Positions 1 to 64,000 of a stretch of 64,000 nt of DNA are shown here, piece after piece (position 1 is the first letter of the stretch; each line of letters opens with the position of its first letter). Both the position numbers and the translations under genes were made by a program. Under the pieces are notes generated by a model that saw only the letters and a program-made list of their open reading frames with translations, did no database searches and was not told the origin of the DNA. The stretch lies in the IMG/VR virus record IMGVR_UViG_3300046517_002304, positions 186,001 to 250,000 of that record; one strand, 5' to 3'.

Positions 1-750
1 CCCGTCGCCAGATGTATTATATGGTAGAGATTCTGGTATTGTATACATAAAATCATTGACTGCATTTCTAAGCGCGTCAGATAACCCTGCTCTCCCATCG
101 GTCATACGATTAATCGCTACGCCCATTTGTTCCGCAAGACGAGAAATAAGATTACTTTTACTTAAGTCATCTCCAGTTTCAACCAAAGCATCTTTTATTA
201 GTTCTTCGTGTTGTAGCGCGCTAAGGATTGCCATGGTATCGCCAAATGCTTCGTGAAACGCCGCAGTTTCTAAACATTGAACATTCCATAGGTCTGGACG
301 AACTCCGTCTAATATAGCATGGCCAAGCTCGTGCGCGACAATGTCAGGTGACTCACAAGTATAGACTGTTTTGCCGTCTTTGTCTTTATCATAGAAAAAC
401 TTTAAAGCTTGACGATCATAATAAGCATTAAATTGAACGCCTGCGCGAGGGAATACACTCAAGTTATTTATAGACGACCAACGATGCAGAGCGTGCATTA
501 AATTAGGTTGAACAAATCCAAGAGTAAAGGCTAGAGTAGAATATACCTGCATAACTTGTGGGTCATTTTTATCACCGACGAGCGTAAAGACTGGGCACGG
601 ATTAGGAAGGTTAGGAATATTAATCTTAACTTTTTCTGGAACCGATGGATCATCTAGAATATAATCAAAGTCCGAACCAATTGTTGGATTCATTGATTTT
701 ACATTTGATTGTCGGTTAAAAAAATTGCCTAAGAATTTAAAGAATTGCAT
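1..750 (-). CDS. Thermolysin-like (M4/M36-type gluzincin) zinc metallopeptidase, 3'-partial (runs off the window edge)
   Basis: Absent from the ORF track; translated by hand from ATG at 750: MQFFKFLGNFFNRQ...FNAYYDRQALKFFY...DIVAHELGHAILD...AAFHEAFGD. It has HExxH (~319-333), a downstream third-ligand E (HEAFGD, compare thermolysin NEAFSD) and NAYY (compare NAFW). Confidence 0.85.
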   Translation of the reverse strand, partial: MQFFKFLGNFFNRQSNVKSMNPTIGSDFDYILDDPSVPEKVKINIPNLPNPCPVFTLVGDKNDPQVMQVYSTLAFTLGFVQPNLMHALHRWSSINNLSVFPRAGVQFNAYYDRQALKFFYDKDKDGKTVYTCESPDIVAHELGHAILDGVRPDLWNVQCLETAAFHEAFGDTMAILSALQHEELIKDALVETGDDLSKSNLISRLAEQMGVAINRMTDGRAGLSDALRNAVNDFMYTIPESLPYNTSGDG

Positions 751-801
751 ATTATTTTTTCCATAAGTGTATTATAGAATATTTATTCAATCAAGTCTTA
801 A

Positions 802-1857
802 TTAACTTGTAGCAGCAGTAAATTCCGCAATTTGGGCGGGCTTTTTAAACTGAGATGCTACTGCTCTAAGAACCGTCATCCATTCAGGGCTTCCTTTAGG
901 CAGCGCTCTCCAGTCATCAATCGTCATCATAGTCCCACGGGGGGCCTTTGGATCAATGTATCTTTTTGCTATATGAACAATGTACTTATTAATTATTGCT
1001 TCTTTTGGCGTCATTGTGCCTGGCGCTGGGGGCGGAGCCGGGCCTGTTGGAGTTGCCCCTTTTGCTATTTCATCGTCTATTCTTTGAGCTTCTTGTTCTA
1101 CTATTGCATTATTACCTATATCATAATGATGCGTAAGATGCTGAACAAAGTCTAGGGCGCTTTCTGGTCTGCCTCCCATTGCTCCCATTTCCGCTCTATA
1201 GGTTGCATATAATTTTTTAAGCATGCTTTGCCAAGGAGCGGATTTACGCAAATATAGAGAGATGATAAATATTGACAGCAAATCTCTAATTGCCTTGTCT
1301 TTTGGCTTCCATCTAGCCCTTTTTTCAAATCCATCAATTATGAACTGATGCTCCGCTTTATCCTTGCTTGATGCATGCGGAGTATGGGTCTTAGGCGGTG
1401 TTGGAACTTGACGATGCTGTTCCCAGTTATCATCTAAAGTATTGTTAATAACCTGCGGATCATGAACTCCGGGAGGGAATCGGTATATCTTTGGATTTAA
1501 ATCATGTGCTTGTACATACAATCCAATTAATTCTCTTGGATTAAATTGATGCTGATTTACTTTATTGATACTATTTGTTAAGTCAATTAGGGTTTTATCT
1601 GGAATAATTTGATTTAAAGCCAAGGACTTTACGACATTAGTAAGATTTTTCTTAGCAAATAGGTCGGCTTTGTTCCACTTAACATTATGCTCACTTTGCA
1701 AAAACTTTATAAACTCATCCGCCGCTTTATTAAAATCTGCATCTGTAGGCTTGCCTTGTGTAATTCCCTGCATCATTCCTTGTGCGAATTGATTCACACC
1801 AGATAAGAATCCAGCTTCATCGTACTGATTGCTCCACTCTTTAAACCTTAATGCCAT
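802..1857 (-). CDS. Hypothetical protein with FKEW N-terminal motif; candidate virion internal protein
   Basis: ORF of about 350 aa. Likely start MALRFKEW at 1857, 5 nt after TAAATA. Contains Pro-rich linkers. Confidence 0.6.
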   Translation of the reverse strand: MALRFKEWSNQYDEAGFLSGVNQFAQGMMQGITQGKPTDADFNKAADEFIKFLQSEHNVKWNKADLFAKKNLTNVVKSLALNQIIPDKTLIDLTNSINKVNQHQFNPRELIGLYVQAHDLNPKIYRFPPGVHDPQVINNTLDDNWEQHRQVPTPPKTHTPHASSKDKAEHQFIIDGFEKRARWKPKDKAIRDLLSIFIISLYLRKSAPWQSMLKKLYATYRAEMGAMGGRPESALDFVQHLTHHYDIGNNAIVEQEAQRIDDEIAKGATPTGPAPPPAPGTMTPKEAIINKYIVHIAKRYIDPKAPRGTMMTIDDWRALPKGSPEWMTVLRAVASQFKKPAQIAEFTAATS

Positions 1858-1893
1858 AAACATATTTAGAGTTTGGCACGATATTATTAGTAT

Positions 1894-2280
1894 ATGGAAA
1901 GAAAAGAATTAGTCATTAGTCATCATATGTTTTTGACGCAAAAACAAAGGTATAGCTTATCCGAAGATGACACCACCCTTGAAGTTAGCGGAAGTAGTCT
2001 GGGCGTATGGAAAAAGGGCACTAAAACAAATGAGCCAGCAGAGGCGGTAGAGTGTAAGTATAAAATAACAAACAACATTTCTAGGCCCATTTTACAAGTT
2101 GACGGCGAAAATTATAAAATTGCATTGCCTGATTATGAGTCTAGGGCAGGATTACTCAATCCAAAAGACGGAGGGTTTAAAGGATTTCAATTTGCTTATA
2201 AAGAAGTGAATGAAAACTACGATTCTACTCATTATATCATAATTAATGACTATGATGAAATGATTGCGTCAAAAATCTAG
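1894..2280 (+). CDS. Hypothetical protein
   Basis: 128-aa ORF filling the space between neighbours; no motif recognised. Confidence 0.6.
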   Translation: MERKELVISHHMFLTQKQRYSLSEDDTTLEVSGSSLGVWKKGTKTNEPAEAVECKYKITNNISRPILQVDGENYKIALPDYESRAGLLNPKDGGFKGFQFAYKEVNENYDSTHYIIINDYDEMIASKI

Positions 2281-2316
2281 ATATATCTGATGCTTTAACA
2301 AGGAGTCAGAATATCA

Positions 2317-2754
2317 ATGTCAGTATCATTTAGCAATAATCAGGCAACATTAATCGTTGGGTCGCCTAATGCTCCATCAGTACAGGCCGCAGGCCGTTTA
2401 ACTGCAAAAACTAGCTCACAAGCATCCGTAGCAACATATACCGTTGGGTCGGCGGATGGATCTTTTGAAGTATCTGCAAACGTTTTGGTGACGGCATCAA
2501 GTAGCCATGCCTTTACCATTACCTGCGCATATACTGATGAAGGAAGCACTTCTAGAACGCTAACCATGTGCTTTACATTGGTGGCTGGCGGAACTTTGGT
2601 TACGTCTGTCGCAAACGCAAACGGAACAGTTCCATATATGGGAATTACTCAGCATATCAGATGCAAGGCTGCAACAGCCATTACTATAGCTACTACTGGC
2701 ACCTTTGGCAGCGTAACGTACAACGTAGAAGGTGTAATTAAGCAAACGGCCTGA
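2317..2754 (+). CDS. Thr/Ala/Ser-rich beta-strand protein, possible virion accessory protein
   Basis: 145 aa; AAGGAG Shine-Dalgarno upstream; composition typical of decoration or fibre proteins. Confidence 0.5.
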   Translation: MSVSFSNNQATLIVGSPNAPSVQAAGRLTAKTSSQASVATYTVGSADGSFEVSANVLVTASSSHAFTITCAYTDEGSTSRTLTMCFTLVAGGTLVTSVANANGTVPYMGITQHIRCKAATAITIATTGTFGSVTYNVEGVIKQTA

Positions 2755-2825
2755 AATTAACGGCTATAAAAATTATCCTGTATTAAATTCCATAAATAAA
2801 TAAGACCCTTATTTTAGGCAATTAC

Positions 2826-3731
2826 ATGAAAAAACTACATCTATCCATTGCTTTAGCGTTAATTGCTCTATTCAGCTTTGCATCGCTTGCACCCACTCCG
2901 GTATACGGAAGAAGTACGACAGATAAGCCAGCCGCAACTGCACAGGCTCCCGCTGGAGCTAAGCCTGTAGCTTTAACCGATGATACTGTCATTAAATATT
3001 TGGAAGCGTCTGTGATGATATTAAAAACAGACAATCTACAGCAGGGATGGATGGGAAGTGGTACTGTCTTATATCAAGACATGGATTGGGCATATGTTTT
3101 AACTTGCGCTCATTTATTTGATGATGCAAATCAAAAAGAGTGTGGCATACGATTCTTCTACAAAAATGGAGCGAAGCTTGATAAATCATTAATTTATAAA
3201 GCAGAAATACTTGGAATGAGCCATAAGGAAGATTTATGCTTTATAAGGTTTAAGGCGGACTATGATATTCCTCACTTTAGAATAGCGCCTAGGGATTGGA
3301 CTGCTGATAAAGGTGATTTAATTGTTTCTTGCGGCTTTGACCAGAGAGAAGGGAAGCTAGCAGCCTACAATACGTATTTTGATAAATATGAAGTTTGGAA
3401 TATGGGGCAGTTTAAGTGTGATAAATGCGGGCAAGTCCATTCTTATGAAAAAAGTTTATTTATTATTTCTGCACCAGGATATCGTCATGGTCGTTCTGGA
3501 GGCGGAAGTTTTAGCAAAGAAGGCTATATGATTGGCGTTTGCAGTAGAGGGTCTGAAATTGAGTTCGGCACAGGTAACGGCGGAAGTATTAAGGTGGCAG
3601 ATATTCATGATTATGCCAAGAAGCTAGGATTAGAATTTGTGCTGGATGGCAAAACTAAAACCTTAAGAGAGTCAACCGTCCAAACTAAAAACGGAGAAGT
3701 GCCTGGTTCGGATTATATTCCGGTTCCCTAA
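2826..3731 (+). CDS. Trypsin-like (S1) serine protease with signal peptide
   Basis: GSGTVL..VLTCAHLF (His), EDLCFI (Asp) and GRSGGG (Ser) motifs; N-terminal MKK-hydrophobic-ASLA signal peptide. Confidence 0.9.
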   Translation: MKKLHLSIALALIALFSFASLAPTPVYGRSTTDKPAATAQAPAGAKPVALTDDTVIKYLEASVMILKTDNLQQGWMGSGTVLYQDMDWAYVLTCAHLFDDANQKECGIRFFYKNGAKLDKSLIYKAEILGMSHKEDLCFIRFKADYDIPHFRIAPRDWTADKGDLIVSCGFDQREGKLAAYNTYFDKYEVWNMGQFKCDKCGQVHSYEKSLFIISAPGYRHGRSGGGSFSKEGYMIGVCSRGSEIEFGTGNGGSIKVADIHDYAKKLGLEFVLDGKTKTLRESTVQTKNGEVPGSDYIPVP

Positions 3732-4477
3732 AGAACATTTAAGGGTGAGTTCTGGAAGTAAGAACATAAACTTTTATACTCGCACAATCCGCAATGATCC
3801 CCAACTGTTCCTACAACTGTATCTGGATTGGACTCCATAACTTCGTTGTAAACCTTAAGCAGTTTCTTGGGCACATTCTCTAGTGTTTGTTTACTAAACT
3901 TAGCAGAAATAAGGCTTCCACCTTGCAGATAATAAAGTCCTGCTTTAATCTTACTTGGATCTACATTATACATCTCTGAAACCACCCATGTATAACACAT
4001 TAGTTGTAGGTCATTTACCACCGTCTGCATAGTTTTGCGAAACTTGCCTTCTTTGGTGGTTTTAAAATCTAAAATCCAGTATTCGTCATTTCTCTTAATA
4101 ATCATATCCATAAAGCCGACAACAAATTTATTGTGCGGGGCGTCTAAGTCCTTTTTAAATGGCACTTCAATCTCAGCATCTGTACCTATCTTTTTTGACA
4201 GCACCATGAATTGCTTTAAGTCCTTTGGCAATTGTTGGGCATAATGATACGGCAGTGGATTCTCGGTAGTCATTACTTCTTTTGAAATATCATTAATATT
4301 CATCATACCTTTATGCTTGGTATAAAGTTCAATGACCTTATGAACTATTTTTCCATATCTAAACCAGATTTGTTCGGGAATTGGGCTAGGTGTCTTGAGG
4401 TGATATTTTAACTTGTATTTGTATTTACATTGTTCAATAGTCCCAACTCTGCTGACGCTGATATGTTCTATATTCAT
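3728..4477 (-). CDS. PD-(D/E)XK nuclease, RecB/AddB/Cas4-like, with 4-Cys Fe-S staple
   Basis: Motifs EIEVPF, GFMDMII and ILDFKTT, plus QLMCY. One N-terminal Cys (IEQCKY) and C-terminal HCGLCEYKSLC. Confidence 0.85.
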   Translation of the reverse strand: MNIEHISVSRVGTIEQCKYKYKLKYHLKTPSPIPEQIWFRYGKIVHKVIELYTKHKGMMNINDISKEVMTTENPLPYHYAQQLPKDLKQFMVLSKKIGTDAEIEVPFKKDLDAPHNKFVVGFMDMIIKRNDEYWILDFKTTKEGKFRKTMQTVVNDLQLMCYTWVVSEMYNVDPSKIKAGLYYLQGGSLISAKFSKQTLENVPKKLLKVYNEVMESNPDTVVGTVGDHCGLCEYKSLCSYFQNSPLNVL

Positions 4478-4573
4478 ATTGATTTATCGGTTAATAAGAA
4501 AAAATAATTTAAGCCTCAATAGAAATTAGCATTTATACGATAAATTATCATCTGGACCTATTATTGGTGAAGC

Positions 4574-5212
4574 ATGAAGATAAAAGAAGTATTTGATTAT
4601 TTAAAGTCATTGAGCCTTCAGAGCGAGCTAGAGTCACGCATTAAGGCATTCCATGCTCTATGCTCACAGCCGGTCACCGGTAGTCCCGCCGAAGGACTCT
4701 TGCATAATGCTCTTGGTGGCGTAGGCGTTAAAACATCGTGGACTCCTATGAGTCATGCACAAGAAAAAGATATGGTTTTTGAAATAGGCGAAAACAAAGT
4801 TAACGTATCCCAAAAAGGATGTAAAGAGAGTCGCACTAGAATATCTTTTAGCAGTTATCGTACGACTTCAGCAGAACTACTGGAACAAAAACTAGACTTA
4901 ATTGAAAAATTAGATGCCAATCTTCACATGATGTTTGTATTCGCAAGAATGCATACCGGCAAAAACCCGCTGCCTGATTACTACAAGATTTATCTTATTA
5001 ATCCTCATTATTTAAATCCAAAAAAATTCAAGTGGAAAGAAGAAAGAGATGCAGACGGCGTGATTAAAGGATTTCATACTTACACGAATGATTTAAATAT
5101 CAATATGGGTATTGTTCAGAAAATGAGCGGACAACTTTGGGTTGATATCGCTAAGTCCAATTTAGAGAAACATCCAGATATGATTCTTGAATTAATGGAA
5201 ATTAAGATTTAA
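4574..5212 (+). CDS. Hypothetical protein, weakly restriction-endonuclease-like
   Basis: 212 aa. KDMVFE..VSQKG could be a D...(Q/E)xK PD-(D/E)XK core; not certain. Confidence 0.3.
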   Translation: MKIKEVFDYLKSLSLQSELESRIKAFHALCSQPVTGSPAEGLLHNALGGVGVKTSWTPMSHAQEKDMVFEIGENKVNVSQKGCKESRTRISFSSYRTTSAELLEQKLDLIEKLDANLHMMFVFARMHTGKNPLPDYYKIYLINPHYLNPKKFKWKEERDADGVIKGFHTYTNDLNINMGIVQKMSGQLWVDIAKSNLEKHPDMILELMEIKI

Positions 5213-6204
5213 TGAAATCTGTTAATCATAATACGTTTGTATCCTGGTTGGAGAAGCACTTCGATGTTATCAAGGAACGAGGTCCACAACTTCAAGTTAA
5301 TTCCTTTTTTCATGAAGATAAAAACTTCAAACTTTATTGTAATACAGACAAGAACTGCTATCATTGTTGGTTGTCTAGTGAGTCCGGATCTCTTTTTAAA
5401 CTTGTGTCTATAGTAGAAAAATGCTCATATAAAGAAGCAATGCAAATTTTGGGGGTTGAATCTGAAATTCATAACCTACATGAAAAAGTCAAAGAGCTAT
5501 ATAAAAAGAAAAAAGAGACTCCTATTGACCAAGTAGTAAAACAAATAGGCTTACCAGATGGCGCTTCTAAAATTTCGGATTTATCTAACGACAACCCTTT
5601 TAAGATAAAAGCCATAAAGTATCTTAGCACCAGAAAGATTGATTGCGGGGATTTGTATATCGGGTGCTTCGGCCCAGCGACAGACCGTATTATTATTCCA
5701 TATTATAACAAGAACGGAGCGCTGCTTTACTGGAATGCCAGAACAATTGTTGGGCATCCGCAGAAATACATGTTCCCGCTTAATGACGGAACAGGCAAAG
5801 GAGATTTTCTTTATTTCCCCGTTCATAAAAACGAAAGCAAGATTTATATTACAGAAGGTGAGTTTAACGCAATTACACTTTCGCAGATGGGATTTTTTTC
5901 GGCGTCAACTGGCGGAAAACAAGCGACAGAAAAGCAAATAAGACTACTGAAAAATTATGATGTAGTGGTTTGTTACGATAATGATAAGCCTGGCCGTATC
6001 GGCACATGTAAGGTCGCGAAAGAGCTGATATCAGATAGATTCGGCAGGCAAGTAAACTATGTGCTTCCGCCTAAAGATGTCAACGACTGGAATGATATGC
6101 TGAAGGACGGCAATCTAGAATTAGTTAAAAATTATATTTTATCTAATGAAAAAAGATTTAGCGAGGGGTACTTCAAAGTAGATTACTATATGGATTTTTG
6201 TTAG
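5212..6204 (+). CDS. DNA primase (DnaG/TOPRIM type)
   Basis: N-terminal zinc-ribbon-like region (FFHED...CYHCW), RIIIPYY..G.LLYWNAR, and TOPRIM motifs IYITEGEFNA, CYDNDKPG and DWND. Confidence 0.9.
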   Translation: MKSVNHNTFVSWLEKHFDVIKERGPQLQVNSFFHEDKNFKLYCNTDKNCYHCWLSSESGSLFKLVSIVEKCSYKEAMQILGVESEIHNLHEKVKELYKKKKETPIDQVVKQIGLPDGASKISDLSNDNPFKIKAIKYLSTRKIDCGDLYIGCFGPATDRIIIPYYNKNGALLYWNARTIVGHPQKYMFPLNDGTGKGDFLYFPVHKNESKIYITEGEFNAITLSQMGFFSASTGGKQATEKQIRLLKNYDVVVCYDNDKPGRIGTCKVAKELISDRFGRQVNYVLPPKDVNDWNDMLKDGNLELVKNYILSNEKRFSEGYFKVDYYMDFC

Positions 6205-6737
6205 ATCTTCTTTAATCCGTCAAGAAAATTAAAGAGCGGTTCATCGGTATAATCCCAAAAGCCAGAATTGGGCACGCCTTCAATTGATTCAAAATATCTC
6301 ATTGTTTGTTCACTTAGAATGTATGCCCATGCTGTTTCAACCGTAGCAGGATCAGTATAAGCATGTACTAGCTTGCGTACATGGTAATTAAAGCTTCCTC
6401 TACCGTAAAACGACTTTAGTTTATCTAAAAGCAAAATAGCATCAGGATTGGTTATGGTTAACATGTAACCGACTACTATATCTTTGCCGGATACTTTAAT
6501 TAAAGAGTAACTATTGGGGGTATACGAAATTACGCCTAATTTGCCGAATATAAATGCTGGCTTTATATCATAAGAGAAATCTGATAGCTCAGTTTTAAAA
6601 AGACGTGTCCCAGGTTTTAATTCACATGCTAAAAAAAATCTATTAATTTTTCGTATTTGTTTCTCGCCGCTTGACTTTCCGAGACTAAATCTGTTATTGT
6701 TCAAATCAGTTCTCCTGGTACTATGATATTTAATCAT
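6201..6737 (-). CDS. Gamma-glutamylcyclotransferase/AIG2-like fold protein (degenerate)
   Basis: FFLACELKPG in place of FVYGTLKxG; VVGYMLTI..AILLLDKL and YHVRKLV..ETAWAYI match the GGCT pattern. Confidence 0.55.
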   Translation of the reverse strand: MIKYHSTRRTDLNNNRFSLGKSSGEKQIRKINRFFLACELKPGTRLFKTELSDFSYDIKPAFIFGKLGVISYTPNSYSLIKVSGKDIVVGYMLTITNPDAILLLDKLKSFYGRGSFNYHVRKLVHAYTDPATVETAWAYILSEQTMRYFESIEGVPNSGFWDYTDEPLFNFLDGLKKI

Positions 6738-7023
6738 GAACCTGAACTATTTTGTTAACAAAATTTGTACCATCCTTACAGTATCAGTAAATTTAGACAA
6801 TCTATCTAAAATGCAAGTCGCAAATATCTTTACTGGAATAGTTGAAGATGTGAGCGATTATGGTGTTTTAATGCGAGCAATGAATGGAAAAAAGTCATTA
6901 TTTTTCCGCGATCACATCGTTGGAATATTAGAAGAAGAAGTAGTGCAAAAGCAGGAAATACCTAAGCCTGTACCACAACCGCTGTCCATTGACTCCTTAA
7001 ACGATATGCTTCTTAAACGTTAA
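6736..7023 (+). CDS. Small hypothetical protein, possible Sm/Hfq-like fold
   Basis: FTGIVEDVSDYGVLM...KKSLFFRDHIVGI resembles the Sm1/Sm2 strand pattern. Confidence 0.35.
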   Translation: MNLNYFVNKICTILTVSVNLDNLSKMQVANIFTGIVEDVSDYGVLMRAMNGKKSLFFRDHIVGILEEEVVQKQEIPKPVPQPLSIDSLNDMLLKR

Positions 7024-7267
7024 GATTTTCTGGTGGAGCGTACTCGCCAAACTTCTTAATGTTTAGTAAACACATGTCAAACTTAGAGCAAAGTGAATCA
7101 AAGTATTCAAAGTATAGCTTTTCAAATTCTTTAACTTCTGTTTCTTTGATGTCAAAGTAAACCGTTCGGCCCTTCTTGCCCACAAATTTATATCCGTGCA
7201 TATTGAGCCATGCGGCAATACCTAAATCGGATATTTGTTTTCTAACTTGCTTTTCTGTATCTGTCAT
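7013..7267 (-). CDS. Small hypothetical phage protein
   Basis: 84 aa, immediately downstream of the actin-like gene on the same strand. Confidence 0.55.
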   Translation of the reverse strand: MTDTEKQVRKQISDLGIAAWLNMHGYKFVGKKGRTVYFDIKETEVKEFEKLYFEYFDSLCSKFDMCLLNIKKFGEYAPPENLNV

Positions 7268-7282
7268 TTTCTTTCTTTCTCT

Positions 7283-8293
7283 TTATAAAACACTATTTTC
7301 GGCAGCAATTAAAGCGCCCTTGGCAACAGTAAGTAAGGTGTCTTTAGGCTTTTTAATCGCCCCAATGTTCATTGGAACCTTGTTCTCAATTAAAATTTCC
7401 TTAAACCAATCTTCAAAACCGTTAGGCGAACTAGTTCCACCGCTAAGCACAATATCAACTGGTTCATCCATGTTAAATTTACCATTGTTATCAGCAATTC
7501 CCTTTTTAATTCCGGCCACTGTCTTTTCTATCATAATACGATATTGCGTCATGATAGACCTTTCCACACTAGTTGTAGGCGACTTGGTTAAGTCAATTTT
7601 TGTCTTTTCTCTGTTAATAACGATTGGGCTTTCATTTGTTGCCTTGGCAGACATTTCGTCAATCCAGTCGCCAGAATTTGATATAGAGAAGCTAAAGACA
7701 GGCGTCCCATATACCGCATAACAAACATTGGACATTCCGGCACCATGACTACTGGCTAGACCAGTAAACTTCTTATCTTCTAATTCAGCAAATATAATGC
7801 AAAGCGCCTCATTAACGGCCTGTGGAAGAACCACTTTGTTGTTAACATTATATTTCTTAAAAATTGAATCTAGTATCTTCTGATGGTAATCGGCATCGGA
7901 AAAAGAATTAACGGCGTTGGCCGGAACAGTATAGGCTAAGGTGGCCTTATCTTCATTTACCTCGCCGATAAGACGATGCAACATTGCGCCTAATATAAAA
8001 AATGCTTCTTTTTCCTTAGGGTTAAGACATCCGCCTTGCATTGGTCGCTTTAACTGAATCTCGCTCATAGAATAGGCTAAGTTTAAGCTAGCCTCCCCGA
8101 TTGCAAAGGCAACTTTTTCCTTCTCAATCAGAGGAACCCCTGACTTCTTTAACATATTAAACATATACCTGTTATTAAGCGGTAATTCTACGAATGCGTT
8201 AATATCTTTGGTATACTCAATTTCATTATTTGCATTTCTCTTTGCGCAAACTAACGTGTAAGTTCCAACATCTAGTCCAATACAATTATTCAT
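7283..8293 (-). CDS. Actin-like ATPase (ParM/MreB/Alp superfamily)
   Basis: Phosphate-1 IGLDVGT, connect-1 VNEALC, phosphate-2 SHGAGMSN, adenosine VLSGGTS and connect-2 VAKGALIAA; 336 aa. Confidence 0.85.
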   Translation of the reverse strand: MNNCIGLDVGTYTLVCAKRNANNEIEYTKDINAFVELPLNNRYMFNMLKKSGVPLIEKEKVAFAIGEASLNLAYSMSEIQLKRPMQGGCLNPKEKEAFFILGAMLHRLIGEVNEDKATLAYTVPANAVNSFSDADYHQKILDSIFKKYNVNNKVVLPQAVNEALCIIFAELEDKKFTGLASSHGAGMSNVCYAVYGTPVFSFSISNSGDWIDEMSAKATNESPIVINREKTKIDLTKSPTTSVERSIMTQYRIMIEKTVAGIKKGIADNNGKFNMDEPVDIVLSGGTSSPNGFEDWFKEILIENKVPMNIGAIKKPKDTLLTVAKGALIAAENSVL

Positions 8294-8298
8294 TCAAT

Positions 8299-8493
8299 TC
8301 ATTCCTTCTTTAATTCTACAACTTTGCCTATTTCAATATCTGGAATCTCTAAGTCCCAAGGGACTTCTTTATTCTCAACATTGATGCCAATTTTTCCATC
8401 TTGATCTAGCGTAATTGTAAGATTAAGGTTTATTGTTATTTCGCCTTGCTGCGTCTTAGTGATTACGCTAACTGGTTTGGTTAAATGTGCCAT
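8299..8493 (-). CDS. Small hypothetical protein upstream of the actin-like gene
   Basis: 64 aa on the same strand, 5-nt gap. Confidence 0.5.
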   Translation of the reverse strand: MAHLTKPVSVITKTQQGEITINLNLTITLDQDGKIGINVENKEVPWDLEIPDIEIGKVVELKKE

Positions 8494-8496
8494 ATT

Positions 8497-8673
8497 TCAA
8501 TATAGTAAAAAGTTATTTTTTTTATAGAGTTCTTCAAATAAGACATCTATAAACACTAACTTATTAATGTCATTGTCTCCATCTAGGCTTGAGAAAAGAG
8601 ACTTTAATCCTTCTTCTGTTTGTTTTAACTTTTCCACATCCGAAATGATACCTTTATCTGAATTAGCTGCCAT
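8497..8673 (-). CDS. Possible 58-aa ORF below the track cut-off
   Basis: Hand translation: MAANSDKGIISDVEKLKQTEEGLKSLFSSLDGDNDINKLVFIDVLFEELYKKNNFLLY*. Ends 3 nt before the next minus-strand gene. Confidence 0.35.
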   Translation of the reverse strand: MAANSDKGIISDVEKLKQTEEGLKSLFSSLDGDNDINKLVFIDVLFEELYKKNNFLLY

Positions 8674-8938
8674 TAAAAATAACTATTGCCTTTGCTATAA
8701 GGGGTTTAATCAAGATATTGTTGTTCAAATGAAGTCTCTGAGACATTTAATTGAACAAAAGTATACAAGCATTAACCTTTTTCTTTGTTGTAGAGATGAA
8801 TTACTTTATTTATTAGGCGAAAATGATAAAAATATATGTATATCCAACTATACTAAGGAGAGGTATGCGTATACCCACGAGCTATCTGAGGTGCCAAAAG
8901 GCGAAAATCCCGTAAATATTTTTAGGAAAGATATATGA
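8645..8938 (+). CDS. Hypothetical protein, weak resemblance to a GT9 N-terminal segment
   Basis: Likely start MIPLSE at 8645 rather than 8567. QDIVVQMKSLRHLIEQKYTSINLFLCC resembles a GT9 strand/helix. Its end overlaps the next ORF start by 4 nt (ATGA). Confidence 0.4.
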   Translation: MIPLSELAAIKNNYCLCYKGFNQDIVVQMKSLRHLIEQKYTSINLFLCCRDELLYLLGENDKNICISNYTKERYAYTHELSEVPKGENPVNIFRKDI

Positions 8939-9498
8939 GTAAATTTAAAGTTAATCTTCGTCAAGGTCGTGCAGGGCGCTTAGATACAAGCGCGGTAGCC
9001 GGAGTTAGTTTTCAAAGAACCGTTCACATTTCTGGACCAGATGGAGTTAATAAAGAGTATGTAGATGGACAAGTATTTGAAGAATCTAATTTTTACAAGT
9101 GTTATTGCCTTCCTGCCTGTAAACCAGAAGATGCTAAGCTACAAATATTAGAAGATGATGGTAGAGAATATGCCCCAAACAGCAAGCATCCTGTTATTTT
9201 TACTAAAGTAATTAATGCACACTCTAACTGTTTGCCAGAGTATACTATTGACGCCAAAAGAGATTGTCATGGAACTATCGTAGCGGCCCAAATCACTAAT
9301 CGTTGCGCAACTGGGTCTGGCGAAGACATAAACGTAAAATTTAACAAGAGCAACAGCGCCATTCTTGAGATTATGGCCGGAGAAACACAAACGTTTGGAA
9401 AAGATGATTTTAATATATCCAATATCGATTTTATTAATAATACTGATCATAACATTAAAATGCAGGTATTAATTTCTGTTGTCTCTGATTTTAAGTAA
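8935..9498 (+). CDS. Hypothetical protein
   Basis: 187-aa ORF translationally coupled to both neighbours. Confidence 0.6.
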   Translation: MSKFKVNLRQGRAGRLDTSAVAGVSFQRTVHISGPDGVNKEYVDGQVFEESNFYKCYCLPACKPEDAKLQILEDDGREYAPNSKHPVIFTKVINAHSNCLPEYTIDAKRDCHGTIVAAQITNRCATGSGEDINVKFNKSNSAILEIMAGETQTFGKDDFNISNIDFINNTDHNIKMQVLISVVSDFK

Positions 9499-10274
9499 TG
9501 AAGAATCAAATCTCTATTAAAGAGTTTAATGATAAGAAAGACAAAATTCTTATCATTCGTGATGAGGGTCACTTTGGCGATATCTTGATGCATAGAATGT
9601 TATTTGAAGATATAAAAGCCTTAATCCCAGATTCCCATATAACTTTTGCCTGCCCGAAAAGATATCATGATGCAGCAATGAATCATCCTTATATCGATAA
9701 TCTTATGGACTCTGGTAAAGTGAATGTTGGCGATTTTTTATATGTCTACAACACCGCCAACTCTTGTGAAGAACAGAACCATCATCAACATAAAAGTGAC
9801 ACATGGGCAGAGAAACTAGGTATCAAGTTAGCGAATCATCATATGCACCTTCATGTGGACGCTAGCCATACCGATTCTTCTTTGCCATTATTAATTTTAG
9901 CTCCATTTGCGTCGGATAAAAAGCGTAGTCTAAGTGCTTCACAAGCCAATGATATTATTCAACATTTTGATGGTAAGTACGACATACGGCTAGTACACAA
10001 TTGTTTAGTAGAAGGATTATGTAAAGATGGAATTATTTTTGATACATTCATTCATTTAGCAGAATTAGTGGCGAGTGCTTCGCTGGTGGTTTCTGTAGAT
10101 ACATCTATACTACACCTTGCTGGAGGACTAAATAAAAACACTATCGGATTATTCAGTTGGACATCAGGAAAAATTATGTGCCAGTATTATCCTACGGTTA
10201 AATATATCCAGCACAAATCGCTTAATCTTTCAGATGATTTTGACATCGGCCGCCTAATAGAGATGGCTAAATAA
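9498..10274 (+). CDS. Glycosyltransferase family 9 (heptosyltransferase-like)
   Basis: GHFGDILM...ITFAC N-terminus and LVVSVDTSILHLAGGLNKNTIGLFS C-terminal GT9 signature. Confidence 0.85.
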   Translation: MKNQISIKEFNDKKDKILIIRDEGHFGDILMHRMLFEDIKALIPDSHITFACPKRYHDAAMNHPYIDNLMDSGKVNVGDFLYVYNTANSCEEQNHHQHKSDTWAEKLGIKLANHHMHLHVDASHTDSSLPLLILAPFASDKKRSLSASQANDIIQHFDGKYDIRLVHNCLVEGLCKDGIIFDTFIHLAELVASASLVVSVDTSILHLAGGLNKNTIGLFSWTSGKIMCQYYPTVKYIQHKSLNLSDDFDIGRLIEMAK

Positions 10275-11097
10275 AGAATTCACTCACGTTACTAATGTTA
10301 GAAATATTATCGTATTTCCATCCGTTTGAGCAATCGCCGATCTTAATTTCGGGGTTTTCTCTTTTCATAAAGAAGGCCATTGTATCTACTATTTCCTGAC
10401 TAATCTTGTGTTGCGGATAAGAATACATGTTGTTTTCTAGTTTTTCAGATCCAGGTCTTTCATCGGCAAATGCATTATCGCAAGATAGCAAAAGTATATT
10501 TGATGACTGAAAAAAATTAGCTATATTTAAAGCAGCACATAAAGGACTTCTGTAATCGTCAATTCTAAATCCAGTTGTGTTATTGAACATAGAAAACTTA
10601 CTCTCGTAGGTAGGATAATACTTATACATTATCCCTTTATATTTTTTAACAAATTCCGAACTAGTTCTTGACGCAACAATGCATGGAGGGAAGTATTTAT
10701 TTTTAGGCAGGAAGGAACAACATTCTTGATATGGATTGTTGACTAAATAAAAATCCATCTTCCCTAATGATGCATTCCATTTTTTTAAAGCTCCGTTAAT
10801 ACCAATTACGATATACGGACCCTTTATTTGTTTTAATATGCTCTGAGCATTTAGAAAATTAAGTCCGTCAGATACGATAACACAATTTTTGTATTTATTC
10901 TTAATTTCGTTAACAGCCATTAAATTTAATGGTCTGATATATGTTTCATTATCAATGAATAATTTGTAGTCTTTTTCAGATGTTAGATTATTAATATCTA
11001 TCGGGTGTAAGCGTATACTAGAGTTTCTTACCCATATGTTATGCTCTGTTAAAGCATACTCGTTATTTTTATACTTTTTAATACGCTTGATTGCCAT
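10267..11097 (-). CDS. DUF115/MAF/sialyltransferase-like Rossmann GT-related protein
   Basis: KNCVIVSDGLN..IVIGINGA..DFYLVN, then ALNIA..ILLLSCD; pattern of the DUF115/GT29-like clan. Confidence 0.55.
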   Translation of the reverse strand: MAIKRIKKYKNNEYALTEHNIWVRNSSIRLHPIDINNLTSEKDYKLFIDNETYIRPLNLMAVNEIKNKYKNCVIVSDGLNFLNAQSILKQIKGPYIVIGINGALKKWNASLGKMDFYLVNNPYQECCSFLPKNKYFPPCIVASRTSSEFVKKYKGIMYKYYPTYESKFSMFNNTTGFRIDDYRSPLCAALNIANFFQSSNILLLSCDNAFADERPGSEKLENNMYSYPQHKISQEIVDTMAFFMKRENPEIKIGDCSNGWKYDNISNISNVSEFFI

Positions 11098-11118
11098 GAA
11101 ATAAAATAGCGATAAAAA

Positions 11119-13041
11119 CTACTTTCCGCAAGGAACAAAGTAGAAACAATCCGGCTCATTGCCGTTTTCCGTCATAATTTTCTTCATGTCAAGATGGACG
11201 CTAATATTTACGTCTAATGGCTTAACCTCAATCATTGGTTTATTATCTGGCAGAATTAGTGAAATAAACGCTGGCAAGTCATGCTTCAAGGTAATGAAAT
11301 CTGGACAACCGGTAATTTTGATTTCACTAATCATTTTGCTAGAATCAATGGAAATAACATCTGGTATGCCAGGGTTTTCTATTTTAATCAAACTTGGAAT
11401 ATCATGTTCAATTTTGATTACTCTTGGCACATCATCAGCAATTAAGCGAATATCTTTTATTTCCGGAGCGATTACTCTGATTTCTTTAGGAACATTGCTG
11501 GCATCTATCGATATAGATGGAATAGAAGGAACAACTACATTAATCGTATCTTTGAAGTTGTGCTTCAATGCGATGTATTGAGGAATATTTGCAGGAACAA
11601 TCTTAATTTCAGATGGGATACCAGCAAAGTTATACTCAACATTTGGCGATTCCTCAGTTTCTTCAAAGCCTAAGTCTTCTACGTATGTTTGCTGCCACGC
11701 GGCCACTGATGCGGCACCTGGGCAGGTGATAGAACAAGCGCAGCTAATTACTGGAGGAGTACCCCAGTCTACTGATACTGTTGGCGGATCTCCGAAATTT
11801 ACATTAGGGAAATCAGGAACCATAAATTGAACAGCAGGAAATTGAACCGGACCAAATTGTACGATTGGGAAAAACGGCTGAGCAAATTGTATCGTTGGAA
11901 AGTTTGGGAGCGGACCAAAATTAATTGTAGCAGGTATACCCGGATTATTAATTACAATTACAGATGGTATGGCTGGATTTGTAAAAGAAATAATAGGTGG
12001 CGTAATTGAAATATGAGTAGGAATACTCGGTCCACTAATAATGATTGTATCTGGAATGCTAATTCCAGATAATGTTATTACACTTGGAATACTTCCATGA
12101 ATGTCTATGACGCTTGGAATATTTCCGTGAACATCTATTATACTGGGTATATTAAATGAGCTAATTCCGCTAATTCCTAATGTTAGACATGGAAAGTTAA
12201 TAGGGATTATCGGTAAATCAAAATCTGTAGATGCTATACTAACATTAATGCCAGGAAATGGACTAATAACAGGCACTCCAACGACAATGCCTCCCCCGCC
12301 GCTATTAACCACTGGTTCATTTGAACTTGTTCTCCGAATAGCTGTTTGGGTTATTGTACAATTGCCGTTCGTCACGGTGACTACGGGGTCAATATTGCCA
12401 TTGGGGGCATATGTATGTGTTCCGGGCTGAGTAGATGTTGTTTGGAAGCCGTCGCCAAACTGCAATAAAAAAGTTTGTATGGTGCCTGTTATATCAACAG
12501 TATAGCTCATTACCGTGCCGCTGGCAGGGTCAGAACTAAGAAATTCAATAGTTAAGACAACCGTAGGGCAACCAGAATCGTCAAATATCGGCGGTGTATT
12601 TTGTAGATTTCTAATGCGCCAATCTAAGGTAGACGTATCAGGACTAAAATTTTCACCTACGAAATCTTCGATATCAATAATTGCATCGGCAAGTTGCTTA
12701 TGATGTTCTGCAATTACGAATCCTCTAACTGAAGTTCCAGATGCATTAAACCTTGTATGATCTCCCCCGAAGTTTCTTAAACATCTTTTAAATTTAAATA
12801 TTTTACCATTTACGTCTTTTTCTACTAGATCATAATAAAACAGTTCGCCAGATATGTTTGCAAAACCGTTTTCAGCCCATATCTCATCAGCGTCAATGCC
12901 AACTGGAACAATCGTAATTTCTTCGCTCCATGCTTGATTATCGCCAACGGTTATAGATTCTGATGTGTTGTAAACAGCATAAAGAGTGCTGTCATTGTCA
13001 ATTGCGTTAGGATATACTGGTTGTGGAGGAAATCCTCTCAT
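11119..13041 (-). CDS. Virion fibre-like protein: shared N-terminal domain, PKD/Ig-like domain and Ile/Pro-rich repeats
   Basis: PKD-like LQFGDG..HTYAPNG..VTVT; N-terminal domain shared with the two upstream ORFs; IPxxI repeats. Confidence 0.65.
   Translation of the reverse strand: MRGFPPQPVYPNAIDNDSTLYAVYNTSESITVGDNQAWSEEITIVPVGIDADEIWAENGFANISGELFYYDLVEKDVNGKIFKFKRCLRNFGGDHTRFNASGTSVRGFVIAEHHKQLADAIIDIEDFVGENFSPDTSTLDWRIRNLQNTPPIFDDSGCPTVVLTIEFLSSDPASGTVMSYTVDITGTIQTFLLQFGDGFQTTSTQPGTHTYAPNGNIDPVVTVTNGNCTITQTAIRRTSSNEPVVNSGGGGIVVGVPVISPFPGINVSIASTDFDLPIIPINFPCLTLGISGISSFNIPSIIDVHGNIPSVIDIHGSIPSVITLSGISIPDTIIISGPSIPTHISITPPIISFTNPAIPSVIVINNPGIPATINFGPLPNFPTIQFAQPFFPIVQFGPVQFPAVQFMVPDFPNVNFGDPPTVSVDWGTPPVISCACSITCPGAASVAAWQQTYVEDLGFEETEESPNVEYNFAGIPSEIKIVPANIPQYIALKHNFKDTINVVVPSIPSISIDASNVPKEIRVIAPEIKDIRLIADDVPRVIKIEHDIPSLIKIENPGIPDVISIDSSKMISEIKITGCPDFITLKHDLPAFISLILPDNKPMIEVKPLDVNISVHLDMKKIMTENGNEPDCFYFVPCGK
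11250..12150 (-). repeat. Degenerate 10-11 aa IPxxIxI / FPxxxF protein repeats in two blocks
   Basis: IPSIIDVHGN-IPSVIDIHGS-IPSVITLSG..., FPTIQF/FPIVQF/FPAVQF/FPNVNF, and IPSEIKIV/IPQYIAL/VPKEIRV/VPRVIKI/IPSLIKI/IPDVISI. Confidence 0.75.
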
Positions 13042-13042
13042 A

Positions 13043-15286
13043 TTAATAAACTCCTAAAACCCATTGTTCTCCAGCAGGTCTTGCCGGAAGTGAGCTAAAC
13101 GTTGCCGATGATGCATTGAACTTAATAAATGTATTCACCGAATAATCAAAAGATATATACGCTAAATGATTGCCATCTGATGTAGCCAGTAGTTTTTGTG
13201 ATGGGTCGTCAAACGACATGTTCGCCATACCAGGTATAGTTGGATCTTGATAAGCTACAACAGACGAGTCATAAAGAGCAGACCAAGCCATTGAGTTAAT
13301 GCCAGGCCCGCCGACCGACCATGTGGCTGATGTGGGATTATATGCTAGGACTTCGCCTGTATTATTAAAGAAATATAAACCACCGATTAAGGGGACTAGT
13401 TGACCTTCTAGTTTCGTAGAACCCGGCATATCGTTTAGTTTTTGTATCCCTTGAACTAAATCAGAAAGAACGCCCTGTGTTTGATAAAAGCTTTTAATTC
13501 TAAAATAAGTGCCGTTTGCATCATTTCTAGCAATAAACCCAGTTGAGTTAAACCACGCCGATCTGTATACGCTAAAATCTCCGCTCGCACCGCTGTCTAC
13601 ATTGTTCATTAATTCAACTGCGCCGTTAGTGTAGCTACTTGGCGTAAAGACTGTTGTAGCGGTACTTAAGTCTACCAGACTCATGTTTGTATTGTCTTGA
13701 TTGGTAGATGACGAAACATCTGGCATTGCGTCAGTATTGCCTAGCAAAAAGTAAACTGATTGCGGGGAATTAAGAGATACCCAATTCCAGGCGCGCGAAA
13801 AACTACCACTTAGCGCTGCATTGCAGCTACCGCCTGTATAACAATCGCTAAATCCTTCGTATTCTGTTACATCAATTGTTTGATCAGTCCAACTGCCAGA
13901 CGATACATTATATCCAGTTGCCCAATAGAAATAGGCAGTACCTCTATCTCCTGAATCTGTTGTATCTTTAGCAACAAAGCCAGAATTTCTAAGAAACTCT
14001 TTTTTTTGTTGATTTTCCTGAGGTTCACCAGTCAAAAAGCTGTAGTCTCTAGTTATATTTGGGGAAGCGTTTCTATTATTAGTTTTAAAAACGCTGCCTA
14101 AGGTGTTAAATTCATATGTATTGGCGGTTTTTGTGGCCTGATAGGTTGTGTCCGGGAAAACGGCAAACCATAAATTAGTATCTTCTATAACATCAATAGC
14201 ATCTGGAACTATTGTAGTTCTGTATGCCCCAAATGATGTGTTAACCCTAATTCTTACGTCATATAAACCGCCAGTACTATAGAGCGCTTGGGTTTGAGCA
14301 GAATTAAAATGCTGCAAGTCATCCCCTAGTTTCCAAATATATTGTAATACAGGATCTTCTGGTCTTTCCCCATTATCGGTTACTTCTATGTTTACTAAGG
14401 TGTTTATTTTTGATTTTAAGACGCCTCCGGTGGCCATAGACACGTCCGGCTCAAAAACCTGATTAGTAGGGGATATGTCAAAGAAATCCATTTCTGCGGG
14501 GTCTGGGGCCTGTGCCCTAGCGTTAATCATCTTTTCAAATACTAACTCATCAGTTCCAAAGGCATTGCTAACGGTTAGGCTTACATTATAAAAGGCAGGA
14601 GTGTAATATGTTTTTTCTATTGTTTTGCCGTCAAGATCCACAACGCATGATACTCCACTTGGCACAAACTCAGATACAGATGGTATTCCAGCAGAAACAG
14701 AGACTGATCCGCCATCCCCGAAACACCACTTCCAGTAAGTTGGACTTCTGAAACTAAGATCATCAAAAGTGATTGTTAATGGGACTACGCCAACTTGTTT
14801 ATTTGCAGTAAACCATGCTTTTGGCTGAAGGACAAGGTTCTGCAAAAAATTAGTTCTACCCTCTAATGTATCCCCTAAAGGATTTAGGTCTGTAGTTCCT
14901 TTTACTCCAGCAAAATTCTCAATAGCTATAATAGCATTTTTTATACTGCCGTGATGTTCGGCCATTACGTTTTCTGTGACATTTGTTGACAACTTAGACT
15001 TAGTGGCGTCTGTAAATCCTGGTAAAATCTCTAATTCTGAAAACGTATCGCTAGTAACGACGCCATAGTAAAACGAGACAGCCCTTAGGTCAATTTCGCT
15101 ACATTGATCAGTCAATGTAATAATTCCAGTCGGTGGAAATCGCGATGTATCACCACTAACGGTAATAGATGTATCGCCTGGACTATAGTCTTCAGATAAA
15201 GAAACACGAAGCGAATCGTGTACTAAAAATAGATTATTATCAGTATCTAAGACAGATGGATATAATGATGAACTAGGAATTGTCAT
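13043..15286 (-). CDS. PKD-domain virion protein (fibre/receptor-binding candidate)
   Basis: PKD motifs WKWCFGDG..KTYYTPAFYNVSLTVSN and WKLGDD..YSTGGLYDVRIRV; propeller-like C-terminus. Confidence 0.7.
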   Translation of the reverse strand: MTIPSSSLYPSVLDTDNNLFLVHDSLRVSLSEDYSPGDTSITVSGDTSRFPPTGIITLTDQCSEIDLRAVSFYYGVVTSDTFSELEILPGFTDATKSKLSTNVTENVMAEHHGSIKNAIIAIENFAGVKGTTDLNPLGDTLEGRTNFLQNLVLQPKAWFTANKQVGVVPLTITFDDLSFRSPTYWKWCFGDGGSVSVSAGIPSVSEFVPSGVSCVVDLDGKTIEKTYYTPAFYNVSLTVSNAFGTDELVFEKMINARAQAPDPAEMDFFDISPTNQVFEPDVSMATGGVLKSKINTLVNIEVTDNGERPEDPVLQYIWKLGDDLQHFNSAQTQALYSTGGLYDVRIRVNTSFGAYRTTIVPDAIDVIEDTNLWFAVFPDTTYQATKTANTYEFNTLGSVFKTNNRNASPNITRDYSFLTGEPQENQQKKEFLRNSGFVAKDTTDSGDRGTAYFYWATGYNVSSGSWTDQTIDVTEYEGFSDCYTGGSCNAALSGSFSRAWNWVSLNSPQSVYFLLGNTDAMPDVSSSTNQDNTNMSLVDLSTATTVFTPSSYTNGAVELMNNVDSGASGDFSVYRSAWFNSTGFIARNDANGTYFRIKSFYQTQGVLSDLVQGIQKLNDMPGSTKLEGQLVPLIGGLYFFNNTGEVLAYNPTSATWSVGGPGINSMAWSALYDSSVVAYQDPTIPGMANMSFDDPSQKLLATSDGNHLAYISFDYSVNTFIKFNASSATFSSLPARPAGEQWVLGVY

Positions 15287-16251
15287 TGTATGATGATTTT
15301 GTCGCCTAAACTGAGCTTCTTCTTAGTTCCGTCAGTGAATACAACTAATAAGGATGGTTGATAGGAGCCTGCTACGGTATATATGTGAGTTGCGGTATGA
15401 ACGTCTGGATCAGATGCGGTAAAGAATGTTCCGTCGTCAAAAATCCAATATCTACTTGCTATATCCCCATCTGTTTGATCGATAAAGGTTATATTTGTGG
15501 TATTTGCAATACCAATTACCGGTGTGACATAAAAAAAGGCTTGTGCCTGGTTATTGTTTACGGTAATATAAGATTTCTTTGTTATTATACCTTGAGCACC
15601 CAATGATGTTGTCATGCTCAACTGAACCGTATAAGTCCCTATACTAGCGTAAGTATGCATTGGGCTTACTTCAACGCTCGTATTTCCGTCCCCGAAATCC
15701 CATAGAAAACTTACGGCATTTCCACTAGAAAAGTTTTGAAATGATACTTCTAGTGGCGCTGGTCCTGACGCTGGAAATGCTCTGAACAGAGGAGCAGGTG
15801 CCAACCATCTACTTTCTTGTTTCTTCAAAATGCCATTTAACGATGCATCGGTTGGCTTGTCGCTTACCCCTATATTCGCCTCAATGTTAATAATGGCGTC
15901 TTTTTCGGCATTGTGAACTTCTGCAAAAACACAGCCAAGAACTGGAGTGTTTTTGGGCCATGGTCCTTGTCTAGAGCCAGAAAAGCCTCTTGCCAACTCT
16001 TTAAACGTAGTATCCGTTCTACTTGCATAATAAACAGTTTCTTCCCCCACTTTTATAAGTCCAGAAGAAGGGAATGAAGACGCATCTTGAACAACGATAA
16101 ACTTAGTAGTATAACTAATGCCCTGAGTGGTTACTGTAGATGCATTGTTAGCCACTTGGTAGAGTGTATCCTCTGAATCCAATGCTTTAGGGTAAATACT
16201 TAAATCTCCGGCTATGTATCCGGAATCTAGTGAACTAATTCGGCTTGTCAT
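15283..16251 (-). CDS. PKD-domain virion protein (two PKD domains)
   Basis: FLWDFGDGNTS..PMHTY..GTYTVQL and YWIFDDG..HIYTVAGSYQPSL. Confidence 0.8.
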   Translation of the reverse strand: MTSRISSLDSGYIAGDLSIYPKALDSEDTLYQVANNASTVTTQGISYTTKFIVVQDASSFPSSGLIKVGEETVYYASRTDTTFKELARGFSGSRQGPWPKNTPVLGCVFAEVHNAEKDAIINIEANIGVSDKPTDASLNGILKKQESRWLAPAPLFRAFPASGPAPLEVSFQNFSSGNAVSFLWDFGDGNTSVEVSPMHTYASIGTYTVQLSMTTSLGAQGIITKKSYITVNNNQAQAFFYVTPVIGIANTTNITFIDQTDGDIASRYWIFDDGTFFTASDPDVHTATHIYTVAGSYQPSLLVVFTDGTKKKLSLGDKIIIQ

Positions 16252-16867
16252 TTGTATTATTATTTAGATTTTTTCTGTTGCTTTCTAAATTTGCCTTATT
16301 TTGAATCATCTGAATAATTTCTGATTTAACCTGTGTTCCGTCCGGCAGAGCAAATATAGTTTTGAGTAGCTCAACATCAATGGGCCTGCCAAGTATCGCT
16401 CTCATACGAAGATCTGCCAGTAATTTAGCATTCCAGTAATCCTTCTGGACTTCTGGACTTCCCCAATCCTTTGCATCTTCTTTTTCGGTCAAAAAATTAT
16501 ACATTTTAATGATTAGCTGAGACTCTTCTTCAGTAGACTTTTTAATTTCATTTAGCTCGCCGATTCTCTTATCAAGATAAAGCATTTTTCTATCAGCAAT
16601 TCTATCTTTGATTTCTTTTTCATGAGAATTTCTATGGGGGGCCAGTTCTTTGTCTATTTTTAAAAGCTCCTTTTTATCATTAACTTCTAATATTTCCATG
16701 TCCAAGTTTTCTAATACCTTCCTTCTTGACTGTAATTCTACAAGACATTGGTGAATTTTGGCCTGATGATTTGGTTCGTTTCCTATAACGAAATGCTCAA
16801 GTTGGAAATCGCTATGTCTATTGGTCAGTTTATTTTTAACAATTTCATCGATTTGATTAATGATCAT
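16235..16867 (-). CDS. Hypothetical coiled-coil protein
   Basis: 210 aa, helical, Lys/Glu-rich. Confidence 0.55.
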   Translation of the reverse strand: MIINQIDEIVKNKLTNRHSDFQLEHFVIGNEPNHQAKIHQCLVELQSRRKVLENLDMEILEVNDKKELLKIDKELAPHRNSHEKEIKDRIADRKMLYLDKRIGELNEIKKSTEEESQLIIKMYNFLTEKEDAKDWGSPEVQKDYWNAKLLADLRMRAILGRPIDVELLKTIFALPDGTQVKSEIIQMIQNKANLESNRKNLNNNTNDKPN

Positions 16868-16924
16868 GATGTTAATTTCCGATAAAGTAAGTACAGTTTA
16901 GTATAGTATAGGGACTAAGAATAT

Positions 16925-17479
16925 ATGGGTAAATTGCGAGGAAACATCACCTATCTTGCTGGAAGTATGGACAACGATCCGACCGGCGGAAACGATTGGC
17001 GTGATGAAATAACTCCATTCTTAAAAAGCAAGGGCGTGGGAGTGTTTAATCCATGCCATAAGCCGATGACATCGGCAGTGGAAGATGGGAAAGTTCGGGA
17101 AAACATTAGTCAGCTTAAGAAAGAAAAAAGATTCGCCGAAATTAAAGAAATCATGAGAGAAATTGTTTACACTGATCTAAGAATGGTAGACAAGTGCGAT
17201 TTTATGATTTTAAACATTGAGCCAGATGTGCATATGTGCGGAAGTTATCACGAATCCAATTATGGAATCATGGAACACAAGCCGATTATTATATTATGCA
17301 GAAAGGGTGTAGAATTTATTCCTAATTGGCTATATGGAATTATTGACATTGAAACAATGTTTGATTCAGTTGGTGGAGTTTGTGAATATTTAGATAAGAT
17401 TGACAGCGGAGCAATTGTGCCTTCATATCGTAAATGGAAATTTTTTGATTTCAGTATGGTGTTTGGAACTAATGAATAA
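16925..17479 (+). CDS. Nucleoside 2'-deoxyribosyltransferase/DNPH1(RCL)-like N-glycosidase
   Basis: TYLAGSMD, WR, VFNP, DLRMVDKCD and GSYHE (catalytic Glu). Confidence 0.8.
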   Translation: MGKLRGNITYLAGSMDNDPTGGNDWRDEITPFLKSKGVGVFNPCHKPMTSAVEDGKVRENISQLKKEKRFAEIKEIMREIVYTDLRMVDKCDFMILNIEPDVHMCGSYHESNYGIMEHKPIIILCRKGVEFIPNWLYGIIDIETMFDSVGGVCEYLDKIDSGAIVPSYRKWKFFDFSMVFGTNE

Positions 17480-17939
17480 GATTATACAAAGTAGCATTTC
17501 TTGGGATAGTTATTTTTTAAACATAGTTAATGACATCGGAAAGAAAAGCAAAGATCCTAGTACTAAAATCGGGTGCTTGATAGTTGATAAGGAAAACCGC
17601 ATTAAGGCAACCGGATACAATGGATTTCCGTCTAAGGTCATTGACTACGAAGAAAGATATACTGACAGAAATCAAAAATTATATTTTACAGAACATGCAG
17701 AAAAAAACGCTATTTTTTATGCTGCCCGCCTTGGAATTTCTGTGGTTGGCTGCAAGATATTCATACCCCTTCATCCTTGTCACGAGTGCTGCCGTGGGAT
17801 TATACAATCTGGTATAGATGAAGTGATTTTTACTAACGACAATTCTAATGGGTATTATGATAGGTGGCGAGAAAGTATCGCATACGCAGATATAATGTTT
17901 GAAGAAGCCGGTATTTTATTAAGAAAGATTGATGTATGA
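17472..17939 (+). CDS. dCMP deaminase
   Basis: KSKDPSTKIGC, TGYNGFP, HAEKNAI and PCHECCRGI zinc motifs. Likely start MNKIIQ at 17472, overlapping the NDT stop. Confidence 0.92.
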   Translation: MNKIIQSSISWDSYFLNIVNDIGKKSKDPSTKIGCLIVDKENRIKATGYNGFPSKVIDYEERYTDRNQKLYFTEHAEKNAIFYAARLGISVVGCKIFIPLHPCHECCRGIIQSGIDEVIFTNDNSNGYYDRWRESIAYADIMFEEAGILLRKIDV

Positions 17940-18910
17940 AGAACATTAGTTTAGATCTAATTAGAGTTTGTGAAGCAGCCGCTATAGAAGCAGGCAAGCT
18001 TGTTGGCAGTGGAGATAAACTAGAAATTGACCGAGTCGCCACAGACGCTATGCGCAAGAGGTTAAATGAAATACGGTTCGCCGCCAAGGTAGTGGTTAGT
18101 GAAGGAAAGAAGGACGGAGCAGCGCATCTAGAGGGCGAATATGTTGGCTTGCTAGGACGACAGTTCGCCGAAAATTCTTCTGCTGCTAGTGTATCCGAAT
18201 ATAAAAATATACAAGACAGTAAGCCTAATACTTATGAAATCGCACTGGATTCAGTTGATGGCACCACTCCCACATCAATTAATGGAGCTGAAGCAATGAG
18301 CGTCTTAGCAGTTGCTAATGAAGATTGCATGTATGTTCCTCAAAACTTCTACATGAATAAACTGGCTTATGGTGCAAAAATACGGTCAAAAGTAAGGTTG
18401 AATATCTTAGATCCTATTGAGAGAAATGTTGAGCTATCCGCTTTTGCATTAGATAAAAAAATTAATAATCTAATGGTTGGGTTGTTAAACCGCCAAAGGC
18501 ATAATGACATAATAACAAGATTAAGAAAGATGGGAGTTAGACTAAAGCTTCTACAAGATTGTGATGTGTCTGGATGTATAGGAACATGTTTGCCAGAAAG
18601 TGATATTGATTTATTTTTTGGATTCGGTGGAGCGCCTGAATCCATCATAGCAACCGCGGCGATTAAATCCCTCAGAGGAGGATTTCAATCATATGAAGTA
18701 GACAGTAATTTTAAGCAATCTGGTGATGTGATGGACGAGAATGCTTTAATTAGAGGAGATTGTGTTTTTGTAGCTACAGGTGTTCTTAACGGCTCAATGC
18801 TCCGTGGCGTAAGATTTACAGAAGATGGATGTATAACTAACTCGGTATTCATGAGAAGTAAATCCGGAACAATTCGTTGGCTAACGACGCACCATAATCA
18901 CGAAATCTAG
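17936..18910 (+). CDS. glpX: Class II fructose-1,6-bisphosphatase
   Basis: RVCEAAA, DAMRKRL, VVSEG, IALDSVDGT, GGAPE and FVATGV..G.ML.GVRF. Confidence 0.9.
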   Translation: MKNISLDLIRVCEAAAIEAGKLVGSGDKLEIDRVATDAMRKRLNEIRFAAKVVVSEGKKDGAAHLEGEYVGLLGRQFAENSSAASVSEYKNIQDSKPNTYEIALDSVDGTTPTSINGAEAMSVLAVANEDCMYVPQNFYMNKLAYGAKIRSKVRLNILDPIERNVELSAFALDKKINNLMVGLLNRQRHNDIITRLRKMGVRLKLLQDCDVSGCIGTCLPESDIDLFFGFGGAPESIIATAAIKSLRGGFQSYEVDSNFKQSGDVMDENALIRGDCVFVATGVLNGSMLRGVRFTEDGCITNSVFMRSKSGTIRWLTTHHNHEI

Positions 18911-18931
18911 AAACGATAACTAGTTTAATGA

Positions 18932-19696
18932 GTGAAGAAAAGTCCATTAGATAAATTTTATACAAAGCCAGAAGTGGCTAAATTCCTTATCAGTAAATTA
19001 AATTTATCTGATTTTGATCTAATCATTGAGCCATCTGCTGGCAATGGGGCTTTTTCTTCACAGATAGATAATTGTTTGGCTTTTGATATTTGTCCGGAAC
19101 ACCCATCAATCGTTGAGCAAGATTTTTTGTTGTATGAATATAATGGAAAAATTACTAGTAGTAAGATTCTTTGCATAGGCAACCCGCCATTTGGCAAACA
19201 GTGCTCTTTGGCCCTAAAGTTTATTAAAAAGTGCTCTGAGTTTTCTGATACTATAGCGTTTATTCTTCCTCTTTCTTTTAAAAAGTCTAGTATACAAAAT
19301 AAAATACCTAAAAGCTATCACCTATTCAACGAGGTGGATATACCCGAAGGTTCATTTTTAATAAATGGAATGTCTTGTTCTGTTCCTGTGGTTTTCCAGA
19401 TATGGAAAAACGAATATGTAGACAGACATCAAGAAGATAAGGTATATCCAGAAGGGTTTCAGTATACGAAGAAAAGCACGGCAAACTTGTCGGTTAGAAG
19501 AGTGGGGGTAAATGCAGGAAAAGCGTTTTACGATACCGATAAATCAGATCAATCACATTATTTTATAAAAACAGATGCCAATATTGTAGATGCTTTAAAC
19601 CGACATCAATGGCAACATAATAACACTGTTGGTCCAAGGTCTATATCTAAGCAAGAATTAAATAAAGTTATAAATGATATAATTAGCCAATTATAG
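18932..19696 (+). CDS. SAM-dependent amino-DNA methyltransferase (motif I before NPPF)
   Basis: DKFYT, IEPSAGNGAF, IGNPPFG and IAFILP. Confidence 0.8.
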   Translation: MKKSPLDKFYTKPEVAKFLISKLNLSDFDLIIEPSAGNGAFSSQIDNCLAFDICPEHPSIVEQDFLLYEYNGKITSSKILCIGNPPFGKQCSLALKFIKKCSEFSDTIAFILPLSFKKSSIQNKIPKSYHLFNEVDIPEGSFLINGMSCSVPVVFQIWKNEYVDRHQEDKVYPEGFQYTKKSTANLSVRRVGVNAGKAFYDTDKSDQSHYFIKTDANIVDALNRHQWQHNNTVGPRSISKQELNKVINDIISQL

Positions 19697-20288
19697 GCAC
19701 GTTAATTACGCCTTTAAAGGTAAATTGTTTATTATTAACTATATTCTCGCAAAACCAAACGATTTTACTGCCTTCTATATCATTAAACTCAGTAGGCATA
19801 TCTCCTATCTCGTTTAATGCTCTTTTATGAAAGAACAGGCCATTCAAAGACGATTCGTAGAAAAGCGTTTTTCTGTTTATAACTGCATACAGTATATCTT
19901 TATCACTTTTTGCGAAAGACAAGTACTTTCTTTCTATCTTTGTTTTTATCTTCGCTCCGGCCACAAATATAAAATTCCAGTCTACGGTTGTTGATTTTAC
20001 TCCAGAGTTTATAATTCCACATATGGTCTGGTCGCGTTTAGCGGCAATTTTGTTTTGCAGATCTATCGATTGAACTATTTTTATTTGTTCTTTTGTAAGC
20101 TGTGATGAACACGCAATAACCATTGGGTGATTAGGATAATAAATTCTGATGCTCCTAAGGGTATCTTGAATTTGCTTGATATTAAAAATCGGCAAAAGCA
20201 CTATAAATCCAAACTTATAATCCTGTTTGGCTTCTGGTTCTATTTTCTGCTTTGATTCTCTCGCCGCAAGCATTGAAGTAAGCGTCAT
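19683..20288 (-). CDS. Hypothetical protein, GT-A/GT2-like N-terminus (degenerate)
   Basis: FIVLLPIFN..TLRSIRIYYPNHPMVI..INSGVK..DWNFIF; no DxD evident. Confidence 0.45.
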   Translation of the reverse strand: MTLTSMLAARESKQKIEPEAKQDYKFGFIVLLPIFNIKQIQDTLRSIRIYYPNHPMVIACSSQLTKEQIKIVQSIDLQNKIAAKRDQTICGIINSGVKSTTVDWNFIFVAGAKIKTKIERKYLSFAKSDKDILYAVINRKTLFYESSLNGLFFHKRALNEIGDMPTEFNDIEGSKIVWFCENIVNNKQFTFKGVINVPIIG

Positions 20289-20961
20289 CTTTTTCCACTC
20301 CTATATAATTTCTGTTTTCTCTTAAGCATGCGATGGCTGTTGTTCCGCTGCCGATACATGGGTCTAATACTAAGTCGCCTTCTTTTGTGTATGTTCTTAT
20401 AATATATCGGCAAAGATCAATCGGCTTCTGTGTTGGATGAACTGGTTTGCCTTCACTCTCTGCTGTTTTAAAGTAGATAATAGACCTTGGATATCTTACG
20501 CCATTATTATCATTTCTAAATTGACTGTCTCTAACAGCGCCATACACTTCTGTAATTTTTTTACCAGGCTTTGCCTTATAGCTACTTCCATTAGTCATTT
20601 GTGGATAGTAAGGAGTTTTTCCATTACAAAAAACAAGTAAAGATTCGTGTGATTTCAGTGGCTTCTTCTTAGCATCCAAGAAATTGCTCGCCTTGCTTTT
20701 TTCCCATATCCATTCATATTTAAATTTATCAATCTGCGATACTAGTAAAGTAGACGTAAATGGTTGAGATGAAAACATAATTATCGGACAATTTGCTTTA
20801 GCAACTCTCCATAGTTGTTCCCATAACTTAGTTAGGTCAATGCGGCAATCCCACTTGCATTGCGTTGTTCCGTACGGCAAGTCACATAAAATTAAATCGA
20901 TTGATTTTTCTTGTACTGCTGGCAATACATTGAATAAATCATCATGATATATTTGGTTCAT
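20215..20961 (-). CDS. Beta-class N4-C/N6-A DNA methyltransferase
   Basis: DLILCDLPYG, HPTQKP and VLDPCIGSGTT. Confidence 0.92.
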   Translation of the reverse strand: MNQIYHDDLFNVLPAVQEKSIDLILCDLPYGTTQCKWDCRIDLTKLWEQLWRVAKANCPIIMFSSQPFTSTLLVSQIDKFKYEWIWEKSKASNFLDAKKKPLKSHESLLVFCNGKTPYYPQMTNGSSYKAKPGKKITEVYGAVRDSQFRNDNNGVRYPRSIIYFKTAESEGKPVHPTQKPIDLCRYIIRTYTKEGDLVLDPCIGSGTTAIACLRENRNYIGVEKDDAYFNACGERIKAENRTRSQTGL

Positions 20962-21713
20962 TAAATTAAGGCAAAGTCAAAATCAATCTGAACAACATCA
21001 GTGTTTAATAAAGTTGCATTAAACTGAAATGTTCCGGCTGAACTCAATATTTCTGTGTACATTAAACTAACCCAAGTAGTTGAAACTCCAACTCTAGGTA
21101 CGCTTGTGGTGGTAGTTTCACTTAATCTAATCCCATTGACATATACGCGCAGGGTTCCTGAAACATATGGAGTGCCACCGCTTGTTGTCTTATAATTTAG
21201 ATGATTGGTTGTGTATGGGACTACTGAGTAAAAATGCGATACTGGAGCGTAAATTACGTCAGCGGACAACTTACCGGCTGTATAGTTCCACTCGATTGTA
21301 TCGCTGCCGATTAAAGATATTTGTCCTGTGGAAAAATCTGTAGTATTTGACATTGTGTCAACTTGGATAGTTAAGCTATTCGCATTGCTAGCAACAGTGT
21401 TTAGCTTAATTCTTTCGCCAAATTCCATTCTAACAAAGCTACCAGAATCAGTATGATCATCTATAAGATGCATTGAATTATTAACAGCAGTTGTTTTGAG
21501 CGTTCCATCAGCATTCAAACTAACGTTTAGTCTTGTTGCTAGGCTTCCAGATGTGCCTTGAGCTAACTCAAGAATACCAGTGCTGTTGTCCACGGCATCA
21601 TTTATAACAACAGCTTGTACGGATATGTCCTGTAGCGGAATATTGTCAGTAGAAACCTCGTATGGCTCTAGGCCAGTAAAAAAACGAATAGGTATGTTTG
21701 TTAAATCGGGCAT
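20961..21713 (-). CDS. Virion structural protein (baseplate/fibre region)
   Basis: T/S/N-rich; SGTLRVYVNGIRL motif; last gene of the baseplate operon. Confidence 0.55.
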   Translation of the reverse strand: MPDLTNIPIRFFTGLEPYEVSTDNIPLQDISVQAVVINDAVDNSTGILELAQGTSGSLATRLNVSLNADGTLKTTAVNNSMHLIDDHTDSGSFVRMEFGERIKLNTVASNANSLTIQVDTMSNTTDFSTGQISLIGSDTIEWNYTAGKLSADVIYAPVSHFYSVVPYTTNHLNYKTTSGGTPYVSGTLRVYVNGIRLSETTTTSVPRVGVSTTWVSLMYTEILSSAGTFQFNATLLNTDVVQIDFDFALI

Positions 21714-21728
21714 TGTTGTTTCTCTCTA

Positions 21729-22211
21729 TTAAACCAATTCTAGATCCCAGACAATCGTAATTTGAATAGCCGAGGTTTTTGTTATGACGGGGAATGTAAA
21801 CATTGAAAATAAATCACCATTAGCCATCTGTAGCGCAATTTCACTAAGAGAACTGCCGTTCCCGTCAGAAGAACTTAAAACTGCCGTTATGTGAAGTAAA
21901 TTGGTGTTAACTGAATCAATACTAACTGATACCGGCTTACTTAGCAACGTTGCTCCGAACAACCCAGTTCTTGATGGGTCTATTGTTTTAGGTGTTGAGC
22001 CAGAAACCCCATTAGTTCCTACTAATAAAGTTGTAATGTAAAAACTAAAAACGGTGTCGATAGCGTTTGCTAAGCACGCAGCAAGAGCAGACTTTCCGCC
22101 ATTTAAAACAGTATTGCTGCGAGAAATTATAGTTTGTTCGCCCGTATCAAGATTATCAATCACCATCTTGACGAATCCATTACACTTTGTGCTGTCAATA
22201 ATATTTGTCAT
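21729..22211 (-). CDS. Tail-fibre attachment/tail-collar-like protein
   Basis: GKSALA..ITTLLVGT..TGLFG..GNG.SLSEIAL..NGDLFS pattern of the P2 gpH N-terminal/DUF3751-like domain. Confidence 0.6.
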   Translation of the reverse strand: MTNIIDSTKCNGFVKMVIDNLDTGEQTIISRSNTVLNGGKSALAACLANAIDTVFSFYITTLLVGTNGVSGSTPKTIDPSRTGLFGATLLSKPVSVSIDSVNTNLLHITAVLSSSDGNGSSLSEIALQMANGDLFSMFTFPVITKTSAIQITIVWDLELV

Positions 22212-25111
22212 GCTTCTACCTTCTCAATTATAAATGATACTTTTTCACTCTGTCTTACGTTATCGCTGAATCCAGGTATTCCTTCATATGAAAGCATGGC
22301 TCCGACACTTTCCGAAGTAATCGTCACCACATCATTCCCGCTTCTATCTATTTTTCTGAATACATGGTCTTCTATATTTACGTTTTGTGTTTTGTTATAC
22401 TGCACGATTGAGTATGTGATAGGGGTACCTGCTAGCCCCCAATTTACCTTGTATCCACTAATATAAATATTAGTTCCAGTCCATTGTGATACTTTATAAT
22501 AGTTTCCGTTAAAAAGTATTAGATAATTCTCTTTAAATTTACTATCGGTGTCCGCCACTCCATCTGTAGATTGGCCATGTCCGTTTGCAATTCCTAGTCC
22601 AGCTTCGTAATCCACTCCGGACACAATACGCATTCCTCCTGTGTCTAGGTATCCGCGAGTATTGTCAACAAGTCGCTTTAATATTCTAATATTAGCAGTC
22701 CCAACTGCTGTCCCGGCCGAGTATGCGTCAACGTATGCTTTGTTAGACGCATTAAACCCTGATATCGGATATTGGTTAGACTTATAAAGAACATAATAAC
22801 CAATGTTAACTTCAAACCCATTTACGATATCATCCAGAAGCTCAACTCTACCTCTGTTTTGAATGTTGATACTTCCAGTAGTGCTGCTAGTTATTGTATT
22901 GCTAAGATTGTCTTTAAGCTGATAGCTTAACCCGCTAATATTTGCGCCTGGCCACGCATTAATTAATAATGTATTGTTTGGAAGTATTTCATTAATAGCG
23001 TATGTGCCAGGATTTGTGCCATTAGAAATTACCACGTTCCACGAAGATGTGACTGCATATTGCGTAAAATCAATATTTGAATCACTAAAGATAAAAAGAT
23101 TGTCCTGAAAAATGCTTGCGGAAATATCTGTATAAACAATATTGCTAAGGCGAAAATGATGTTCTCCAACCTCTAATGGATACGATAATGTATCTGGGCT
23201 GCCTTGGTTTATATGTACTCTATATTTTTCTGATACACTACATGTATAGTTGCCTGCCGCTGTTCCGGAAAGAATTTCCAATAAGTTGCTCCCGCCATTT
23301 AACCCAATTTCATCAAAACGGATAAGCGGAGCATATAAAACGTACTCTTGATTAAAACCATTGCCCGAAACAGAATTAATAACAGTAGTCCGTGTTGCTA
23401 ATGAGATTCTGTTTAATGCATTGAAACTACTATCAATTCCACCGGAAATCGGCATTGCCCTGTTGAATCTTGCTTCGGCACCGGCCAACACGTTATCGCT
23501 GGGAGTGTATTGTATTAGAAAATCTACGCTCTCTACTGGTGGAATGATTATATCATAAAATGAACTTGAATAACTTAGGTTTTGTGGCACAAGGTGGAAT
23601 GGTTTATATTCTCTAATTATATCATTTGTTTCAGACAGCCTATCATCAGATAGGTCATTAATTGTAACATCAATATTAAACTTGCTACTTCTGCAACAAC
23701 TGCAAGTATCTAAAAATGACTTATCTAAATCACATGGGTTCGTAGAATCTCGTTTGGAACCATTGTATTCATCCATATTATAAATGTTTTCGCTATATGG
23801 AAACTCTGTTCTCACTTGCCCAAATATAATTGGATCTACGAAAGGATGCTTAACGCTGCAAATTACATCAAACATCGAATCTGCTTCAGTGATAAGCCTT
23901 ACGTTCCAGTTTTTAGGAGGATACGCAACCGTAACTTCATCTCTTAGGTCGGCTAGCGGTAAAGATCTTATGTAATTTTCTATAGGCTGACTGACTACAG
24001 GACTAATCTTATAAATAACATCTAGGAAATCGCCCTCGGCCAAAACAATTGGAGATGTAGCGCTTTCTCCAATCCATGTCATGGTCGTAATGCCATCGCT
24101 GTTAGAAAATGTCACATAATCATTTAGAATTAACGACATGTACGATGATGTATTTGCTGGTCTAATTGATATAGAAAAATTACTTCCATCTTCTGGAAGA
24201 ATTGCTAGTTTAGCTAAAACAAAGATTGTCTGGCTATCTTCGGAAACTTTAATTCCTTCTTGCCACGTAGACGGCGATACTATTTGCCATAACATAGAAA
24301 AGCTATTAAGCGTGATTCCAGCATTGGCAAGCGCGTTCGTTAATCCGATCAGAGTGCCTTTTTGCTTGTATAACGGAATAGCTTGTTTTATCTGTCTTCT
24401 CCATAGAGTCACATCTTGTGATCTTAGTTTTAGACCGAACAATCCCGCAAGGTAAGGCAACAAGGTTTGCGGAGTAGCATTAGCATCGATCAAATCTACT
24501 GTCTGATTGACCATGTCCTCAATAAACGTGAACAGCTTTGCTACTGCTGTATTGTACCTAGAAATTACATCTGGAGACAAATCACTTTCCGACATTTGAT
24601 TACTCATAAAATCTGGCATATATCGGCTTAATAGAGTCGTATACTTTTCAGGATTTGTATGATGCGTAGGAATGCTAGTGGTTTCTTTAGTGTCACCAGA
24701 AATAAAAAATTGATAAAAATTAGAAAGTTGATCGCTTGTGTTCAGAGTCCATGTCCAACAGATGTAATAATCGCCTTCGCGATAATTCGGTTGCCAAGTA
24801 AATGTAAAGGTTCCGGTAGAAACATGCCGTATGGTTGAAGCACTTGGGCTAGAAGAATTCCAGGCAGCAATGCCATCACTGCCCAATACGGTGGTTGGAA
24901 TGGTTTTGCTAAAGAAGGTATCATAACTCATTTCCGGCTCAACTTCAATTACTTCTTTGAAATTACCATTAAAGAAACTTCTTTCAACGTAGTTGATGGT
25001 CACTAAGTCAATAGTGTCCGGGTCAACTAGATTACCGTCGTTATCTGTTGTGGTTATAGTAAATAAAATCTCATCAGAGATTGTTGGGTTTTGATCGATT
25101 GTTATTGTCAT
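22208..25111 (-). CDS. Baseplate wedge protein (T4 gp7/P2 gpI-like core with extensions)
   Basis: ATPQTLLPYLAGLFG..RRQIKQAIPLYKQKGTL.GL; located directly after the gp6-like gene. Confidence 0.75.
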   Translation of the reverse strand: MTITIDQNPTISDEILFTITTTDNDGNLVDPDTIDLVTINYVERSFFNGNFKEVIEVEPEMSYDTFFSKTIPTTVLGSDGIAAWNSSSPSASTIRHVSTGTFTFTWQPNYREGDYYICWTWTLNTSDQLSNFYQFFISGDTKETTSIPTHHTNPEKYTTLLSRYMPDFMSNQMSESDLSPDVISRYNTAVAKLFTFIEDMVNQTVDLIDANATPQTLLPYLAGLFGLKLRSQDVTLWRRQIKQAIPLYKQKGTLIGLTNALANAGITLNSFSMLWQIVSPSTWQEGIKVSEDSQTIFVLAKLAILPEDGSNFSISIRPANTSSYMSLILNDYVTFSNSDGITTMTWIGESATSPIVLAEGDFLDVIYKISPVVSQPIENYIRSLPLADLRDEVTVAYPPKNWNVRLITEADSMFDVICSVKHPFVDPIIFGQVRTEFPYSENIYNMDEYNGSKRDSTNPCDLDKSFLDTCSCCRSSKFNIDVTINDLSDDRLSETNDIIREYKPFHLVPQNLSYSSSFYDIIIPPVESVDFLIQYTPSDNVLAGAEARFNRAMPISGGIDSSFNALNRISLATRTTVINSVSGNGFNQEYVLYAPLIRFDEIGLNGGSNLLEILSGTAAGNYTCSVSEKYRVHINQGSPDTLSYPLEVGEHHFRLSNIVYTDISASIFQDNLFIFSDSNIDFTQYAVTSSWNVVISNGTNPGTYAINEILPNNTLLINAWPGANISGLSYQLKDNLSNTITSSTTGSINIQNRGRVELLDDIVNGFEVNIGYYVLYKSNQYPISGFNASNKAYVDAYSAGTAVGTANIRILKRLVDNTRGYLDTGGMRIVSGVDYEAGLGIANGHGQSTDGVADTDSKFKENYLILFNGNYYKVSQWTGTNIYISGYKVNWGLAGTPITYSIVQYNKTQNVNIEDHVFRKIDRSGNDVVTITSESVGAMLSYEGIPGFSDNVRQSEKVSFIIEKVEA

Positions 25112-26661
25112 TGGAAGCTAAATGAGACACTTATAGTATCTGGCCTTATAATTTCATAGTATTTTGCCACAACCGTTTCTCCAGAATTACCTGGGTCATT
25201 TGTGGTGAATGTCGTTGAAAAACTAATAATTTGTTGTATAGAAGATAAAGATTTTACTAAATCAGAGGCGTTAAGTGTTTGTCCATATTCCCAGTTGGCT
25301 AGGGCGAAGAAGTTATTTATAGCTGAATTTACTGCGCTTTCTATATTAGACTGAGCGTTTCTATAAAACTTATCAACTATTAGATCTACAGAAACATCTG
25401 TATTAATAACCACGCCATCTCTCAAGCAAACCGAAACTCCCATCATAGACTGTGCGTTGATAGCATCTAATAATGCGCTCTTAAGAGAGTCATTGGCAAC
25501 TTGTAAGCCGCTAGTCCCACTTAAAGCAAGCACATAAACATCTACAATGTTAGCTGCGCAGCCATAGTTCCTTAAAACCGCTACAGATTTGCCGATTTGC
25601 CCGTTGTATGGAGTAGCGAACTGGTCAGCGAAAGTCTGGTAATCAGTATCGGAAACAATTCTACCCTGCATTTTAACATACCTTGGCAGTTTACTCTTAA
25701 CATCATCAATCGTATCGCCGTCGTATCCAAAGTTGCTAGCTGTGTAATTAGAAAAATTAACTGCTGCGGCAATACCGAATCCGTCTAAAGTAAAAGTTCT
25801 ATAAGTAGAAATAGCCCCAGAAACAATGTTGCTGCTTGTCCCGCCACCCACTCTATATTGTACAACAATATTTGCTCCTGACGTAGGGAATAGGCCAGAT
25901 TGTGTATTGCCGAATATAATGAACGCATTATAATTTGAATCAAATTCAAGGCGGTATTCTTTTCTAGGATTGGAGTCGGTAAAGTAATCAACCTCATTCC
26001 ATGTTGAGCCATCTACTATTACAGTCACGCTGTCAAAAATAACAGGATGATTTGATAGCTGAAAATTTTGATTAGCTAATCCGGTGCCGAGGAAGGTATC
26101 AATAAATGTTTGTCCTTGCACCCCAACTATAGAAGTATTTGACAGATTCCCAGCAGGTATAATTATGTCTTGGTTAAATATTGGGTTATTATTAGAGTCG
26201 GCAACAAATAACTCATATACTACCGAATTGTTGTTAGACACCGCAGTAACCGCAACACCAGACGGGATAATCAGATCACCAGGCAGGACCGTGTTGATGG
26301 TGGCAGCAAACATTGCTACTGCTGGAATTGGTGGGGTTGGCTTAAAACCGACTGATTCTGCTATACGAAAAGCATTTTCTGTTTCCGTGACCGTGCCAAT
26401 AAAAACTTCCTGTATAATTTGATCTTGCTTAAATGACAGTGTGTCAAATAAAAATGCCTGAGGTTCGATAAGTAAAAATGCTAAGGATGACTCAATAAAA
26501 TCATTAAAGTCAGACGGAAACTGTTCTTTGATTAGATTTCTTAATCTAAACTTTAAAGAGTAAAAGTCTTGGTTGGTATAATTAATGTTCGTTAGGCTAT
26601 TGTTTGGAGCCAAGGATGATTGGTCTAATGGGGTTTGTTCAAAGGTACAGTTTGTTGTCAT
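25108..26661 (-). CDS. Baseplate wedge protein (T4 gp6/P2 gpJ-like)
   Basis: YTNQDFYSLK, AFRIAESVGF, VQYRVGGG..NI, GYDGDTIDDVK and RIVSDTDY. Confidence 0.85.
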   Translation of the reverse strand: MTTNCTFEQTPLDQSSLAPNNSLTNINYTNQDFYSLKFRLRNLIKEQFPSDFNDFIESSLAFLLIEPQAFLFDTLSFKQDQIIQEVFIGTVTETENAFRIAESVGFKPTPPIPAVAMFAATINTVLPGDLIIPSGVAVTAVSNNNSVVYELFVADSNNNPIFNQDIIIPAGNLSNTSIVGVQGQTFIDTFLGTGLANQNFQLSNHPVIFDSVTVIVDGSTWNEVDYFTDSNPRKEYRLEFDSNYNAFIIFGNTQSGLFPTSGANIVVQYRVGGGTSSNIVSGAISTYRTFTLDGFGIAAAVNFSNYTASNFGYDGDTIDDVKSKLPRYVKMQGRIVSDTDYQTFADQFATPYNGQIGKSVAVLRNYGCAANIVDVYVLALSGTSGLQVANDSLKSALLDAINAQSMMGVSVCLRDGVVINTDVSVDLIVDKFYRNAQSNIESAVNSAINNFFALANWEYGQTLNASDLVKSLSSIQQIISFSTTFTTNDPGNSGETVVAKYYEIIRPDTISVSFSFQ

Positions 26662-26667
26662 AATGGT

Positions 26668-27084
26668 TTAGCCTACGGGCAGTTGTAGAACTAATGTGTC
26701 TACTGCCGTTAAATTGTCAAATTGTGCGAATTGTATAGTAATAGTCATTAGGTGCTGGTCGCTTTCGGAAAGATTATTTGGGTTCTGCGCATTTGCCGTT
26801 TCCGATGATACTGCTGTTATTTGTGTAATAGATACTCTTGGCTCCCATTTACTTATAGCGCTTTTAATTAATGAAACCACCTGCGCCTCTAAAGCGGCGT
26901 TATTTTGCTGGAATAGAGCCGAACTTAGTCCAGTCCCGAAGGACGGCAACATCACTCTTTCGCCAAAATTAGTAAGCAAAAGTATCAATAAATCACTTTT
27001 AATAGTGGAAGTATCAGCTATTTTTGCGAAATAACCTTGACTATTTTTTTGTATAGGGTATTTGAGACCGAGGAAGTTGGGCAT
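26668..27084 (-). CDS. Baseplate wedge protein gp25/GpW-like
   Basis: IKSDLLILLLTNFGERVMLPSFGTGL..AISKWEPRVSI. Confidence 0.9.
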   Translation of the reverse strand: MPNFLGLKYPIQKNSQGYFAKIADTSTIKSDLLILLLTNFGERVMLPSFGTGLSSALFQQNNAALEAQVVSLIKSAISKWEPRVSITQITAVSSETANAQNPNNLSESDQHLMTITIQFAQFDNLTAVDTLVLQLPVG

Positions 27085-27090
27085 TTAGTT

Positions 27091-27098
27091 TATTTATA
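27091..27098 (-). promoter_or_regulatory. T4-type late promoter TATAAATA
   Basis: Exact T4 late consensus, 6 nt before the gp25-like ATG. Confidence 0.75.
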
Positions 27099-27123
27099 GA
27101 AGAATTAATACTAAATTAGTGCT

Positions 27124-27756
27124 ATGGGTAAAAAATATCACATTATTCTGGCCGATCCACCATGGAGCTACAACGATAAAAAGGTTGCCGGAACAGTCAG
27201 AAGCAACTTCGGAGCATCTAAACATTATACGTGCATGAATATAAATGAAATTAAAAAACTAAATGTATCCAGTATAGCGGAAGACAATGCGGTATTGTTT
27301 CTTTGGGTCACGATGCCATTGCTAAAAGAGGGTATTGATACAATGGAAGCTTGGGGATTTAAATACAAAACCATAGGTTTTTCTTGGGCTAAATTTAACA
27401 AAAATGGAAAACCTTTCTTTGGAGTAGGGGCGTACGCCAAAAGCAATGTAGAGCTATGCTTAATGGGTGTTCGCGGTAAAGTGGGTCGTCTTATAAAAGG
27501 ACAAACATCAGATCCAAAAACCAAGCTTACAGTAGCCAGTAATTATGTGTCATCTTTAATTCTTACAAATAGGCCACACCAGTCTACCAAAGTTTTTTTC
27601 CACTCATCAAAGCCAGAAGAACAATATTCTAGAATAGAAGGTTTGTTCGGCGATGTTTCCCGAATAGAATTGTTCGCTAGAAATACCCGTAATGGATGGG
27701 ATTCCATCGGCCATGATATAGATGGCGCAGATATTAGAAATTATCTAGTTAGTTAA
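27124..27756 (+). CDS. MT-A70 family methyltransferase
   Basis: ILADPPWSY, LFLWVT, AWGFKYKT, HSSKPE and RIELFAR. Confidence 0.92.
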   Translation: MGKKYHIILADPPWSYNDKKVAGTVRSNFGASKHYTCMNINEIKKLNVSSIAEDNAVLFLWVTMPLLKEGIDTMEAWGFKYKTIGFSWAKFNKNGKPFFGVGAYAKSNVELCLMGVRGKVGRLIKGQTSDPKTKLTVASNYVSSLILTNRPHQSTKVFFHSSKPEEQYSRIEGLFGDVSRIELFARNTRNGWDSIGHDIDGADIRNYLVS

Positions 27757-29732
27757 TTAGTTTGTGAGCTTCCGCCGGACTTACCGCCCATTACCATTTG
27801 TAGCTGAACCTTTTGAGCGCCACTGCCAGCGGCTGCAAAAACCCTATCTGAAATTTGTAGCAATCCGTCTTTGAACACAATAACGGGGGCGACACATGGG
27901 TCAAGCTGGCCTTCTACCGATGTATCAGGGCAATCCTGTCCTGCTAGTAAATAGATATTTTCTTTAGCATAATGTAATATGCTTTCATCAGCCGCAAAAT
28001 ACACGTTCTTACATTCAACTACAAACTGATCTGACACGGAAAAGATCTTATTGCTCGGGTTACTTTCTGATCCAACTACTTCTACGCTGTCTCCGTATGT
28101 CTCAATATTTAATTGTCCACCAGCTCTTAGGAATACAAAAGATGTAAATGAGTCTGACGTTGCCGCATCTGCGCTTTCCTGCATTAAAAAAACGTGCGGA
28201 CCAGCTTCTTGATTATCTTTTTGAGGGCATAGTATTTGTACGCTTTGAGCCTTGGTATTTTCTTGGCTTGTAGAATCATCCATTACAAATTCTAAGCCAT
28301 ATCCAGTTTTAATATAAACTTTTCCAGCAGATGCCTTGGCAATGGGAAGTCCGCCAGACATGCGCATTGGAGAGCACTGTTGATTCCCTTCGTCAATCAT
28401 AGCAAATACGTGATTGGAAGTGGTAGTGACCTTATATCCTCTATTTTTTCCAGCAGAATTAGGGGGGCAGGCGGCATCTTGTGCATTTTCTTCCCCTTCT
28501 TCAGCGTTCCCCGCATTGCCAACAGTATGATCGTTTAATTCAACTTTAATACCACAGGCGGTTTCTAAAACAATACCATTACCGTCATCACGCACGCCTT
28601 TAGACGACTCAATGTCCTTCATGGTAATAGAATGGCCGGTGACACTTTTAAGAAATGCTTTTCCTATAAACTTATCAGTGCAACCAAAATCAAAATCTAA
28701 TCGCCAATCTGGATTACCGCTAGGTTGTTCTACTGAATCATCGAAAACTAATTGGTATCCTGCGATAGACTGTAATTGTACTCCTGATTGGGGTAATGCC
28801 GATGCGGCATTTTGTGGCGTAGGTGCGCCAGCATATAACCGACATTCTTCTTTATGCTTATAATAAGGATTAGATCCTTTGTTTAAATTTTCTACGTCTG
28901 GAGCTACCGTATTGGAACAGTTTACCATCTTGGTGCTGCATTCGCTCAAGTCATCCCCAGCTTGGCCGCATTGTGGATGCGCCCATTGTCCACTAGGATT
29001 TAAATGATCATCCTTAAACAATAACCAGTTTCCACGACCTGAAAACAATTCAACTCTTGAGTATCTCTCGTTGCATTTGTGGTCGCCGTCGTCAAACTTT
29101 AAAGTATGTTTGTTGTTTGTTTTAAACCCATAAATATGTGGATATGTAATTTTTTGATATGCGTTCGGATCTTCGTCAAATGTTTCAAATTGCGTTGAGT
29201 CAATTGCGTTATAATTTTCGCTTGTCCATGGAGGAAGCAACTGCGATTCATCGTCTGGGCCGACCAGATAACCCTTTCTTTTCCCATACCATATGTTATA
29301 ATATTCTTCAATTTCATATCCCCATTCATATGGTGCTTGTCCTCTGCTAACGGGATAAGTGGTTCCGAAATAATATGGAGCATTTCTGTTTCCATTTACG
29401 AAAGAGACTATAACTGTTGACCCAGCCGGTGGAACCCACGATACTCCGCTTGCATCAAATCCGCCAAACGTAGATATAGGATCTGCCCAAGGCAAGCTTT
29501 TAATATCTGCATCTTTATTATTTAAAATGCCAGTAAAAAATTGTATTCTATTTCGTTTTAGTGGGTCTAGGGTATTAACGCATAGCGCTAAGTAAATACC
29601 ATTTAGCGTTTCGCTGTGATAAGCAACGCGCCAGTTCTTGACGAAATCAGAAGTAAGAATTTTATCTACTTTTCCACCTAGTGAAAAAATATATGATTCT
29701 AAATCTTGAACTTTTTGTTGCAGCGACGACAT
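27753..29732 (-). CDS. Baseplate central spike, gp5/VgrG-like with OB-fold
   Basis: DPLKRNRIQ..LPWA..VPPAGSTVIVSFVNGNRNAPYYFG OB-fold followed by repeated beta strands. No lysozyme motif seen. Confidence 0.85.
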   Translation of the reverse strand: MSSLQQKVQDLESYIFSLGGKVDKILTSDFVKNWRVAYHSETLNGIYLALCVNTLDPLKRNRIQFFTGILNNKDADIKSLPWADPISTFGGFDASGVSWVPPAGSTVIVSFVNGNRNAPYYFGTTYPVSRGQAPYEWGYEIEEYYNIWYGKRKGYLVGPDDESQLLPPWTSENYNAIDSTQFETFDEDPNAYQKITYPHIYGFKTNNKHTLKFDDGDHKCNERYSRVELFSGRGNWLLFKDDHLNPSGQWAHPQCGQAGDDLSECSTKMVNCSNTVAPDVENLNKGSNPYYKHKEECRLYAGAPTPQNAASALPQSGVQLQSIAGYQLVFDDSVEQPSGNPDWRLDFDFGCTDKFIGKAFLKSVTGHSITMKDIESSKGVRDDGNGIVLETACGIKVELNDHTVGNAGNAEEGEENAQDAACPPNSAGKNRGYKVTTTSNHVFAMIDEGNQQCSPMRMSGGLPIAKASAGKVYIKTGYGLEFVMDDSTSQENTKAQSVQILCPQKDNQEAGPHVFLMQESADAATSDSFTSFVFLRAGGQLNIETYGDSVEVVGSESNPSNKIFSVSDQFVVECKNVYFAADESILHYAKENIYLLAGQDCPDTSVEGQLDPCVAPVIVFKDGLLQISDRVFAAAGSGAQKVQLQMVMGGKSGGSSQTN

Positions 29733-29733
29733 C

Positions 29734-31296
29734 TTAATCTCCTATACCGTTATTTATGTCTGTATCTATACCAGGTTGTGCCAGCACTAATTCTAATGTA
29801 GTGGTATAAGATCCTTCCTTAATGTCATGAAAAAAGCTTTTTATCATCCAAGATTTATTAGACAAAACCGAATTGCACAATGCTAAGTTACTGCTGCTGC
29901 TCATTGTTTGTATAGTCCAGTCACAAGTAGTAGTCGTGCCAGATGGTATAAATGAATTGATGACTACCACTGTTATTAGTTGCCCGATGTCTTGAATATA
30001 CTGATAAGATGGATCGCCTTGTATTCTAAGTTCCGCCGTAATCGCCTCAAACGCATTTTCTGCTAAGAACTGTTTTCGGTCAGCGCGCATTCTATCAACC
30101 ATAGCATCGCTTCCACGAGAATCGTCAATCGGATGCGACGGAGACTGCATTGTTGTTATCCCAGGCTTTGTGTTTTTAGGCTTATCTCCGTCTTGGCAGT
30201 CTTCTAGTTTTTGATCGTCTTGCTTAACATCTTTTTGTTGATTTTTATCCTGCACGGCACCAGCTTTTAGTGATGGAACATATATCCATTTTATATTTGG
30301 GGTAAAACTTAAAACTTTACTCTGAACACCACCGTTTACAATATAAACTCTTTTCTCAAGTGGATCGATATCTGGAATTTGGGGAAATTTTTCGCAGCCG
30401 GGCTTGTCATTCTCTCTAATTATTAAATTAATACCTTTCGCCCCACTCTCAAACATTACTTTAAAGCCTTGTCCATTGATACTTTCAACAACGCCGAGCC
30501 AGTCGCGTAATATAGACAAAGGAGTTCTTCCTAAAGTATTCCATTTAACTTTTGGTCCGAGCGTTTGTTCATTAATTCCATTATTTGATGCAAAAAATGG
30601 TCTATCTGGCTCATCTGGCATTGAAACTATGTTGCCTTTGGCATCTCTCATCTGATATATGACAGAGTCTACCGATGGAACGGCATATGCTACAAATAAC
30701 GTAGTGATCGCATGAACAAGAGGTATTTCTGGAACTTCTGCATCTACCACCTGCTCATGATATATGTCAGAAGGATCTACGCATGTTATCGTAAACCTAA
30801 ACATGCCATTTTCTAAAACTGGAACTATATGTCTGATAATGGCAGTGTGAGACCCGCTAATTAATCTTGCATCAATCGATGCAAGCGAACCTTCGCCATT
30901 TGAGCCACACTCATCGCCACTCCATCCCCATCTAAAAATAATCTTATGATCTTCGTCAAAATTATCTTCTTTTAAATCTTGCGCTAACTTGTTAACAAAA
31001 CTACAGAAATTACCACCTTGTACATCAACTATTTCAAACTTAACAGTAAATCCATCGCTTGATCCATATTGAAATGATTTAATCGCAGCATATGCGGTTT
31101 GTCCGCCTTGTGATTCGTTTCCTACGGTAATAACTTGAGCATTAGGGTTGTCTATATCGCCATTGATGGCTATTTTTACCCAAGGAATAAGAACAGCAAA
31201 TGGAGGCGGTTGGTTTTGTGGAAAATCTAATAGATTTCCGCCAACCGGATCTATAAGAAAATCTGGAATTTTGCAATCACAAGGTATTACTGCCAT
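29734..31296 (-). CDS. Baseplate hub protein (gp27/gpD-like)
   Basis: Lies between the gp53-like and gp5-like genes; AELRIQGDP..WMIKSFFHDIK.GSYTTTLEL C-terminus. Confidence 0.65.
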   Translation of the reverse strand: MAVIPCDCKIPDFLIDPVGGNLLDFPQNQPPPFAVLIPWVKIAINGDIDNPNAQVITVGNESQGGQTAYAAIKSFQYGSSDGFTVKFEIVDVQGGNFCSFVNKLAQDLKEDNFDEDHKIIFRWGWSGDECGSNGEGSLASIDARLISGSHTAIIRHIVPVLENGMFRFTITCVDPSDIYHEQVVDAEVPEIPLVHAITTLFVAYAVPSVDSVIYQMRDAKGNIVSMPDEPDRPFFASNNGINEQTLGPKVKWNTLGRTPLSILRDWLGVVESINGQGFKVMFESGAKGINLIIRENDKPGCEKFPQIPDIDPLEKRVYIVNGGVQSKVLSFTPNIKWIYVPSLKAGAVQDKNQQKDVKQDDQKLEDCQDGDKPKNTKPGITTMQSPSHPIDDSRGSDAMVDRMRADRKQFLAENAFEAITAELRIQGDPSYQYIQDIGQLITVVVINSFIPSGTTTTCDWTIQTMSSSSNLALCNSVLSNKSWMIKSFFHDIKEGSYTTTLELVLAQPGIDTDINNGIGD

Positions 31297-31298
31297 TA

Positions 31299-31625
31299 TT
31301 AAAAGACCAATGCTGGGATACGAATGTTTAGACCTGCTTTGAAGTTATATATATCCATTATATTGTTGGCTTGGAGTATTTTCCACCACAATCTAGGATC
31401 TTGATAAACATCATTCGCAAGTAAATCTGGTCTATATTCGTATTTTTTATTAAGTACTGTGAAAATATCGTTTGGTGAAACTGGAATTGCGACCTTTTTG
31501 TACGTCTCAAATGTAATGTATTTTTCTATGTTGGTATTATAATAAATTACATTTGAATTAATGTATCTACTTGAACCGTCAACATATTGGCTGGCCGGTA
31601 TATTAGTGGGTTGTATAGTTATCAT
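31299..31625 (-). CDS. Baseplate gp53/LysM-like protein
   Basis: YRPDLLANDVYQDPRLWWKILQANNI..GLNIRIP. Confidence 0.85.
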   Translation of the reverse strand: MITIQPTNIPASQYVDGSSRYINSNVIYYNTNIEKYITFETYKKVAIPVSPNDIFTVLNKKYEYRPDLLANDVYQDPRLWWKILQANNIMDIYNFKAGLNIRIPALVF

Positions 31626-32176
31626 TTAAAGCAACTCTGCGAAAGTTGAACATCGCTTAATATTCTCTCTTGTCCAGGCAAATCAGTGGTGTTATAGACA
31701 ACGTCCATTTCTATATCCATAGTAAAGTAATATGGGATTAATTTAGTTGGCTCCCAAGGAACATCTCTTGGTAATTTTAATGAGTATCTTTTTATAACTA
31801 CGCATAAAGGATCTTTAGATAAAAGTTGTCCGCAATATAACTGACATAACTGTGGTGGGCGATATGGTAACGCTGTTGCGAGGAATCCGGCTCTAGGATA
31901 TGTAGCACTTTGGATTAATCTGCAATAACCCAAATTACAATTAATTGCATCTGATGTATCTGAATAAAAGTATGCAGTCATTCCTATGGTTCTATTTTCG
32001 CTATACGCATATGTTTTAACAGGAAATGATCTACCCATGACCGGCTCGTCATTATACTGAGCAGCCTTACTGTCTGAAATATCAGGTAATATTTTTAGCG
32101 GTATAACAAATGTACCTATTGTTAAAGTACATCCTGTTGCGGTAAGTGCCCCTGTGGGTGATGTTGCTAGTGTCAT
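31622..32176 (-). CDS. Tail tube initiator (gp48/gp54/gpU-like)
   Basis: QYNDEPVMGRSFPVKTYAYSENRTI; located right after the tape measure gene. Confidence 0.65.
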   Translation of the reverse strand: MTLATSPTGALTATGCTLTIGTFVIPLKILPDISDSKAAQYNDEPVMGRSFPVKTYAYSENRTIGMTAYFYSDTSDAINCNLGYCRLIQSATYPRAGFLATALPYRPPQLCQLYCGQLLSKDPLCVVIKRYSLKLPRDVPWEPTKLIPYYFTMDIEMDVVYNTTDLPGQERILSDVQLSQSCFK

Positions 32177-32213
32177 TGTAGTATTATAGTTATTTAGTTA
32201 TGAAGGCTGCTGA

Positions 32214-35200
32214 TTAAGTTTGTTGAGTGTATGACATGTTTCTGTTTATGCTGCCAGACCTAGTGTTGCTAACTTGTCTGCCGTAATCCGGAGCTACTGA
32301 ACCTTTGGCATTTGGACTTGTGTCTGGAGAAGTGTTTGACGTTCTTAGTTCTTCTAAAATTTCAGAAAGCGTAGTTTGCATAGACGTTAATGCATCAACA
32401 GCGCTTCCGGTATTAGATGCTACATCCGTTAATTGTTTTGTGCTTTCGGATTCTACGTCTGCTTTCGCTTGCGCAGCGCGCTCTTCTCTTAGAGTATCGA
32501 TTGACGCACCACTGGTGGCAGCGCTCATCTTGCCTAACTGATCATCTATATCTTTTAGTTCTTTATCATATGCTGTGATTCGGCCTTTATCGCCCTCAAT
32601 CATGGCATTATCGCTATTATTGGCCCACCAGTTAAGTGGATTGAACCATGATCCTTTATTCTTTTCCAATTGCTTAATATTATTCTCTGCACCGCCTCTT
32701 AGTCTTGTTAGGTTTGCTTTTTGATTTTGTAGCTCTTCTAATTTTTTAGGATCATCTAGGCCAGCTAATTGCTTCTGCCGATCAGCCATACCCATTTTAT
32801 CTATTTTTCTTTCCGATTCTGTTTTGCGAACTGCTGCGTTTGATTGATAAGACTCATATTGTCTTTTTCCGATTTGAACAAAGTCTCCGGTGCTCATAGA
32901 TGCGATATCACCAGCCTTGCTCGCGTAATCCCATCCTCCCCAATCCTTAAGGTTTTCTGGTCTTCTAGCATCCCAATCATTAGTACTAGTAGCGGCCCCT
33001 TCATATGCCCCTAAGGCCATAGCCACAGGAGTTGCCAATCTACCAGCAAGCTTACCAGCACCCATTGCGACTCTCCCCACTCCACCTAAGCCTCTTCCAG
33101 CAGCGCCTAATCCTCGTCCTAATGCTGCGCCAGCCCTTCCGAATCTGCTTCCAGCTCCCGCCGCCCCGCCCGCGCCACGAATGCCACCTGCACCAGCAGC
33201 AGCGCCACGAACGCCACCTGCACCAGCAGCACCTCTTACACCACCAGCCGCTCCCCGAACACCAGCACCCCCCGCCCCTGCGGCTTCTGCTCCAGCAGCA
33301 CCGGCGCGTCCATTCCATAACGCTCTACCCGCGTTTAATCCCCAACTTGCAAGTTGTTTGCCAAAAATACCCGCGCCAAAAGCGACAGCAGGATGTATAT
33401 TCGGCGCGGCCCCAGTTCCAAATTTAGCCAGCCAATCATAAATTTTTTCTAGCCATTGATTAGCCTGTTGTTGCGGCGATCTCATTTTAGAAATTTCAGC
33501 CCTAACCTGCTCATTGGTGTTTTCTAATAATTGTAATTTTTCCTCTGCTGACTTTCCGGCTAAAGCACCTGGCTCTAGTTGAGTGCCAAGCCCCGCGCCT
33601 TTTGCCATTTCATTAATTTCATCGGCGGCTTTTTGCAATTCGGCATCAGAAACTCCCTTTGCCCCCCTCTTATCAAATGCCGTTGTTTGATCTCTTAATA
33701 TTTTGTCAACATGTTGACTTTGTAGACCAAATAATTGATCTTTTGCTGCATTAATTTGTAATTTATTGCCTAATTTTTCGGCATTAGCCAACACGTCTTT
33801 TTGAGCCTTAATTTTTTTCTCAATGTCTTCCATGTTTTTTCCGCTGATACTTTCCTTCCATGCTTTGACGACCTGTTTTAATTCACCTATTTCCATTCCC
33901 ATGCTATGAGCAAAGACCGCCTGTCCTTGTTTGCTCATTTTTTCAAAAGCTGCAAATTCTTTCTCTAGTCCCTTGCCAAATTGCGCTACTAATTTTTCAT
34001 CACCCAGTATATCTTCGCCAGCATTAAACTTGCCTCTTAATCCTGATTTGTCAAGTATTCTTTGGAATAAAGTAAAGTATTTAGACCCACCCATCGCAGC
34101 TCTTGCTGGACCTCCAGCTAGTAGTTTTTGGAACTCGCCTACTTGTTCCCCAACGCCAAATTTTTGACCAGCAGCAGTTAATTTTAAAACATTATCTGCT
34201 GAACTAGATGTTAAGCTATTGATATTTCTTAAATAGTCCATCATAACTTTTGACGAATGAACGGCTTTGGCTAAGCTATCCCCCATCAATCCAGTAGTTC
34301 TAGCAGTATCTCTCATAGAGCGAGTCATTGCTGTGATTTGCCTATCGCCCAAACCAAGCTCTTGTGTCCATTGTCCAAATAATTCGGCAGTAGAATCTGC
34401 ATCCATGCCAAGCTCAAACGCAGCTCTTCCAGATGCCGTTAACGCTTTTTCTGCTTGTTGGCTGTCCTTCATGCCCATTCTGGTTAACTTAACATAATTT
34501 TTCATCAAAACTAATCGATTAAGCCCGGTTTTATTCTGGGCGTCTTGAATTACCTTGATATTTTTCTCAATTCTTTCAATTCCGCCGAATTTTGCACTTA
34601 TATCCTGTACTTGTAAGGCCGTTTGAGCCATCGCATCGTAGAATTTAATGCCCTCGCCAAATGCCGGCCCCAGTGTACTTAAGTCGCCGGCTCCGATAGC
34701 GCCAATGGCTCCTACGATCAAATCATGTGTTTTACCAAAGACGGCATTTTGTAAACTAGCCACAGCATCTTTGTATACATCTTTTAAACCTGTATACTGT
34801 TTGTTATTTCCAGACCCAACATCCCCGCCTATTCCGGATTTTGATTGGCGTTCTGCCATTCTCCCAATTTCATCATATGAATCTAAGATTAATTTATCCT
34901 TAGCTTTCATTCTTTGATGAATAGACTTGAGTATTTTGGTGATATTATTTAGATGCTTATCAGTCCTGATATCATGAGTATAAATACTCCCCTTCTTAAG
35001 CCCAGCGTGTGCTAGCTTTGCCAACTCTATGTGTTCTTTACTCTTTTTTTCTTTCTTGCTGTTTTTAAGGCTAGTGTTTAATCGTTCGGCTATCTTATGC
35101 AGTTCTTTGGCATTGCTACTGATTATCTTCTTATTTTCTTGAGAAAGACGCTCAAGAGCCTTTTGCATCTTCGTTTGGTTGTGGCTTAGCTCAAGCATGG

Positions 35201-35336
35201 ACTGACGAAGAAAATCCATGTCCGTTTTATTGCTGGTATTTTGTACAGGGCTTTTTAGCGAAGCAATGAGCGCTTTCGCAAAATCGCCGCCGCCGCCCTG
35301 AAAAGGAACGTTATTACCGAGAGAATCTTGAGGCAT
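32214..35336 (-). CDS. Tail tape measure protein
   Basis: 1040 aa, helical, A/G/K/E/Q-rich, with a G/A-rich hydrophobic segment; precedes the baseplate genes. Confidence 0.8.
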   Translation of the reverse strand: MPQDSLGNNVPFQGGGGDFAKALIASLKSPVQNTSNKTDMDFLRQSMLELSHNQTKMQKALERLSQENKKIISSNAKELHKIAERLNTSLKNSKKEKKSKEHIELAKLAHAGLKKGSIYTHDIRTDKHLNNITKILKSIHQRMKAKDKLILDSYDEIGRMAERQSKSGIGGDVGSGNNKQYTGLKDVYKDAVASLQNAVFGKTHDLIVGAIGAIGAGDLSTLGPAFGEGIKFYDAMAQTALQVQDISAKFGGIERIEKNIKVIQDAQNKTGLNRLVLMKNYVKLTRMGMKDSQQAEKALTASGRAAFELGMDADSTAELFGQWTQELGLGDRQITAMTRSMRDTARTTGLMGDSLAKAVHSSKVMMDYLRNINSLTSSSADNVLKLTAAGQKFGVGEQVGEFQKLLAGGPARAAMGGSKYFTLFQRILDKSGLRGKFNAGEDILGDEKLVAQFGKGLEKEFAAFEKMSKQGQAVFAHSMGMEIGELKQVVKAWKESISGKNMEDIEKKIKAQKDVLANAEKLGNKLQINAAKDQLFGLQSQHVDKILRDQTTAFDKRGAKGVSDAELQKAADEINEMAKGAGLGTQLEPGALAGKSAEEKLQLLENTNEQVRAEISKMRSPQQQANQWLEKIYDWLAKFGTGAAPNIHPAVAFGAGIFGKQLASWGLNAGRALWNGRAGAAGAEAAGAGGAGVRGAAGGVRGAAGAGGVRGAAAGAGGIRGAGGAAGAGSRFGRAGAALGRGLGAAGRGLGGVGRVAMGAGKLAGRLATPVAMALGAYEGAATSTNDWDARRPENLKDWGGWDYASKAGDIASMSTGDFVQIGKRQYESYQSNAAVRKTESERKIDKMGMADRQKQLAGLDDPKKLEELQNQKANLTRLRGGAENNIKQLEKNKGSWFNPLNWWANNSDNAMIEGDKGRITAYDKELKDIDDQLGKMSAATSGASIDTLREERAAQAKADVESESTKQLTDVASNTGSAVDALTSMQTTLSEILEELRTSNTSPDTSPNAKGSVAPDYGRQVSNTRSGSINRNMSYTQQT
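33183..33231. repeat. 19-nt direct repeat (30-nt period) within the Gly/Ala-rich tape measure segment
   Basis: GCCACCTGCACCAGCAGCA at 33183-33201 and 33213-33231. Confidence 0.85.
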
Positions 35337-35411
35337 GGGTTATTCTCTATTTACTGCAAATTTTTTCTATTTTGTACTTCCCTTTTTCAAATTTTGCTGT
35401 ATTATTGTAGT

Positions 35412-36149
35412 ATGAACACTCAAGAATCAGACTGGAATAGCCGAATCATCGCCTTGTTTGTGATGTCTTTCTTTGGCGCGGCACTTCCGTTTATGGTCGT
35501 CGGCCAGTTCCACGCAGAAGAAAATTGTACCGTATTGCCGTCATTTGAAAAATACGGAGCCAAAAAACCGTATCCAGTAATCAGCGATCATACGGAATAC
35601 GATAAGGCTGTGATAGACGTAATTGATTCGTCTTACAGGCAAGAACTCGCCGCAGCTAAAAATGAAGGCGAAGTAATGCCAAGATATGCTTTGTTGTTAA
35701 AAGATGTTCACGACACTTTAGCTGTTAGCTTCGGATTCTTCCAAAGTAATGTTTCTCTTTGGAATAGCATTGTCTTTATTACTGCCCTTTGTGTTATGCA
35801 ATGGGTAAGCGGAGTATGGGTATATTTCTTTTCTAGAAATATTGCCGTTTCCCTGAGATTAAATATGTTCAATATTGGGTGTGCGTCTTTAGCCTTCTTG
35901 TGCCTATGGACCCATTTGTTTCCATCTCTTTCATTTATCGGAGCAATATTTTACTATGTCTTGCCGATACCAGTGTTGATATGCTGGTTGTTATATGGAT
36001 TGGTATACTTCTACAACATGATTGTTTTGAAACACGAAAATCTATTCACTAACTCTCTGTATGCCTTTTGGCATTACTGTGGGTTTTTGGTAATGTTTAA
36101 TTACATAACAAATTGCAGCGTGCCTTGGTTGCCTGGAGCATCATCATGA
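35412..36149 (+). CDS. Multi-pass membrane protein, hypothetical
   Basis: Likely start MNTQESDW at 35412; about 5-6 hydrophobic segments. Confidence 0.6.
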   Translation: MNTQESDWNSRIIALFVMSFFGAALPFMVVGQFHAEENCTVLPSFEKYGAKKPYPVISDHTEYDKAVIDVIDSSYRQELAAAKNEGEVMPRYALLLKDVHDTLAVSFGFFQSNVSLWNSIVFITALCVMQWVSGVWVYFFSRNIAVSLRLNMFNIGCASLAFLCLWTHLFPSLSFIGAIFYYVLPIPVLICWLLYGLVYFYNMIVLKHENLFTNSLYAFWHYCGFLVMFNYITNCSVPWLPGASS

Positions 36150-36412
36150 GAACATGCGTAGCACTATTCGTCTTTATTTTGATTTCATCATTCTGTCTTG
36201 CCACCTTATGTTTGTGCGTAAGTTGGCACAGGCATGAAAAACCGAAATACATTGACAGCATCATGATTTCAAGATGCTCAGAATACAACTCCAAGCGGAC
36301 AGAATGGGAAAAACTACACTGGAATAAATTTGTTGCGCATATTCGGAGAGATGAGCCATCGCTTTGGGAGCAATACGGCGATCAGCTTAACCGTGGCGTG
36401 TCGGCCAACTAG
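36113..36412 (+). CDS. Small membrane-anchored hypothetical protein
   Basis: N-terminal hydrophobic helix. Start uncertain (ATG near 36146). Confidence 0.5.
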   Translation: MQRALVAWSIIMRTCVALFVFILISSFCLATLCLCVSWHRHEKPKYIDSIMISRCSEYNSKRTEWEKLHWNKFVAHIRRDEPSLWEQYGDQLNRGVSAN

Positions 36413-36692
36413 GGAACTTGCTGTTTCCAGCATTTGGCTGAGTTAGACCTATAACCGTTTTTTGATTTGCTAGATCTGCCGCAAGTCGCTTAACGGTTGT
36501 TTGGTTTGTCATGTTTACTGGAGGACGCTTATTTTTTACGGTTGATATCGCTCCGCTTCCTGTTCCAATATTTGACTTTTGAATAATATCAGAGCCATAA
36601 CCTAACCTTTTAAGTTCTTCGTCATCAAGAACATTTTCAGGGTCTAATCCATACGGATAGTTCTCGTTTAACCATTCTATAAAAGTGATCAA
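36387..36692 (-). CDS. Hypothetical protein with N-terminal FIEWLNE motif
   Basis: MITFIEWLNE; TTG start overlaps the upstream TGA. Confidence 0.55.
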   Translation of the reverse strand: MITFIEWLNENYPYGLDPENVLDDEELKRLGYGSDIIQKSNIGTGSGAISTVKNKRPPVNMTNQTTVKRLAADLANQKTVIGLTQPNAGNSKFPSWPTRHG

Positions 36693-37222
36693 ATGCCGCT
36701 CCCATCTCCTGGTTGAACGGCGCGGCCCTGTCGCACCATATTCCTCATGCCTTGTAAAGCGGCATTATAATCAGGCTGTTGGCCTGGTTGGGTAGCATTT
36801 GCCTTATAGGTTTGTCCATTAAAACTTAATTGTTTACCGTTGCCTGCTTGTAATGCTCGGCCTACGTTGGTGAGGAAGTTTTGAACCTTTGGATCGGTTA
36901 GACCAACCTTTTTTAAATCTCCTTGTAAATCAGTGATTTTTCTAGTTGTCTGCATCACTTGATTGCGTTGTTGGCCTTGTTGAAAATTATTGGATACATT
37001 TTGACCGAAAGACTGTATGCCAGATTTAACCGCTTGTCCTACGGCGTTAACTCCATTGCCGATTGCTTGGCCGATGCCGCCAAGCAACTCGTTATAAATT
37101 TGCTCTTCTGATAATGCATTTTTTCTAGCCAGATACATGGCTACTTCATAAAATTCGTCAAACGATAGCCCAGAGATATCTTCTATATTTTTTTGGATTA
37201 GAAACTCTTTGAATAATTGCAT
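36689..37222 (-). CDS. Gln/Gly-rich hypothetical protein with FKEFL motif
   Basis: MQLFKEFLIQKNIE; TACATA-N4-ATG upstream. Confidence 0.6.
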   Translation of the reverse strand: MQLFKEFLIQKNIEDISGLSFDEFYEVAMYLARKNALSEEQIYNELLGGIGQAIGNGVNAVGQAVKSGIQSFGQNVSNNFQQGQQRNQVMQTTRKITDLQGDLKKVGLTDPKVQNFLTNVGRALQAGNGKQLSFNGQTYKANATQPGQQPDYNAALQGMRNMVRQGRAVQPGDGSGI

Positions 37223-37226
37223 ACTC

Positions 37227-37232
37227 TATGTA
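37227..37232 (-). promoter_or_regulatory. Late-promoter-like TACATA
   Basis: 4 nt before ATG 37222. Confidence 0.4.
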
Positions 37233-37236
37233 TTCC

Positions 37237-37785
37237 TTACATCCCAGGAAAAGGTGGCGGTCCTGCTGGCATCTGCGGAATTTGAGGGCCAATTCGTTTA
37301 TCCATAGAAAACATATCGTGTTGATGCGGCGTAATCATATTCTGTAATTGCCCGGCCATGTCTTGTGCATTAGGATTCTGTATATCCTGCATTTGCTGCT
37401 TGATTTGATTCTGGATAGCGGCAATTTCGTTAGGATTGAATCGGAATGATCTAATGACCCCAAGTGTTTTGTTTAGGACTTCGCAGTCCATCATATGCAT
37501 ATTTCTAATGCCAGTTTTTTTGTAAGTCCTAAAAGAATTATATAAAAACCTATCGCCTTTAATTTTATAGTAGCCAAACGTCTTATCATCGCAAAAATTC
37601 TTAAGTAATTTTCGGACATAAACAAAGGTTAAATAATGTAAGTTTATACCCGCAATCCGTCCGTCTGAATAGATACTTGTTACCAGGACTAGCGGACTCG
37701 GATCGTTTCTGTGGAACAGATATTGAAAGTTAATTAAACTTCCCTTTTGTACGGTTGTACTATAGATTCTGCGGAACGGGATCAT
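37237..37785 (-). CDS. DNA end protector protein (T4 gp2-like)
   Basis: GSLINFQY..DPSPLVLV..GINLHYL..RKLL..FRTY pattern of the gp2 family. Confidence 0.7.
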   Translation of the reverse strand: MIPFRRIYSTTVQKGSLINFQYLFHRNDPSPLVLVTSIYSDGRIAGINLHYLTFVYVRKLLKNFCDDKTFGYYKIKGDRFLYNSFRTYKKTGIRNMHMMDCEVLNKTLGVIRSFRFNPNEIAAIQNQIKQQMQDIQNPNAQDMAGQLQNMITPHQHDMFSMDKRIGPQIPQMPAGPPPFPGM

Positions 37786-37930
37786 CTACAATGGCCAAAT
37801 GGCTTACCCTTTCCTTAATGTTCTTAATTTCTTCCTTGATAGTCTCAAGAACTTGAATTTTTTCGCTTAGTTCTTGCTCACTTTTAGCGGAAGGCTGCTT
37901 CTTTTTAGTTTCCTTAACCTTGCGGGCCAT
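37760..37930 (-). CDS. Small hypothetical protein
   Basis: Likely start MARKVK at 37930 with AGGA upstream. Confidence 0.45.
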   Translation of the reverse strand: MARKVKETKKKQPSAKSEQELSEKIQVLETIKEEIKNIKERVSHLAIVDDPVPQNL

Positions 37931-37971
37931 ATAATTCCTACCAGAAAGGGACAATAATATATATAGCGACA

Positions 37972-37977
37972 TAAATA
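37972..37977 (+). promoter_or_regulatory. Late-promoter-like TAAATA
   Basis: 4 nt before ATG 37982. Confidence 0.6.
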
Positions 37978-37981
37978 CAAT

Positions 37982-38416
37982 ATGCAGAATCCCACAGAGA
38001 TGATTAAGATTGAGTCTAATGGCACATCTATGTCTATTTCATCGCCGCCGAAAGAAGAAGTCAAAGAATTAATTACGGATGAACAGGTATTAGGTCTTGC
38101 CGATGAAATCTTACAAGATATTAGAGATGACGCTACTTCAATAAAAGACGCTTATGAAAGATTCTTTGATATGGTGATGAATGAAGGCGATGCATCATCT
38201 GCTAGCAAAGAGGCTATTGTTAACTTGCTAAAAGTTAAATCAGAAATGTCAGATAAAAAGATAAAGGTAATGGATTTGTATATGCGAGTTAAATTAAGAG
38301 AAAGAGACACTTTCCCTAAATATCTTGTTAATAATCAAAAAAATACTATCGTTAATGGTATGGACAAAAAGAAACTATTAGAGGAAATAACTGAAGATGA
38401 GCACAAAAATAAATAA
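37982..38416 (+). CDS. Helical hypothetical protein (small-terminase-like size and pattern, tentative)
   Basis: 144 aa, amphipathic helices, late-type promoter, divergent from the gp2-like gene. Confidence 0.3.
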   Translation: MQNPTEMIKIESNGTSMSISSPPKEEVKELITDEQVLGLADEILQDIRDDATSIKDAYERFFDMVMNEGDASSASKEAIVNLLKVKSEMSDKKIKVMDLYMRVKLRERDTFPKYLVNNQKNTIVNGMDKKKLLEEITEDEHKNK

Positions 38417-39710
38417 GATGATGTGGCTAGAAGAAGAAGGACTGGACGCTAATCCCGGCCAACCCGCTCAAAATATGCAACAACAGCCCGTCCCAACAAT
38501 GCCTAATGCACAACAGGCGTCTATGTCTGATCCTAATCAGCAAAAAATTCCTCAGGCTAATCCTGGTGATCAAAAATCTATGAGCGATAATGATAAGGCT
38601 CCAGATCAAGGTCAGTTAGATCCTAATTCTCCTGATATGCCAGAAGAAAATGACGAAGTTGAATTTAATAGCTGGAAAAATGAATACTTTAAGTTAGCCG
38701 TTCAGGGCGATACTGATAAAATGCTTGATTCTATTGATACTATCAGAAATCATGACCTAAAAGCATCGCAAACTAAGTTCGTAGAAGATAATTTTCAAAT
38801 ACTGCTTTTGAGACAGGACGCTAACTTTGACAAGGTTTCTAAAAGTATAAGAAGGTCTATTAAGACTGACGTTGATAAAGACCATCCTGGCGTATCAATG
38901 ATGCAGATTATATCACAAGAACTAGACCCTAATCCAGTATTAAGCGAAATATTAGTTAAGCTATTCGGATTCCATGGATTAAAAGGTGAGCTACATCGTA
39001 AGTTTCTTGCTGCATTAACCGGATCTGTTCAAGTAGGTGGTGGCGCAAGCAAAGAAGATATAGTTTTTAACGATAAAGATTTCTCAATCAATATCTCCAC
39101 TAGAATGGCCAGTGATTTTGGCGAAATTAATTTAGGTAAGTGGTCGTTACAAGATGACGATACGCATAAGTTCCTTGCCGAACCAGAGGTCGCACGATTA
39201 CAAGAAGGTAGCCCCGAAGAGCGCAAAGCACTGATTCATCGTGTTGTTATGTCAAGTATCGCAGAGAAGTTTAAGAAACGCGCCTTTTTAATACATGTAG
39301 TGTCTGAAACTGGAAATGTTTATAGTATTGGATGGGACTTAGGCGATAGTTTACAGAGCGCATATAAAGAAGGAAAACTTATAGTTAAGAGCGATGATTC
39401 TGATGACGCAGATGTTTCCATTAACGAAGCCGGTGAATTAGTTCCTCTTAAGAATTTAGGCATTTACGCTAAAATGCCAGACAGCGAAATAGGCGATAAT
39501 GGAGAAACAGAAGAAAAAACGGTTCCGTTTATTGAAAATAGAAGCGGCACACTTTACTTTGTCGCTGATATGGACACCATGAATTCTATGGGCGGAAATT
39601 TAGCTGGCATGTCTTTCCAAAACAAGCCATATACAGGTAGTCCAGTAGAGTTTAAAAATTTAACCAGATGCATTCCGTCAATGACTGAATTGCTATTAAG
39701 GAGATGCTAA
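38397..39710 (+). CDS. Hypothetical protein with Q/P/D-rich N-terminus
   Basis: 437-aa ORF; no family recognised. Confidence 0.6.
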   Translation: MSTKINKMMWLEEEGLDANPGQPAQNMQQQPVPTMPNAQQASMSDPNQQKIPQANPGDQKSMSDNDKAPDQGQLDPNSPDMPEENDEVEFNSWKNEYFKLAVQGDTDKMLDSIDTIRNHDLKASQTKFVEDNFQILLLRQDANFDKVSKSIRRSIKTDVDKDHPGVSMMQIISQELDPNPVLSEILVKLFGFHGLKGELHRKFLAALTGSVQVGGGASKEDIVFNDKDFSINISTRMASDFGEINLGKWSLQDDDTHKFLAEPEVARLQEGSPEERKALIHRVVMSSIAEKFKKRAFLIHVVSETGNVYSIGWDLGDSLQSAYKEGKLIVKSDDSDDADVSINEAGELVPLKNLGIYAKMPDSEIGDNGETEEKTVPFIENRSGTLYFVADMDTMNSMGGNLAGMSFQNKPYTGSPVEFKNLTRCIPSMTELLLRRC

Positions 39711-40198
39711 TGCAGTATTTTCATAGTTTTGTTGACAGAAAACACAGAAAAGCAATTAAAGAGTTAAAAACCATAGATGAAGTTCTCACTATGGCCGGGT
39801 TCAAGGTCAAGAAGTTTTTTGAAGACAAGTTTGATCCTTATATCTTCGTAGCGTCAAATGCTGATACTCCATTTGGCGGCATTAGAATATACAAGATTGA
39901 AAGCACGATTGCTTATCGCGCCCAAAACGAAGAAAAAACACATCCTTACGGCAAAGCATTTAATATTGACGTTGAAGGAATATTTGAAGACTATCTAGAA
40001 GATGATGAAGAAGGCGATAAAATTGGAGAAATGGTTGCTAAGGCAATAGCAGAAGACGTGCGCTTCTTTTTCAAGAAAAATGCCGAACTATATTCTCCAT
40101 ATGCACAATTTGACAAAGATAAAACGGACAAGCCACAAATTATGACGCCACCAGTTGGTGGAGCAGATAAATTTAGGGCTGACGGCGCTTGGTCGTAA
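39704..40198 (+). CDS. Hypothetical protein
   Basis: 164 aa, coupled to the previous ORF. Confidence 0.6.
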   Translation: MLMQYFHSFVDRKHRKAIKELKTIDEVLTMAGFKVKKFFEDKFDPYIFVASNADTPFGGIRIYKIESTIAYRAQNEEKTHPYGKAFNIDVEGIFEDYLEDDEEGDKIGEMVAKAIAEDVRFFFKKNAELYSPYAQFDKDKTDKPQIMTPPVGGADKFRADGAWS

Positions 40199-40429
40199 TT
40201 AGCGGCCTTTGTTAACAAACTTTTTGAAGGTAATTGGCTCAAAAAGTCCCTTGACTTCTCTAGATGGATCTAGTATAATCTTGTTAACTGCTTTATTGCC
40301 CTCTTGGCTTTTCACTTTACTCCATGCGTTTCGGCGAGTTGAGAGAGTGTACTTTTTAAATGCGGTCTCTAAGGCTTTAGCTATGTCGTCTATCGCCTTT
40401 TTTTGATTATTAGACTCTTGATTACTCAT
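40199..40429 (-). CDS. Small basic hypothetical protein
   Basis: 76 aa; TATATA-N4-ATG upstream; ends ...ITFKKFVNKGR. Confidence 0.55.
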   Translation of the reverse strand: MSNQESNNQKKAIDDIAKALETAFKKYTLSTRRNAWSKVKSQEGNKAVNKIILDPSREVKGLFEPITFKKFVNKGR

Positions 40430-40433
40430 GCCT

Positions 40434-40439
40434 TATATA
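40434..40439 (-). promoter_or_regulatory. Late-promoter-like TATATA
   Basis: 4 nt before ATG 40429. Confidence 0.45.
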
Positions 40440-40608
40440 GTAAGCTCAATTCCAAGCATTTGCCTCCATGAAGGATATAAATATTATAGCACTGCATTTC
40501 CTCCAGTCAGAGCCAAATCATTAATAAGCCATCTCAAATTTATTGCGCATGACAGTATCTTATCATTAGCCGCCGCAGGTAGTAATTCTTTTATACGGAG
40601 TAAAAAAA

Positions 40609-41508
40609 TTGTCAAACCATCTAATTAGCACAAGTCAGTTTCATGAACCAAAAGATTTAGAGCCTTTTTTTGCTCACGCCGATTTAATGGCGAATCCATG
40701 GAAAAAGGCCGACCCCATTTATATGTTGCGTGGTAAGGTCGTAGGACTTGTTTTCTTAGAAAATAGTACAAGAACCAAGATATCTTTTAAGGTTGCAGCG
40801 AAACGGTTAGGATGTCATACATTTGATTTCGGAGTACAACAGTCGTCAATTCAAAAGGGCGAAAGCTTACAAGATACAATAAAGGTCTTGGAGCAATATT
40901 CTGACGCTCTTGTTATTAGAGAAAGAAATCATTCGCTACTTGAGACGTTTGCCAAAACATCAGAAATACCTATTATAAATGCCGGTAGCTCAGAACACCC
41001 TACTCAAGCAATAAATGATTTATATACAATTAAAAAAGAAATCGGCAAAATACATGGAACGAATATTTTACTTATGGGTGACTTGAAATATAACAGAGCC
41101 ATTTTTTCACTAATTAACATGCTAAAGATGTATTCGCATATTAGAATTCATCTTTATTCACCCGCTGAACTAAGGCTCCCCAAAGAATTTTTCTATGAAA
41201 ACATCATCTTTGTTGAGGAACAGGATCTTACAAAGTTACTTCCTAAAATAGATGTCGTCTACATCACGCGCCCGCAAAAAGAGCTATACCCAGAAGGGCT
41301 GTACGAAGAAGTTAAAAATAAATACGTTTTTGGTGAAAAAGAACTTGCTTTATTGGCAAAAGATGCTATTATCATGCATCCATTACCACGTAATAATGAA
41401 ATTCCCAGAACGCTGGACTCTGACAAGAGAGCCGTCTATTTTCGGCAAGTAAAAAATGGCATGTACATACGAATGGGAATTCTCAAAGAACTTATGAGGC
41501 ACGAATGA
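40609..41508 (+). CDS. pyrB: Aspartate carbamoyltransferase catalytic subunit
   Basis: FLENSTRTKISF, EHPTQ, GDLKYNR, TRPQKE, MHPLPR and QVKNG; GGAG upstream of the TTG start. Confidence 0.95.
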   Translation: MSNHLISTSQFHEPKDLEPFFAHADLMANPWKKADPIYMLRGKVVGLVFLENSTRTKISFKVAAKRLGCHTFDFGVQQSSIQKGESLQDTIKVLEQYSDALVIRERNHSLLETFAKTSEIPIINAGSSEHPTQAINDLYTIKKEIGKIHGTNILLMGDLKYNRAIFSLINMLKMYSHIRIHLYSPAELRLPKEFFYENIIFVEEQDLTKLLPKIDVVYITRPQKELYPEGLYEEVKNKYVFGEKELALLAKDAIIMHPLPRNNEIPRTLDSDKRAVYFRQVKNGMYIRMGILKELMRHE

Positions 41509-42056
41509 TCTTCATTCTTTTCGGAAAACCTGGTTCAGGAAAAGGTACGCAGTCTAAGGTACTGAGCGAAAGATTAAAAATTAGACATATCGATGTCGGC
41601 AACATTTTACGACACAATATTCAAAATAGGACAGAGTTGGGCCGCAAGGTTTATGGATACATAGATAAAGGCAACTTAGCGCCAGATGAATTAATTAACG
41701 CAATGGCCGTGGACACAGTAAAAGAAGTCGGCCCCAGTTCCTTTGTCTTAGATGGTTACCCAAGAAATATTAAGCAAGCGGAGTTTTTTAATAATCATAT
41801 TCTTAAAAAGAAAAATGATCACTGTATTGTTATTCATCTAAACGTATCTGATGATGTTGCAAAACAGCACATTTTAGACAGGCATCGTGGCGACGATACC
41901 GAGGATATATTTGTTAATCGCATGAAAATTTATCAACAAGACACCTTGCCAGTTTTGGAATTTTTTGCTAAAATACACCCAGTGCTATCTGTGCCAGCAG
42001 AAAAAAATATTGAGGATGTAAGTAAGTCATTTATGTCATTTTTATACGGCTATTAA
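41505..42056 (+). CDS. adk: Adenylate kinase (short LID type)
   Basis: GKPGSGKGTQ, LDGYPRN and R..DDTED..R. Confidence 0.92.
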   Translation: MIFILFGKPGSGKGTQSKVLSERLKIRHIDVGNILRHNIQNRTELGRKVYGYIDKGNLAPDELINAMAVDTVKEVGPSSFVLDGYPRNIKQAEFFNNHILKKKNDHCIVIHLNVSDDVAKQHILDRHRGDDTEDIFVNRMKIYQQDTLPVLEFFAKIHPVLSVPAEKNIEDVSKSFMSFLYGY

Positions 42057-42068
42057 GAGAGAACGATC

Positions 42069-43196
42069 ATGAAGTTAGAAGATATTTTAAAAGATGTCTA
42101 TTTACAGGGACTAGAAAGTCCCATGGATTCTATAGATGATATAGTTCAGCAGAAGCTTGACTGTATTACTAAAATTTCGTACATGAGAAAATTATTTGCC
42201 GTTCATTTGCGTGAGTGTTTTACATCAGGATATTATGGCGATGCTGTTTTAGCGGAAGAGTATGCGTCTAGCATGTCGCGAATGATCTTCAAAAGACTTG
42301 GGAATTTAAAAAATCTTCTTAACATTGATAAGGTATTAAAAAATATACCTGATGCTGTGTCAGAGTGCATCACAGTTGGTGGTGGGTATTTATCTGGTGG
42401 CGGTGCCTTAAGAGCCATTCTTGGTGGGGGATGGGAAGGCGACTGGGATATTTATTGCTCGCATAAACAAGAAGCCAGTATTGTTAAGTTGCTACAAGAT
42501 AAATATAAGGCCATCGCAAACACCAATCCCACCTATGGAAACTGGGACATTGTTGCAAATGATCAAAAAATACAAATAATAGTCGTTGACAGCCTTCAAG
42601 GCGCTATTTCCGCATTTGATTTAACTATTTGCCAATTTAGTATCTCTAGGTATATTCCATGCATTTCTGGACCAGATGTTGCCTTCTCCGATTTAAGAAA
42701 GAACTTGTTAAGAATTAACCCATCGCTCAGATCTGTGAACAAAGATACCATAGAGCGCCGGATGGAAAAGTATATCGCTCGTGGATTTAGTTGTGCGCCT
42801 GGAACTTTAGAAACTATAAAAAAGTTGGGGTCTGTAAGTAGGGCAGGGAAGGGGTTTCTTAGAGCAACTAAAAAACAAGAATTAGTTCAAGAAAGTCAGC
42901 CGAGTTTTGCTGTCCAATCAGTGCCTCACACTATTTCGGGATTTAGTATTGCGAACACCAATCCAGCCACGGGAAACCCGGGAAGCCTGCAAAACTGGAC
43001 TTTTGACGGCGGTGACGGTTCCGAACCCGGATGGAGCACTCCTGGCGCCTCGCCACAATATGTATCAAATCCTTATGGAACATTAACTACTCCTACACTC
43101 CCTACAGCAGCGGATGGCCCCACACTTGATGTTACTTATGATGAGATTGATGAAGTAGAGTCTGATTATGGTTCAGATTTAGACGAAGTGCTATAA
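42069..43196 (+). CDS. Pol-beta-superfamily nucleotidyltransferase (CCA/poly(A) polymerase head-like)
   Basis: LSGGGALRAIL..GDWDIYC (GG..DxD), AFDLTICQF and RMEKYIARGF; low-complexity C-terminal tail. Confidence 0.65.
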   Translation: MKLEDILKDVYLQGLESPMDSIDDIVQQKLDCITKISYMRKLFAVHLRECFTSGYYGDAVLAEEYASSMSRMIFKRLGNLKNLLNIDKVLKNIPDAVSECITVGGGYLSGGGALRAILGGGWEGDWDIYCSHKQEASIVKLLQDKYKAIANTNPTYGNWDIVANDQKIQIIVVDSLQGAISAFDLTICQFSISRYIPCISGPDVAFSDLRKNLLRINPSLRSVNKDTIERRMEKYIARGFSCAPGTLETIKKLGSVSRAGKGFLRATKKQELVQESQPSFAVQSVPHTISGFSIANTNPATGNPGSLQNWTFDGGDGSEPGWSTPGASPQYVSNPYGTLTTPTLPTAADGPTLDVTYDEIDEVESDYGSDLDEVL

Positions 43197-43219
43197 TTTA
43201 AATTTGTAAAGGATGTTTT

Positions 43220-43408
43220 ATGATTTTTACTTTTTTATGGAAGACCTTAAAAGTTTTTCTTTTTATTTCTGGTTTTTACTTTCTGTCTTATGGAATTGCG
43301 TCTAGTATGGGATGTAATCCCATAAGCGGCGGATGTATCTTTGGGGGTATAGCGTCTATCATAGTGTCATTTTTAATGACTTTGGAAAATCCTGAGAAGC
43401 CAAAATGA
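43220..43408 (+). CDS. Small two-helix membrane protein
   Basis: Two hydrophobic segments; AAGGA upstream. Confidence 0.55.
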   Translation: MIFTFLWKTLKVFLFISGFYFLSYGIASSMGCNPISGGCIFGGIASIIVSFLMTLENPEKPK

Positions 43409-44298
43409 TTACAGGCGAAACATTATTCGGGCTGCTTTTTGTTGGTCTAATGATCTATTTTTTAGTTTTATTCATAGCTAAATCATGCGTTGAGGGGGAT
43501 AGTACGTTTGACTTATCATTAGGCACATCTGGTCCGACCAGCTCCACAGTTGTCCAGAATAGTAAAACTATTAAAATAACGAATGATATTATTAGTGGTA
43601 GTGAAAAGTTTTATGAATCGCCATCTGGGAAATATAAGCTAATTACATGGAATCAAAGTAGTGGTGGCGGAAAAAAGAAATCTCCATCATCATTTGGGCG
43701 GATATTCGCAGACAACTTGACATTTCCTATATCAAATATAGGATTAGATTTTATAACTTTTTGTTGGCTTGAAGATTGCGAAGATGGACATGATTATTTC
43801 GTATACCAAAGCTTCAACCAGAACAGAAATACATCTTTGTATAGTATATGCTTAGACACTGGCTCGGAAGGGAAGCAACTAGATCCTCCTAATAATACTC
43901 ATTTCATAGATATGCTTTTATCGCCTGACAAAAAGAAAATAGCAATGGTCGGGTTCTTCAGCATAAATTCTGTCAAGGCTGTTCCTGATATCGATATTCA
44001 TTTTTATGATATAAAATTTGACAATGGCTTATCCATATGTCATTCGGCCAACATGACCAATTCATTGTGCTACTTTATGAAGTGGCGCAATGATAACATT
44101 CTTGATATGACCCTTATGTCTGAATATGATAAAAAAATGGGCAAGTATCAGGTTGAAATGTCGCAAGCAGAAAAAACAAAATCTACAAATGTTTATGGCT
44201 GGCCAAAAAACCCACAAATAGAAGTAGATGCAGAGTATAATTACTGTGAAAAAAGAGTTGTTAGGGCGTCACCTACGCTATTAACATGCACTGTGTAA
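43405..44298 (+). CDS. Membrane-anchored hypothetical protein
   Basis: N-terminal TM helix followed by a beta-rich soluble domain. Confidence 0.6.
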   Translation: MITGETLFGLLFVGLMIYFLVLFIAKSCVEGDSTFDLSLGTSGPTSSTVVQNSKTIKITNDIISGSEKFYESPSGKYKLITWNQSSGGGKKKSPSSFGRIFADNLTFPISNIGLDFITFCWLEDCEDGHDYFVYQSFNQNRNTSLYSICLDTGSEGKQLDPPNNTHFIDMLLSPDKKKIAMVGFFSINSVKAVPDIDIHFYDIKFDNGLSICHSANMTNSLCYFMKWRNDNILDMTLMSEYDKKMGKYQVEMSQAEKTKSTNVYGWPKNPQIEVDAEYNYCEKRVVRASPTLLTCTV

Positions 44299-44312
44299 AA
44301 GGAAAGATAAAA

Positions 44313-44441
44313 ATGAAAAAAGATGATCTAATTTGGTACACATTTATGGCCGGAATAGTTTTGTTTATGGCAGCAAGCGTATTTTGCTGTTGGTATTTTG
44401 GCATGCCGGTTAGTGATGACTATCTAATCATTTGCCCTTAA
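44313..44441 (+). CDS. Small single-TM peptide (42 aa, below the track cut-off)
   Basis: MKKDDLIWYTFMAGIVLFMAASVFCCWYFGMPVSDDYLIICP*; AAGGA upstream. Confidence 0.45.
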   Translation: MKKDDLIWYTFMAGIVLFMAASVFCCWYFGMPVSDDYLIICP

Positions 44442-44805
44442 GTTCATGAAATCGGCACGCAACTTCGCCGAACACTTCCATTTTACCCATTAGTTCTTGG
44501 AATTGTTTCTGTGATACTTTTTGTAGCTTGACTTTGGCCTTTAATTTATTGAATTTGCCTTCTAAGAATCCATGAATATCATTTTTTTTAATATGGGAAA
44601 TTGCTTCGTTATACGCGGGCAACTTAGCGAAGAAATGCCAAGCAGTCAACATCGCTAAACCGCCTTTTTCTTTTGACTTGCGAGCTATTTTTTCTGCGCC
44701 TTCTTTGCGATTTTTGCAAAAATCAATAAGAATTTGATTTACGTTTTCTGAATCTTCTGCTTTTTTACTTTCGCATAGATTATATTCTTCGTATCGTATT
44801 AGCAT
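44428..44805 (-). CDS. Hypothetical protein
   Basis: 125 aa; TAAATA 6 nt upstream (44812-44817); N-terminus MLIRYEEYNLCE. Confidence 0.6.
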   Translation of the reverse strand: MLIRYEEYNLCESKKAEDSENVNQILIDFCKNRKEGAEKIARKSKEKGGLAMLTAWHFFAKLPAYNEAISHIKKNDIHGFLEGKFNKLKAKVKLQKVSQKQFQELMGKMEVFGEVACRFHELKGK

Positions 44806-44854
44806 ACGCTATATTTATTATAACTACAATCAAAACCTAAATTAAGGAAAAACC

Positions 44855-45202
44855 ATGCTACAAATCACTGATGTCGCTGCGCAAGAGATTAAGAGCGTTA
44901 TGAAGCAAAACAATGTGCCTGATAACACTTACTTAAAGCCCTTTATCCAAAGTCAAAGCTGTTCTGGAACTAGCTTTGGACTTGGCTTTGTGGATACGGT
45001 GGATGCCGACGATATTACGCTAGAAGTTCAAGGCATTAAAGTTTTAATTAATGAAGCAGAGGAGCCACTCCTTAAGTCAACAACTATTGATTACAACATT
45101 GAGAAGAAGGGGTTTGTTTTCAAGAACCCGCTTCAAACCATAAACAATAGTAGTGCTGGTGGATGCGGTAGTTGCTCAACAGGTGGCTGCGGAAGCCATT
45201 AG
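44855..45202 (+). CDS. HesB/IscA family A-type Fe-S carrier
   Basis: MLQITDVAA, CSG.SFGLGF, L..TTIDY, GFVFKNP and Cys-rich C-terminus. Confidence 0.85.
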   Translation: MLQITDVAAQEIKSVMKQNNVPDNTYLKPFIQSQSCSGTSFGLGFVDTVDADDITLEVQGIKVLINEAEEPLLKSTTIDYNIEKKGFVFKNPLQTINNSSAGGCGSCSTGGCGSH

Positions 45203-46017
45203 AATATAAAGTTCATAAGTCCAGTCATCTTGACTTCGCTGGCAGAATCCGTAATGCTAATATAGCCGTTGGCGAACTTTATTTTCATATTTGCGCTTGA
45301 GCCATAGTCTTTATCGGCGTTGTTGCCTTTACTCGGATAAAGCCGCAGCGATTCAGCCTCTGCATCATATTGTCGTTTAATTAAATCGGAGTAAGAGATA
45401 AGACCCGCATCTTTCGTTTTAGTTTTTTCATTTTTATAAAGATGGTATGCCGACACTTTGGCCTCGTTTCTTAGCTCATCTTGCGAAGCATGAATAAATA
45501 CATTATAAAATACGTTAAAGAATATCGGACCTCCTGATACACCAAGTATAGAACTAATTACAGCATGAGGATGCATACTGGCATTGTTGCTTGATAGATA
45601 TACATCTAGTTTTGCCGCGTCAAATCCAGTAGCTTTTTGAAAAGTCCATGAACGTTTTAGTATATCGGATACCTTTTGCTTCATTTCGTTAAATTTAGGT
45701 GTGTTAAATTCTAAAAACCATATAAAATCTAAATCGGCATCTTTGCTATCTGGCCTGACGCTGTAATACGTCTTATCTGCTTTATAGCCCTGTTCTTTAT
45801 TGAACAGGAAATCTTTAATTATACTAAGAACAGCTTTGCTATCTGCGTCTTTTCTTTTGGCCCACGTAAGCACTTTTTTTCTAAAACTAGGCCAGTCATC
45901 ATCGCCGCCCCCGCCCCCACCGCCGTCATAATCATTGTTGTCAGTGTTGTTTATATTTCCTATATCAGAGCCTTTAATAGTGGCGACTGCTTCTAAAAAC
46001 TGCTTAAAGGACTTCAT
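45199..46017 (-). CDS. Hypothetical protein with FKQFLE N-terminal motif
   Basis: Start MKSFKQFLE at 46017, TAATG-coupled to the upstream gene; Gly7/Asp linker. Confidence 0.65.
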   Translation of the reverse strand: MKSFKQFLEAVATIKGSDIGNINNTDNNDYDGGGGGGGDDDWPSFRKKVLTWAKRKDADSKAVLSIIKDFLFNKEQGYKADKTYYSVRPDSKDADLDFIWFLEFNTPKFNEMKQKVSDILKRSWTFQKATGFDAAKLDVYLSSNNASMHPHAVISSILGVSGGPIFFNVFYNVFIHASQDELRNEAKVSAYHLYKNEKTKTKDAGLISYSDLIKRQYDAEAESLRLYPSKGNNADKDYGSSANMKIKFANGYISITDSASEVKMTGLMNFIF

Positions 46018-46550
46018 TACTTGTCCTTCCAAGGCATATCTTTAAATAACCCATATTCATCATCGTTGCCGCCCGTTGGCTCTTGTGGTGTTGATTTTTT
46101 TTGACTTTTATCCATAAATTGTTTAAATGAATAACCAGGAGGCAATTCATTTTTTGGTGGATAAGTGGCGATTACATTATCTCCATGCGCGCTAAAGCCA
46201 AACATTTGTTCGGTTCCGTGCTTAATTTTTTTGAGCACATTGAGCATATCTGATCTATTGATTGGCACTTCAATGAACAAATTGTCTCTAGCTATGTTTC
46301 CTCTAGACATTCTATCCATAAAATAATTAACAATATCCATTACGCCACTTTCTGCTCCGTCTATTTCAAAAATAAAGATGCCTCTTTTGTAGTTGGTCCT
46401 ATATAAGGCGAAAGCATTGACGTTTCCAGCGCCATCAAACGATACGACTCCAGTGTTAGTAGAAATTTTTTTCTCTAAAGCAGGCGTGTAGTTTCTAGAA
46501 ATATCAGCAATTTGGCTCAAGTTCCTGGGTGTAATATTTTGAATTGGCAT
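46017..46550 (-). CDS. Hypothetical protein
   Basis: 177 aa; TAAATA-N4-ATG; YSFKQFMD near the C-terminus. Confidence 0.6.
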   Translation of the reverse strand: MPIQNITPRNLSQIADISRNYTPALEKKISTNTGVVSFDGAGNVNAFALYRTNYKRGIFIFEIDGAESGVMDIVNYFMDRMSRGNIARDNLFIEVPINRSDMLNVLKKIKHGTEQMFGFSAHGDNVIATYPPKNELPPGYSFKQFMDKSQKKSTPQEPTGGNDDEYGLFKDMPWKDK

Positions 46551-46554
46551 GATA

Positions 46555-46560
46555 TATTTA
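46555..46560 (-). promoter_or_regulatory. Late-promoter-like TAAATA
   Basis: 4 nt before ATG 46550. Confidence 0.6.
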
Positions 46561-46561
46561 G

Positions 46562-46589
46562 TTGCATTTTTTTGTTTTTATGATATAAT
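46562..46589 (+). promoter_or_regulatory. Sigma70-type promoter for rtcB
   Basis: TTGCAT-N16-TATAAT with an extended TGn; GGAG at 46598-46601; ATG at 46609. Confidence 0.65.
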
Positions 46590-46608
46590 GCACGGTTGGA
46601 GAAAAATC

Positions 46609-47985
46609 ATGAATCCTAGACAACTAGAAAAAATCGGCATTACCCCGGACTGTATGTCTACTGCTATTGCTGGAATACAGAAGGCGGCAAAAGATGGCGT
46701 TCTTAGAACAATGAACGTTAAGGCCAAAATAAAGGGAATAGCAGATAACCCAGAATCTGGCGTGAATGATCTATATTTCGGGGATTTGGCTAAGGAAATT
46801 ATAAAAGATAAGAGTTTTGTCGCCAAAGAACCTGTTCCTTATTCTTATTGGGGAGTGGTGGACGAAAATGTAAAGGGTCAAATGCAAAACGTTTGCTCTG
46901 TTCCTAATGTGGAAAAAGTATCTTTAATGGCAGATAGTCATTATTGCACGCCGATACCCGTAGGAGCAGTCGTCGCTATGTCGGACGCCATTTCTCCATC
47001 TCTAGTAGGATCTGACATTTCATGTATGATGAAAATGTCTATCCTTGACATGCCCGTTTTGTCTATTAAAACCAAGCTTAATCTTTATAAAGAAGCGATT
47101 AATACCAGCACTAGGTTCGGAATGGGGCCTGAAGCATTGCACGATAAGCCGCAGCATCACCCTATAATGGACCAGCACTGGAGCATCACTAGAGTAACTA
47201 GAGAGATTAAAGATAGGGCATGGAAGCAATTAGGTAGTTCTGGTAACGGGAATCATTTTTGTGATATAGGAATAGTTACGCTAAATTCTAATGCATTTGG
47301 ATTAACTGCCGGCGAATATGTGGCTATTCTGTCTCACAGCGGTTCCAGAGGCCCTGGTGCGGCTGTATGCGATACTTATGACAGTATCGCTGGCAGAAAG
47401 CGACCTAGACGATATGATTACCTTGGGCGGCTGTCCTGGCTGGATAAAGGCACCCAAGAGTTTTATGAATACTGGGAAGCAATGAACTTCATGGGAGAAT
47501 ATGCATCTGCTAATCATGAAGTTATACATAGGTTGCTAGTAAAAAACATAGGAGCAAATGTCTTGTTCTCATTAGAAAATAAACATAATTTTGCTTGGCT
47601 AGAGGAAGTGGACGGCAAGGAAATGTACGTTCACAGAAAAGGAGCAACTCCCGCCGGAAATGGAGTTATGGGAATTATCCCTGGTTCTATGGCTTCGCCA
47701 GCGTTTGTGGTTTGCGGAAAGGGTAATAAAGAATCAATTAACTCTGCGTCTCATGGCGCAGGACGAGTAATGAGCCGTAGACAAGCTAATGAGAAGTTTA
47801 ATTGGAAATCTATTAAAGGTGATTTAGACAAAAAAGGTATAACCGTAATTGGTGCATCTGCCGAAGAAGCACCTTATGTGTATAAGGACATTGAGCAAGT
47901 TATGAAACAACAGGAAGACCTGGTAGATGTAGTGGCTCGTTTTGATCCAAAAATTGTTCGTATGGCAGAAGATGAAAGAAGATGA
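46609..47985 (+). CDS. rtcB: RtcB family RNA 3'-phosphate/2',3'-cyclic phosphate ligase
   Basis: MADSH, GSDISC, GNGNHF, SHSGSRG, HNFA, HRKGAT, IIPGSM, SHGAGR and EEAP..YKDI. Likely start MNPRQLE at 46609. Confidence 0.95.
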   Translation: MNPRQLEKIGITPDCMSTAIAGIQKAAKDGVLRTMNVKAKIKGIADNPESGVNDLYFGDLAKEIIKDKSFVAKEPVPYSYWGVVDENVKGQMQNVCSVPNVEKVSLMADSHYCTPIPVGAVVAMSDAISPSLVGSDISCMMKMSILDMPVLSIKTKLNLYKEAINTSTRFGMGPEALHDKPQHHPIMDQHWSITRVTREIKDRAWKQLGSSGNGNHFCDIGIVTLNSNAFGLTAGEYVAILSHSGSRGPGAAVCDTYDSIAGRKRPRRYDYLGRLSWLDKGTQEFYEYWEAMNFMGEYASANHEVIHRLLVKNIGANVLFSLENKHNFAWLEEVDGKEMYVHRKGATPAGNGVMGIIPGSMASPAFVVCGKGNKESINSASHGAGRVMSRRQANEKFNWKSIKGDLDKKGITVIGASAEEAPYVYKDIEQVMKQQEDLVDVVARFDPKIVRMAEDERR

Positions 47986-48278
47986 AGAAAAAAATTTATG
48001 TTCTAACCAATAAAACAGGCGCAGGAGAGCCTAATGCCCCTGGAATCGCTTTAAAAGAAGGGCGCTGGTATACCGTAGACGTTACGCAGATAGCCAATGA
48101 TTTAATCAGATATAGGGTATGGAGCAATGCAACCGGAAATGAAGGCAACCACACAATCGGTAAAAAAGAAGTGCGCATGTATGATATTAAAACAACAAAA
48201 TTTATTCATTTACCAGTTATTAAGTCTTTGGAGAAAGGCTGTTTTGTAAGAAGTCAAAAAATCAATCTTGACTTGTAA
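47982..48278 (+). CDS. Hypothetical protein
   Basis: 98 aa, coupled to rtcB. Confidence 0.5.
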   Translation: MKKKIYVLTNKTGAGEPNAPGIALKEGRWYTVDVTQIANDLIRYRVWSNATGNEGNHTIGKKEVRMYDIKTTKFIHLPVIKSLEKGCFVRSQKINLDL

Positions 48279-48447
48279 AGTCACCCCTGGTTAGTTTAGA
48301 TACGATAATTTCTTTTACGGGTGGAGGGAGTTTAGCCGGAAGCATCTCTTCAGCGAAATAAATGATCTGAGTATTTCCGGCAGGAGCGCCGCAGCCACCA
48401 TGAAGGCAACTAGTGTGTTCTAAGTTATTCAAGTCAAATAGTGGCAT
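48262..48447 (-). CDS. Small hypothetical protein
   Basis: 61 aa; TAAATA-N4-ATG. Confidence 0.5.
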   Translation of the reverse strand: MPLFDLNNLEHTSCLHGGCGAPAGNTQIIYFAEEMLPAKLPPPVKEIIVSKLTRGDFTSQD

Positions 48448-48451
48448 ATAG

Positions 48452-48457
48452 TATTTA
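48452..48457 (-). promoter_or_regulatory. Late-promoter-like TAAATA
   Basis: 4 nt before ATG 48447. A divergent TAAATA at 48474-48479 faces the cyanophycinase-like gene. Confidence 0.55.
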
Positions 48458-48483
48458 TTGTTTGTACTTTATCTAAATATTAA

Positions 48484-49404
48484 TTGATGGCAAAAAATCT
48501 CAAACGATGTTTGTTTTTCATAATTCTATTTGCCATACTCTTCTCATCGCTCCCGCAAGACAAATATAAAAACGGTGCCGTTGTCTTAATAGGCGGCGGA
48601 TATTGTGCAGAGGGCATTGAGTGGCTGTTAAATAAGGCCGAAAGTAGAGAGATGCTCGTGCTATCGTCAGATGACGTATGGATGAGCTGGCTATACAGAC
48701 TTCAGGCCAATACTAAGATAGACTTCTTAATAATACCATCTAGGGATGCCGCTAACTCAGATCAAGTAATTGATAAAATCTATAGAGCTAAATCCATTCT
48801 GATATCCGGAGGCTATCAGAACGATTACATTAAGTTATGGAAAGGAACCAAGCTTGCGGCAGCAATAAGCAAAATGGCTTATAAAATTCCCGTTGGTGGG
48901 TCAAGTGCCGGACTAGCTATTATGGGTGAATTTTACTATTCAGCAAAAAACAATACGGTGATTAGCGATGAAGCGCTATTCAACCCGTATAATGAGTTTA
49001 TGTCTGATATTGATAATAACTTTCTTAAATTACCATTTATGGAAAATATAATTACTGACTCTCATTACGCAGAAAGAGGGCGACAAGGCAGACACTTGGT
49101 CTTCATGGCGAGAATATTAAATGATAGGCATATAGAAAATATTAAAGGAATCGGAATAGATGAAGACACGGCTTTATGCATTGACTACCGGGGAACCACA
49201 ACCGTTTTAGGGAATGGCAAGTGTTATCTTATAGAAAATCTATCTTTCCCGAAGATATGCATTATAGGACAATGCCTAATCTGGAACAGAGCAGCAAGGG
49301 CGTACATCATTAGTTCTGGCACCGTATTTGATATTAATAAATGGAAATTTGAGAGCAGCGAAGTTTGGAGTGTTGAAGACGGGAAACTAGTCCGCGCTAA
49401 TTAG
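48484..49404 (+). CDS. Cyanophycinase-like S51 serine peptidase with signal peptide
   Basis: VLIGGG, ISGGYQ, GGSSAG (Ser), TDSHY (His) and GIGIDEDTA (Glu); hydrophobic N-terminus. Confidence 0.85.
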   Translation: MMAKNLKRCLFFIILFAILFSSLPQDKYKNGAVVLIGGGYCAEGIEWLLNKAESREMLVLSSDDVWMSWLYRLQANTKIDFLIIPSRDAANSDQVIDKIYRAKSILISGGYQNDYIKLWKGTKLAAAISKMAYKIPVGGSSAGLAIMGEFYYSAKNNTVISDEALFNPYNEFMSDIDNNFLKLPFMENIITDSHYAERGRQGRHLVFMARILNDRHIENIKGIGIDEDTALCIDYRGTTTVLGNGKCYLIENLSFPKICIIGQCLIWNRAARAYIISSGTVFDINKWKFESSEVWSVEDGKLVRAN

Positions 49405-49840
49405 CGTATCTTTTAATTAATGAAATAGAATGATTAATTAAAGCGCTAAGCCCGAAGTGCTTCGGTTGTATTTTCAGAAGCTCATTTAAATCTACCCACT
49501 TAAACTCCTGCGTTTCACAGTTGCTGGTCGGCTGAAATTCTTCGGGTACTAAACCGATGAAATTATGATACTCAAAATCCTTATCTTTAAACACATAAGC
49601 GGGAATTAGGTTTATCATTCCACGATAACCAGTTTCTTCATGAAACTCTCTATTGGCTTCTGCTTTTAGGCTTATCGTATTATCGTCTACCTTACCGCCG
49701 ATAGTTCCATAGGTATTTGGCTCATTCACATGAATAGAGCGCAATGCTATTAGAATTCTCTTCGTAGTAAAAGAAATGGGCAATATCCCAACTCCCTTGC
49801 TTCCCCAATATCGGGATTCTAAATAGTTTTTGAATTTCAT
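49397..49840 (-). CDS. Nudix hydrolase with FKNYLE N-terminal motif
   Basis: GG....REFHEETGY Nudix box. Start MKFKNYLE at 49840 (TAATG-coupled). Confidence 0.85.
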   Translation of the reverse strand: MKFKNYLESRYWGSKGVGILPISFTTKRILIALRSIHVNEPNTYGTIGGKVDDNTISLKAEANREFHEETGYRGMINLIPAYVFKDKDFEYHNFIGLVPEEFQPTSNCETQEFKWVDLNELLKIQPKHFGLSALINHSISLIKRYAN

Positions 49841-50076
49841 TAGCTTAAATGCTTGTAGGCTCGCCATATAACACAAACCCCAATACCACCGGCTACCGAA
49901 AAGAAGATGCTTTCATGACAACCGAATAAAGACGCAACTAAGTGGCCTAGTACTGATCCAAATACCCCCACTGCTGTAGTTGCCCAGAAACCTTCTGGCT
50001 CTTCGCCAGGATGAATTAGTTTAGCAATCTGACCGATTGTGAATCCCATTAAAACAACATAAATAATATGAAACAT
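49840..50076 (-). CDS. GlsB/YeaQ/YmgE family membrane protein
   Basis: GFTIGQIAKLIHPG..G...T..VGV.GS.LG..SVAGG; GGAGG upstream. Confidence 0.8.
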   Translation of the reverse strand: MFHIIYVVLMGFTIGQIAKLIHPGEEPEGFWATTAVGVFGSVLGHLVASLFGCHESIFFSVAGGIGVCVIWRAYKHLS

Positions 50077-50097
50077 AATGATTTGCCTCCAAGATAT

Positions 50098-50982
50098 TTA
50101 GGATACATTAACCGGTTTATTATTGACAACCACTTTAGGCAAGGCGTCTAGTATGGCTTCTATAAGTTTAACCTGCCCATCGTCAACCTTTTCTAGGTAT
50201 ATGAATAAATCTGCTAAGTTTCTAGCATCTGGATGGTATGAGTATCTATTGGCCAGAAGGTGCTGTATGGCTTTTAGCATTTCATCTTCGGAATCGCCCA
50301 GTACATGCTTTGTGAGAGCAAAGTAATCTCTTTTAAATTGGGCTACTCTTACGCCAAATTCATGCGGCATTAAATAATATTTAACAGTATTTTTTTCATC
50401 TCTGTCAAGGTCTGAATTATCAATATCGGCATCAGTAAATTGTCTAATAAGTCGCTCTTTAAAAGTATTTTGGGCAGCGTGCGTTAGCTCGTGTGCCAGT
50501 GCTTCTTCTTCATCTTTTTTAGCAACTACGCAGAAAGGATTGCCGATTGCGTCGTTGGAGCAAAAGGCTACATTGCCCGTTAACTTACCCTTTAGCTCAT
50601 CTGGACTTACGTTTATAACTGGAACGTACTGCATCATTCTAATCTGGTTAAACACCATGCCGCTTTTGGCATCTGCGGGTTTTTGAGCCTTAACTGCATT
50701 GCTTATTGCACTATCAGTTTTATCACCATAAAAACCATGTATTACATCTAGTGGTTTATAAAAAGCAATTTGATCTGGGTTTAAATTATACCCATATGTT
50801 TTTTTAACATATTGAATTAAGTCGGCCTTTCTCTCAACTTCTGTTGCCTTATCAGGATGAATCCGAGATACCTTTGGCATTATACCCATCATGGCTGTGC
50901 CGATTACTAATGGACTTGCTATTTTACGAAGCCTGCTGTTCATAAGACCCTCAGTTTGAATTAGCCATTCTCTAAATCGCAT
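50098..50982 (-). CDS. Zincin-like (HExxH) metallopeptidase-domain protein with FREWL motif
   Basis: ALAHELTHAAQ (50479-50493) and downstream PHEF; N-terminus MRFREWLIQTE. Confidence 0.65.
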   Translation of the reverse strand: MRFREWLIQTEGLMNSRLRKIASPLVIGTAMMGIMPKVSRIHPDKATEVERKADLIQYVKKTYGYNLNPDQIAFYKPLDVIHGFYGDKTDSAISNAVKAQKPADAKSGMVFNQIRMMQYVPVINVSPDELKGKLTGNVAFCSNDAIGNPFCVVAKKDEEEALAHELTHAAQNTFKERLIRQFTDADIDNSDLDRDEKNTVKYYLMPHEFGVRVAQFKRDYFALTKHVLGDSEDEMLKAIQHLLANRYSYHPDARNLADLFIYLEKVDDGQVKLIEAILDALPKVVVNNKPVNVS

Positions 50983-50986
50983 GAAT

Positions 50987-50992
50987 TATTTA
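50987..50992 (-). promoter_or_regulatory. Late-promoter-like TAAATA
   Basis: 4 nt before ATG 50982. Confidence 0.6.
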
Positions 50993-52410
50993 TGGAAATG
51001 GCATCCTATAATAGATTCACGATGTTAAAACTAGAAAAGATAAAGAAAGCATTAGACTTAGTTAGGGTAAATCCAGAAAAGGCAGAGCCAATGCTGGTAG
51101 ATTTATATAAACAGTATTCGTCTGATAGACAACTAGGCCGAATGCTTGGTATGTGTAAAATTCAGCTAAAAAAGTTTAAAGATGCAGAACCTATATTCGT
51201 CAACTTAGTGCAAAAAGAGCGAAGATATGATGATTACTTTATTATGGCAGGCATCTATACGAATCTAGGGAAACATGACGAATCTATAAGCATTTTATAT
51301 AAGTTATTAAATCAAAAACCAGATGATATCAAAGTACAAAACCATATTGCTAGTAAGCTTTGGAATATTGGCAAGTACGAGGATTCTATTAAATTACTAA
51401 AAAATTCTAGTCATAGCTATAAAACATGCGATGATTGGGACAATCTAGCTAATTTTGCGATTAATTTTCTAGACTTACAAACAGCAGAACTGGCAACAAA
51501 AGAATCTCTAAAAATTAATCCAGATAATCCTGCGGCTCACCTTAATCTTATCGATTTATACGATTTTCGTGGTGATTGGAAGTCTGCAATTAAAGAAAAA
51601 GAATGGCGAGTGAAGCAGTTTGACGATTACAAAGTGTATTTTAACAAGTATCCAGCAGACAAGCTGTGGGCCGGGCAATCTCTTGATAATAAAACAATTA
51701 TAATTTATGGTGAACAGGGTTTCGGCGATGTCATTCAACACTATAGATTTGCATCTTATCTTGAGAACACTAAGGTAATATTTAACTGCCCCAATAAGCT
51801 TAAAACCCTTTTATACAACCAAGAAAGTAATTTTGAAATCATCGCGTCTAATATGTCAGATCCAGAACCATCTCCTGAGCATGACTATCATATTTTGTCA
51901 GACAGCCTACCGTATGTGATGAAAGTAACATCCATATGCGGTAGGCCGTATCTTAAATCTCAAAAATCAGATTTAAAAAGCAATAAATTTAAGGTGGGGT
52001 TTGTGTGGGCTGGAAACAGTCAGTATAAAATGGATAAAGAGCGTTCTATTCCGCAAGACTTTTTCCGCTTTAACAACGATAAGATTCAACTTTATAGCTT
52101 ACAAGTGCCATCACAAGATGGAGATTTTTATATTAACTTGGCAGATAAAATTAATGATTTTTCTGACACCGCTCAATTTTTGATGGGATTAGATTTATTC
52201 ATTTCATGCGATACTGCAACGGCGCATTTGGCTGGCGCATTAGGTGTTTCTACATGGCTATGCTTACCATATTCTCCGGACTCAAGATGGGGGCTGGGAG
52301 AAACTTCGCATTGGTATGATTCTATTCGAATATTCCGACAAGAAAGTGTCGGGAACTGGCATTCTGTATTTAATAATATCAAGAACGCTCTTTTAACAAC
52401 CATCCCTTAA
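50992..52410 (+). CDS. TPR-repeat plus GT9-like glycosyltransferase
   Basis: N-terminal TPR helices; EQGFGDVIQ, GFVWAGN, DLFISCDTATAHLAGALG and WYDSIRIFRQ. Confidence 0.9.
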   Translation: MEMASYNRFTMLKLEKIKKALDLVRVNPEKAEPMLVDLYKQYSSDRQLGRMLGMCKIQLKKFKDAEPIFVNLVQKERRYDDYFIMAGIYTNLGKHDESISILYKLLNQKPDDIKVQNHIASKLWNIGKYEDSIKLLKNSSHSYKTCDDWDNLANFAINFLDLQTAELATKESLKINPDNPAAHLNLIDLYDFRGDWKSAIKEKEWRVKQFDDYKVYFNKYPADKLWAGQSLDNKTIIIYGEQGFGDVIQHYRFASYLENTKVIFNCPNKLKTLLYNQESNFEIIASNMSDPEPSPEHDYHILSDSLPYVMKVTSICGRPYLKSQKSDLKSNKFKVGFVWAGNSQYKMDKERSIPQDFFRFNNDKIQLYSLQVPSQDGDFYINLADKINDFSDTAQFLMGLDLFISCDTATAHLAGALGVSTWLCLPYSPDSRWGLGETSHWYDSIRIFRQESVGNWHSVFNNIKNALLTTIP

Positions 52411-53107
52411 AACTAACACTATCGCCGAACTGAAAAGATTTTTGCTGATAGTAAGGGTGTAGCTTTTGCGTTTCTATGTCCTTAACTTGTTGGTTGGCAA
52501 CATTACCGTATTGAGTAGACGGTGATTGTGATGGCTTTCCGCCGTTTTCTAATTCTGGAAGAGTAAAAGTATAATTTTTTTTTGTGGAGTAAACATAAAC
52601 ATAGAACTCTTCGTTCTCATCAAATTCTTCGCTCCCACCCTCTTGTTCAATAATTTCCCCTAATCCATCGGCTATTTCTTTTATGTCTTTCGGCATGAGA
52701 GTCCATGTTTCCACATGATCGTTTCTAACCGCTTTCCATCCGTATTGCTTTATGACATATTCTCTAGAATCTCCGCGACCCTCAGCAATGGCGAACATAT
52801 CTGCCGGAATTTTATGCTTGGCTAATGATTTGTCGATAAGTTTTTTTCGTCTTTGATTATCATTAAGTATTTTCAGAGCGCTAATTTCATACTGATTTAA
52901 TTCGCCTTCTTCGTCATCAATAATCTTCTCTACAAATTCGTCCCAGTCCACATACTCATTATTAATGAACTCATCAAGTCCATATGCGCCAATTACTTGG
53001 CGCATAACGAAATCTGTGGCTATAAAATCATGATTCTTATCGCCTGTGTCGCCATCTGCGAAATCTACTTCGCCTCCGATAATCCAGTATTCTCCAGTTA
53101 TTGCCAT
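52379..53107 (-). CDS. Acidic hypothetical protein with C-terminal FKGWL motif
   Basis: 242 aa; TATATA-N4-ATG (53112-53117). Confidence 0.6.
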   Translation of the reverse strand: MAITGEYWIIGGEVDFADGDTGDKNHDFIATDFVMRQVIGAYGLDEFINNEYVDWDEFVEKIIDDEEGELNQYEISALKILNDNQRRKKLIDKSLAKHKIPADMFAIAEGRGDSREYVIKQYGWKAVRNDHVETWTLMPKDIKEIADGLGEIIEQEGGSEEFDENEEFYVYVYSTKKNYTFTLPELENGGKPSQSPSTQYGNVANQQVKDIETQKLHPYYQQKSFQFGDSVSFKGWLLKERS

Positions 53108-53123
53108 ACTTTATATAGGAAAT

Positions 53124-54845
53124 TTATATTACTTTGCGGGTATACATCCATTCATATATCCTCTCAAAACACCAAGGCGCTTCTGGGAAGTTAATAGATA
53201 AATCAAGCCATTTTTGATATTGTTCTTTGGTATATTGCCTAATTGTATCTCTTCCTATAGCCATTATGGCCCCAGCCCCAAAGCACAACGTATCTGGTAA
53301 TTTATCGTCTGGAAACATGGTAGAAAGCAGCTCTTGTATTTTCAGACCATCATGGTTCGGCCTACCGTTTAAGTAACAGTCCAAGTTTACGTCGCACAAA
53401 TTAATAAAAGAAATATTGCGAGGTATCTTTATTATATTGCTCATAAATTTACGACAATGGGCCATTGTGTTGCCTTGACAAAAAATCGTAACATCAGACA
53501 AGTTATCGTAGTTTTCTATAATATGATGAAAGTAAGTATGGGCCTCTCTGCCGATATTAGGCAAAGCAATAGCAGGCGTTAGCTTACTTTCTGATTTATC
53601 ATACACTTTTTTCTTGCAGTTTAAATCGTGAAGCCAATCAATATCTTCTTTATATTTTGCCACCACAATTTCAATACCATCTAAGCTTTCATTAACTACA
53701 TAATATTCTTTAAAATCTGTAAATTGCTCATATTTTTTTTCCATGCTAGTTTTATTTTCGCTAGGATAAGTTCCTGTGGTATGGTAGCATATAAGAGAAA
53801 ATTTATCCTTGATAATAGCAGTATTACTAAACGTATTTGGAAGCCTGGCCCATCTTATCGGATATTTTGCTGACACCTTAAATAACTCTGATATATAATA
53901 CTGGTCATCATGTTCGGGATTTTGCTCCACGCGATCCAAAACATCGGCATAAAGCTTCTCTGTAATTTCGGAGCATCTCACCACCGCCAACCCTCCGTTT
54001 ACACAGTAATAATCACAGTGATCCGTTTCTTTCATAAAAAGAACGTCTTTATTTATCATAAGTTTTTGCACAATATCATAAAACGGACGAATCCATAAGA
54101 TATCGGAATCTGAAAATATTACTATTTTACCGTAATTATTTTTGATTAAATTTAAAGCTATCTTGGTTCTTTTGATTATAGTAGACATGTACCCATAACT
54201 ATTCCAATTTGCGTTTCCCGGTACCTCAACTGATATCGCCCCAACTCTAATGTTTGGATCGTTGGTAATCTTTAAAGAATTTAAAAATACAGAATGCTCC
54301 ATATCCTTATAATTTCCTGCGCCCACCGTGTATATGTTAATCGGCTCATTATACGGGATTAGCTTTTGGTGGTTTTTTGCAATATCTACCTTAACTGGAT
54401 TTTTTTCGTTTATCCATTCTGTAAAACATCTAGTATCTGATGTATCTAATAAACTAGATGATACCATAGTGCCGCTGAAGCCTCCGCCAGAACCCAAGCG
54501 AATTATTTCATGCTTAGAACACTCAAAAGACATTTTGGCTAGCATGTCCCGGCTGTTTAATAGGAAATCTTCGTCGATAAAACAGATATATTTTGAATAC
54601 AGCAAGTTACAGCATAGGTTCATAACGGAATTGATGCTGTTTATTTCAGCAAAATGAATCTCTACATCCGGAGATTTAAAATCATAAATGTACTTGATAT
54701 AATCAACATTTGAACCATTGTAAACTATTGCGATATACGGATTGTCGGATTGTAACCTTAACTCATTAACAATGCTGTCAATTTTTTTCTCATTTTGTAT
54801 GATTAAACATACGGTTATCGGATAATCCCAAGGATAAATTTTCAT
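53124..54845 (-). CDS. Multi-domain glycosyltransferase: GT-A-like + nucleotide-diphospho-sugar transferase + DUF3431-like
   Basis: IFSDSDILW (DxD), VNGG and DDQYY; C-terminal IVVAKYKEDIDW..NIGREAHTY..YDNL.DVTIFCQG. Confidence 0.75.
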   Translation of the reverse strand: MKIYPWDYPITVCLIIQNEKKIDSIVNELRLQSDNPYIAIVYNGSNVDYIKYIYDFKSPDVEIHFAEINSINSVMNLCCNLLYSKYICFIDEDFLLNSRDMLAKMSFECSKHEIIRLGSGGGFSGTMVSSSLLDTSDTRCFTEWINEKNPVKVDIAKNHQKLIPYNEPINIYTVGAGNYKDMEHSVFLNSLKITNDPNIRVGAISVEVPGNANWNSYGYMSTIIKRTKIALNLIKNNYGKIVIFSDSDILWIRPFYDIVQKLMINKDVLFMKETDHCDYYCVNGGLAVVRCSEITEKLYADVLDRVEQNPEHDDQYYISELFKVSAKYPIRWARLPNTFSNTAIIKDKFSLICYHTTGTYPSENKTSMEKKYEQFTDFKEYYVVNESLDGIEIVVAKYKEDIDWLHDLNCKKKVYDKSESKLTPAIALPNIGREAHTYFHHIIENYDNLSDVTIFCQGNTMAHCRKFMSNIIKIPRNISFINLCDVNLDCYLNGRPNHDGLKIQELLSTMFPDDKLPDTLCFGAGAIMAIGRDTIRQYTKEQYQKWLDLSINFPEAPWCFERIYEWMYTRKVI

Positions 54846-56221
54846 CTTTTTTTAATTTTTTGAAATTGTTCTAATTTTAACTCAACACTACTTTTATTTT
54901 TTACTGGGAATGTCCCTATTGAATGATAACAGATCAATCTATCGTCATTGATATCATACTCTAGCGAGCTATTGGCGAATACGCTTGGCAACATGCACCA
55001 TTTAAGATTGGACTTTGGCAGCAAAGTATTAACAATGCCCTGGAACCTTAAGTTTTTTTCCTTCAGCGAACAATATACTTTTTCGTAAAAATCATATATG
55101 TCCTTATAAAACTTTTCAGTTTTTTCCGAACACTTAATAACCGATATTCCTATATTGGCCTTATCCTCTGCCTCTTCGTTATTTGATTCTTTGGTGTACA
55201 GACAATCATAATTTTGCATCATTAAAAATTTAATCGTATGCGAAAACGGCTTGAACCAATAGATGTCCGCGTCAGAGAAGACTATGACTTTGCCATAATT
55301 TGATTTGATCAAGTTAATGATAATTTGCGTTTTATACAAATCCATGTCGGCAAATCCTTGGCTGGTAAAGTCACCATTACTATAATGATCTATAAATAAA
55401 GGCTTTAGCTCTATATCTGGATCATTAATTTCGTTCAATGACTTCATGTAAACATTATGATACAATTTCTCATGGGATTGAGAATACATGCAGAACATTT
55501 GTATTTTGCTATTATGATCCCACTGAGGCGATGTTGTATCGGCATAAGATAACATTAAATCAGAATCATGTTGCATCTTATCTTTATCGTCGTAAAACCC
55601 AAATACTTTGTCGCTCTTACTATAGCCTTCTTCTCCCAGTATAAATGGGCTAATTTTATTGTCTTTTAAATTCAAATTAAACATAACTTCCCTACTCAAG
55701 TAATCCTTAGATGCTCCAGTAGGCGCTTGATTCCGCAACCCTAATCTTTTACTTAGTTTTCTAAGATTAAAACTAATATTGTGCTTGGCGAATAAGTCTT
55801 TTTTTACCATAAGGCTTTTAAATCCCACCATTGACTTATGTCCTGGATAAGTTTTGTCAATTAAACTATATCCACATACGTTTTTTTTGCTGCATAATGA
55901 CATCATATATTCAAGAGAGCATGTCGCTTTTGGTAGACAGGTCATGTCTGTTATGTAAACATAATCTGATTTGCTTATACTAATAGCAAATTCTAATGCA
56001 CAAACAAATGCGTCAGATTGATTGATCTGATAGTTTGGCGATATCCATTGGACAATGATATTCTTGCTTTTAATTTCTTTTAAGTAATAAAAGTCCCCTA
56101 GCTTTTCTCCAGTATATAAGATAATAATATCAGGACGAATCGTTTGTAGTTCTAGCAAATTGACCAAATTAGCCACGCTTTGTCTTTGACTGGTGATAAT
56201 GCAGGCACTAATATTTGACAT
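54842..56221 (-). CDS. Glycosyltransferase: GT2-like N-terminus + nucleotide-diphospho-sugar transferase
   Basis: VFSDADIYW (DxD), ANIG and FQGIVN; C-terminal domain paralogous to the neighbouring gene. Confidence 0.72.
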   Translation of the reverse strand: MSNISACIITSQRQSVANLVNLLELQTIRPDIIILYTGEKLGDFYYLKEIKSKNIIVQWISPNYQINQSDAFVCALEFAISISKSDYVYITDMTCLPKATCSLEYMMSLCSKKNVCGYSLIDKTYPGHKSMVGFKSLMVKKDLFAKHNISFNLRKLSKRLGLRNQAPTGASKDYLSREVMFNLNLKDNKISPFILGEEGYSKSDKVFGFYDDKDKMQHDSDLMLSYADTTSPQWDHNSKIQMFCMYSQSHEKLYHNVYMKSLNEINDPDIELKPLFIDHYSNGDFTSQGFADMDLYKTQIIINLIKSNYGKVIVFSDADIYWFKPFSHTIKFLMMQNYDCLYTKESNNEEAEDKANIGISVIKCSEKTEKFYKDIYDFYEKVYCSLKEKNLRFQGIVNTLLPKSNLKWCMLPSVFANSSLEYDINDDRLICYHSIGTFPVKNKSSVELKLEQFQKIKKR

Positions 56222-56230
56222 ATATTTAAA

Positions 56231-56983
56231 TTAGTTATTGTTATGATAATATAAGCTAAAATTACCGTCATTATCTTCAATGATAGCAGAACAACTTTCA
56301 ACAAAATCGCCACAATTCATGTATTTAAACCCATTGATGTCTTTGATTTCAGCATGATGAATATGTCCGCATATAACTCCATCACATCCATTTTTAATGC
56401 CGTATGAGACAAGACAATCCTCAAAATCAGACATATAATTAACTGCGCTTTTTACATTATACTTGACCGCCTTGCTTAAAGACCACTTTTTAAATCTAAA
56501 TATCTGCCTTATTTTATTCACCAGGTGATTTAGCCTAAGTAAAAACTCATACCCTATGTCACCTAAAACACACAGCCACTTAGCGTGTTTTGTAACTAAA
56601 TCAAATGCATCGCCATGAATAACCATCATTTTTTTGCCGGCAGCGCTTTCGTGTATGACTTCGTTAGTAATTGTTATATTTCCAAAACTTAAAATATGAT
56701 ATTGATCGATAAATTTTCTAATAAACTCATCGTGGTTTCCAGCGATTAAATAAACCTTAGTGCCTCGTTTTATGAAGCCAAAAATCTTTCTAATAAGAAG
56801 CGTAGCGTTATCGTCCCAATACCAATTTCTTTTTAATTTCCATCCGTCAATAAAATCGCCAACGATATAGATAAATTCTGGCTCGTCCTTTTTGACGGAT
56901 GTTAAAAAATCAATTAGCTCTTTTGTGTGAGCATGCCTAGATCCAAGATGTATATCGCTAATAAATAGGCTACGTATTTTCAT
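56231..56983 (-). CDS. LpxH-like (UDP-2,3-diacylglucosamine hydrolase family) metallophosphoesterase
   Basis: SDIHLG, VGDFIDGW, GNHDE, HGDAFD, CGHIH and NCGDFVE. Confidence 0.88.
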   Translation of the reverse strand: MKIRSLFISDIHLGSRHAHTKELIDFLTSVKKDEPEFIYIVGDFIDGWKLKRNWYWDDNATLLIRKIFGFIKRGTKVYLIAGNHDEFIRKFIDQYHILSFGNITITNEVIHESAAGKKMMVIHGDAFDLVTKHAKWLCVLGDIGYEFLLRLNHLVNKIRQIFRFKKWSLSKAVKYNVKSAVNYMSDFEDCLVSYGIKNGCDGVICGHIHHAEIKDINGFKYMNCGDFVESCSAIIEDNDGNFSLYYHNNN

Positions 56984-58019
56984 TTACTATATTTATGACC
57001 TTTTGAACTCCATTTACCATTTTACTTTCTGATGGCTTAAAATTATTGACGAAATTAATAACCACTTTTTCATTTAACTTACTGGCGCTGCAACTTTGTC
57101 CAATCTTTAATTTGTCAACATAGAATGCATTTATATGCTGTTCATACTGGCCTGGTTCTGGAACAACCAGCATTGGTTTGTTGTAGAATCTAGCCTCTGT
57201 TATCAACTGATTACCTGCTGTAGATATTACACATTGACAATTTGCCAAGTCTTTGATAAAGAACGGAGACAAGCCATGAAAACTAAAGTTTTCTTTATCA
57301 AAGAAGTAGTTTTTGTTTTTGTTATCTATATGCCCATAAACATGGAGCGGTATATTTAGATTTCTAAGAGAATCAAGTATTATATCGCTTACGGTTCCAC
57401 GAAGATACACTAGGACAAAGCCTTTATTACTAGGGGTAATTTGGTCCATTCCCTTCCTTAGTAGACCGTATGTAAGCGAAACATTTGGATTGTTTGGAGT
57501 TAAGTTATCAAAGTTGAAAGTAGAAATAATAGTTTTATATGGATTGGGCACCATATACTCTACGGTAAGTTTCGCCATTCGGCAATATAGCTTTAAAAAG
57601 GCAGGAAGATCTGATAAATCGCAATCAAGAAAGCGATGCTGATTATCAACGGATATAAATTTTTTATTTAACAGATTGGCAACTCTCGGCATAGATGGCT
57701 CAAAATCCGTCATGAATAGGCATGGGTTTAATTCATCTGCTTTGGTCTTTATGTAATCTAAGTTCTTTTTAATCTCATGTTTAAAGAAATTATAAGTAGT
57801 TAATCCAGTCTTTAGATAATTAACGTGATTATGTCTGTAAGAAAACAAAATGCCGGCAATGTTATGTCTATTCTGGTATTTTATAGTTTTTAAAAATTCG
57901 TAAGCTTTGCCAAATGTAAAAATATGAAATTCATATTCTGGCATGTGCTCTACAACAGAGAGAGTTCTTGTGATATGACCTAGACCTTCGCCAGCAACAC
58001 CATAGAAGATTCTTTTCAT
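56970..58019 (-). CDS. MJ1255/VC2487-like GT-B glycosyltransferase
   Basis: IFYGVAGEGLGHITR, TDFEP, VDNQH, ISTAGNQLITEA and GQYEQHINA. Confidence 0.85.
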   Translation of the reverse strand: MKRIFYGVAGEGLGHITRTLSVVEHMPEYEFHIFTFGKAYEFLKTIKYQNRHNIAGILFSYRHNHVNYLKTGLTTYNFFKHEIKKNLDYIKTKADELNPCLFMTDFEPSMPRVANLLNKKFISVDNQHRFLDCDLSDLPAFLKLYCRMAKLTVEYMVPNPYKTIISTFNFDNLTPNNPNVSLTYGLLRKGMDQITPSNKGFVLVYLRGTVSDIILDSLRNLNIPLHVYGHIDNKNKNYFFDKENFSFHGLSPFFIKDLANCQCVISTAGNQLITEARFYNKPMLVVPEPGQYEQHINAFYVDKLKIGQSCSASKLNEKVVINFVNNFKPSESKMVNGVQKVINIVNENT

Positions 58020-58023
58020 ATTG

Positions 58024-58029
58024 TATCTA
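58024..58029 (-). promoter_or_regulatory. Late-promoter-like TAGATA
   Basis: 4 nt before ATG 58019. Confidence 0.4.
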
Positions 58030-58078
58030 TATGAAGCACGGTCATACTGTTAGTATTTTTTATTAAGTGTTTTAAAAA

Positions 58079-60193
58079 TTAAACAGTTTGCGAAAGCTGA
58101 TAGGCCGTAAAGTTTTTATTTGCCGTTTTGTCTCTCGGTTCTAAAACAATTTTTGCGTGGATTTTCATCATCGGCTCTTGGAACTCTGGATCTTTTGTCC
58201 TTACCGATGTTTGAATTGCCTTTTTTAGAATTGGCATCATTTCAGATTCAAATTTAGAATTATACTCTACGCTTACATTATTATGTTCGTCCGAATGCAA
58301 TATCACCAATCCCTTTTCATCATATGCAACACCAACAGATATCTCGGATGCGGCGGCATATATGTCTTCGTTATCTGGCTCTGCCTCATATTTCCAACTT
58401 TCTTCTTCTTCCTCTTGTTTTAGTTGCTTAATCTTCCACTCAACATACTCATTATAATACTTTGTTTTTATTAGTTGCTCAAGGTCTTCATTTGAAATAT
58501 CATCTGGTACATCAAGCGATTCATCGCTAGCAAAATCATCCATGTCATATCCAATATCATTCATTACTTCTTCTTTATCTTCTCCGTAAGATTCCGATGG
58601 CTTAGATTCAACGTTTCCCTGAGCTTTCTCCATAGCAGCTTCATATGCGTCATCGTGTACTTCGTCAAAATCAACTATTTCATTTGAGATAAAATCTTCT
58701 TCATCTATGCTGTCGCCTCTGTAGGAAACGTATTTATCTGGTACGTCTTCCCATGTTTTCATGCCATCCTTAAGCACTAGGTATTTCCACGCAAGCTCGC
58801 CTATAATAAACTTATTGTTTTCGGTTTTTTGTCGCGCAGCTTCCTTTCTGTCTTCGTCTGCCTTAGTATGTTGGGCATGGGCATCATCTATATGAGCCAT
58901 TATTCTAGGATCAATCTGGAGATACTTAGAAAGCTCTTTTATGTTTGTTACAGCATGCTTTTCCAGTGGCTCGCCAGGATTCTCTAAATATGAATTTAGT
59001 TCTTGCGTATACTCTTGCTTAAATTTGTTAAATTGTGATGGAATAAGAGACTCTAGGGCGGCAGAGTGTTTAAAAATATTTATTGCATCGTAATAACTCT
59101 GTTCACGTATATTTTCTATAACATCATTTACGTTATCGTCTAAAAATTTGGCTATGTAAAAGATTACAGAGCCTCTATTGGTTTTGTCTGCCGCAGCCTT
59201 GTTCATAATATCATACAGATACTTGTTATCTTTACTAACAGCCCGAATAAAGAAATGTAGTATTTCATCATCGGCATAACTGGCTTTTATAAATTTACTT
59301 ACATCATTTAAAGGCACTCTGGTATTGGCTGGCTTAATGTCTAGAGCAGGATGCTTTCTCCCTCCAGAAACCGTTGTGCCGACACCATTGATTCTATGCA
59401 TTACCATTTCGTGTGCATTAGGATATCCTTTTAACATTGTATCTGCTAAAAACTTTAAGTAAGCTACATTATTGTTATATTCATTTTGCCATTTGTCTTT
59501 CGCCTCATGACCAGTTTTGCTATGGACGGTTTCTATAGTACGTCCACTCATCCTATCTCTAATTTCATAAAACTCCATTAAATCATTATCGATCAACGGT
59601 TTAGCAGCCTGCTTCATCATGTCAAGAACGCCATCAATAGCATGTTGCGGGTGTTCGTTTCTAAAAAAGTAAGACCAAGAACCAGATGCTTTTGATACAG
59701 AAATGCCAGTAGTGATTTTTTGTGCATTGGATGCGCCAGCCTTAATGTCTGGGACTGCCGAAACTTTATGCTGAGTGTCCTGCGCATTCTTAAACTTATT
59801 TAATAAATCCTGTTTTTCAGGTTCAAACTCATCGCTTTTAATGTTCTTAACAATATTAGACCAGTCTGATTCGCCTTCTTTATATGGAACCGGCTTACCG
59901 GCCTTAGATTGTAATAACGGCGCTAAAGTTTTGATAAAGCTAATGTCTACGCCTTTTCCTGCCTCAATAGGATTAGTTTTGGTAATGCCAACGTGTGTCG
60001 GCCTCTGACTTATAGAAACATATCCTACTCTTCTTGCTTGATACGGTGCAATAAAATAAGTAGACCATTCGGTATCCGTCTGATAGTTGAACTCTTTAAT
60101 GAAATGTGGCTCAACGACATGAAGAGTGGATTCGCCTATCCCATCTTGGATGACGATGCTTTCTGATAACAGGAGCCACTCTTTGAAATTCAT
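58079..60193 (-). CDS. Large hypothetical protein with FKEWL N-terminal motif and acidic C-terminal third
   Basis: 704 aa; MNFKEWLLLSE; TAAATA-N4-ATG. Confidence 0.65.
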   Translation of the reverse strand: MNFKEWLLLSESIVIQDGIGESTLHVVEPHFIKEFNYQTDTEWSTYFIAPYQARRVGYVSISQRPTHVGITKTNPIEAGKGVDISFIKTLAPLLQSKAGKPVPYKEGESDWSNIVKNIKSDEFEPEKQDLLNKFKNAQDTQHKVSAVPDIKAGASNAQKITTGISVSKASGSWSYFFRNEHPQHAIDGVLDMMKQAAKPLIDNDLMEFYEIRDRMSGRTIETVHSKTGHEAKDKWQNEYNNNVAYLKFLADTMLKGYPNAHEMVMHRINGVGTTVSGGRKHPALDIKPANTRVPLNDVSKFIKASYADDEILHFFIRAVSKDNKYLYDIMNKAAADKTNRGSVIFYIAKFLDDNVNDVIENIREQSYYDAINIFKHSAALESLIPSQFNKFKQEYTQELNSYLENPGEPLEKHAVTNIKELSKYLQIDPRIMAHIDDAHAQHTKADEDRKEAARQKTENNKFIIGELAWKYLVLKDGMKTWEDVPDKYVSYRGDSIDEEDFISNEIVDFDEVHDDAYEAAMEKAQGNVESKPSESYGEDKEEVMNDIGYDMDDFASDESLDVPDDISNEDLEQLIKTKYYNEYVEWKIKQLKQEEEEESWKYEAEPDNEDIYAAASEISVGVAYDEKGLVILHSDEHNNVSVEYNSKFESEMMPILKKAIQTSVRTKDPEFQEPMMKIHAKIVLEPRDKTANKNFTAYQLSQTV

Positions 60194-60197
60194 ACCT

Positions 60198-60203
60198 TAT
60201 TTA
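60198..60203 (-). promoter_or_regulatory. Late-promoter-like TAAATA
   Basis: 4 nt before ATG 60193. Confidence 0.6.
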
Positions 60204-60231
60204 CTTTGGAAGACAATCTTTCTACAACTGA

Positions 60232-60239
60232 TATAAATA
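60232..60239 (+). promoter_or_regulatory. T4-type late promoter TATAAATA
   Basis: Exact consensus, 4 nt before ATG 60244. Confidence 0.75.
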
Positions 60240-60243
60240 CTAT

Positions 60244-61593
60244 ATGAACTTCAAGGTGTGGCTAGAAGCAATACTAGACCCAAATGTAAAATACTTAGGT
60301 AAATACCCTAACGATTACGGCGATAAAAAGCCACGCCTTGGTAGGGGAGCTTATCTTAAACTAGATACTAATGGTCGCGTCACATCCTTAACCCAAGACG
60401 ATTGGGAACGGGGCACTCCATATATACAAATACAGCCGAATCACTCAATATCTTTGCACAAGATAAGCCCTCAATCGCCTGATTTTGCTAAAATTATAAA
60501 AGCATTAAAGCCAAAGTTCCATGATATAGGAAATTGGCAAGTTGAGTATTTCTTTATGGCAAGCCATTTAGTAACCGGTAATGAAAAATATTATCGTACA
60601 GTAGATTACTGGCTTAAACATACTGTTAATATTAACGATACCTTGCCCGAATTCTTTTATCACGGAACATCCACCAATCAGTGGTATGAAGGCATTAAGA
60701 AAAATGGCTTACTACCAAGAAATATTACCGGATCTGCCGGAGGGTATGGTTCACAAAACGCAAGTTCTTTAAGCAAAAAAGGTATAGTTTATCTTTCTAC
60801 TCATCCCGACGCGGCCACAAGAACCGCAGCAGAACAGGCGGCAAACAAACATGGTGGAGTGCCGCTGATACTGAAAATCAATAGTTCTGGGATATTCAAG
60901 GATAAATTAGTACCAGATGAAGATTCAAGGCAACCAAATGCCCAAAAGTCAATCGTTAAAATGTCAACTGTAGGATATGAAGGGCGAGTACCTCCATCGG
61001 CCATAGAGCCATTTTTACTTGGTAATGAATATGAAAAAAATAGTCGGCTTTATACTAAATGGGAAAAATTTAAAGACGTTCCAGTTGCCGAACATCCATT
61101 AACCGCACGTTTAAAATCTGGAATGACGCCATACAGCAATGATCCAGAATACTATATTTTGAGGGATGCGGGAATTATTAAAAGAGAAAAAACAAGAAAC
61201 CCTACTAGTGGCTGGCCATCTGAAAACGACGTTCAAACTAGAGAAGTAAGCGACGAAGAGTTACGCAAATTACTTAAAAATGGTGGGTGGGCAAACACTG
61301 CTAGGGCGATTAGTACTGATTTAAACAATGGCTATCAAGGATGCATATACAGCTTAAAAGACATCACCCTGCCGCCTAACATGTCGCCAGAATCGGAAAG
61401 TATAATTAAGATGCTAACTGACAGTAGGCTATGCGGCACTGATACTCGGGGCGAAAAGAGGTATATCTATTTAAACAACTACGATTCAATGGATAGGGTA
61501 ATTGCCTTAGCTAAACTTCTACATGCTAAAAAGATGGACATGGACGATCTATGCCGAGAAATAAAAACTATTACGGCGTTGCCATTAGACTGA
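60244..61593 (+). CDS. ADP-ribosyltransferase/Tpt1-fold domain protein with FKVWLE motif
   Basis: FYHGTS..IKKNGLLP..VYLST..A..A..LILKI..VPPSAI. Confidence 0.7.
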   Translation: MNFKVWLEAILDPNVKYLGKYPNDYGDKKPRLGRGAYLKLDTNGRVTSLTQDDWERGTPYIQIQPNHSISLHKISPQSPDFAKIIKALKPKFHDIGNWQVEYFFMASHLVTGNEKYYRTVDYWLKHTVNINDTLPEFFYHGTSTNQWYEGIKKNGLLPRNITGSAGGYGSQNASSLSKKGIVYLSTHPDAATRTAAEQAANKHGGVPLILKINSSGIFKDKLVPDEDSRQPNAQKSIVKMSTVGYEGRVPPSAIEPFLLGNEYEKNSRLYTKWEKFKDVPVAEHPLTARLKSGMTPYSNDPEYYILRDAGIIKREKTRNPTSGWPSENDVQTREVSDEELRKLLKNGGWANTARAISTDLNNGYQGCIYSLKDITLPPNMSPESESIIKMLTDSRLCGTDTRGEKRYIYLNNYDSMDRVIALAKLLHAKKMDMDDLCREIKTITALPLD

Positions 61594-62115
61594 CATTAAG
61601 TGAGTTCTTTGAATCTGCTTGCCTACCCCGCCTGGCGGAGGTAATGGCGAAGGTGGATTCCTATCATCATCGCCGCCATTATCGTTATCATGGCCATTAT
61701 AAAAGCCATAAATAGCATTCTCAATAAAATGCACAACTTGCGCCGGCGATTTCAATGGAGTTTGAGGATGTAAATTGTCTGCTATGGAATGAGATAAATT
61801 ATCTCTCTGCATTCTTAGATTTACGAAAAACTTAAGGAACTTATTACCAGTAGCGTGGTCATATTGTAAATTATCCACATCATCGCCAGCGGCCTTATCA
61901 ACCACAACATCTACAGTGGCAAGAAATACGTCATTCTTATGAATACCTCTTCCAGTAAAAGATAGGCGATTATGAAAGCTATATTTTGGATCAAAGTTTA
62001 CTTCTTTCCAATCCATAGTCCAATTACCGGCTATATGTTTGGAAAAAGCTTGCTTAAAATCATTGGCTAAATTAGATAATGATTGGCTATGCTCAACAAA
62101 TAGTTTAAACTTCAT
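61585..62115 (-). CDS. Hypothetical protein with FKLFVE motif
   Basis: MKFKLFVE; TAAATA-N4-ATG; D/G/P-rich tail. Confidence 0.6.
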   Translation of the reverse strand: MKFKLFVEHSQSLSNLANDFKQAFSKHIAGNWTMDWKEVNFDPKYSFHNRLSFTGRGIHKNDVFLATVDVVVDKAAGDDVDNLQYDHATGNKFLKFFVNLRMQRDNLSHSIADNLHPQTPLKSPAQVVHFIENAIYGFYNGHDNDNGGDDDRNPPSPLPPPGGVGKQIQRTHLMSV

Positions 62116-62119
62116 ATAC

Positions 62120-62125
62120 TATTTA
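62120..62125 (-). promoter_or_regulatory. Late-promoter-like TAAATA
   Basis: 4 nt before ATG 62115. Confidence 0.6.
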
Positions 62126-62129
62126 GAAG

Positions 62130-62381
62130 TTAATATCCGTAATCTTCGGAATAATCGCCGTCCATAGGATCAATTATAACGTCAGCATCATAGGCCCACT
62201 TAGATAATAGCCTAGATACTTCTTCATAATTCCAGAAGCAGCTTACCATAATTGGACTTTCTTCCCCACAGCTCGGGCCAAATGATCTAATAATGCTTAT
62301 AATTTCACTATCCCATTCACCGGAGGTCCATCTAATATGATAATCGTAAAGTCCAACTCCGCTGAAGTCAAATAGTTTCAT
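62130..62381 (-). CDS. Small acidic hypothetical protein
   Basis: 83-aa ORF. Confidence 0.5.
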   Translation of the reverse strand: MKLFDFSGVGLYDYHIRWTSGEWDSEIISIIRSFGPSCGEESPIMVSCFWNYEEVSRLLSKWAYDADVIIDPMDGDYSEDYGY

Positions 62382-62422
62382 CTGGTAAATCTCTTATTAA
62401 AAATCCACTAATATATATTAGT

Positions 62423-63622
62423 ATGCGATTTTCTCAATTCTTGACAGAAATTAGGACTCCTCCACATATGCCTCTGAAGTATTTCAGAGATAAGCTGGCC
62501 AGCATTTCTGCTATAGAGCAAAATCTGAGTGAATTTGTTTTAAACTATGAAAAATTTCAAGATATTTTATATGATTTCAATGGTACTTCCAACTATTACA
62601 GAATCCGCTTACCATGGGAAATTGGAGAAAAATTAGGCAAAAATACATCATATAAAGATTCATTTTCAGAGCCGATAAGAAGACTATTTCAATATTTAGA
62701 GTTTGATAATCCTCACGGTTGGGAAAAATTTCTGCCAAACATTCTTCCGTTCGGAGAAGAAGGATATCAAGCTTTTATTACAAAGCATCAAAAGACATTG
62801 AGGAAAATGACTCAATTTATAAAAGCTGCGCCTGATTTAGTTAATGAAATAAAAAGTGTTGCTGAATATTTGCAGGGTGGAAATCAAGCCGAGCCAGGAG
62901 CGCCGACTTTAGCAGAGGCAGTAGGGTACGTGAATTACATTGCCAATGGATATCAAAATATAATGAAGTTGCTAAAAGAAGTTTTTGATCTTGAACATAA
63001 ATTAAAAGCGTATATGGAAAGAATACAACTTAATAAAGAGAGACAGTGGAACAGCACCGGAGAAGATATCAAGCCGAAACACGAAGGCACAGAAACATTA
63101 TATCATGCTACAATTGCCGCAGATGCTATTATAAACGGCGGATTTAAAACAAGAGCAGAATTAGGCCATAACGGAGCCTTAGGTGGTGGGCCGAGTGATG
63201 TAGTAAGTTTTACCGCCGACCTAAGAATAGCTAAAGAAATAAGCAAGAACCTAAGAATTGTAGTCAGAATAGCCAAAGGATTAATTAAACCAGAAGAAAT
63301 ACTAAAAATGGCCGCAGACGATAATGTTGACATTAGTAGATTTGACGCTCCCCGTAGTTATGCTCGCCATAAGACAGATGATCCAAAGATGACCTATGAG
63401 TTATTCAGAAGCTTTTTAGCACAGGCACATTTTGATAACAAGCATTATGACCCGTTATTCTTCGACGTATCTTTAGATGATTTGAAAAATGTAGATGAAC
63501 GACAAATTGGCGTACTAGCTTGTAAGGTTGATATGAGCCAAGTGAAAGATTATCTCACATCTATGGAAGAGTATAGAGCGCCGCCTAGTGCAGTTTTAGG
63601 TGTTAGAAAGGCTATAGGATAA
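62423..63622 (+). CDS. Protein with C-terminal ADP-ribosyltransferase-fold domain and FSQFLTE motif
   Basis: TLYHAT..IINGGFK..VVSFTADLRIAK..MEEYRAPPSAV; TATATA 5 nt upstream. Confidence 0.6.
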   Translation: MRFSQFLTEIRTPPHMPLKYFRDKLASISAIEQNLSEFVLNYEKFQDILYDFNGTSNYYRIRLPWEIGEKLGKNTSYKDSFSEPIRRLFQYLEFDNPHGWEKFLPNILPFGEEGYQAFITKHQKTLRKMTQFIKAAPDLVNEIKSVAEYLQGGNQAEPGAPTLAEAVGYVNYIANGYQNIMKLLKEVFDLEHKLKAYMERIQLNKERQWNSTGEDIKPKHEGTETLYHATIAADAIINGGFKTRAELGHNGALGGGPSDVVSFTADLRIAKEISKNLRIVVRIAKGLIKPEEILKMAADDNVDISRFDAPRSYARHKTDDPKMTYELFRSFLAQAHFDNKHYDPLFFDVSLDDLKNVDERQIGVLACKVDMSQVKDYLTSMEEYRAPPSAVLGVRKAIG

Positions 63623-64000
63623 TGCCATTTAAAAATAAAAGACAAATCAAAGCATGCTTCGCAGCACATGACCCAAAATGGAATTGCGAAAAATGGCTTA
63701 AAGTAACACCTAAAAATATTCCAGAGTCATTGTCATTTAAACAATGGTTGGAAGGCAAACATTTAACAGAAGCTACTAAGGAAGATTTCTGGGAACTAGG
63801 CAATCTTCAAAGAGATAGACCAGAGCACGCCATGCTTCAAGTTCAATATGCTATGGGAGGCGGAGTTATGAATCCTGTCATAGAACATGTCGGCGATTTA
63901 ATTCACAGAATGACAGAGCGCCCTACTTGGAGCTATGCGGGATATGAGTATGTAAAAAATAAAGTAGAAAAAACTCTTAGGTGGCTTACAAATGGGTATG
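63622..64000 (+). CDS. Hypothetical protein, 3'-partial
   Basis: Absent from the track. ATG overlaps the previous TAA: MPFKNKRQIKACFAAHDPKWNCEKW...SLSFKQWLEGKHLTE..., open to the window end. Confidence 0.65.
   Translation, partial: MPFKNKRQIKACFAAHDPKWNCEKWLKVTPKNIPESLSFKQWLEGKHLTEATKEDFWELGNLQRDRPEHAMLQVQYAMGGGVMNPVIEHVGDLIHRMTERPTWSYAGYEYVKNKVEKTLRWLTNGY

What the first reader, a model, noticed from the sequence alone, without database searches (positions are those of the whole stretch)
50992..58019. Seven-kilobase glycosylation island
Seen: a TPR-GT9, two multi-domain DxD transferases (one with a DUF3431-like domain), an LpxH-like phosphoesterase and an MJ1255-type GT-B. With the GT9, DUF115-like and GT2-like genes elsewhere, this makes about eight glycan-related genes, and no nucleotide-sugar synthesis genes are in the window. 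The minus-strand block has late-type elements (58024, 56223). Inference: late glycosylation of virion proteins or of the host envelope using host sugars; the TPRs suggest a protein substrate.
Basis: partly seen in the sequence, partly recalled or inferred. Interest (0 to 1): 0.6.

Follow-up and report, generated by a model that had tools for sequence, protein, structure and literature searches.

The report
Phage lipid-renovation and glycosyltransferase gene cluster

Summary
In detail: all five named genes are at the stated coordinates, plus one unnamed ORF. The window lies in a 511,233-bp tailed phage with terminal repeats, found in soil and rhizosphere metagenomes.

The single-function reading is only partly supported.

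- **'LpxH-like' gene (56231-56983):** it scores far below the LpxH cut-offs. It is 43-45% identical to alphaproteobacterial genes sitting in plcP-agt operons, and 54-57% identical to Planctomycetota genes.
- **'MJ1255' GT-B (56970-58019):** it lies immediately upstream of this gene in 7 other phage-like contigs and in many Planctomycetota genomes. Five such genomes tested use LpxI for lipid A.
- **Best reading of the pair:** phospholipase C PlcP plus a diacylglycerol glycosyltransferase, converting phospholipid to glycolipid. At least 512 IMG/VR contigs carry PlcP relatives, often beside GT4 or GT21 transferases and PstS. GenBank phages annotate them as LpxH.
- **Two multi-domain transferases (53124-56221):** they are paralogues with GT-A folds, and DUF3431 also models as GT-A-like. 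They are tightly packed with the pair only in this phage, so their acceptor is unknown.
- **TPR-GT9-like gene:** it is a separate, convergent unit.
- **'Late elements':** not supported.

This is a new variant of a known pathway. No enzyme activity or expression was tested.

The parts
56970..58019 (-). P0006, 349 aa. Soluble GT-B glycosyltransferase of Pfam PF13528 (related to MJ1255/VC2487). Probable UDP-sugar:diacylglycerol glycosyltransferase and first gene of the minus-strand block.
   Evidence: PF13528 E 5e-55 and Glyco_tran_28_C E 6e-6. N-terminal Gly-rich loop GEGLGH. The family profile hits GT1 UDP-glycosyltransferases and MurG in the PDB. It sits directly upstream of a PlcP homologue in L017, L019, L020, L191-L194 and in Planctomycetota genomes. 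pI 9.1, no TM helix.
56231..56983 (-). P0005, 250 aa. Metallophosphoesterase of the PlcP clade (phospholipase C of lipid remodelling). Its start overlaps the end of P0006 by 14 nt.
   Evidence: Metallophos E 8e-14. All metal-binding motifs are invariant: D10, H12, D43, N83-H84, H123, H207, H209. 54-57% identical to Planctomycetota and phage orthologues. 43-45% identical over its full length to Rhizobiales genes followed by a GT4 gene of about 350 aa, the plcP-agt layout. PDB LpxH reaches only E 1e-5. LpxH equivalog cut-offs are not met. Tree clade 100/99 with Pirellulaceae and Planctomycetaceae.
54842..56221 (-). P0004, 459 aa. Two-domain transferase: an N-terminal GT2-like domain without DxD, then a GT-A domain (PF03407) with a DAD motif. 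Starts 9 nt after P0005.
   Evidence: PF03407 E 3e-7. Paralogue of P0003 (26% over 456 aa, E 6e-39). Its N-domain is related to the GT2-like gene at genome 464114-464965. Motifs.
53124..54845 (-). P0003, 573 aa. Three-domain transferase: N-terminal GT2-like domain (DED), GT-A domain at 164-386 (PF03407, DSD), and a DUF3431 domain at 390-570. Overlaps P0004 by 4 nt.
   Evidence: PF03407 and PF11913. AF2 model: residues 164-386 match PBCV-1 A64R at Z 16.5 (rmsd 3.1, 191 aligned), and also LH3, UGGT and GT8. The DUF3431 domain modelled alone has pLDDT 96.9. Every top-50 match is a GT-A or nucleotidyl-transferase fold; best is the WbbM N-domain at Z 9.2, 173 of 189 aligned. The same fusion occurs in P0236 and P0237.
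52379..53107 (-). P0002, 242 aa. Acidic protein (pI 4.6) of unknown family and last gene of the minus-strand block.
   Evidence: No match in Pfam, PHROGs or NCBIfam. The Atlas gave no usable hit. It starts 16 nt after P0003, and its 3' end overlaps the 3' end of P0001 by 32 nt.
50992..52410 (+). P0001, 472 aa. TPR domain (about 1-205) plus a GT9-like GT-B C-terminal domain. A separate transcription unit, convergent with the block.
   Evidence: TPR_19 E 1e-11. GT9 at 15.7 bits, sub-threshold. About 2,575 homologues named 'TPR-containing glycosyltransferase family protein', many with PF01075. Two paralogues in the genome, 77810-79255(-) and 136174-138231(+).

Best explanation
The region is a composite of three units, not one glycosylation island.

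**(1) The PlcP pair, 56231-58019(-).** These two translationally coupled genes form a lipid-renovation module. P0005 is a PlcP-type metallophosphoesterase. It would cleave the phospho-head group from host glycerophospholipids, leaving diacylglycerol. P0006 is a basic, soluble, MurG/GT1-like GT-B. It would then transfer a sugar from a host UDP-sugar onto diacylglycerol, giving a phosphorus-free glycolipid. During infection this would keep the membrane intact while releasing phosphorus-bearing head groups for use by the phage. That matters for a phage that must replicate 511 kb of DNA in phosphorus-poor soil.

**(2) The GT-A genes, 52379-56221(-).** P0004 and P0003 follow with gaps of 9 nt and -4 nt, then the unknown P0002. 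Together they supply two GT-A domains with DxD, one DUF3431 GT-A-like domain and two poorly modelled GT2-like N-domains. They probably add further sugars, either to the new glycolipid head group or to another cytoplasmic acceptor.

**(3) The TPR gene, 50992-52410(+).** P0001 is an independent TPR-GT9-like enzyme. Its TPR domain suggests a protein acceptor.

**Shown:** family assignments, conservation of the pair, folds, motifs and absence of TM segments.
**Inferred:** enzyme activities, acceptors, the phosphorus-sparing purpose and co-transcription.
For: **Assignment of P0005 to PlcP rather than LpxH**
- It is 43-45% identical over residues 2-244 to Rhizobiales proteins. In Brucella cytisi and Pelagibacterium the next gene is a 343-353-aa GT4. 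That is the published plcP-agt operon (PMC4796936, PMC9239053, PMC8231724).
- LpxH structures match only at E 1e-5. NCBIfam LpxH cut-offs are missed by a wide margin.
- All metal ligands are invariant.

**Conservation of the pair**
- GT followed by PlcP, in the same order and adjacent, occurs in 7 other phage-like contigs: L017 (410 kb), L019, L020 and L191-L194.
- The same pair occurs in Pirellulaceae, Planctomycetaceae, Kuenenia and Bacteriovoracaceae genomes.
- In one bacterial contig the pair lies beside DUF3419 fragments, a family linked to the betaine-lipid synthase BTA1 (PMC10685587). In another it lies beside a cyclopropane-fatty-acid-synthase-like gene.

**Independence from lipid A**
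- In five Planctomycetota genomes with the pair, the only LpxH-model hit is the pair's own gene (44-51 bits).
- All five encode LpxI (164-182 bits), so the pair is not their lipid A step.

**Phage precedent**
- At least 512 IMG/VR contigs encode PlcP relatives.
- Among the 79 of the best 80 loci in which my PlcP profile found the gene, 35 have a GT2/GT21-type gene, 29 a GT4 gene and 10 a PstS-like gene within the fetched flanks. Ribonucleotide reductase and T4-type terminase genes are also present.
- In Pelagibacter phage Mosig the homologue sits beside a phosphate ABC transporter gene.

**Other support**
- The P0006 family profile hits UDP-glycosyltransferases with lipophilic acceptors and MurG.
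- None of the island proteins has a TM helix, and P0006 and P0005 are basic.
- Soil and rhizosphere origin.
Against: - No activity, lipid or expression data exist, and no RNA run holds the region.
- P0006 is not the characterised Agt (GT4) and not a recognised MGDG-synthase family. No member of PF13528 next to PlcP has, to my knowledge, been assayed.
- The link between the pair and P0004/P0003 rests only on tight spacing in this one phage. These genes are absent from the flanks of the pair in the other 7 phage-like contigs.
- The nearest fusion homologues of P0003 sit with sulfotransferase and GT2 genes, not with PlcP.
- The phosphorus-sparing purpose is an analogy with bacteria.
- No phosphatase that would release phosphate from the head groups was identified in the window.
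- The host is unknown.
Confidence: 0.55

Rival explanations
1. The whole cluster is one late-expressed unit that glycosylates virion proteins, or host surface glycans such as LPS, using host sugar nucleotides.
For: - There are four transferase genes, and the genome is rich in such genes: 6 GT9-like and 6 GT2-like hits.
- The best fold match of the P0003 GT-A domain is PBCV-1 A64R, a capsid-glycan enzyme. Mimivirus R699 and R655 also match.
- P0001 has the TPR plus GT-B architecture of FlmG, a protein O-glycosyltransferase (PMC7591256).
- A GT9-like gene and an MptE/DUF115-like gene lie next to PKD-domain genes at 9.5-16.3 kb.
Against: - The esterase and GT-B pair is explained better by the PlcP module.
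- The cluster is not conserved as a unit.
- Its neighbours are metabolic genes (RtcB, peptidase S51, NUDIX), not structural ones.
- There is no late-promoter evidence.
- A fold match to A64R shows a shared GT-A fold only, not a shared function.
Confidence: 0.2
2. The pair remodels the membrane as proposed, but its purpose is not phosphorus economy. Instead it changes envelope properties, for example to exclude superinfecting phages, stabilise a long infection, or prepare lysis.
For: - The enzymatic evidence is the same as for the best explanation.
- The pair is kept in large phages from varied samples.
- The extra GT-A genes would give an unusual head group, more than phosphorus sparing needs.
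Against: In smaller phages PlcP homologues sit next to PstS-like phosphate-binding genes, which points to phosphorus stress. Nothing here speaks directly to exclusion.
Confidence: 0.15
3. P0005 is a true LpxH (UDP-2,3-diacylglucosamine diphosphatase) and P0006 an LpxB-like partner, so the pair boosts or alters lipid A synthesis.
For: - LpxH is the best-scoring NCBIfam and PDB family.
- GenBank phages annotate the homologues this way.
Against: - Scores are far below the equivalog cut-offs.
- Identity to proteins in plcP-agt context is much higher.
- Planctomycetota genomes with the pair all carry LpxI.
- P0006 is PF13528, and no LpxB-type family appeared among its matches in the Pfam scan.
Confidence: 0.05
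4. The transferases glycosylate hypermodified bases in the phage DNA.
For: Large phages often modify their DNA, and all island proteins are soluble and cytoplasmic.
Against: - The genome has no ThyA-type hydroxymethylase homologue.
- No island gene matches a known DNA glucosyltransferase family.
- Only a DNA methylase was seen in the window.
Confidence: 0.05

Closest known systems
Bacterial PlcP-Agt lipid-remodelling pathway (Sinorhizobium, Phaeobacter MED193, SAR11 HTCC7211, Pseudomonas aeruginosa, Methylosinus OB3b)
   Same: An LpxH-like metallophosphoesterase is paired in an operon with a GT-B glycosyltransferase. P0005 is 43-45% identical to alphaproteobacterial genes in plcP-agt context.
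   Different: - The gene order is GT then PlcP, not PlcP then Agt.
- The transferase is PF13528 (MurG/GT1-like, probably inverting), not GT4.
- The pair is carried by a phage.
- Here it is followed by two multi-domain GT-A genes.
- Pho regulation is unknown.
Planctomycetota PF13528-GT / PlcP gene pair (uncharacterised)
   Same: Same two families, same order, adjacent or overlapping. 54-57% (PlcP) and 42-50% (GT) identity. They share a clade with 100/99 support.
   Different: The bacterial copies are chromosomal and lack the downstream GT-A genes.
PlcP-like AMGs of smaller environmental phages (e.g. Pelagibacter phage Mosig EXVC030M, annotated as LpxH)
   Same: A phage-borne PlcP homologue at 42% identity. 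In IMG/VR contigs it is often next to a glycolipid-type transferase and PstS.
   Different: Those phages pair it with GT4 or GT2/GT21 genes, or with none. None of the 79 loci analysed has the PF13528 GT.
LpxH (UDP-2,3-diacylglucosamine diphosphatase)
   Same: Same fold, and the match runs along the whole length.
   Different: Equivalog cut-offs are not met. Genomes with the pair use LpxI.
Chlorovirus PBCV-1 A64R and WbbM-type multi-domain glycosyltransferases
   Same: Several GT-A domains sit on one chain. The P0003 middle domain matches A64R at Z 16.5. The DUF3431 domain matches the WbbM N-terminal domain at Z 9.2.
   Different: Sequence identity is only 11-14%. The domain order and the third domain differ. 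The acceptor is unknown.
FlmG (Caulobacter flagellin O-glycosyltransferase)
   Same: P0001 has the same architecture: an N-terminal TPR domain plus a C-terminal GT-B domain (PMC7591256).
   Different: Homology was not tested. The phage has no CMP-sugar synthetase.

Membership tests
PlcP (metallophosphoesterase phospholipase C of lipid remodelling) | Calcineurin-like metallophosphoesterase with intact metal-binding motifs | tested here: met
   PF00149 at 52.9 bits against a cut-off of 21.5. D10, H12, D43, N83/H84, H123, H207 and H209 are invariant across six orthologues.
PlcP (metallophosphoesterase phospholipase C of lipid remodelling) | Closer to proteins of plcP operons than to LpxH | tested here: met
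   43-45% identity at E about 1e-72 to Rhizobiales genes followed by a GT4 gene. PDB LpxH reaches E 1e-5 and 28 bits. No experimentally characterised PlcP sequence was in hand, so the link runs through synteny.
PlcP (metallophosphoesterase phospholipase C of lipid remodelling) | Adjacent gene for synthesis of a phosphorus-free lipid | tested here: met
   A GT-B gene lies directly upstream, with a 14-nt overlap. The same pairing occurs in 7 other phage-like contigs and in many Planctomycetota genomes.
PlcP (metallophosphoesterase phospholipase C of lipid remodelling) | Phospholipase C activity on PE, PG or PC that yields diacylglycerol | not testable with these tools
   Needs an enzyme assay or lipidomics.
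LpxH (NCBIfam NF003743 / TIGR01854 equivalogs) | Score above the curated equivalog cut-off | tested here: not met
   52.6 against 134 bits, and 49.2 against 190.35 bits.
Agt (GT4 glycolipid glycosyltransferase) | GT4 domains (PF00534 / PF13439) | tested here: not met
   P0006 matches PF13528 and PF04101 only. The genome has no PF00534 hit.
Glyco_trans_1_3 (PF13528) / MJ1255-VC2487 (TIGR00661) | Score above the family cut-off | tested here: met
   PF13528 at 187.2 bits against a cut-off of 25. TIGR00661 at 157 bits is below its subfamily cut-off of 195.9. P0006 is therefore a member of the Pfam family, not of the narrower subfamily.
Glycosyltransferase family 9 (PF01075), for P0001 | Score above the gathering cut-off | tested here: inconclusive
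   15.7 and 15.4 bits against a cut-off of 22. Two paralogues pass (32.9 and 23.5 bits). Many homologues carry PF01075.
Nucleotid_trans (PF03407), GT-A with DxD, for P0003 and P0004 | Family score, GT-A fold and DxD motif | tested here: met
   37.2 and 31 bits against a cut-off of 22. GT-A fold at Z 16.5 to 2p6w. DSD and DAD motifs are aligned.
DUF3431 (PF11913) | Family score | tested here: met
   70.2 bits against a cut-off of 25. 3,662 relatives exist, mostly stand-alone proteins of 180-200 aa. The fold is GT-A-like at moderate Z.
Maf / DUF115 (PF01973), for window 10267-11097 | Score above the gathering cut-off | tested here: not met
   23.2-24.3 bits against a cut-off of 34.6.
FlmG-type protein O-glycosyltransferase, for P0001 | TPR N-domain plus GT-B C-domain, and sequence homology to FlmG | not tested
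   The architecture matches (PMC7591256). No FlmG sequence was available from a tool.

The most novel reading that the evidence does not exclude
The five tightly packed minus-strand genes (58019 to 52379) form one phage-encoded pathway. It strips head groups from host phospholipids and rebuilds the diacylglycerol into a complex oligoglycosyl glycolipid, using up to five or six transferase domains. One of these is DUF3431, here acting as a previously unrecognised GT-A-type transferase. The result would be a virus-specified membrane lipid.
Probability: 0.2. Interest if true: 0.8.

Novelty: new variant of a known kind. Interest (0 to 1): 0.55.

Why it matters
**For phage biology.** If the pair works as proposed, large soil phages, and hundreds of smaller environmental phages with related genes, reprogramme host membrane lipids. 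Membrane renovation would then join PstS and PhoH among phosphorus-related auxiliary genes.

**For annotation.** It would correct a recurrent label, since these genes are filed as LpxH in deposited phage genomes.

**For bacteria.** It points to an unassayed glycolipid transferase family (PF13528) partnered with PlcP in Planctomycetota.

**For DUF3431.** It gives a first structural lead: a GT-A-like fold, fused to a GT-A transferase.

**For the host question.** The PlcP clade offers a lead that this 511-kb phage infects Planctomycetota.

Tried and rejected
- **Megablast against GenBank phages:** the island found nothing.
- **P0003 and P0006 as single queries against IMG/VR:** these returned only a fragment of the same phage (L002), or nothing.
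- **DUF3431:** literature gave only passing mentions in Aspergillus papers. A profile against PDB sequences gave noise such as myoglobin. Foldseek on the domain model found nothing below 1e-3.
- **P0003 N-terminal domain (1-163):** it modelled poorly (pLDDT 22-64), so its GT2-like nature rests on a weak Pfam hit (E 0.04) and on one paralogue.
- **P0002 and the 704-aa upstream neighbour:** no family in any library and no usable Atlas hit.
- **Promoter and terminator scan:** at or below shuffle expectation.
- **k-mer search for a 'late' motif:** no island-specific element.
- **Reads:** only DNA contigs were available, at least 99% identical, with one SNP. No expression data and no selection test were possible.
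- **Literature on phage-borne PlcP:** three searches found nothing. The last search, on phage Mosig, was uninformative.
- **DNA glycosylation:** considered and set aside because the genome has no ThyA-like gene.

Full report
**Setting.** The window is bases 186001-250000 of a 511,233-bp virus record with direct terminal repeats, rated complete. The genome has 39% GC. Tail and baseplate genes (Tail_P2_I, Phage_base_V) and PKD-domain genes show it is a tailed phage. All three stop codons end long ORFs, so I kept code 11. The island DNA occurs in six soil and rhizosphere metagenome runs from six studies. Two of these may be the source sample. No RNA run holds it. Contigs from four of the runs cover the island at 99% identity or more, with a single SNP. 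The sequence is therefore reproducible, but there is no variation to test selection and no expression data.

**Check of the observation.**
- **P0001, 50992-52410(+).** It has TPRs over about residues 1-205. Its C-terminal match to GT9 is sub-threshold (15.7 bits against 22). The architecture is still real. About 2,575 homologues exist, many carrying PF01075 and some named 'TPR-containing glycosyltransferase family protein'. The genome also holds two paralogues that pass the GT9 cut-off.
- **P0003, 53124-54845(-), and P0004, 54842-56221(-).** They are paralogues (E 6e-39) with PF03407 domains. P0003 also carries DUF3431. Their aligned DxD motifs are DSD and DAD.
- **P0005, 56231-56983(-).** It is a metallophosphoesterase whose best NCBIfam and PDB relatives are LpxH, but far below the equivalog cut-offs.
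- **P0006, 56970-58019(-).** It is a PF13528 GT-B. It falls below the TIGR00661 subfamily cut-off.
- **P0002, 52379-53107(-).** It has no family.
- **Elsewhere in the window.** The GT9-like gene at 9498-10274 is confirmed. The DUF115-like gene is below cut-off. No PF00535 hit falls inside the window.
- **Sugar-nucleotide synthesis.** The genome has no NTP_transferase and no CMP-sugar synthetase. Its single epimerase is outside the window. Dependence on host sugar nucleotides is therefore consistent with these searches.
- **'Late elements'.** These are not supported. Sigma-70-type sites and terminators are at or below shuffle expectation. The TAAATA-like string before the starts of P0004 and P0005 occurs in front of 86 genes of mixed function.

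**The key finding: a conserved GT-PlcP pair.** Homologues of P0006 (42-50% identity) are numerous. In every context I opened with more than 40% identity, the next gene downstream is a Metallophos gene. This holds for the phage-like contigs L017 (410 kb), L019 and L020, and for the bacterial contigs L018 (Planctomycetaceae) and L021. The six PlcP-like proteins are 54-57% identical to P0005, and all metallophosphoesterase motifs are invariant.

A scan of species-representative genomes found 439 relatives among the first 600 pattern hits.
- The best are Pirellulaceae and Planctomycetaceae, at 55-57% identity.
- Many Rhizobiales follow at 43-45% over the full length.
- In Planctomycetota, Kuenenia and a Bacteriovoracaceae MAG, the P0006-type GT lies directly upstream.
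- In Verrucomicrobiota and Gemmatimonadaceae, a more distant PF13528 gene lies directly downstream.
- In Brucella cytisi and Pelagibacterium, the next gene is a GT4 of 343-353 aa. In Sulfurimonas it is a patatin-like phospholipase.

PlcP followed by a GT4 'Agt' of about 334 aa is the published operon for phosphate-limitation lipid remodelling. PlcP makes diacylglycerol from phospholipids, and Agt makes glucosyl- and glucuronosyl-diacylglycerol (PMC4796936, PMC8231724, PMC9239053). Those papers describe PlcP as a manganese-dependent metallophosphoesterase, use LpxH as its outgroup, and note other transferase types next to plcP.

Two bacterial contexts add lipid flavour. DUF3419 fragments lie next to the pair in L021, and that family is linked to the betaine-lipid synthase BTA1 (PMC10685587). 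A cyclopropane-fatty-acid-synthase-like methyltransferase follows the pair in L018.

**Testing the lipid A rival.** Five Planctomycetota genomes that carry the pair were searched with the LpxH model. The only hit in each is the pair's own gene, at 44-51 bits against a cut-off of 190. All five have a strong LpxI (164-182 bits), as does the Caulobacter control. The pair is therefore not their lipid A diphosphatase step.

**Phages.**
- A maximum-likelihood tree puts P0005, L017, L019 and L020 in one clade with Pirellulaceae and Planctomycetaceae (support 100/99). The Rhizobiales plcP-agt genes fall in the other half.
- Only four IMG/VR contigs carry the P0006-type GT (17-320 kb). All four have PlcP immediately downstream and share other genes with this phage.
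- L017 and L019 also share sigma-factor and PhoH-region genes with it.
- The pair is thus a stable module in a group of large phages: eight contigs including this one.
- P0003 and P0004 are absent from the flanks of the pair in the other seven.
- At least 512 IMG/VR contigs encode PlcP relatives at 47-52% identity.
- My PlcP profile found the gene in 79 of the best 80 loci. None of these has the PF13528 GT nearby.
- Within the fetched flanks of those 79 loci, 35 have a GT2/GT21-type gene, 29 a GT4 gene and 10 a PstS-like binding protein. Ribonucleotide reductase and T4-type terminase genes are also present.
- Among deposited phages, Pelagibacter phage Mosig has a 42% homologue annotated as 'putative UDP-2,3-diacylglucosamine hydrolase', next to a phosphate ABC transporter gene. 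Synechococcus phage S-SRM01 has one at 33%.
- Three literature searches found no paper linking PlcP to phage genes. Absence from this library is not proof of novelty.

**The transferases.**
- **P0006.** Its family profile matches the nucleotide-sugar half of GT1 UDP-glycosyltransferases (YjiC type) and MurG. These enzymes have lipophilic or lipid-linked acceptors. That fits a diacylglycerol acceptor but does not prove one.
- **P0003 middle domain.** The AF2 model of P0003 (pLDDT 74) gives a confident GT-A domain at 164-386. Its best matches are PBCV-1 A64R (Z 16.5, rmsd 3.1, 191 aligned), the LH3 glucosyltransferase domain, UGGT and GT8 enzymes.
- **DUF3431.** This domain has 3,662 relatives, mostly stand-alone proteins of 180-200 aa. 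Modelled alone it reaches pLDDT 96.9. All 50 top structural matches are GT-A or nucleotidyl-transferase folds. The best is the N-terminal domain of the bifunctional WbbM (Z 9.2, 173 of 189 aligned). Z values of 7-9 are moderate, so I call it GT-A-like with moderate confidence.
- **The fusion.** PF03407 fused to DUF3431 recurs in P0236 and P0237, next to sulfotransferase and GT2 genes.
- **N-terminal domains.** Those of P0003 and P0004 are weakly GT2-like, and only P0003 keeps an acidic DED motif.
- **Location.** No island protein has a TM helix, and P0006 and P0005 are basic. All would act on the cytoplasmic side.

**Mechanism proposed.**
- *Shown:* families, folds, motifs, and conservation of the pair.
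- *Inferred:*
  1. P0005 cleaves host phospholipids to diacylglycerol plus a phospho-head group.
  2. P0006 glycosylates the diacylglycerol with a host UDP-sugar.
  3. P0004 and P0003 follow with spacers of 9 nt and -4 nt. They either extend that head group or serve another cytoplasmic acceptor, such as virion proteins or a lipid-linked glycan.
- P0001 is transcribed convergently and has two paralogues elsewhere, so it is a separate enzyme. Its TPR domain makes a protein acceptor plausible by analogy with FlmG (PMC7591256). Homology to FlmG was not tested.
- The phosphorus-economy purpose is an inference. It draws on the bacterial pathway, the PstS neighbours in other phages, the soil habitat and the large genome.

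**Verdict.** The single-function 'virion or envelope glycosylation island' reading is only partly right. The best-supported core is a phage-borne, Planctomycetota-type variant of the PlcP lipid-renovation pathway. The acceptor of the remaining transferases is open.

Noticed in passing
whole genome G000 (none in front of window genes): The 9-mer TAGTTATCC occurs 133 times on the minus strand and 14 times on the plus strand. Its 7-mer core AGTTATC lies within 60 nt upstream of 55 predicted genes, about 6-fold enriched. It is probably a phage-specific promoter or regulatory motif for another part of the genome.
   Followed up: partly
window 7283-8293 (-): A 336-aa protein matches Pfam Volactin, an actin homologue family, at E 2.9e-57 over its full length.
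   Followed up: no
window 17936-18910 (+), 40609-41508 (+), 46549-47985 (+), 48484-49404 (+), 49397-49876 (-): Metabolic and repair genes: glpX-type fructose-1,6-bisphosphatase, aspartate/ornithine carbamoyltransferase, RtcB RNA ligase, peptidase S51 and a NUDIX hydrolase. The bisphosphatase could feed hexose phosphates towards UDP-sugars, but that is speculation.
   Followed up: no
window 9498-16251: A GT9-like gene (9498-10274) and a weak MptE/DUF115-like gene (10267-11097) sit next to three PKD-domain proteins (11119-13041, 13043-15286, 15283-16251). This is a better candidate for virion-protein glycosylation than the island itself.
   Followed up: partly
IMG/VR loci L109-L188; GenBank MT647606.1 94129-94866; MW015081.1 210536-211240: At least 512 viral contigs carry PlcP relatives, often beside GT4 or GT2/GT21 transferases and PstS-like genes. 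Deposited phage genomes (Pelagibacter phage Mosig, Synechococcus phage S-SRM01) annotate them as LpxH.
   Followed up: partly
genome 77810-79255 (-) and 136174-138231 (+): Two further TPR plus GT9-like paralogues of P0001. Genome-wide there are 6 GT9-like and 6 GT2-like hits but only one epimerase (13312-13914, next to a GT9-like hit).
   Followed up: partly
L017 4467-4709 and L019 3035-3283: The related large-phage contigs encode an eIF-1a/IF1-like protein next to an NAD-dependent DNA ligase. A SIMPL-domain gene and a sigma-70-like gene lie near the GT-PlcP pair.
   Followed up: no
window 50982/50992: The divergent genes 50098-50982(-) and 50992-52410(+) start only 9 nt apart, so any promoters must lie inside the neighbouring coding sequence.
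   Followed up: no

Follow-up and report, generated by a model that had tools for sequence, protein, structure and literature searches.

The window analyzed here, a stretch of 64,000 nucleotides from a 511-kb phage genome of soil origin, raises the question of what two unannotated proteins beginning with the same kind of short peptide do, and where they would act. Gene A (60244 to 61593, plus strand; 449 aa) and gene B (62423 to 63622, plus strand; 399 aa) were examined through the open reading frame (ORF) listing, their homologs, and AF2 models. A sequence-only reading had described them as two divergent, injected enzymes with the ADP-ribosyltransferase (ART) fold. Both ORFs are real, and the motifs cited for them are present (A, FFYHGTS, IVYLST, and RVPPSAI; B, LYHAT, VSFTAD, and EEYRAPPSAV). 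Conservation across 17 A-family and 53 B-domain sequences places these motifs beyond chance; the exact PPSA[IV] string is peculiar to this phage and not family-wide. A and B look unrelated to each other within the ART superfamily, and their homologs were not side by side in the five other contigs examined.

Homologs of A (n = 17, 45 to 50% identity) were found in metagenomes only. Its AF2 model (pLDDT 81, pTM 0.77) contains a beta-rich N-terminal domain (residues ~34 to 125; 60343 to 60618) with an invariant R118 near its end, and two C-terminal alpha/beta modules (residues ~285 to 449; 61096 to 61590), all assigned from the secondary structure of the model. Between them lies the ART domain (residues 129 to 278; 60628 to 61077), defined by Foldseek, hhalign to KptA, and conservation. 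In the model, the last C-terminal module is rich in helices and includes a beta hairpin, possibly in a winged-helix-like arrangement; residues 415 to 443 gave a RecQ-1-like HTH match that was sub-threshold only. Against the PDB, ARTs made up 49 of the top 50 Foldseek matches of the A model, and structure search combined with VIA-align returned almost exclusively ARTs, with Tpt1/KptA first. Named AFDB matches were DarT (DUF4433; H-Y-[EDQ] clade), whose models were among the best, RNA 2'-phosphotransferase, DUF3990, ArtA, and pierisin-like proteins; matches in BFVD included six Bacillus phage G proteins (gp233, gp53, gp532, gp336, gp251, and gp568), PaBG KptA, DarT, and Arr. These comparisons confirm the ART fold of A. 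Multiple ARTs are a feature that this phage shares with other jumbo phages such as phage G, for which at least 10 have been reported; according to the literature, over 40% of jumbo phages have ARTs. Since tblastn against 50,697 deposited phage genomes found no relatives of either protein, the likeness to phage G proteins is at the fold level only.

The active site of A also follows Tpt1/KptA (PF01885; H-H-h clade), with which it shares Y-H-G-T, G-L-x-P-R, V-[HY]-L-S, [KR]-H-G-G-x-P, and a V-P-x-x-x-[IL] end. Landmarks of the domain are H140-G-T142, R159, Y183, K202-H203-G-G205, and D225-E226-D227, and H140-G141-T142, Y183, and P256 are invariant in the 17 family members. When A was aligned by hhalign with the phage's own KptA (E = 6e-5, 32% identity), H140 matched the His of HGT, Y183 the His of V-H-L-S, and K-H-G-G the R-H-G-G motif. 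In Tpt1, NAD+ contacts include the His and Thr of HGT and the R-H arch (PMC6333775). At the motif end, the family consensus is [RK]-[IV]-P-x-x-x-[IL], comparable to V-P-x-x-Y-[IL] in KptA. A catalytic Glu on beta5 is absent from both; in A, this position (E246) is variable, with no conserved beta5 Glu in the family. A differs from KptA in its Tyr at the position of the second His, in an 18-residue insert after R159, and in a helix insert/loop between beta4 and beta5 that carries the invariant D-E-D (225 to 227). It also adds the N-terminal domain, the two C-terminal modules, and an N-terminal tag. Neither the Arg-His dyad (family alignment) nor the winged-helix RNA lobe (family alignment and AF2 model) of KptA is conserved in the N-terminal 125 residues of A. 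Lacking both the beta5 Glu and the Tpt1 dyad, A fits no characterized mechanism. Given a KptA-type NAD+ lobe without the beta5 Glu, its acceptor would most likely be a phosphate or some other group of a nucleic acid; alternatively, the D-E-D in the beta4-beta5 loop could supply a catalytic acid.

With Tpt1/KptA as its top structural matches, A could be taken for an RNA-repair enzyme, a paralogous 2'-phosphotransferase that heals cleaved tRNAs together with RtcB, whose gene lies in the same window (46549 to 47985); weak PF01885 matches in A and 3 of its 17 relatives point the same way. We consider this role highly improbable. The genome already encodes a canonical KptA (E = 1.5e-41) with L-R-H-N-P and the other tetrad residues, and A scores 11.5 bits against a PF01885 cutoff of 26. 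The alignment of A to KptA covers the NAD+ lobe only, the missing dyad and RNA lobe argue against such a function, and A carries the tag and ~300 additional residues.

Homologs of B share ~28% identity, and its AF2 model has a pLDDT of 70. B consists of a helical N-terminal domain (residues 13 to 210; 62459 to 63052), in which a conserved PPHMP motif precedes a bundle of variable sequence, and a C-terminal ART-like catalytic domain (residues 218 to 399; 63074 to 63619), delimited by conservation, Atlas comparisons, and weak profile matches. Only generic matches (TrbJ-like, designed bundles, and DH domains) were obtained for the bundle. The ART-like domain places H228 on beta1, S262-F263-T264 on beta2, a helical insert at residues 267 to 337, and E382-E383-Y-R385 on beta5, followed by the P-P-S-A-V end. 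Across 53 diverse domain sequences (~30 to 40% identity), H228, E383, and R385 are invariant, and S262-F263-T264 and E382 are at least 90% conserved, in agreement with the candidate catalytic EE proposed from the sequence. In the representative library, at least 1,235 protein clusters match the domain.

In Atlas comparisons of residues 212 to 399, all ten named matches by features fell in the ART clan (0.90 to 0.93), and matches by shape were mostly ART families, including Pertussis_S1, Scabin, DRAT, DUF7587, and PARP; NarE and ADPrib_exo_Tox were also among the families matched. Scores in these comparisons were modest. The AF2 model superposed on PARP over 105 aa at 3.4 Å and on ADPrib_exo_Tox over 109 aa at 4.3 Å. 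Profile matches to the PDB were weak and mostly to tankyrase (27 of 30 and 28 of 40), aligned on its H-G-S and G-I-Y-F strands, and sequence links to known ARTs were not significant alone (E = 0.2; hhalign probability, 3 to 30%). None of the 53 members had a significant Pfam match, and the ART-PolyVal model PF18760 failed to recognize B. Relatives of the domain are embedded in polyvalent phage proteins of 1.4 to 4.7 kaa that also contain PBECR5 and GNAT domains, and a NUDIX fusion was seen in one relative. Taken together, the Atlas and tankyrase matches, the invariant H228 and E383, the NUDIX fusion, and the polyvalent-protein relatives make the ART fold of B well supported, by good but indirect evidence and less rigorously than that of A.

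The Tpt1/KptA layout attributed to both proteins by the sequence-only reading holds for A only; B looks closer to the PARP-like H-Y-E pattern, its Tyr replaced by Ser. The tankyrase segments L-F-H-G-S...G-F and G-I-Y-F align with L-Y-H-A-T...G-F and I-S-F-T of B, after which comes an invariant Glu. E-E-Y-R-V of B also resembles the N-E-Y-I-V strand of PARP. Unlike the H-Y-[EDQ] ARTs, B has Ser262 at the position of the triad Tyr; it further differs from PARP/tankyrase in that a helical stretch of ~70 residues is inserted after beta2, ahead of beta3, and the second residue past the Glu is an invariant Arg. The B domain is also like the polyvalent-protein ARTs described by Iyer, Burroughs, Anantharaman, and Aravind, in which the domain sits among multi-effector modules; such multi-effector phage proteins are predicted to be injected (PMC9503650). 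Unlike polyvalent or MuF-fused ARTs, B in this phage is a standalone domain behind a short tag, with no MuF or polyvalent chain. Its site, with an invariant Glu, would operate as in conventional mono-ARTs acting on proteins or nucleobases.

The substrates of A and B might instead be small molecules, the two proteins being delivered to blunt NAD+-based defense as NADases, NAD+ phosphorylases, or modifiers of NAD+-derived immune signals or antibiotics. The H-H-h clade, the closest to A, is described as including enzymes that repair RNA, modify small molecules, or produce soluble ADPr (PMC9503650); the Arr-type matches of A fit this account, as does the fusion of a B relative to NUDIX, which processes ADPr derivatives. 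We regard it as quite unlikely, because both proteins have large extra domains, as expected for recognition of macromolecular targets, and the strongest named matches of A, KptA and DarT, work on nucleic acids, although neither point is decisive.

Where A and B would act is suggested by their N termini. The tag has the consensus M-x-F-x-x-[WFY]-[LIVM] followed by hydrophobic-x-Glu and reads MNFKVWLE in A (60244 to 60267, plus strand; putatively a propeptide for capsid targeting, with cleavage predicted after E8) and MRFSQFLTE in B (62423 to 62449, plus strand; assigned from tag statistics, with a predicted cut after E9). A six-frame search of the 511-kb genome gave 25 occurrences of the pattern M[NRKDQ]F..[FWY][LIVM]; in 20 of these, its Met is the first ATG of an ORF with 50 aa or more, against 0.46 such starts expected from composition, which bears out the earlier assignment of a tag to both proteins. 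A Glu is present at residues 8 to 13 in 18 of the 20, with a hydrophobic residue two before it in nearly all (one has Gln). When only ORFs of 100 aa or more are counted, Glu falls in this interval in 16 of 17 tagged versus 166 of 570 untagged proteins (p = 5.6e-8). Codons vary at the conserved positions (nine at position 7; Phe by both codons), so it is the peptide, rather than the DNA, that is under constraint. Homologs of A retain M-x-F-K-x-W-L and then E-A. In B, M-x-F-x-x-[FW]-[LI]-E followed by the conserved PPH[ML]P is kept in 8 of 12 close homologs and in many of the wider set, and more distant relatives have different or absent N termini; the tag is missing from database entries for B because gene calls there begin at M16.

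Upstream of A, an exact T4-late-type box, TATAAATA (60232 to 60239, plus strand), ends 4 nt before the ATG. B has only TATATA, one mismatch from the TAAATA consensus (62412 to 62417, plus strand; 5 nt before its ATG), so the late-type promoter once ascribed to both genes is exact for A and a variant for B. Genome-wide, TAAATA is sharply concentrated at position −10 relative to the ATG (26 of 587 ORFs), and the box accompanies 8 of 17 tagged genes versus 36 of 570 others (p = 7.7e-6); TATATA at −10/−11 is likewise, though more weakly, enriched (11 ORFs). The late-promoter reading is unproven, since the major capsid gene has no TAAATA box at −10. Boxed genes are mostly untagged and 8 of the 17 tagged genes are boxed, making box and tag separable features. 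A and B could on this evidence be late cytoplasmic enzymes of the producing cell only, unpackaged, that modify phage DNA or proteins or shut down host functions late, their N-terminal motif serving initiation, stability, or localization. With the box only 4 nt from the ATG, the first codons could be constrained by leaderless-transcript initiation; T4 ModA and ModB are ARTs that are not packaged (PMC9503650), and packaging of A and B is a deduction. We nevertheless consider this unlikely in view of the free codon variation within the tag, the separability of tag and box, and the Glu and preceding hydrophobic residue, which form the gp21 recognition pattern.

Several other genes of the window share these features. 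Tagged ORFs with TAAATA at −10, all on the minus strand, encode proteins of 704 aa (MNFKEWLLLSE...; 58079 to 60193, divergent from A), 176 aa (MKFKLFVEH...; 61585 to 62115), and 294 aa (MRFREWLIQTE...; 50098 to 50982). Pfam, PHROG, and PADLOC gave no match for the first two, and no family match was found for the third. An untagged, acidic 83-aa ORF (62130 to 62381, minus strand) divergent from B, with a weak match only to phrog_19681 (E = 0.004), might conceivably inhibit B or act as its chaperone. Lengths of the tagged proteins run from 56 to 704 aa, and no enzyme domain is recognizable in most of them. Besides A and B, two look like effectors: one more ART-like protein, the third of its kind, and one that is RelA/SpoT-like.

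The closest precedent for the tag comes from T4, in which the first 10 residues of IPIII are enough for head targeting and the gp21 protease cuts after L/I-x-E (PMC9026906). IPI, IPII, and IPIII open with a short peptide in which aromatic or hydrophobic residues are spaced out, and then a hydrophobic-x-Glu cleavage site, borne by otherwise unrelated, fast-evolving proteins. As in T4, the present genome encodes a gp21-type protease (Peptidase_S77, E = 1.4e-25) and a gp23-type capsid protein (Gp23, E = 4.8e-87). In a related contig, a head module (Portal_T4, S77 protease, and Gp23) is followed 1.4 kb downstream by P0009, a homolog of A. The putative targeting tag differs from the T4 capsid-targeting sequence in its consensus, with Glu at 8 to 13, and in being carried by ~20 proteins of up to 704 aa, several of them with enzyme folds; the phage itself is three times as large as T4. 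By analogy, it may be the version of that sequence in this phage lineage. From the tag, the presence of T4-type genes for protease and capsid, and the A homolog beside a head module, we infer that A and B are probably packed in the virion and injected.

The comparison with T4 Alt made from the sequence stands as an analogy to a head-packaged ART but not as family membership: PF03496, the Alt family (R-S-E clade), had no match in the whole genome. Like A and B, Alt is a phage-encoded ART expressed with head genes; it enters the prohead core, is trimmed by gp21, and is ejected along with the DNA (PMC9026906), a lifestyle that we propose for A and B. Phage ARTs are often associated with heads (PMC9503650). 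A and B have no sequence or family relation to Alt, carry His on beta1 where Alt has Arg, and have a tag nearer to that of the small T4 internal proteins than to the Alt propeptides. One or both could be catalytically dead folds that serve as structural parts of the internal head (core, inner-body, or scaffold-like), given the lack of a conserved beta5 Glu in A, the processing of T4 prohead-core proteins by gp21, and the scarcity of enzyme domains among tagged proteins. This seems very doubtful, as the best-conserved positions lie in the NAD+ site (A, H140, G141, T142, R159, Y183, H203, G204, and G205; B, H228, E383, and R385), KptA functions without the Glu (PMC6333775), and the NUDIX and multi-enzyme polyvalent relatives of B speak for an enzyme.

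As a whole, the evidence is best explained, with a probability of roughly 0.55, by A and B being late-made, tag-packaged, injected NAD+-dependent ADP-ribosylating enzymes. Both would be synthesized late in infection and drawn by the tag into the prohead core, where the gp21-type protease would remove it after the Glu. The mature proteins would be packed alongside the DNA, enter the host together with it, and use host NAD+ to ADP-ribosylate host, and possibly phage, macromolecules at the onset of infection. The strategy is already known from T4 Alt and the T4 internal proteins; the protein families that would carry it out here are new.

Two open reading frames on the plus strand, at window positions 60244-61593 and 62423-63622, encode proteins A (449 aa) and B (399 aa); both lie where a sequence-only reading had placed them, and the motif strings that it quoted are present in the two proteins. 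Across 17 metagenomic relatives of A (45-50% identity), H140-G141-T142, R159, Y183, D189, G204-G205, D225-E226-D227 and P256 are invariant. The close relatives of B number 12, and the profile of its C-terminal domain (residues 218-399) matches 1,235 clusters at E ≤ 1e-3 and 813 at E ≤ 1e-10 among 1.84 billion representatives. In 53 diverse members of this domain family, H228, G240, G254, P344, E383 and R385 are invariant, while conservation reaches at least 90% at E224, S262, F263, T264 and D266. Judged from these alignments, the quoted motifs are conserved features of the two families. The PPSA[IV] end is common to A and B, as had been claimed, but the literal string is particular to this phage: the family pattern is [RK]-[IV]-P-x-x-x-[IL], and the phage's own KptA has a matching end, V-P-A-A-Y-L.

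The sequence-only reading had assigned both proteins to the ADP-ribosyltransferase (ART) fold. For A, an AlphaFold model built on the family alignment was confident (pLDDT 81, pTM 0.77), and ARTs made up 49 of its top 50 Foldseek matches in the PDB, with the RNA 2'-phosphotransferase KptA/Tpt1 ranked first and pertussis toxin, cholera toxin and DarT1 after it. Against AFDB clusters, the model matched DarT (DUF4433), RNA 2'-phosphotransferase, DUF3990, ArtA, pierisin-like and DUF7587 entries, down to E = 2e-5; the similarity of A to DUF4433 models (E = 1e-4) is a fold-level likeness. Matches in BFVD comprised six Bacillus phage G proteins, PaBG KptA, PBS1, DarT and Arr, together with an uncharacterized 368-aa protein of the T4-like Vibrio phage nt-1. 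As modeled, A has the split beta-sheet NAD+-binding core of the ART superfamily, and the fold assignment stands for this protein. Sequence searches of solved structures with A and B as single sequences and with the A-family profile returned nothing useful. Among the Pfam, PHROGs and PADLOC families, none of ART type reached threshold in A, B or their neighbors, the sole match for A being phrog_13493 (unknown function) over residues 138-268.

The phage also encodes a canonical KptA/Tpt1 at G000:C1:387869-388351 on the minus strand (whole-genome coordinates carry the prefix G000:C1), with a PF01885 match at E = 1.5e-41 and 7kw8 as its best PDB relative. Together with an RtcB RNA ligase (window 46549-47985, plus strand; E = 2e-76), it forms the RNA-repair pair of the phage, which is distinct from A. 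Profile comparison aligned the A family with this KptA over 68 columns (E = 6e-5, 32% identity), pairing Y-H-G-T-S with Y-H-G-T-S, G-L-L with G-L-L, V-Y-L-S with V-H-L-S, and K-H-G-G with R-H-G-G. In Tpt1, NAD+ is contacted by the His and Thr of the H-G-T motif and by an R-H pair (PMC6333775); in A, H140-G-T142 is invariant and K202-H203-G204-G205 aligns with the R-H-G-G of KptA. Given this alignment and these contacts, the natural reading is that A is predicted to bind NAD+ in the manner of KptA.

The Tpt1/KptA layout proposed earlier for both proteins therefore survives for the NAD+ lobe of A, but A is not itself a Tpt1, and PF01885 has no match in B. The score of A against PF01885 (11.5 bits, E = 0.062) lies below the gathering cutoff of 26, and weak matches were found in 3 of its 17 relatives (best E = 0.021). 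Alignment with Tpt1 is confined to the NAD+ lobe. The first 125 residues of A form a beta-rich domain that lacks the essential Arg-His dyad of Tpt1 (PMC6333775), no such dyad being conserved there in the A-family alignment, whereas the true KptA of the phage keeps L-R-H-N-P; and C-terminal to the ART domain lie about 170 more residues in two modules. The rival proposal that A is a second Tpt1 is rejected as very improbable, given the canonical KptA elsewhere in the genome and the missing tetrad in A. R159 of A may be the counterpart of the fourth Tpt1 Arg.

At E246, the usual position of the catalytic Glu, members of the A family have E, T, S, N, Q, R, A or K, and this variability makes A an H-Y-x protein, nearest to the H-H-h clade of Aravind's scheme (PMC9503650). 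The ART active site is thus present in KptA-like form, with H140 and Y183 invariant and the beta5 position variable. An invariant P-D-E-D follows beta4 in the loop corresponding to the ARTT loop, and the equivalent place in a third tagged ART-like protein of the genome reads P-D-x-D-D. From topology and alignments, the D-E-D, R118 and R159 of A may lie near the active site.

The model of B (pLDDT 70) comprises a long helical bundle (residues 13-210) and a C-terminal alpha/beta domain. This domain begins with a strand at residues 223-230 whose last residues are Y-H-A-T, continues through a helix, a second strand at 261-264 (V-S-F-T) and a helical insert, and ends in four strands within 363-396, the third of which is opened by E383; the strand order is compatible with beta1(H)-alpha-beta2(SFT)-alpha...beta3-beta6. 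Fold searches of the PDB (Foldseek, pdb_via and pdb_via_wide) and of AFDB clusters with the full model yielded generic helical-bundle matches to residues 13-210 and were uninformative on the C-terminal domain. For residues 212-399, the best ten named feature matches in the ESM Atlas all belonged to the ART clan (0.90-0.93), including Pertussis_S1/Scabin, NarE, DUF7587 and Enterotoxin_a, and shape matches included Pertussis_S1, Scabin, DRAT, DUF7587, PARP and DUF952 (TM 0.35-0.50). Residues 191-399 of the AF2 model matched an Atlas PARP cluster over 105 aa at 3.4 Å and an ADPrib_exo_Tox cluster over 109 aa at 4.3 Å. Matches of B-domain profiles to PDB sequences were weak (E about 0.2); tankyrase catalytic domains accounted for 27 of 30 and 28 of 40 of them, with E-x-L-Y-H-A-T...G-F aligned to R-M-L-F-H-G-S...G-F and I-S-F to I-Y-F, on the strands that bear the His and Tyr of the H-Y-E triad. 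By hhalign, the Y-H-A-T strand of B fell on the Y-H-G-T of A (E = 5.6e-4) and on that of KptA (E = 0.004), both at low probability.

The full ART active site is present in B: each residue of H228, S262-F263-T264 and E383 is either invariant or kept in no fewer than 90% of the 53 sequences, and the site reads H228 / S262-F263-T264 / E382-E383-Y-R385. A candidate catalytic Glu pair had been proposed here, and E383, invariant in all 53, bears it out as a conventional catalytic Glu. We put the probability that the C-terminal domain of B is an ART at about 0.85. The invariant Glu suggests that B is a classical mono-ART, a prediction from sequence. The rival view that one or both are dead structural proteins, for which the variable E246 of A speaks, is improbable in light of the conserved site residues. 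In relative P0146, the B domain (residues 833-1026) is fused to a NUDIX domain (520-636), and other relatives, up to 4.7 kaa long (from 1.4 kaa overall, from 2 kaa for the set with P0066, P0081 and P0116), embed it alongside PBECR5 nuclease or GNAT domains. By domain content, this is polyvalent-protein architecture, which has been described for injected phage effectors (PMC9503650). The variable helical N-terminal domain of B is a candidate target-recognition or packaging module.

Comparison with established families separated both proteins from their nearest analogs. T4 Alt, of the R-S-E clade, has Arg on beta1, S-T-S and E-x-E, whereas A and B have His on beta1, and PF03496 (T4 Alt/ADPrib_exo_Tox) had no match in the whole genome. 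PARP and its H-Y-E clade use a His-Tyr-Glu triad, of which B keeps the His and Glu and has Ser where the Tyr aligns; none of the 53 B members matched PF00644 (PARP). B is predicted from its residues to work like this clade, with membership in it putative. PF14487 (DarT) had no match in the genome, and PF18760 (ART-PolyVal) had none in A or B. Neither protein belongs to the Pfam families Alt, PARP, DarT, ART-PolyVal or Tpt1. Homologs of A and B were found within 10 kb of each other at none of seven loci on five other contigs, so the cluster is particular to this phage.

The N-terminal tag described earlier is present on both proteins, with the predicted cut site WLE/A in A and LTE/I in B (the slash marks the predicted cut). 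The six-frame translation of the genome contains 25 instances of its pattern, M-[NRKDQ]-F-x-x-[FWY]-[LIVM], and 20 of them begin an ORF of 50 aa or more at its first ATG, compared with 0.46 expected from composition. A Glu at residues 8-13 follows in 18 of these 20, nearly always after hydrophobic-x (for example LIE/A, LTE/M, VSE/S, LNE/D, ITE/A and FLE/S); among ORFs of at least 100 aa, such a Glu occurs in 16 of 17 tagged and 166 of 570 other ORFs (p = 5.6e-8). The codons vary at conserved positions, with both Phe codons in use and nine codons at position 7, which places the constraint on the peptide and rules out a DNA-level motif. As a Sec signal peptide, the tag is in our judgment too short and acidic. 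In T4, the first 10 residues of IPIII are enough for head incorporation, residues 4 and 7 serving targeting and residues 8 and 10 processing; gp21 cleaves after L/I-x-E, and the internal proteins are otherwise mutually unrelated and fast-evolving (PMC9026906, PMC3012670). The tag has the same sequence attributes, being a short N-terminal peptide on unrelated proteins that ends in hydrophobic-x-Glu, in a genome with a gp21 homolog.

That homolog is a Peptidase_S77 prohead protease (E = 1.4e-25; G000:C1:164128-164814, minus strand), and the genome also encodes a Gp23-family major capsid protein (E = 4.8e-87), on which basis the head is predicted to be of T4 type. Among deposited sequences, the capsid protein is closest to that of the 595-kb uncultured phage LR756511.1 (60.7% identity), with T4-like cyanophages and coliphages next at about 30%. 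With the tag statistics, these two genes make a putative lineage-specific capsid-targeting propeptide the simplest reading of the tag. Its retention in A homologs and most close B homologs from other metagenomes fits this reading, as do effector-like tagged proteins and a relative's contig (L019), in which an A homolog lies 1.4 kb downstream of, and on the same strand as, a Portal_T4, S77 protease and Gp23 module. On that contig (Logan SRR28493914, 1-11323), the order is Portal_T4, S77 protease, a 325-aa gene, Gp23 and the A homolog; the Portal_T4 has a weak intein match, and an inserted TnsA-like/DUF7487 gene separates the A homolog from the capsid gene. More distant B relatives have other short N termini that still show hydrophobic-x-Glu, or no tag, as expected if every phage lineage has its own address. 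Public gene calls for B begin at Met16 and omit the tag (window 62423-62467), as in P0018 (384 aa) and the Atlas entry, which starts from residue 16; homologs with the tag and a conserved P-P-H-M-P show that the longer ORF is the real one.

Further tagged proteins look like effectors by sequence. A third ART-like protein (275 aa; G000:C1:68778-69605, minus strand), one of six tagged ORFs in a row between 67.6 and 71.8 kb of the genome, carries V-V-Y-H-G-T-S, I-F-F-T-F-S-S, E-P-D-V-D-D and R-D-I-P-P-K-Y-I, with subthreshold matches to PARP (E = 2.7e-5) and ART-PolyVal (15.8 bits) and an hhalign match to the A family (E = 0.0026). A 180-aa protein with a RelA_SpoT nucleotidyltransferase domain (G000:C1:490246-490788, minus strand; 31.6 bits, above the Pfam cutoff), whose gene has TAAATA at -10, is a candidate packaged effector of the alarmone synthetase or toxSAS type. 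A 150-aa ORF lying 274 nt past the window end (G000:C1:250274-250726, minus strand) has an offset tag variant, M-Q-S-F-S-L-W-L-E, and TAAATA at -10; with it, the tagged cluster at 244-251 kb comprises five or more genes. Tandem tagged paralogs of 477 and 468 aa (phrog_20946, unknown function; G000:C1:153771-156607, plus strand) adjoin a Gp23-like fragment with two stop codons (G000:C1:153450-153632, minus strand), the real capsid and protease genes lying about 5 kb off.

Late-type promoters had been proposed for both genes. A has the exact box, T-A-T-A-A-A-T-A at 60232-60239, but B has the variant T-A-T-A-T-A at -11 in its place. Of the 587 ORFs in the genome that are 100 aa or longer, 26 carry TAAATA fixed at -10 from the ATG, spanning exactly -10 to -5, whereas no neighboring offset has more than 5; ORFs of 2580, 1645 and 1028 aa are among the 26. 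Tagged genes have the box more often than others do (8 of 17 versus 36 of 570; p = 7.7e-6); the TATATA variant is more weakly position-enriched and occurs at -10/-11 of 11 more ORFs. Sites in the window include 60234-60239 and those upstream of 60193(-), 62115(-), 50982(-), 37982(+) and 46550(-). The capsid gene has no TAAATA box at -10. From box end to ATG, A has 4 nt, and T4-like spacing from box to start would put the transcription start at or beside the start codon. As a side observation, this suggests leaderless or nearly leaderless late mRNAs.

The virus record (511,233 bp, with direct terminal repeats) is rated complete, and the window is its bases 186001-250000. Soil and rhizosphere metagenomes are the source of this uncultured phage; the region is present in at least six metagenome runs (soil, rhizosphere and root) from different samples and so is not an artifact of one assembly. 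Megablast and tblastn against 50,697 deposited phage records gave no match for the region, A or B. Tail and baseplate genes form a minus-strand block at window 11119-35336 (PKD-domain proteins, Tail_P2_I and a Phage_base_V spike OB domain), a 1040-aa ORF of which coincides with a local maximum of GC content (0.45 at 32-34 kb). Four consecutive minus-strand ORFs (53124-58019) lie immediately upstream of the tagged cluster; the two that were scanned are of glycosyltransferase type (Nucleotid_trans and DUF3431 at 53124-54845; Glyco_trans_1_3 at 56970-58019) and may act in DNA or virion glycosylation.

The best-supported account, a predicted one, has five steps: A and B would be expressed late; the tag would bring them into the prohead; a gp21-type protease would cut it off after E8 in A and E9 in B; the mature proteins would be packaged and delivered along with the DNA; and they would then use NAD+ to ADP-ribosylate host, and possibly phage, macromolecules. 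Less probable rivals are that both act only in the producing cell, or that they modify small molecules or have NADase activity. For A, we favor by analogy a nucleic acid acceptor, most simply a terminal phosphate as in Tpt1-type 5'-end ADP-ribosylation, on the grounds of its Glu-less KptA-type site, the action of its structural neighbors KptA and DarT on nucleic acids, and a C-terminal module that may be winged-helix-like. Tpt1 enzymes of bacteria and mammals ADP-ribosylate 5'-phosphates (PMC12678800). The invariant D-E-D of A leaves open a Glu-dependent reaction instead.

A further reading, which we consider improbable, is that A is a virion-delivered, KptA-derived enzyme that caps nucleic acid phosphate ends and that the tag marks about 20 addressable injected proteins. 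If the capping part were true, A would act at entry on the termini of the injected linear genome, shielding them from host exonucleases or end-sensing defenses, or on host RNAs. If the address part were true, the injected set, with three ARTs, a RelA/SpoT-like enzyme and many proteins of unknown function, would be readable from huge-phage sequences.

That jumbo myoviruses are rich in ARTs, many of them head-associated, is established (PMC9503650). The novel elements are the A and B families, the latter very large and so far without annotation, the reuse of the KptA NAD+ lobe on a new scaffold, and a sequence-readable tag that places A and B in one group with about 18 further candidates for virion delivery. 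Enzymes packed in the head are the first that a phage deploys inside the cell, but to our knowledge, apart from T4 and a few jumbo phages, few phages have had theirs identified. In this uncultured soil phage of 511 kb, a sequence tag together with T4-type head genes singles out about 20 candidates for injection, among them A, B and a third ART-like protein elsewhere in the genome, representing ART families outside Pfam, PHROGs and deposited phage genomes. The B domain recurs in polyvalent effectors across at least 1,235 clusters, and its annotation as an ART would label a large unannotated block of viral sequence. In A, the NAD+ lobe of an RNA-repair enzyme appears to have been moved onto new domains, and this reuse makes nucleic acid ADP-ribosylation by injected phage proteins a concrete, testable hypothesis.
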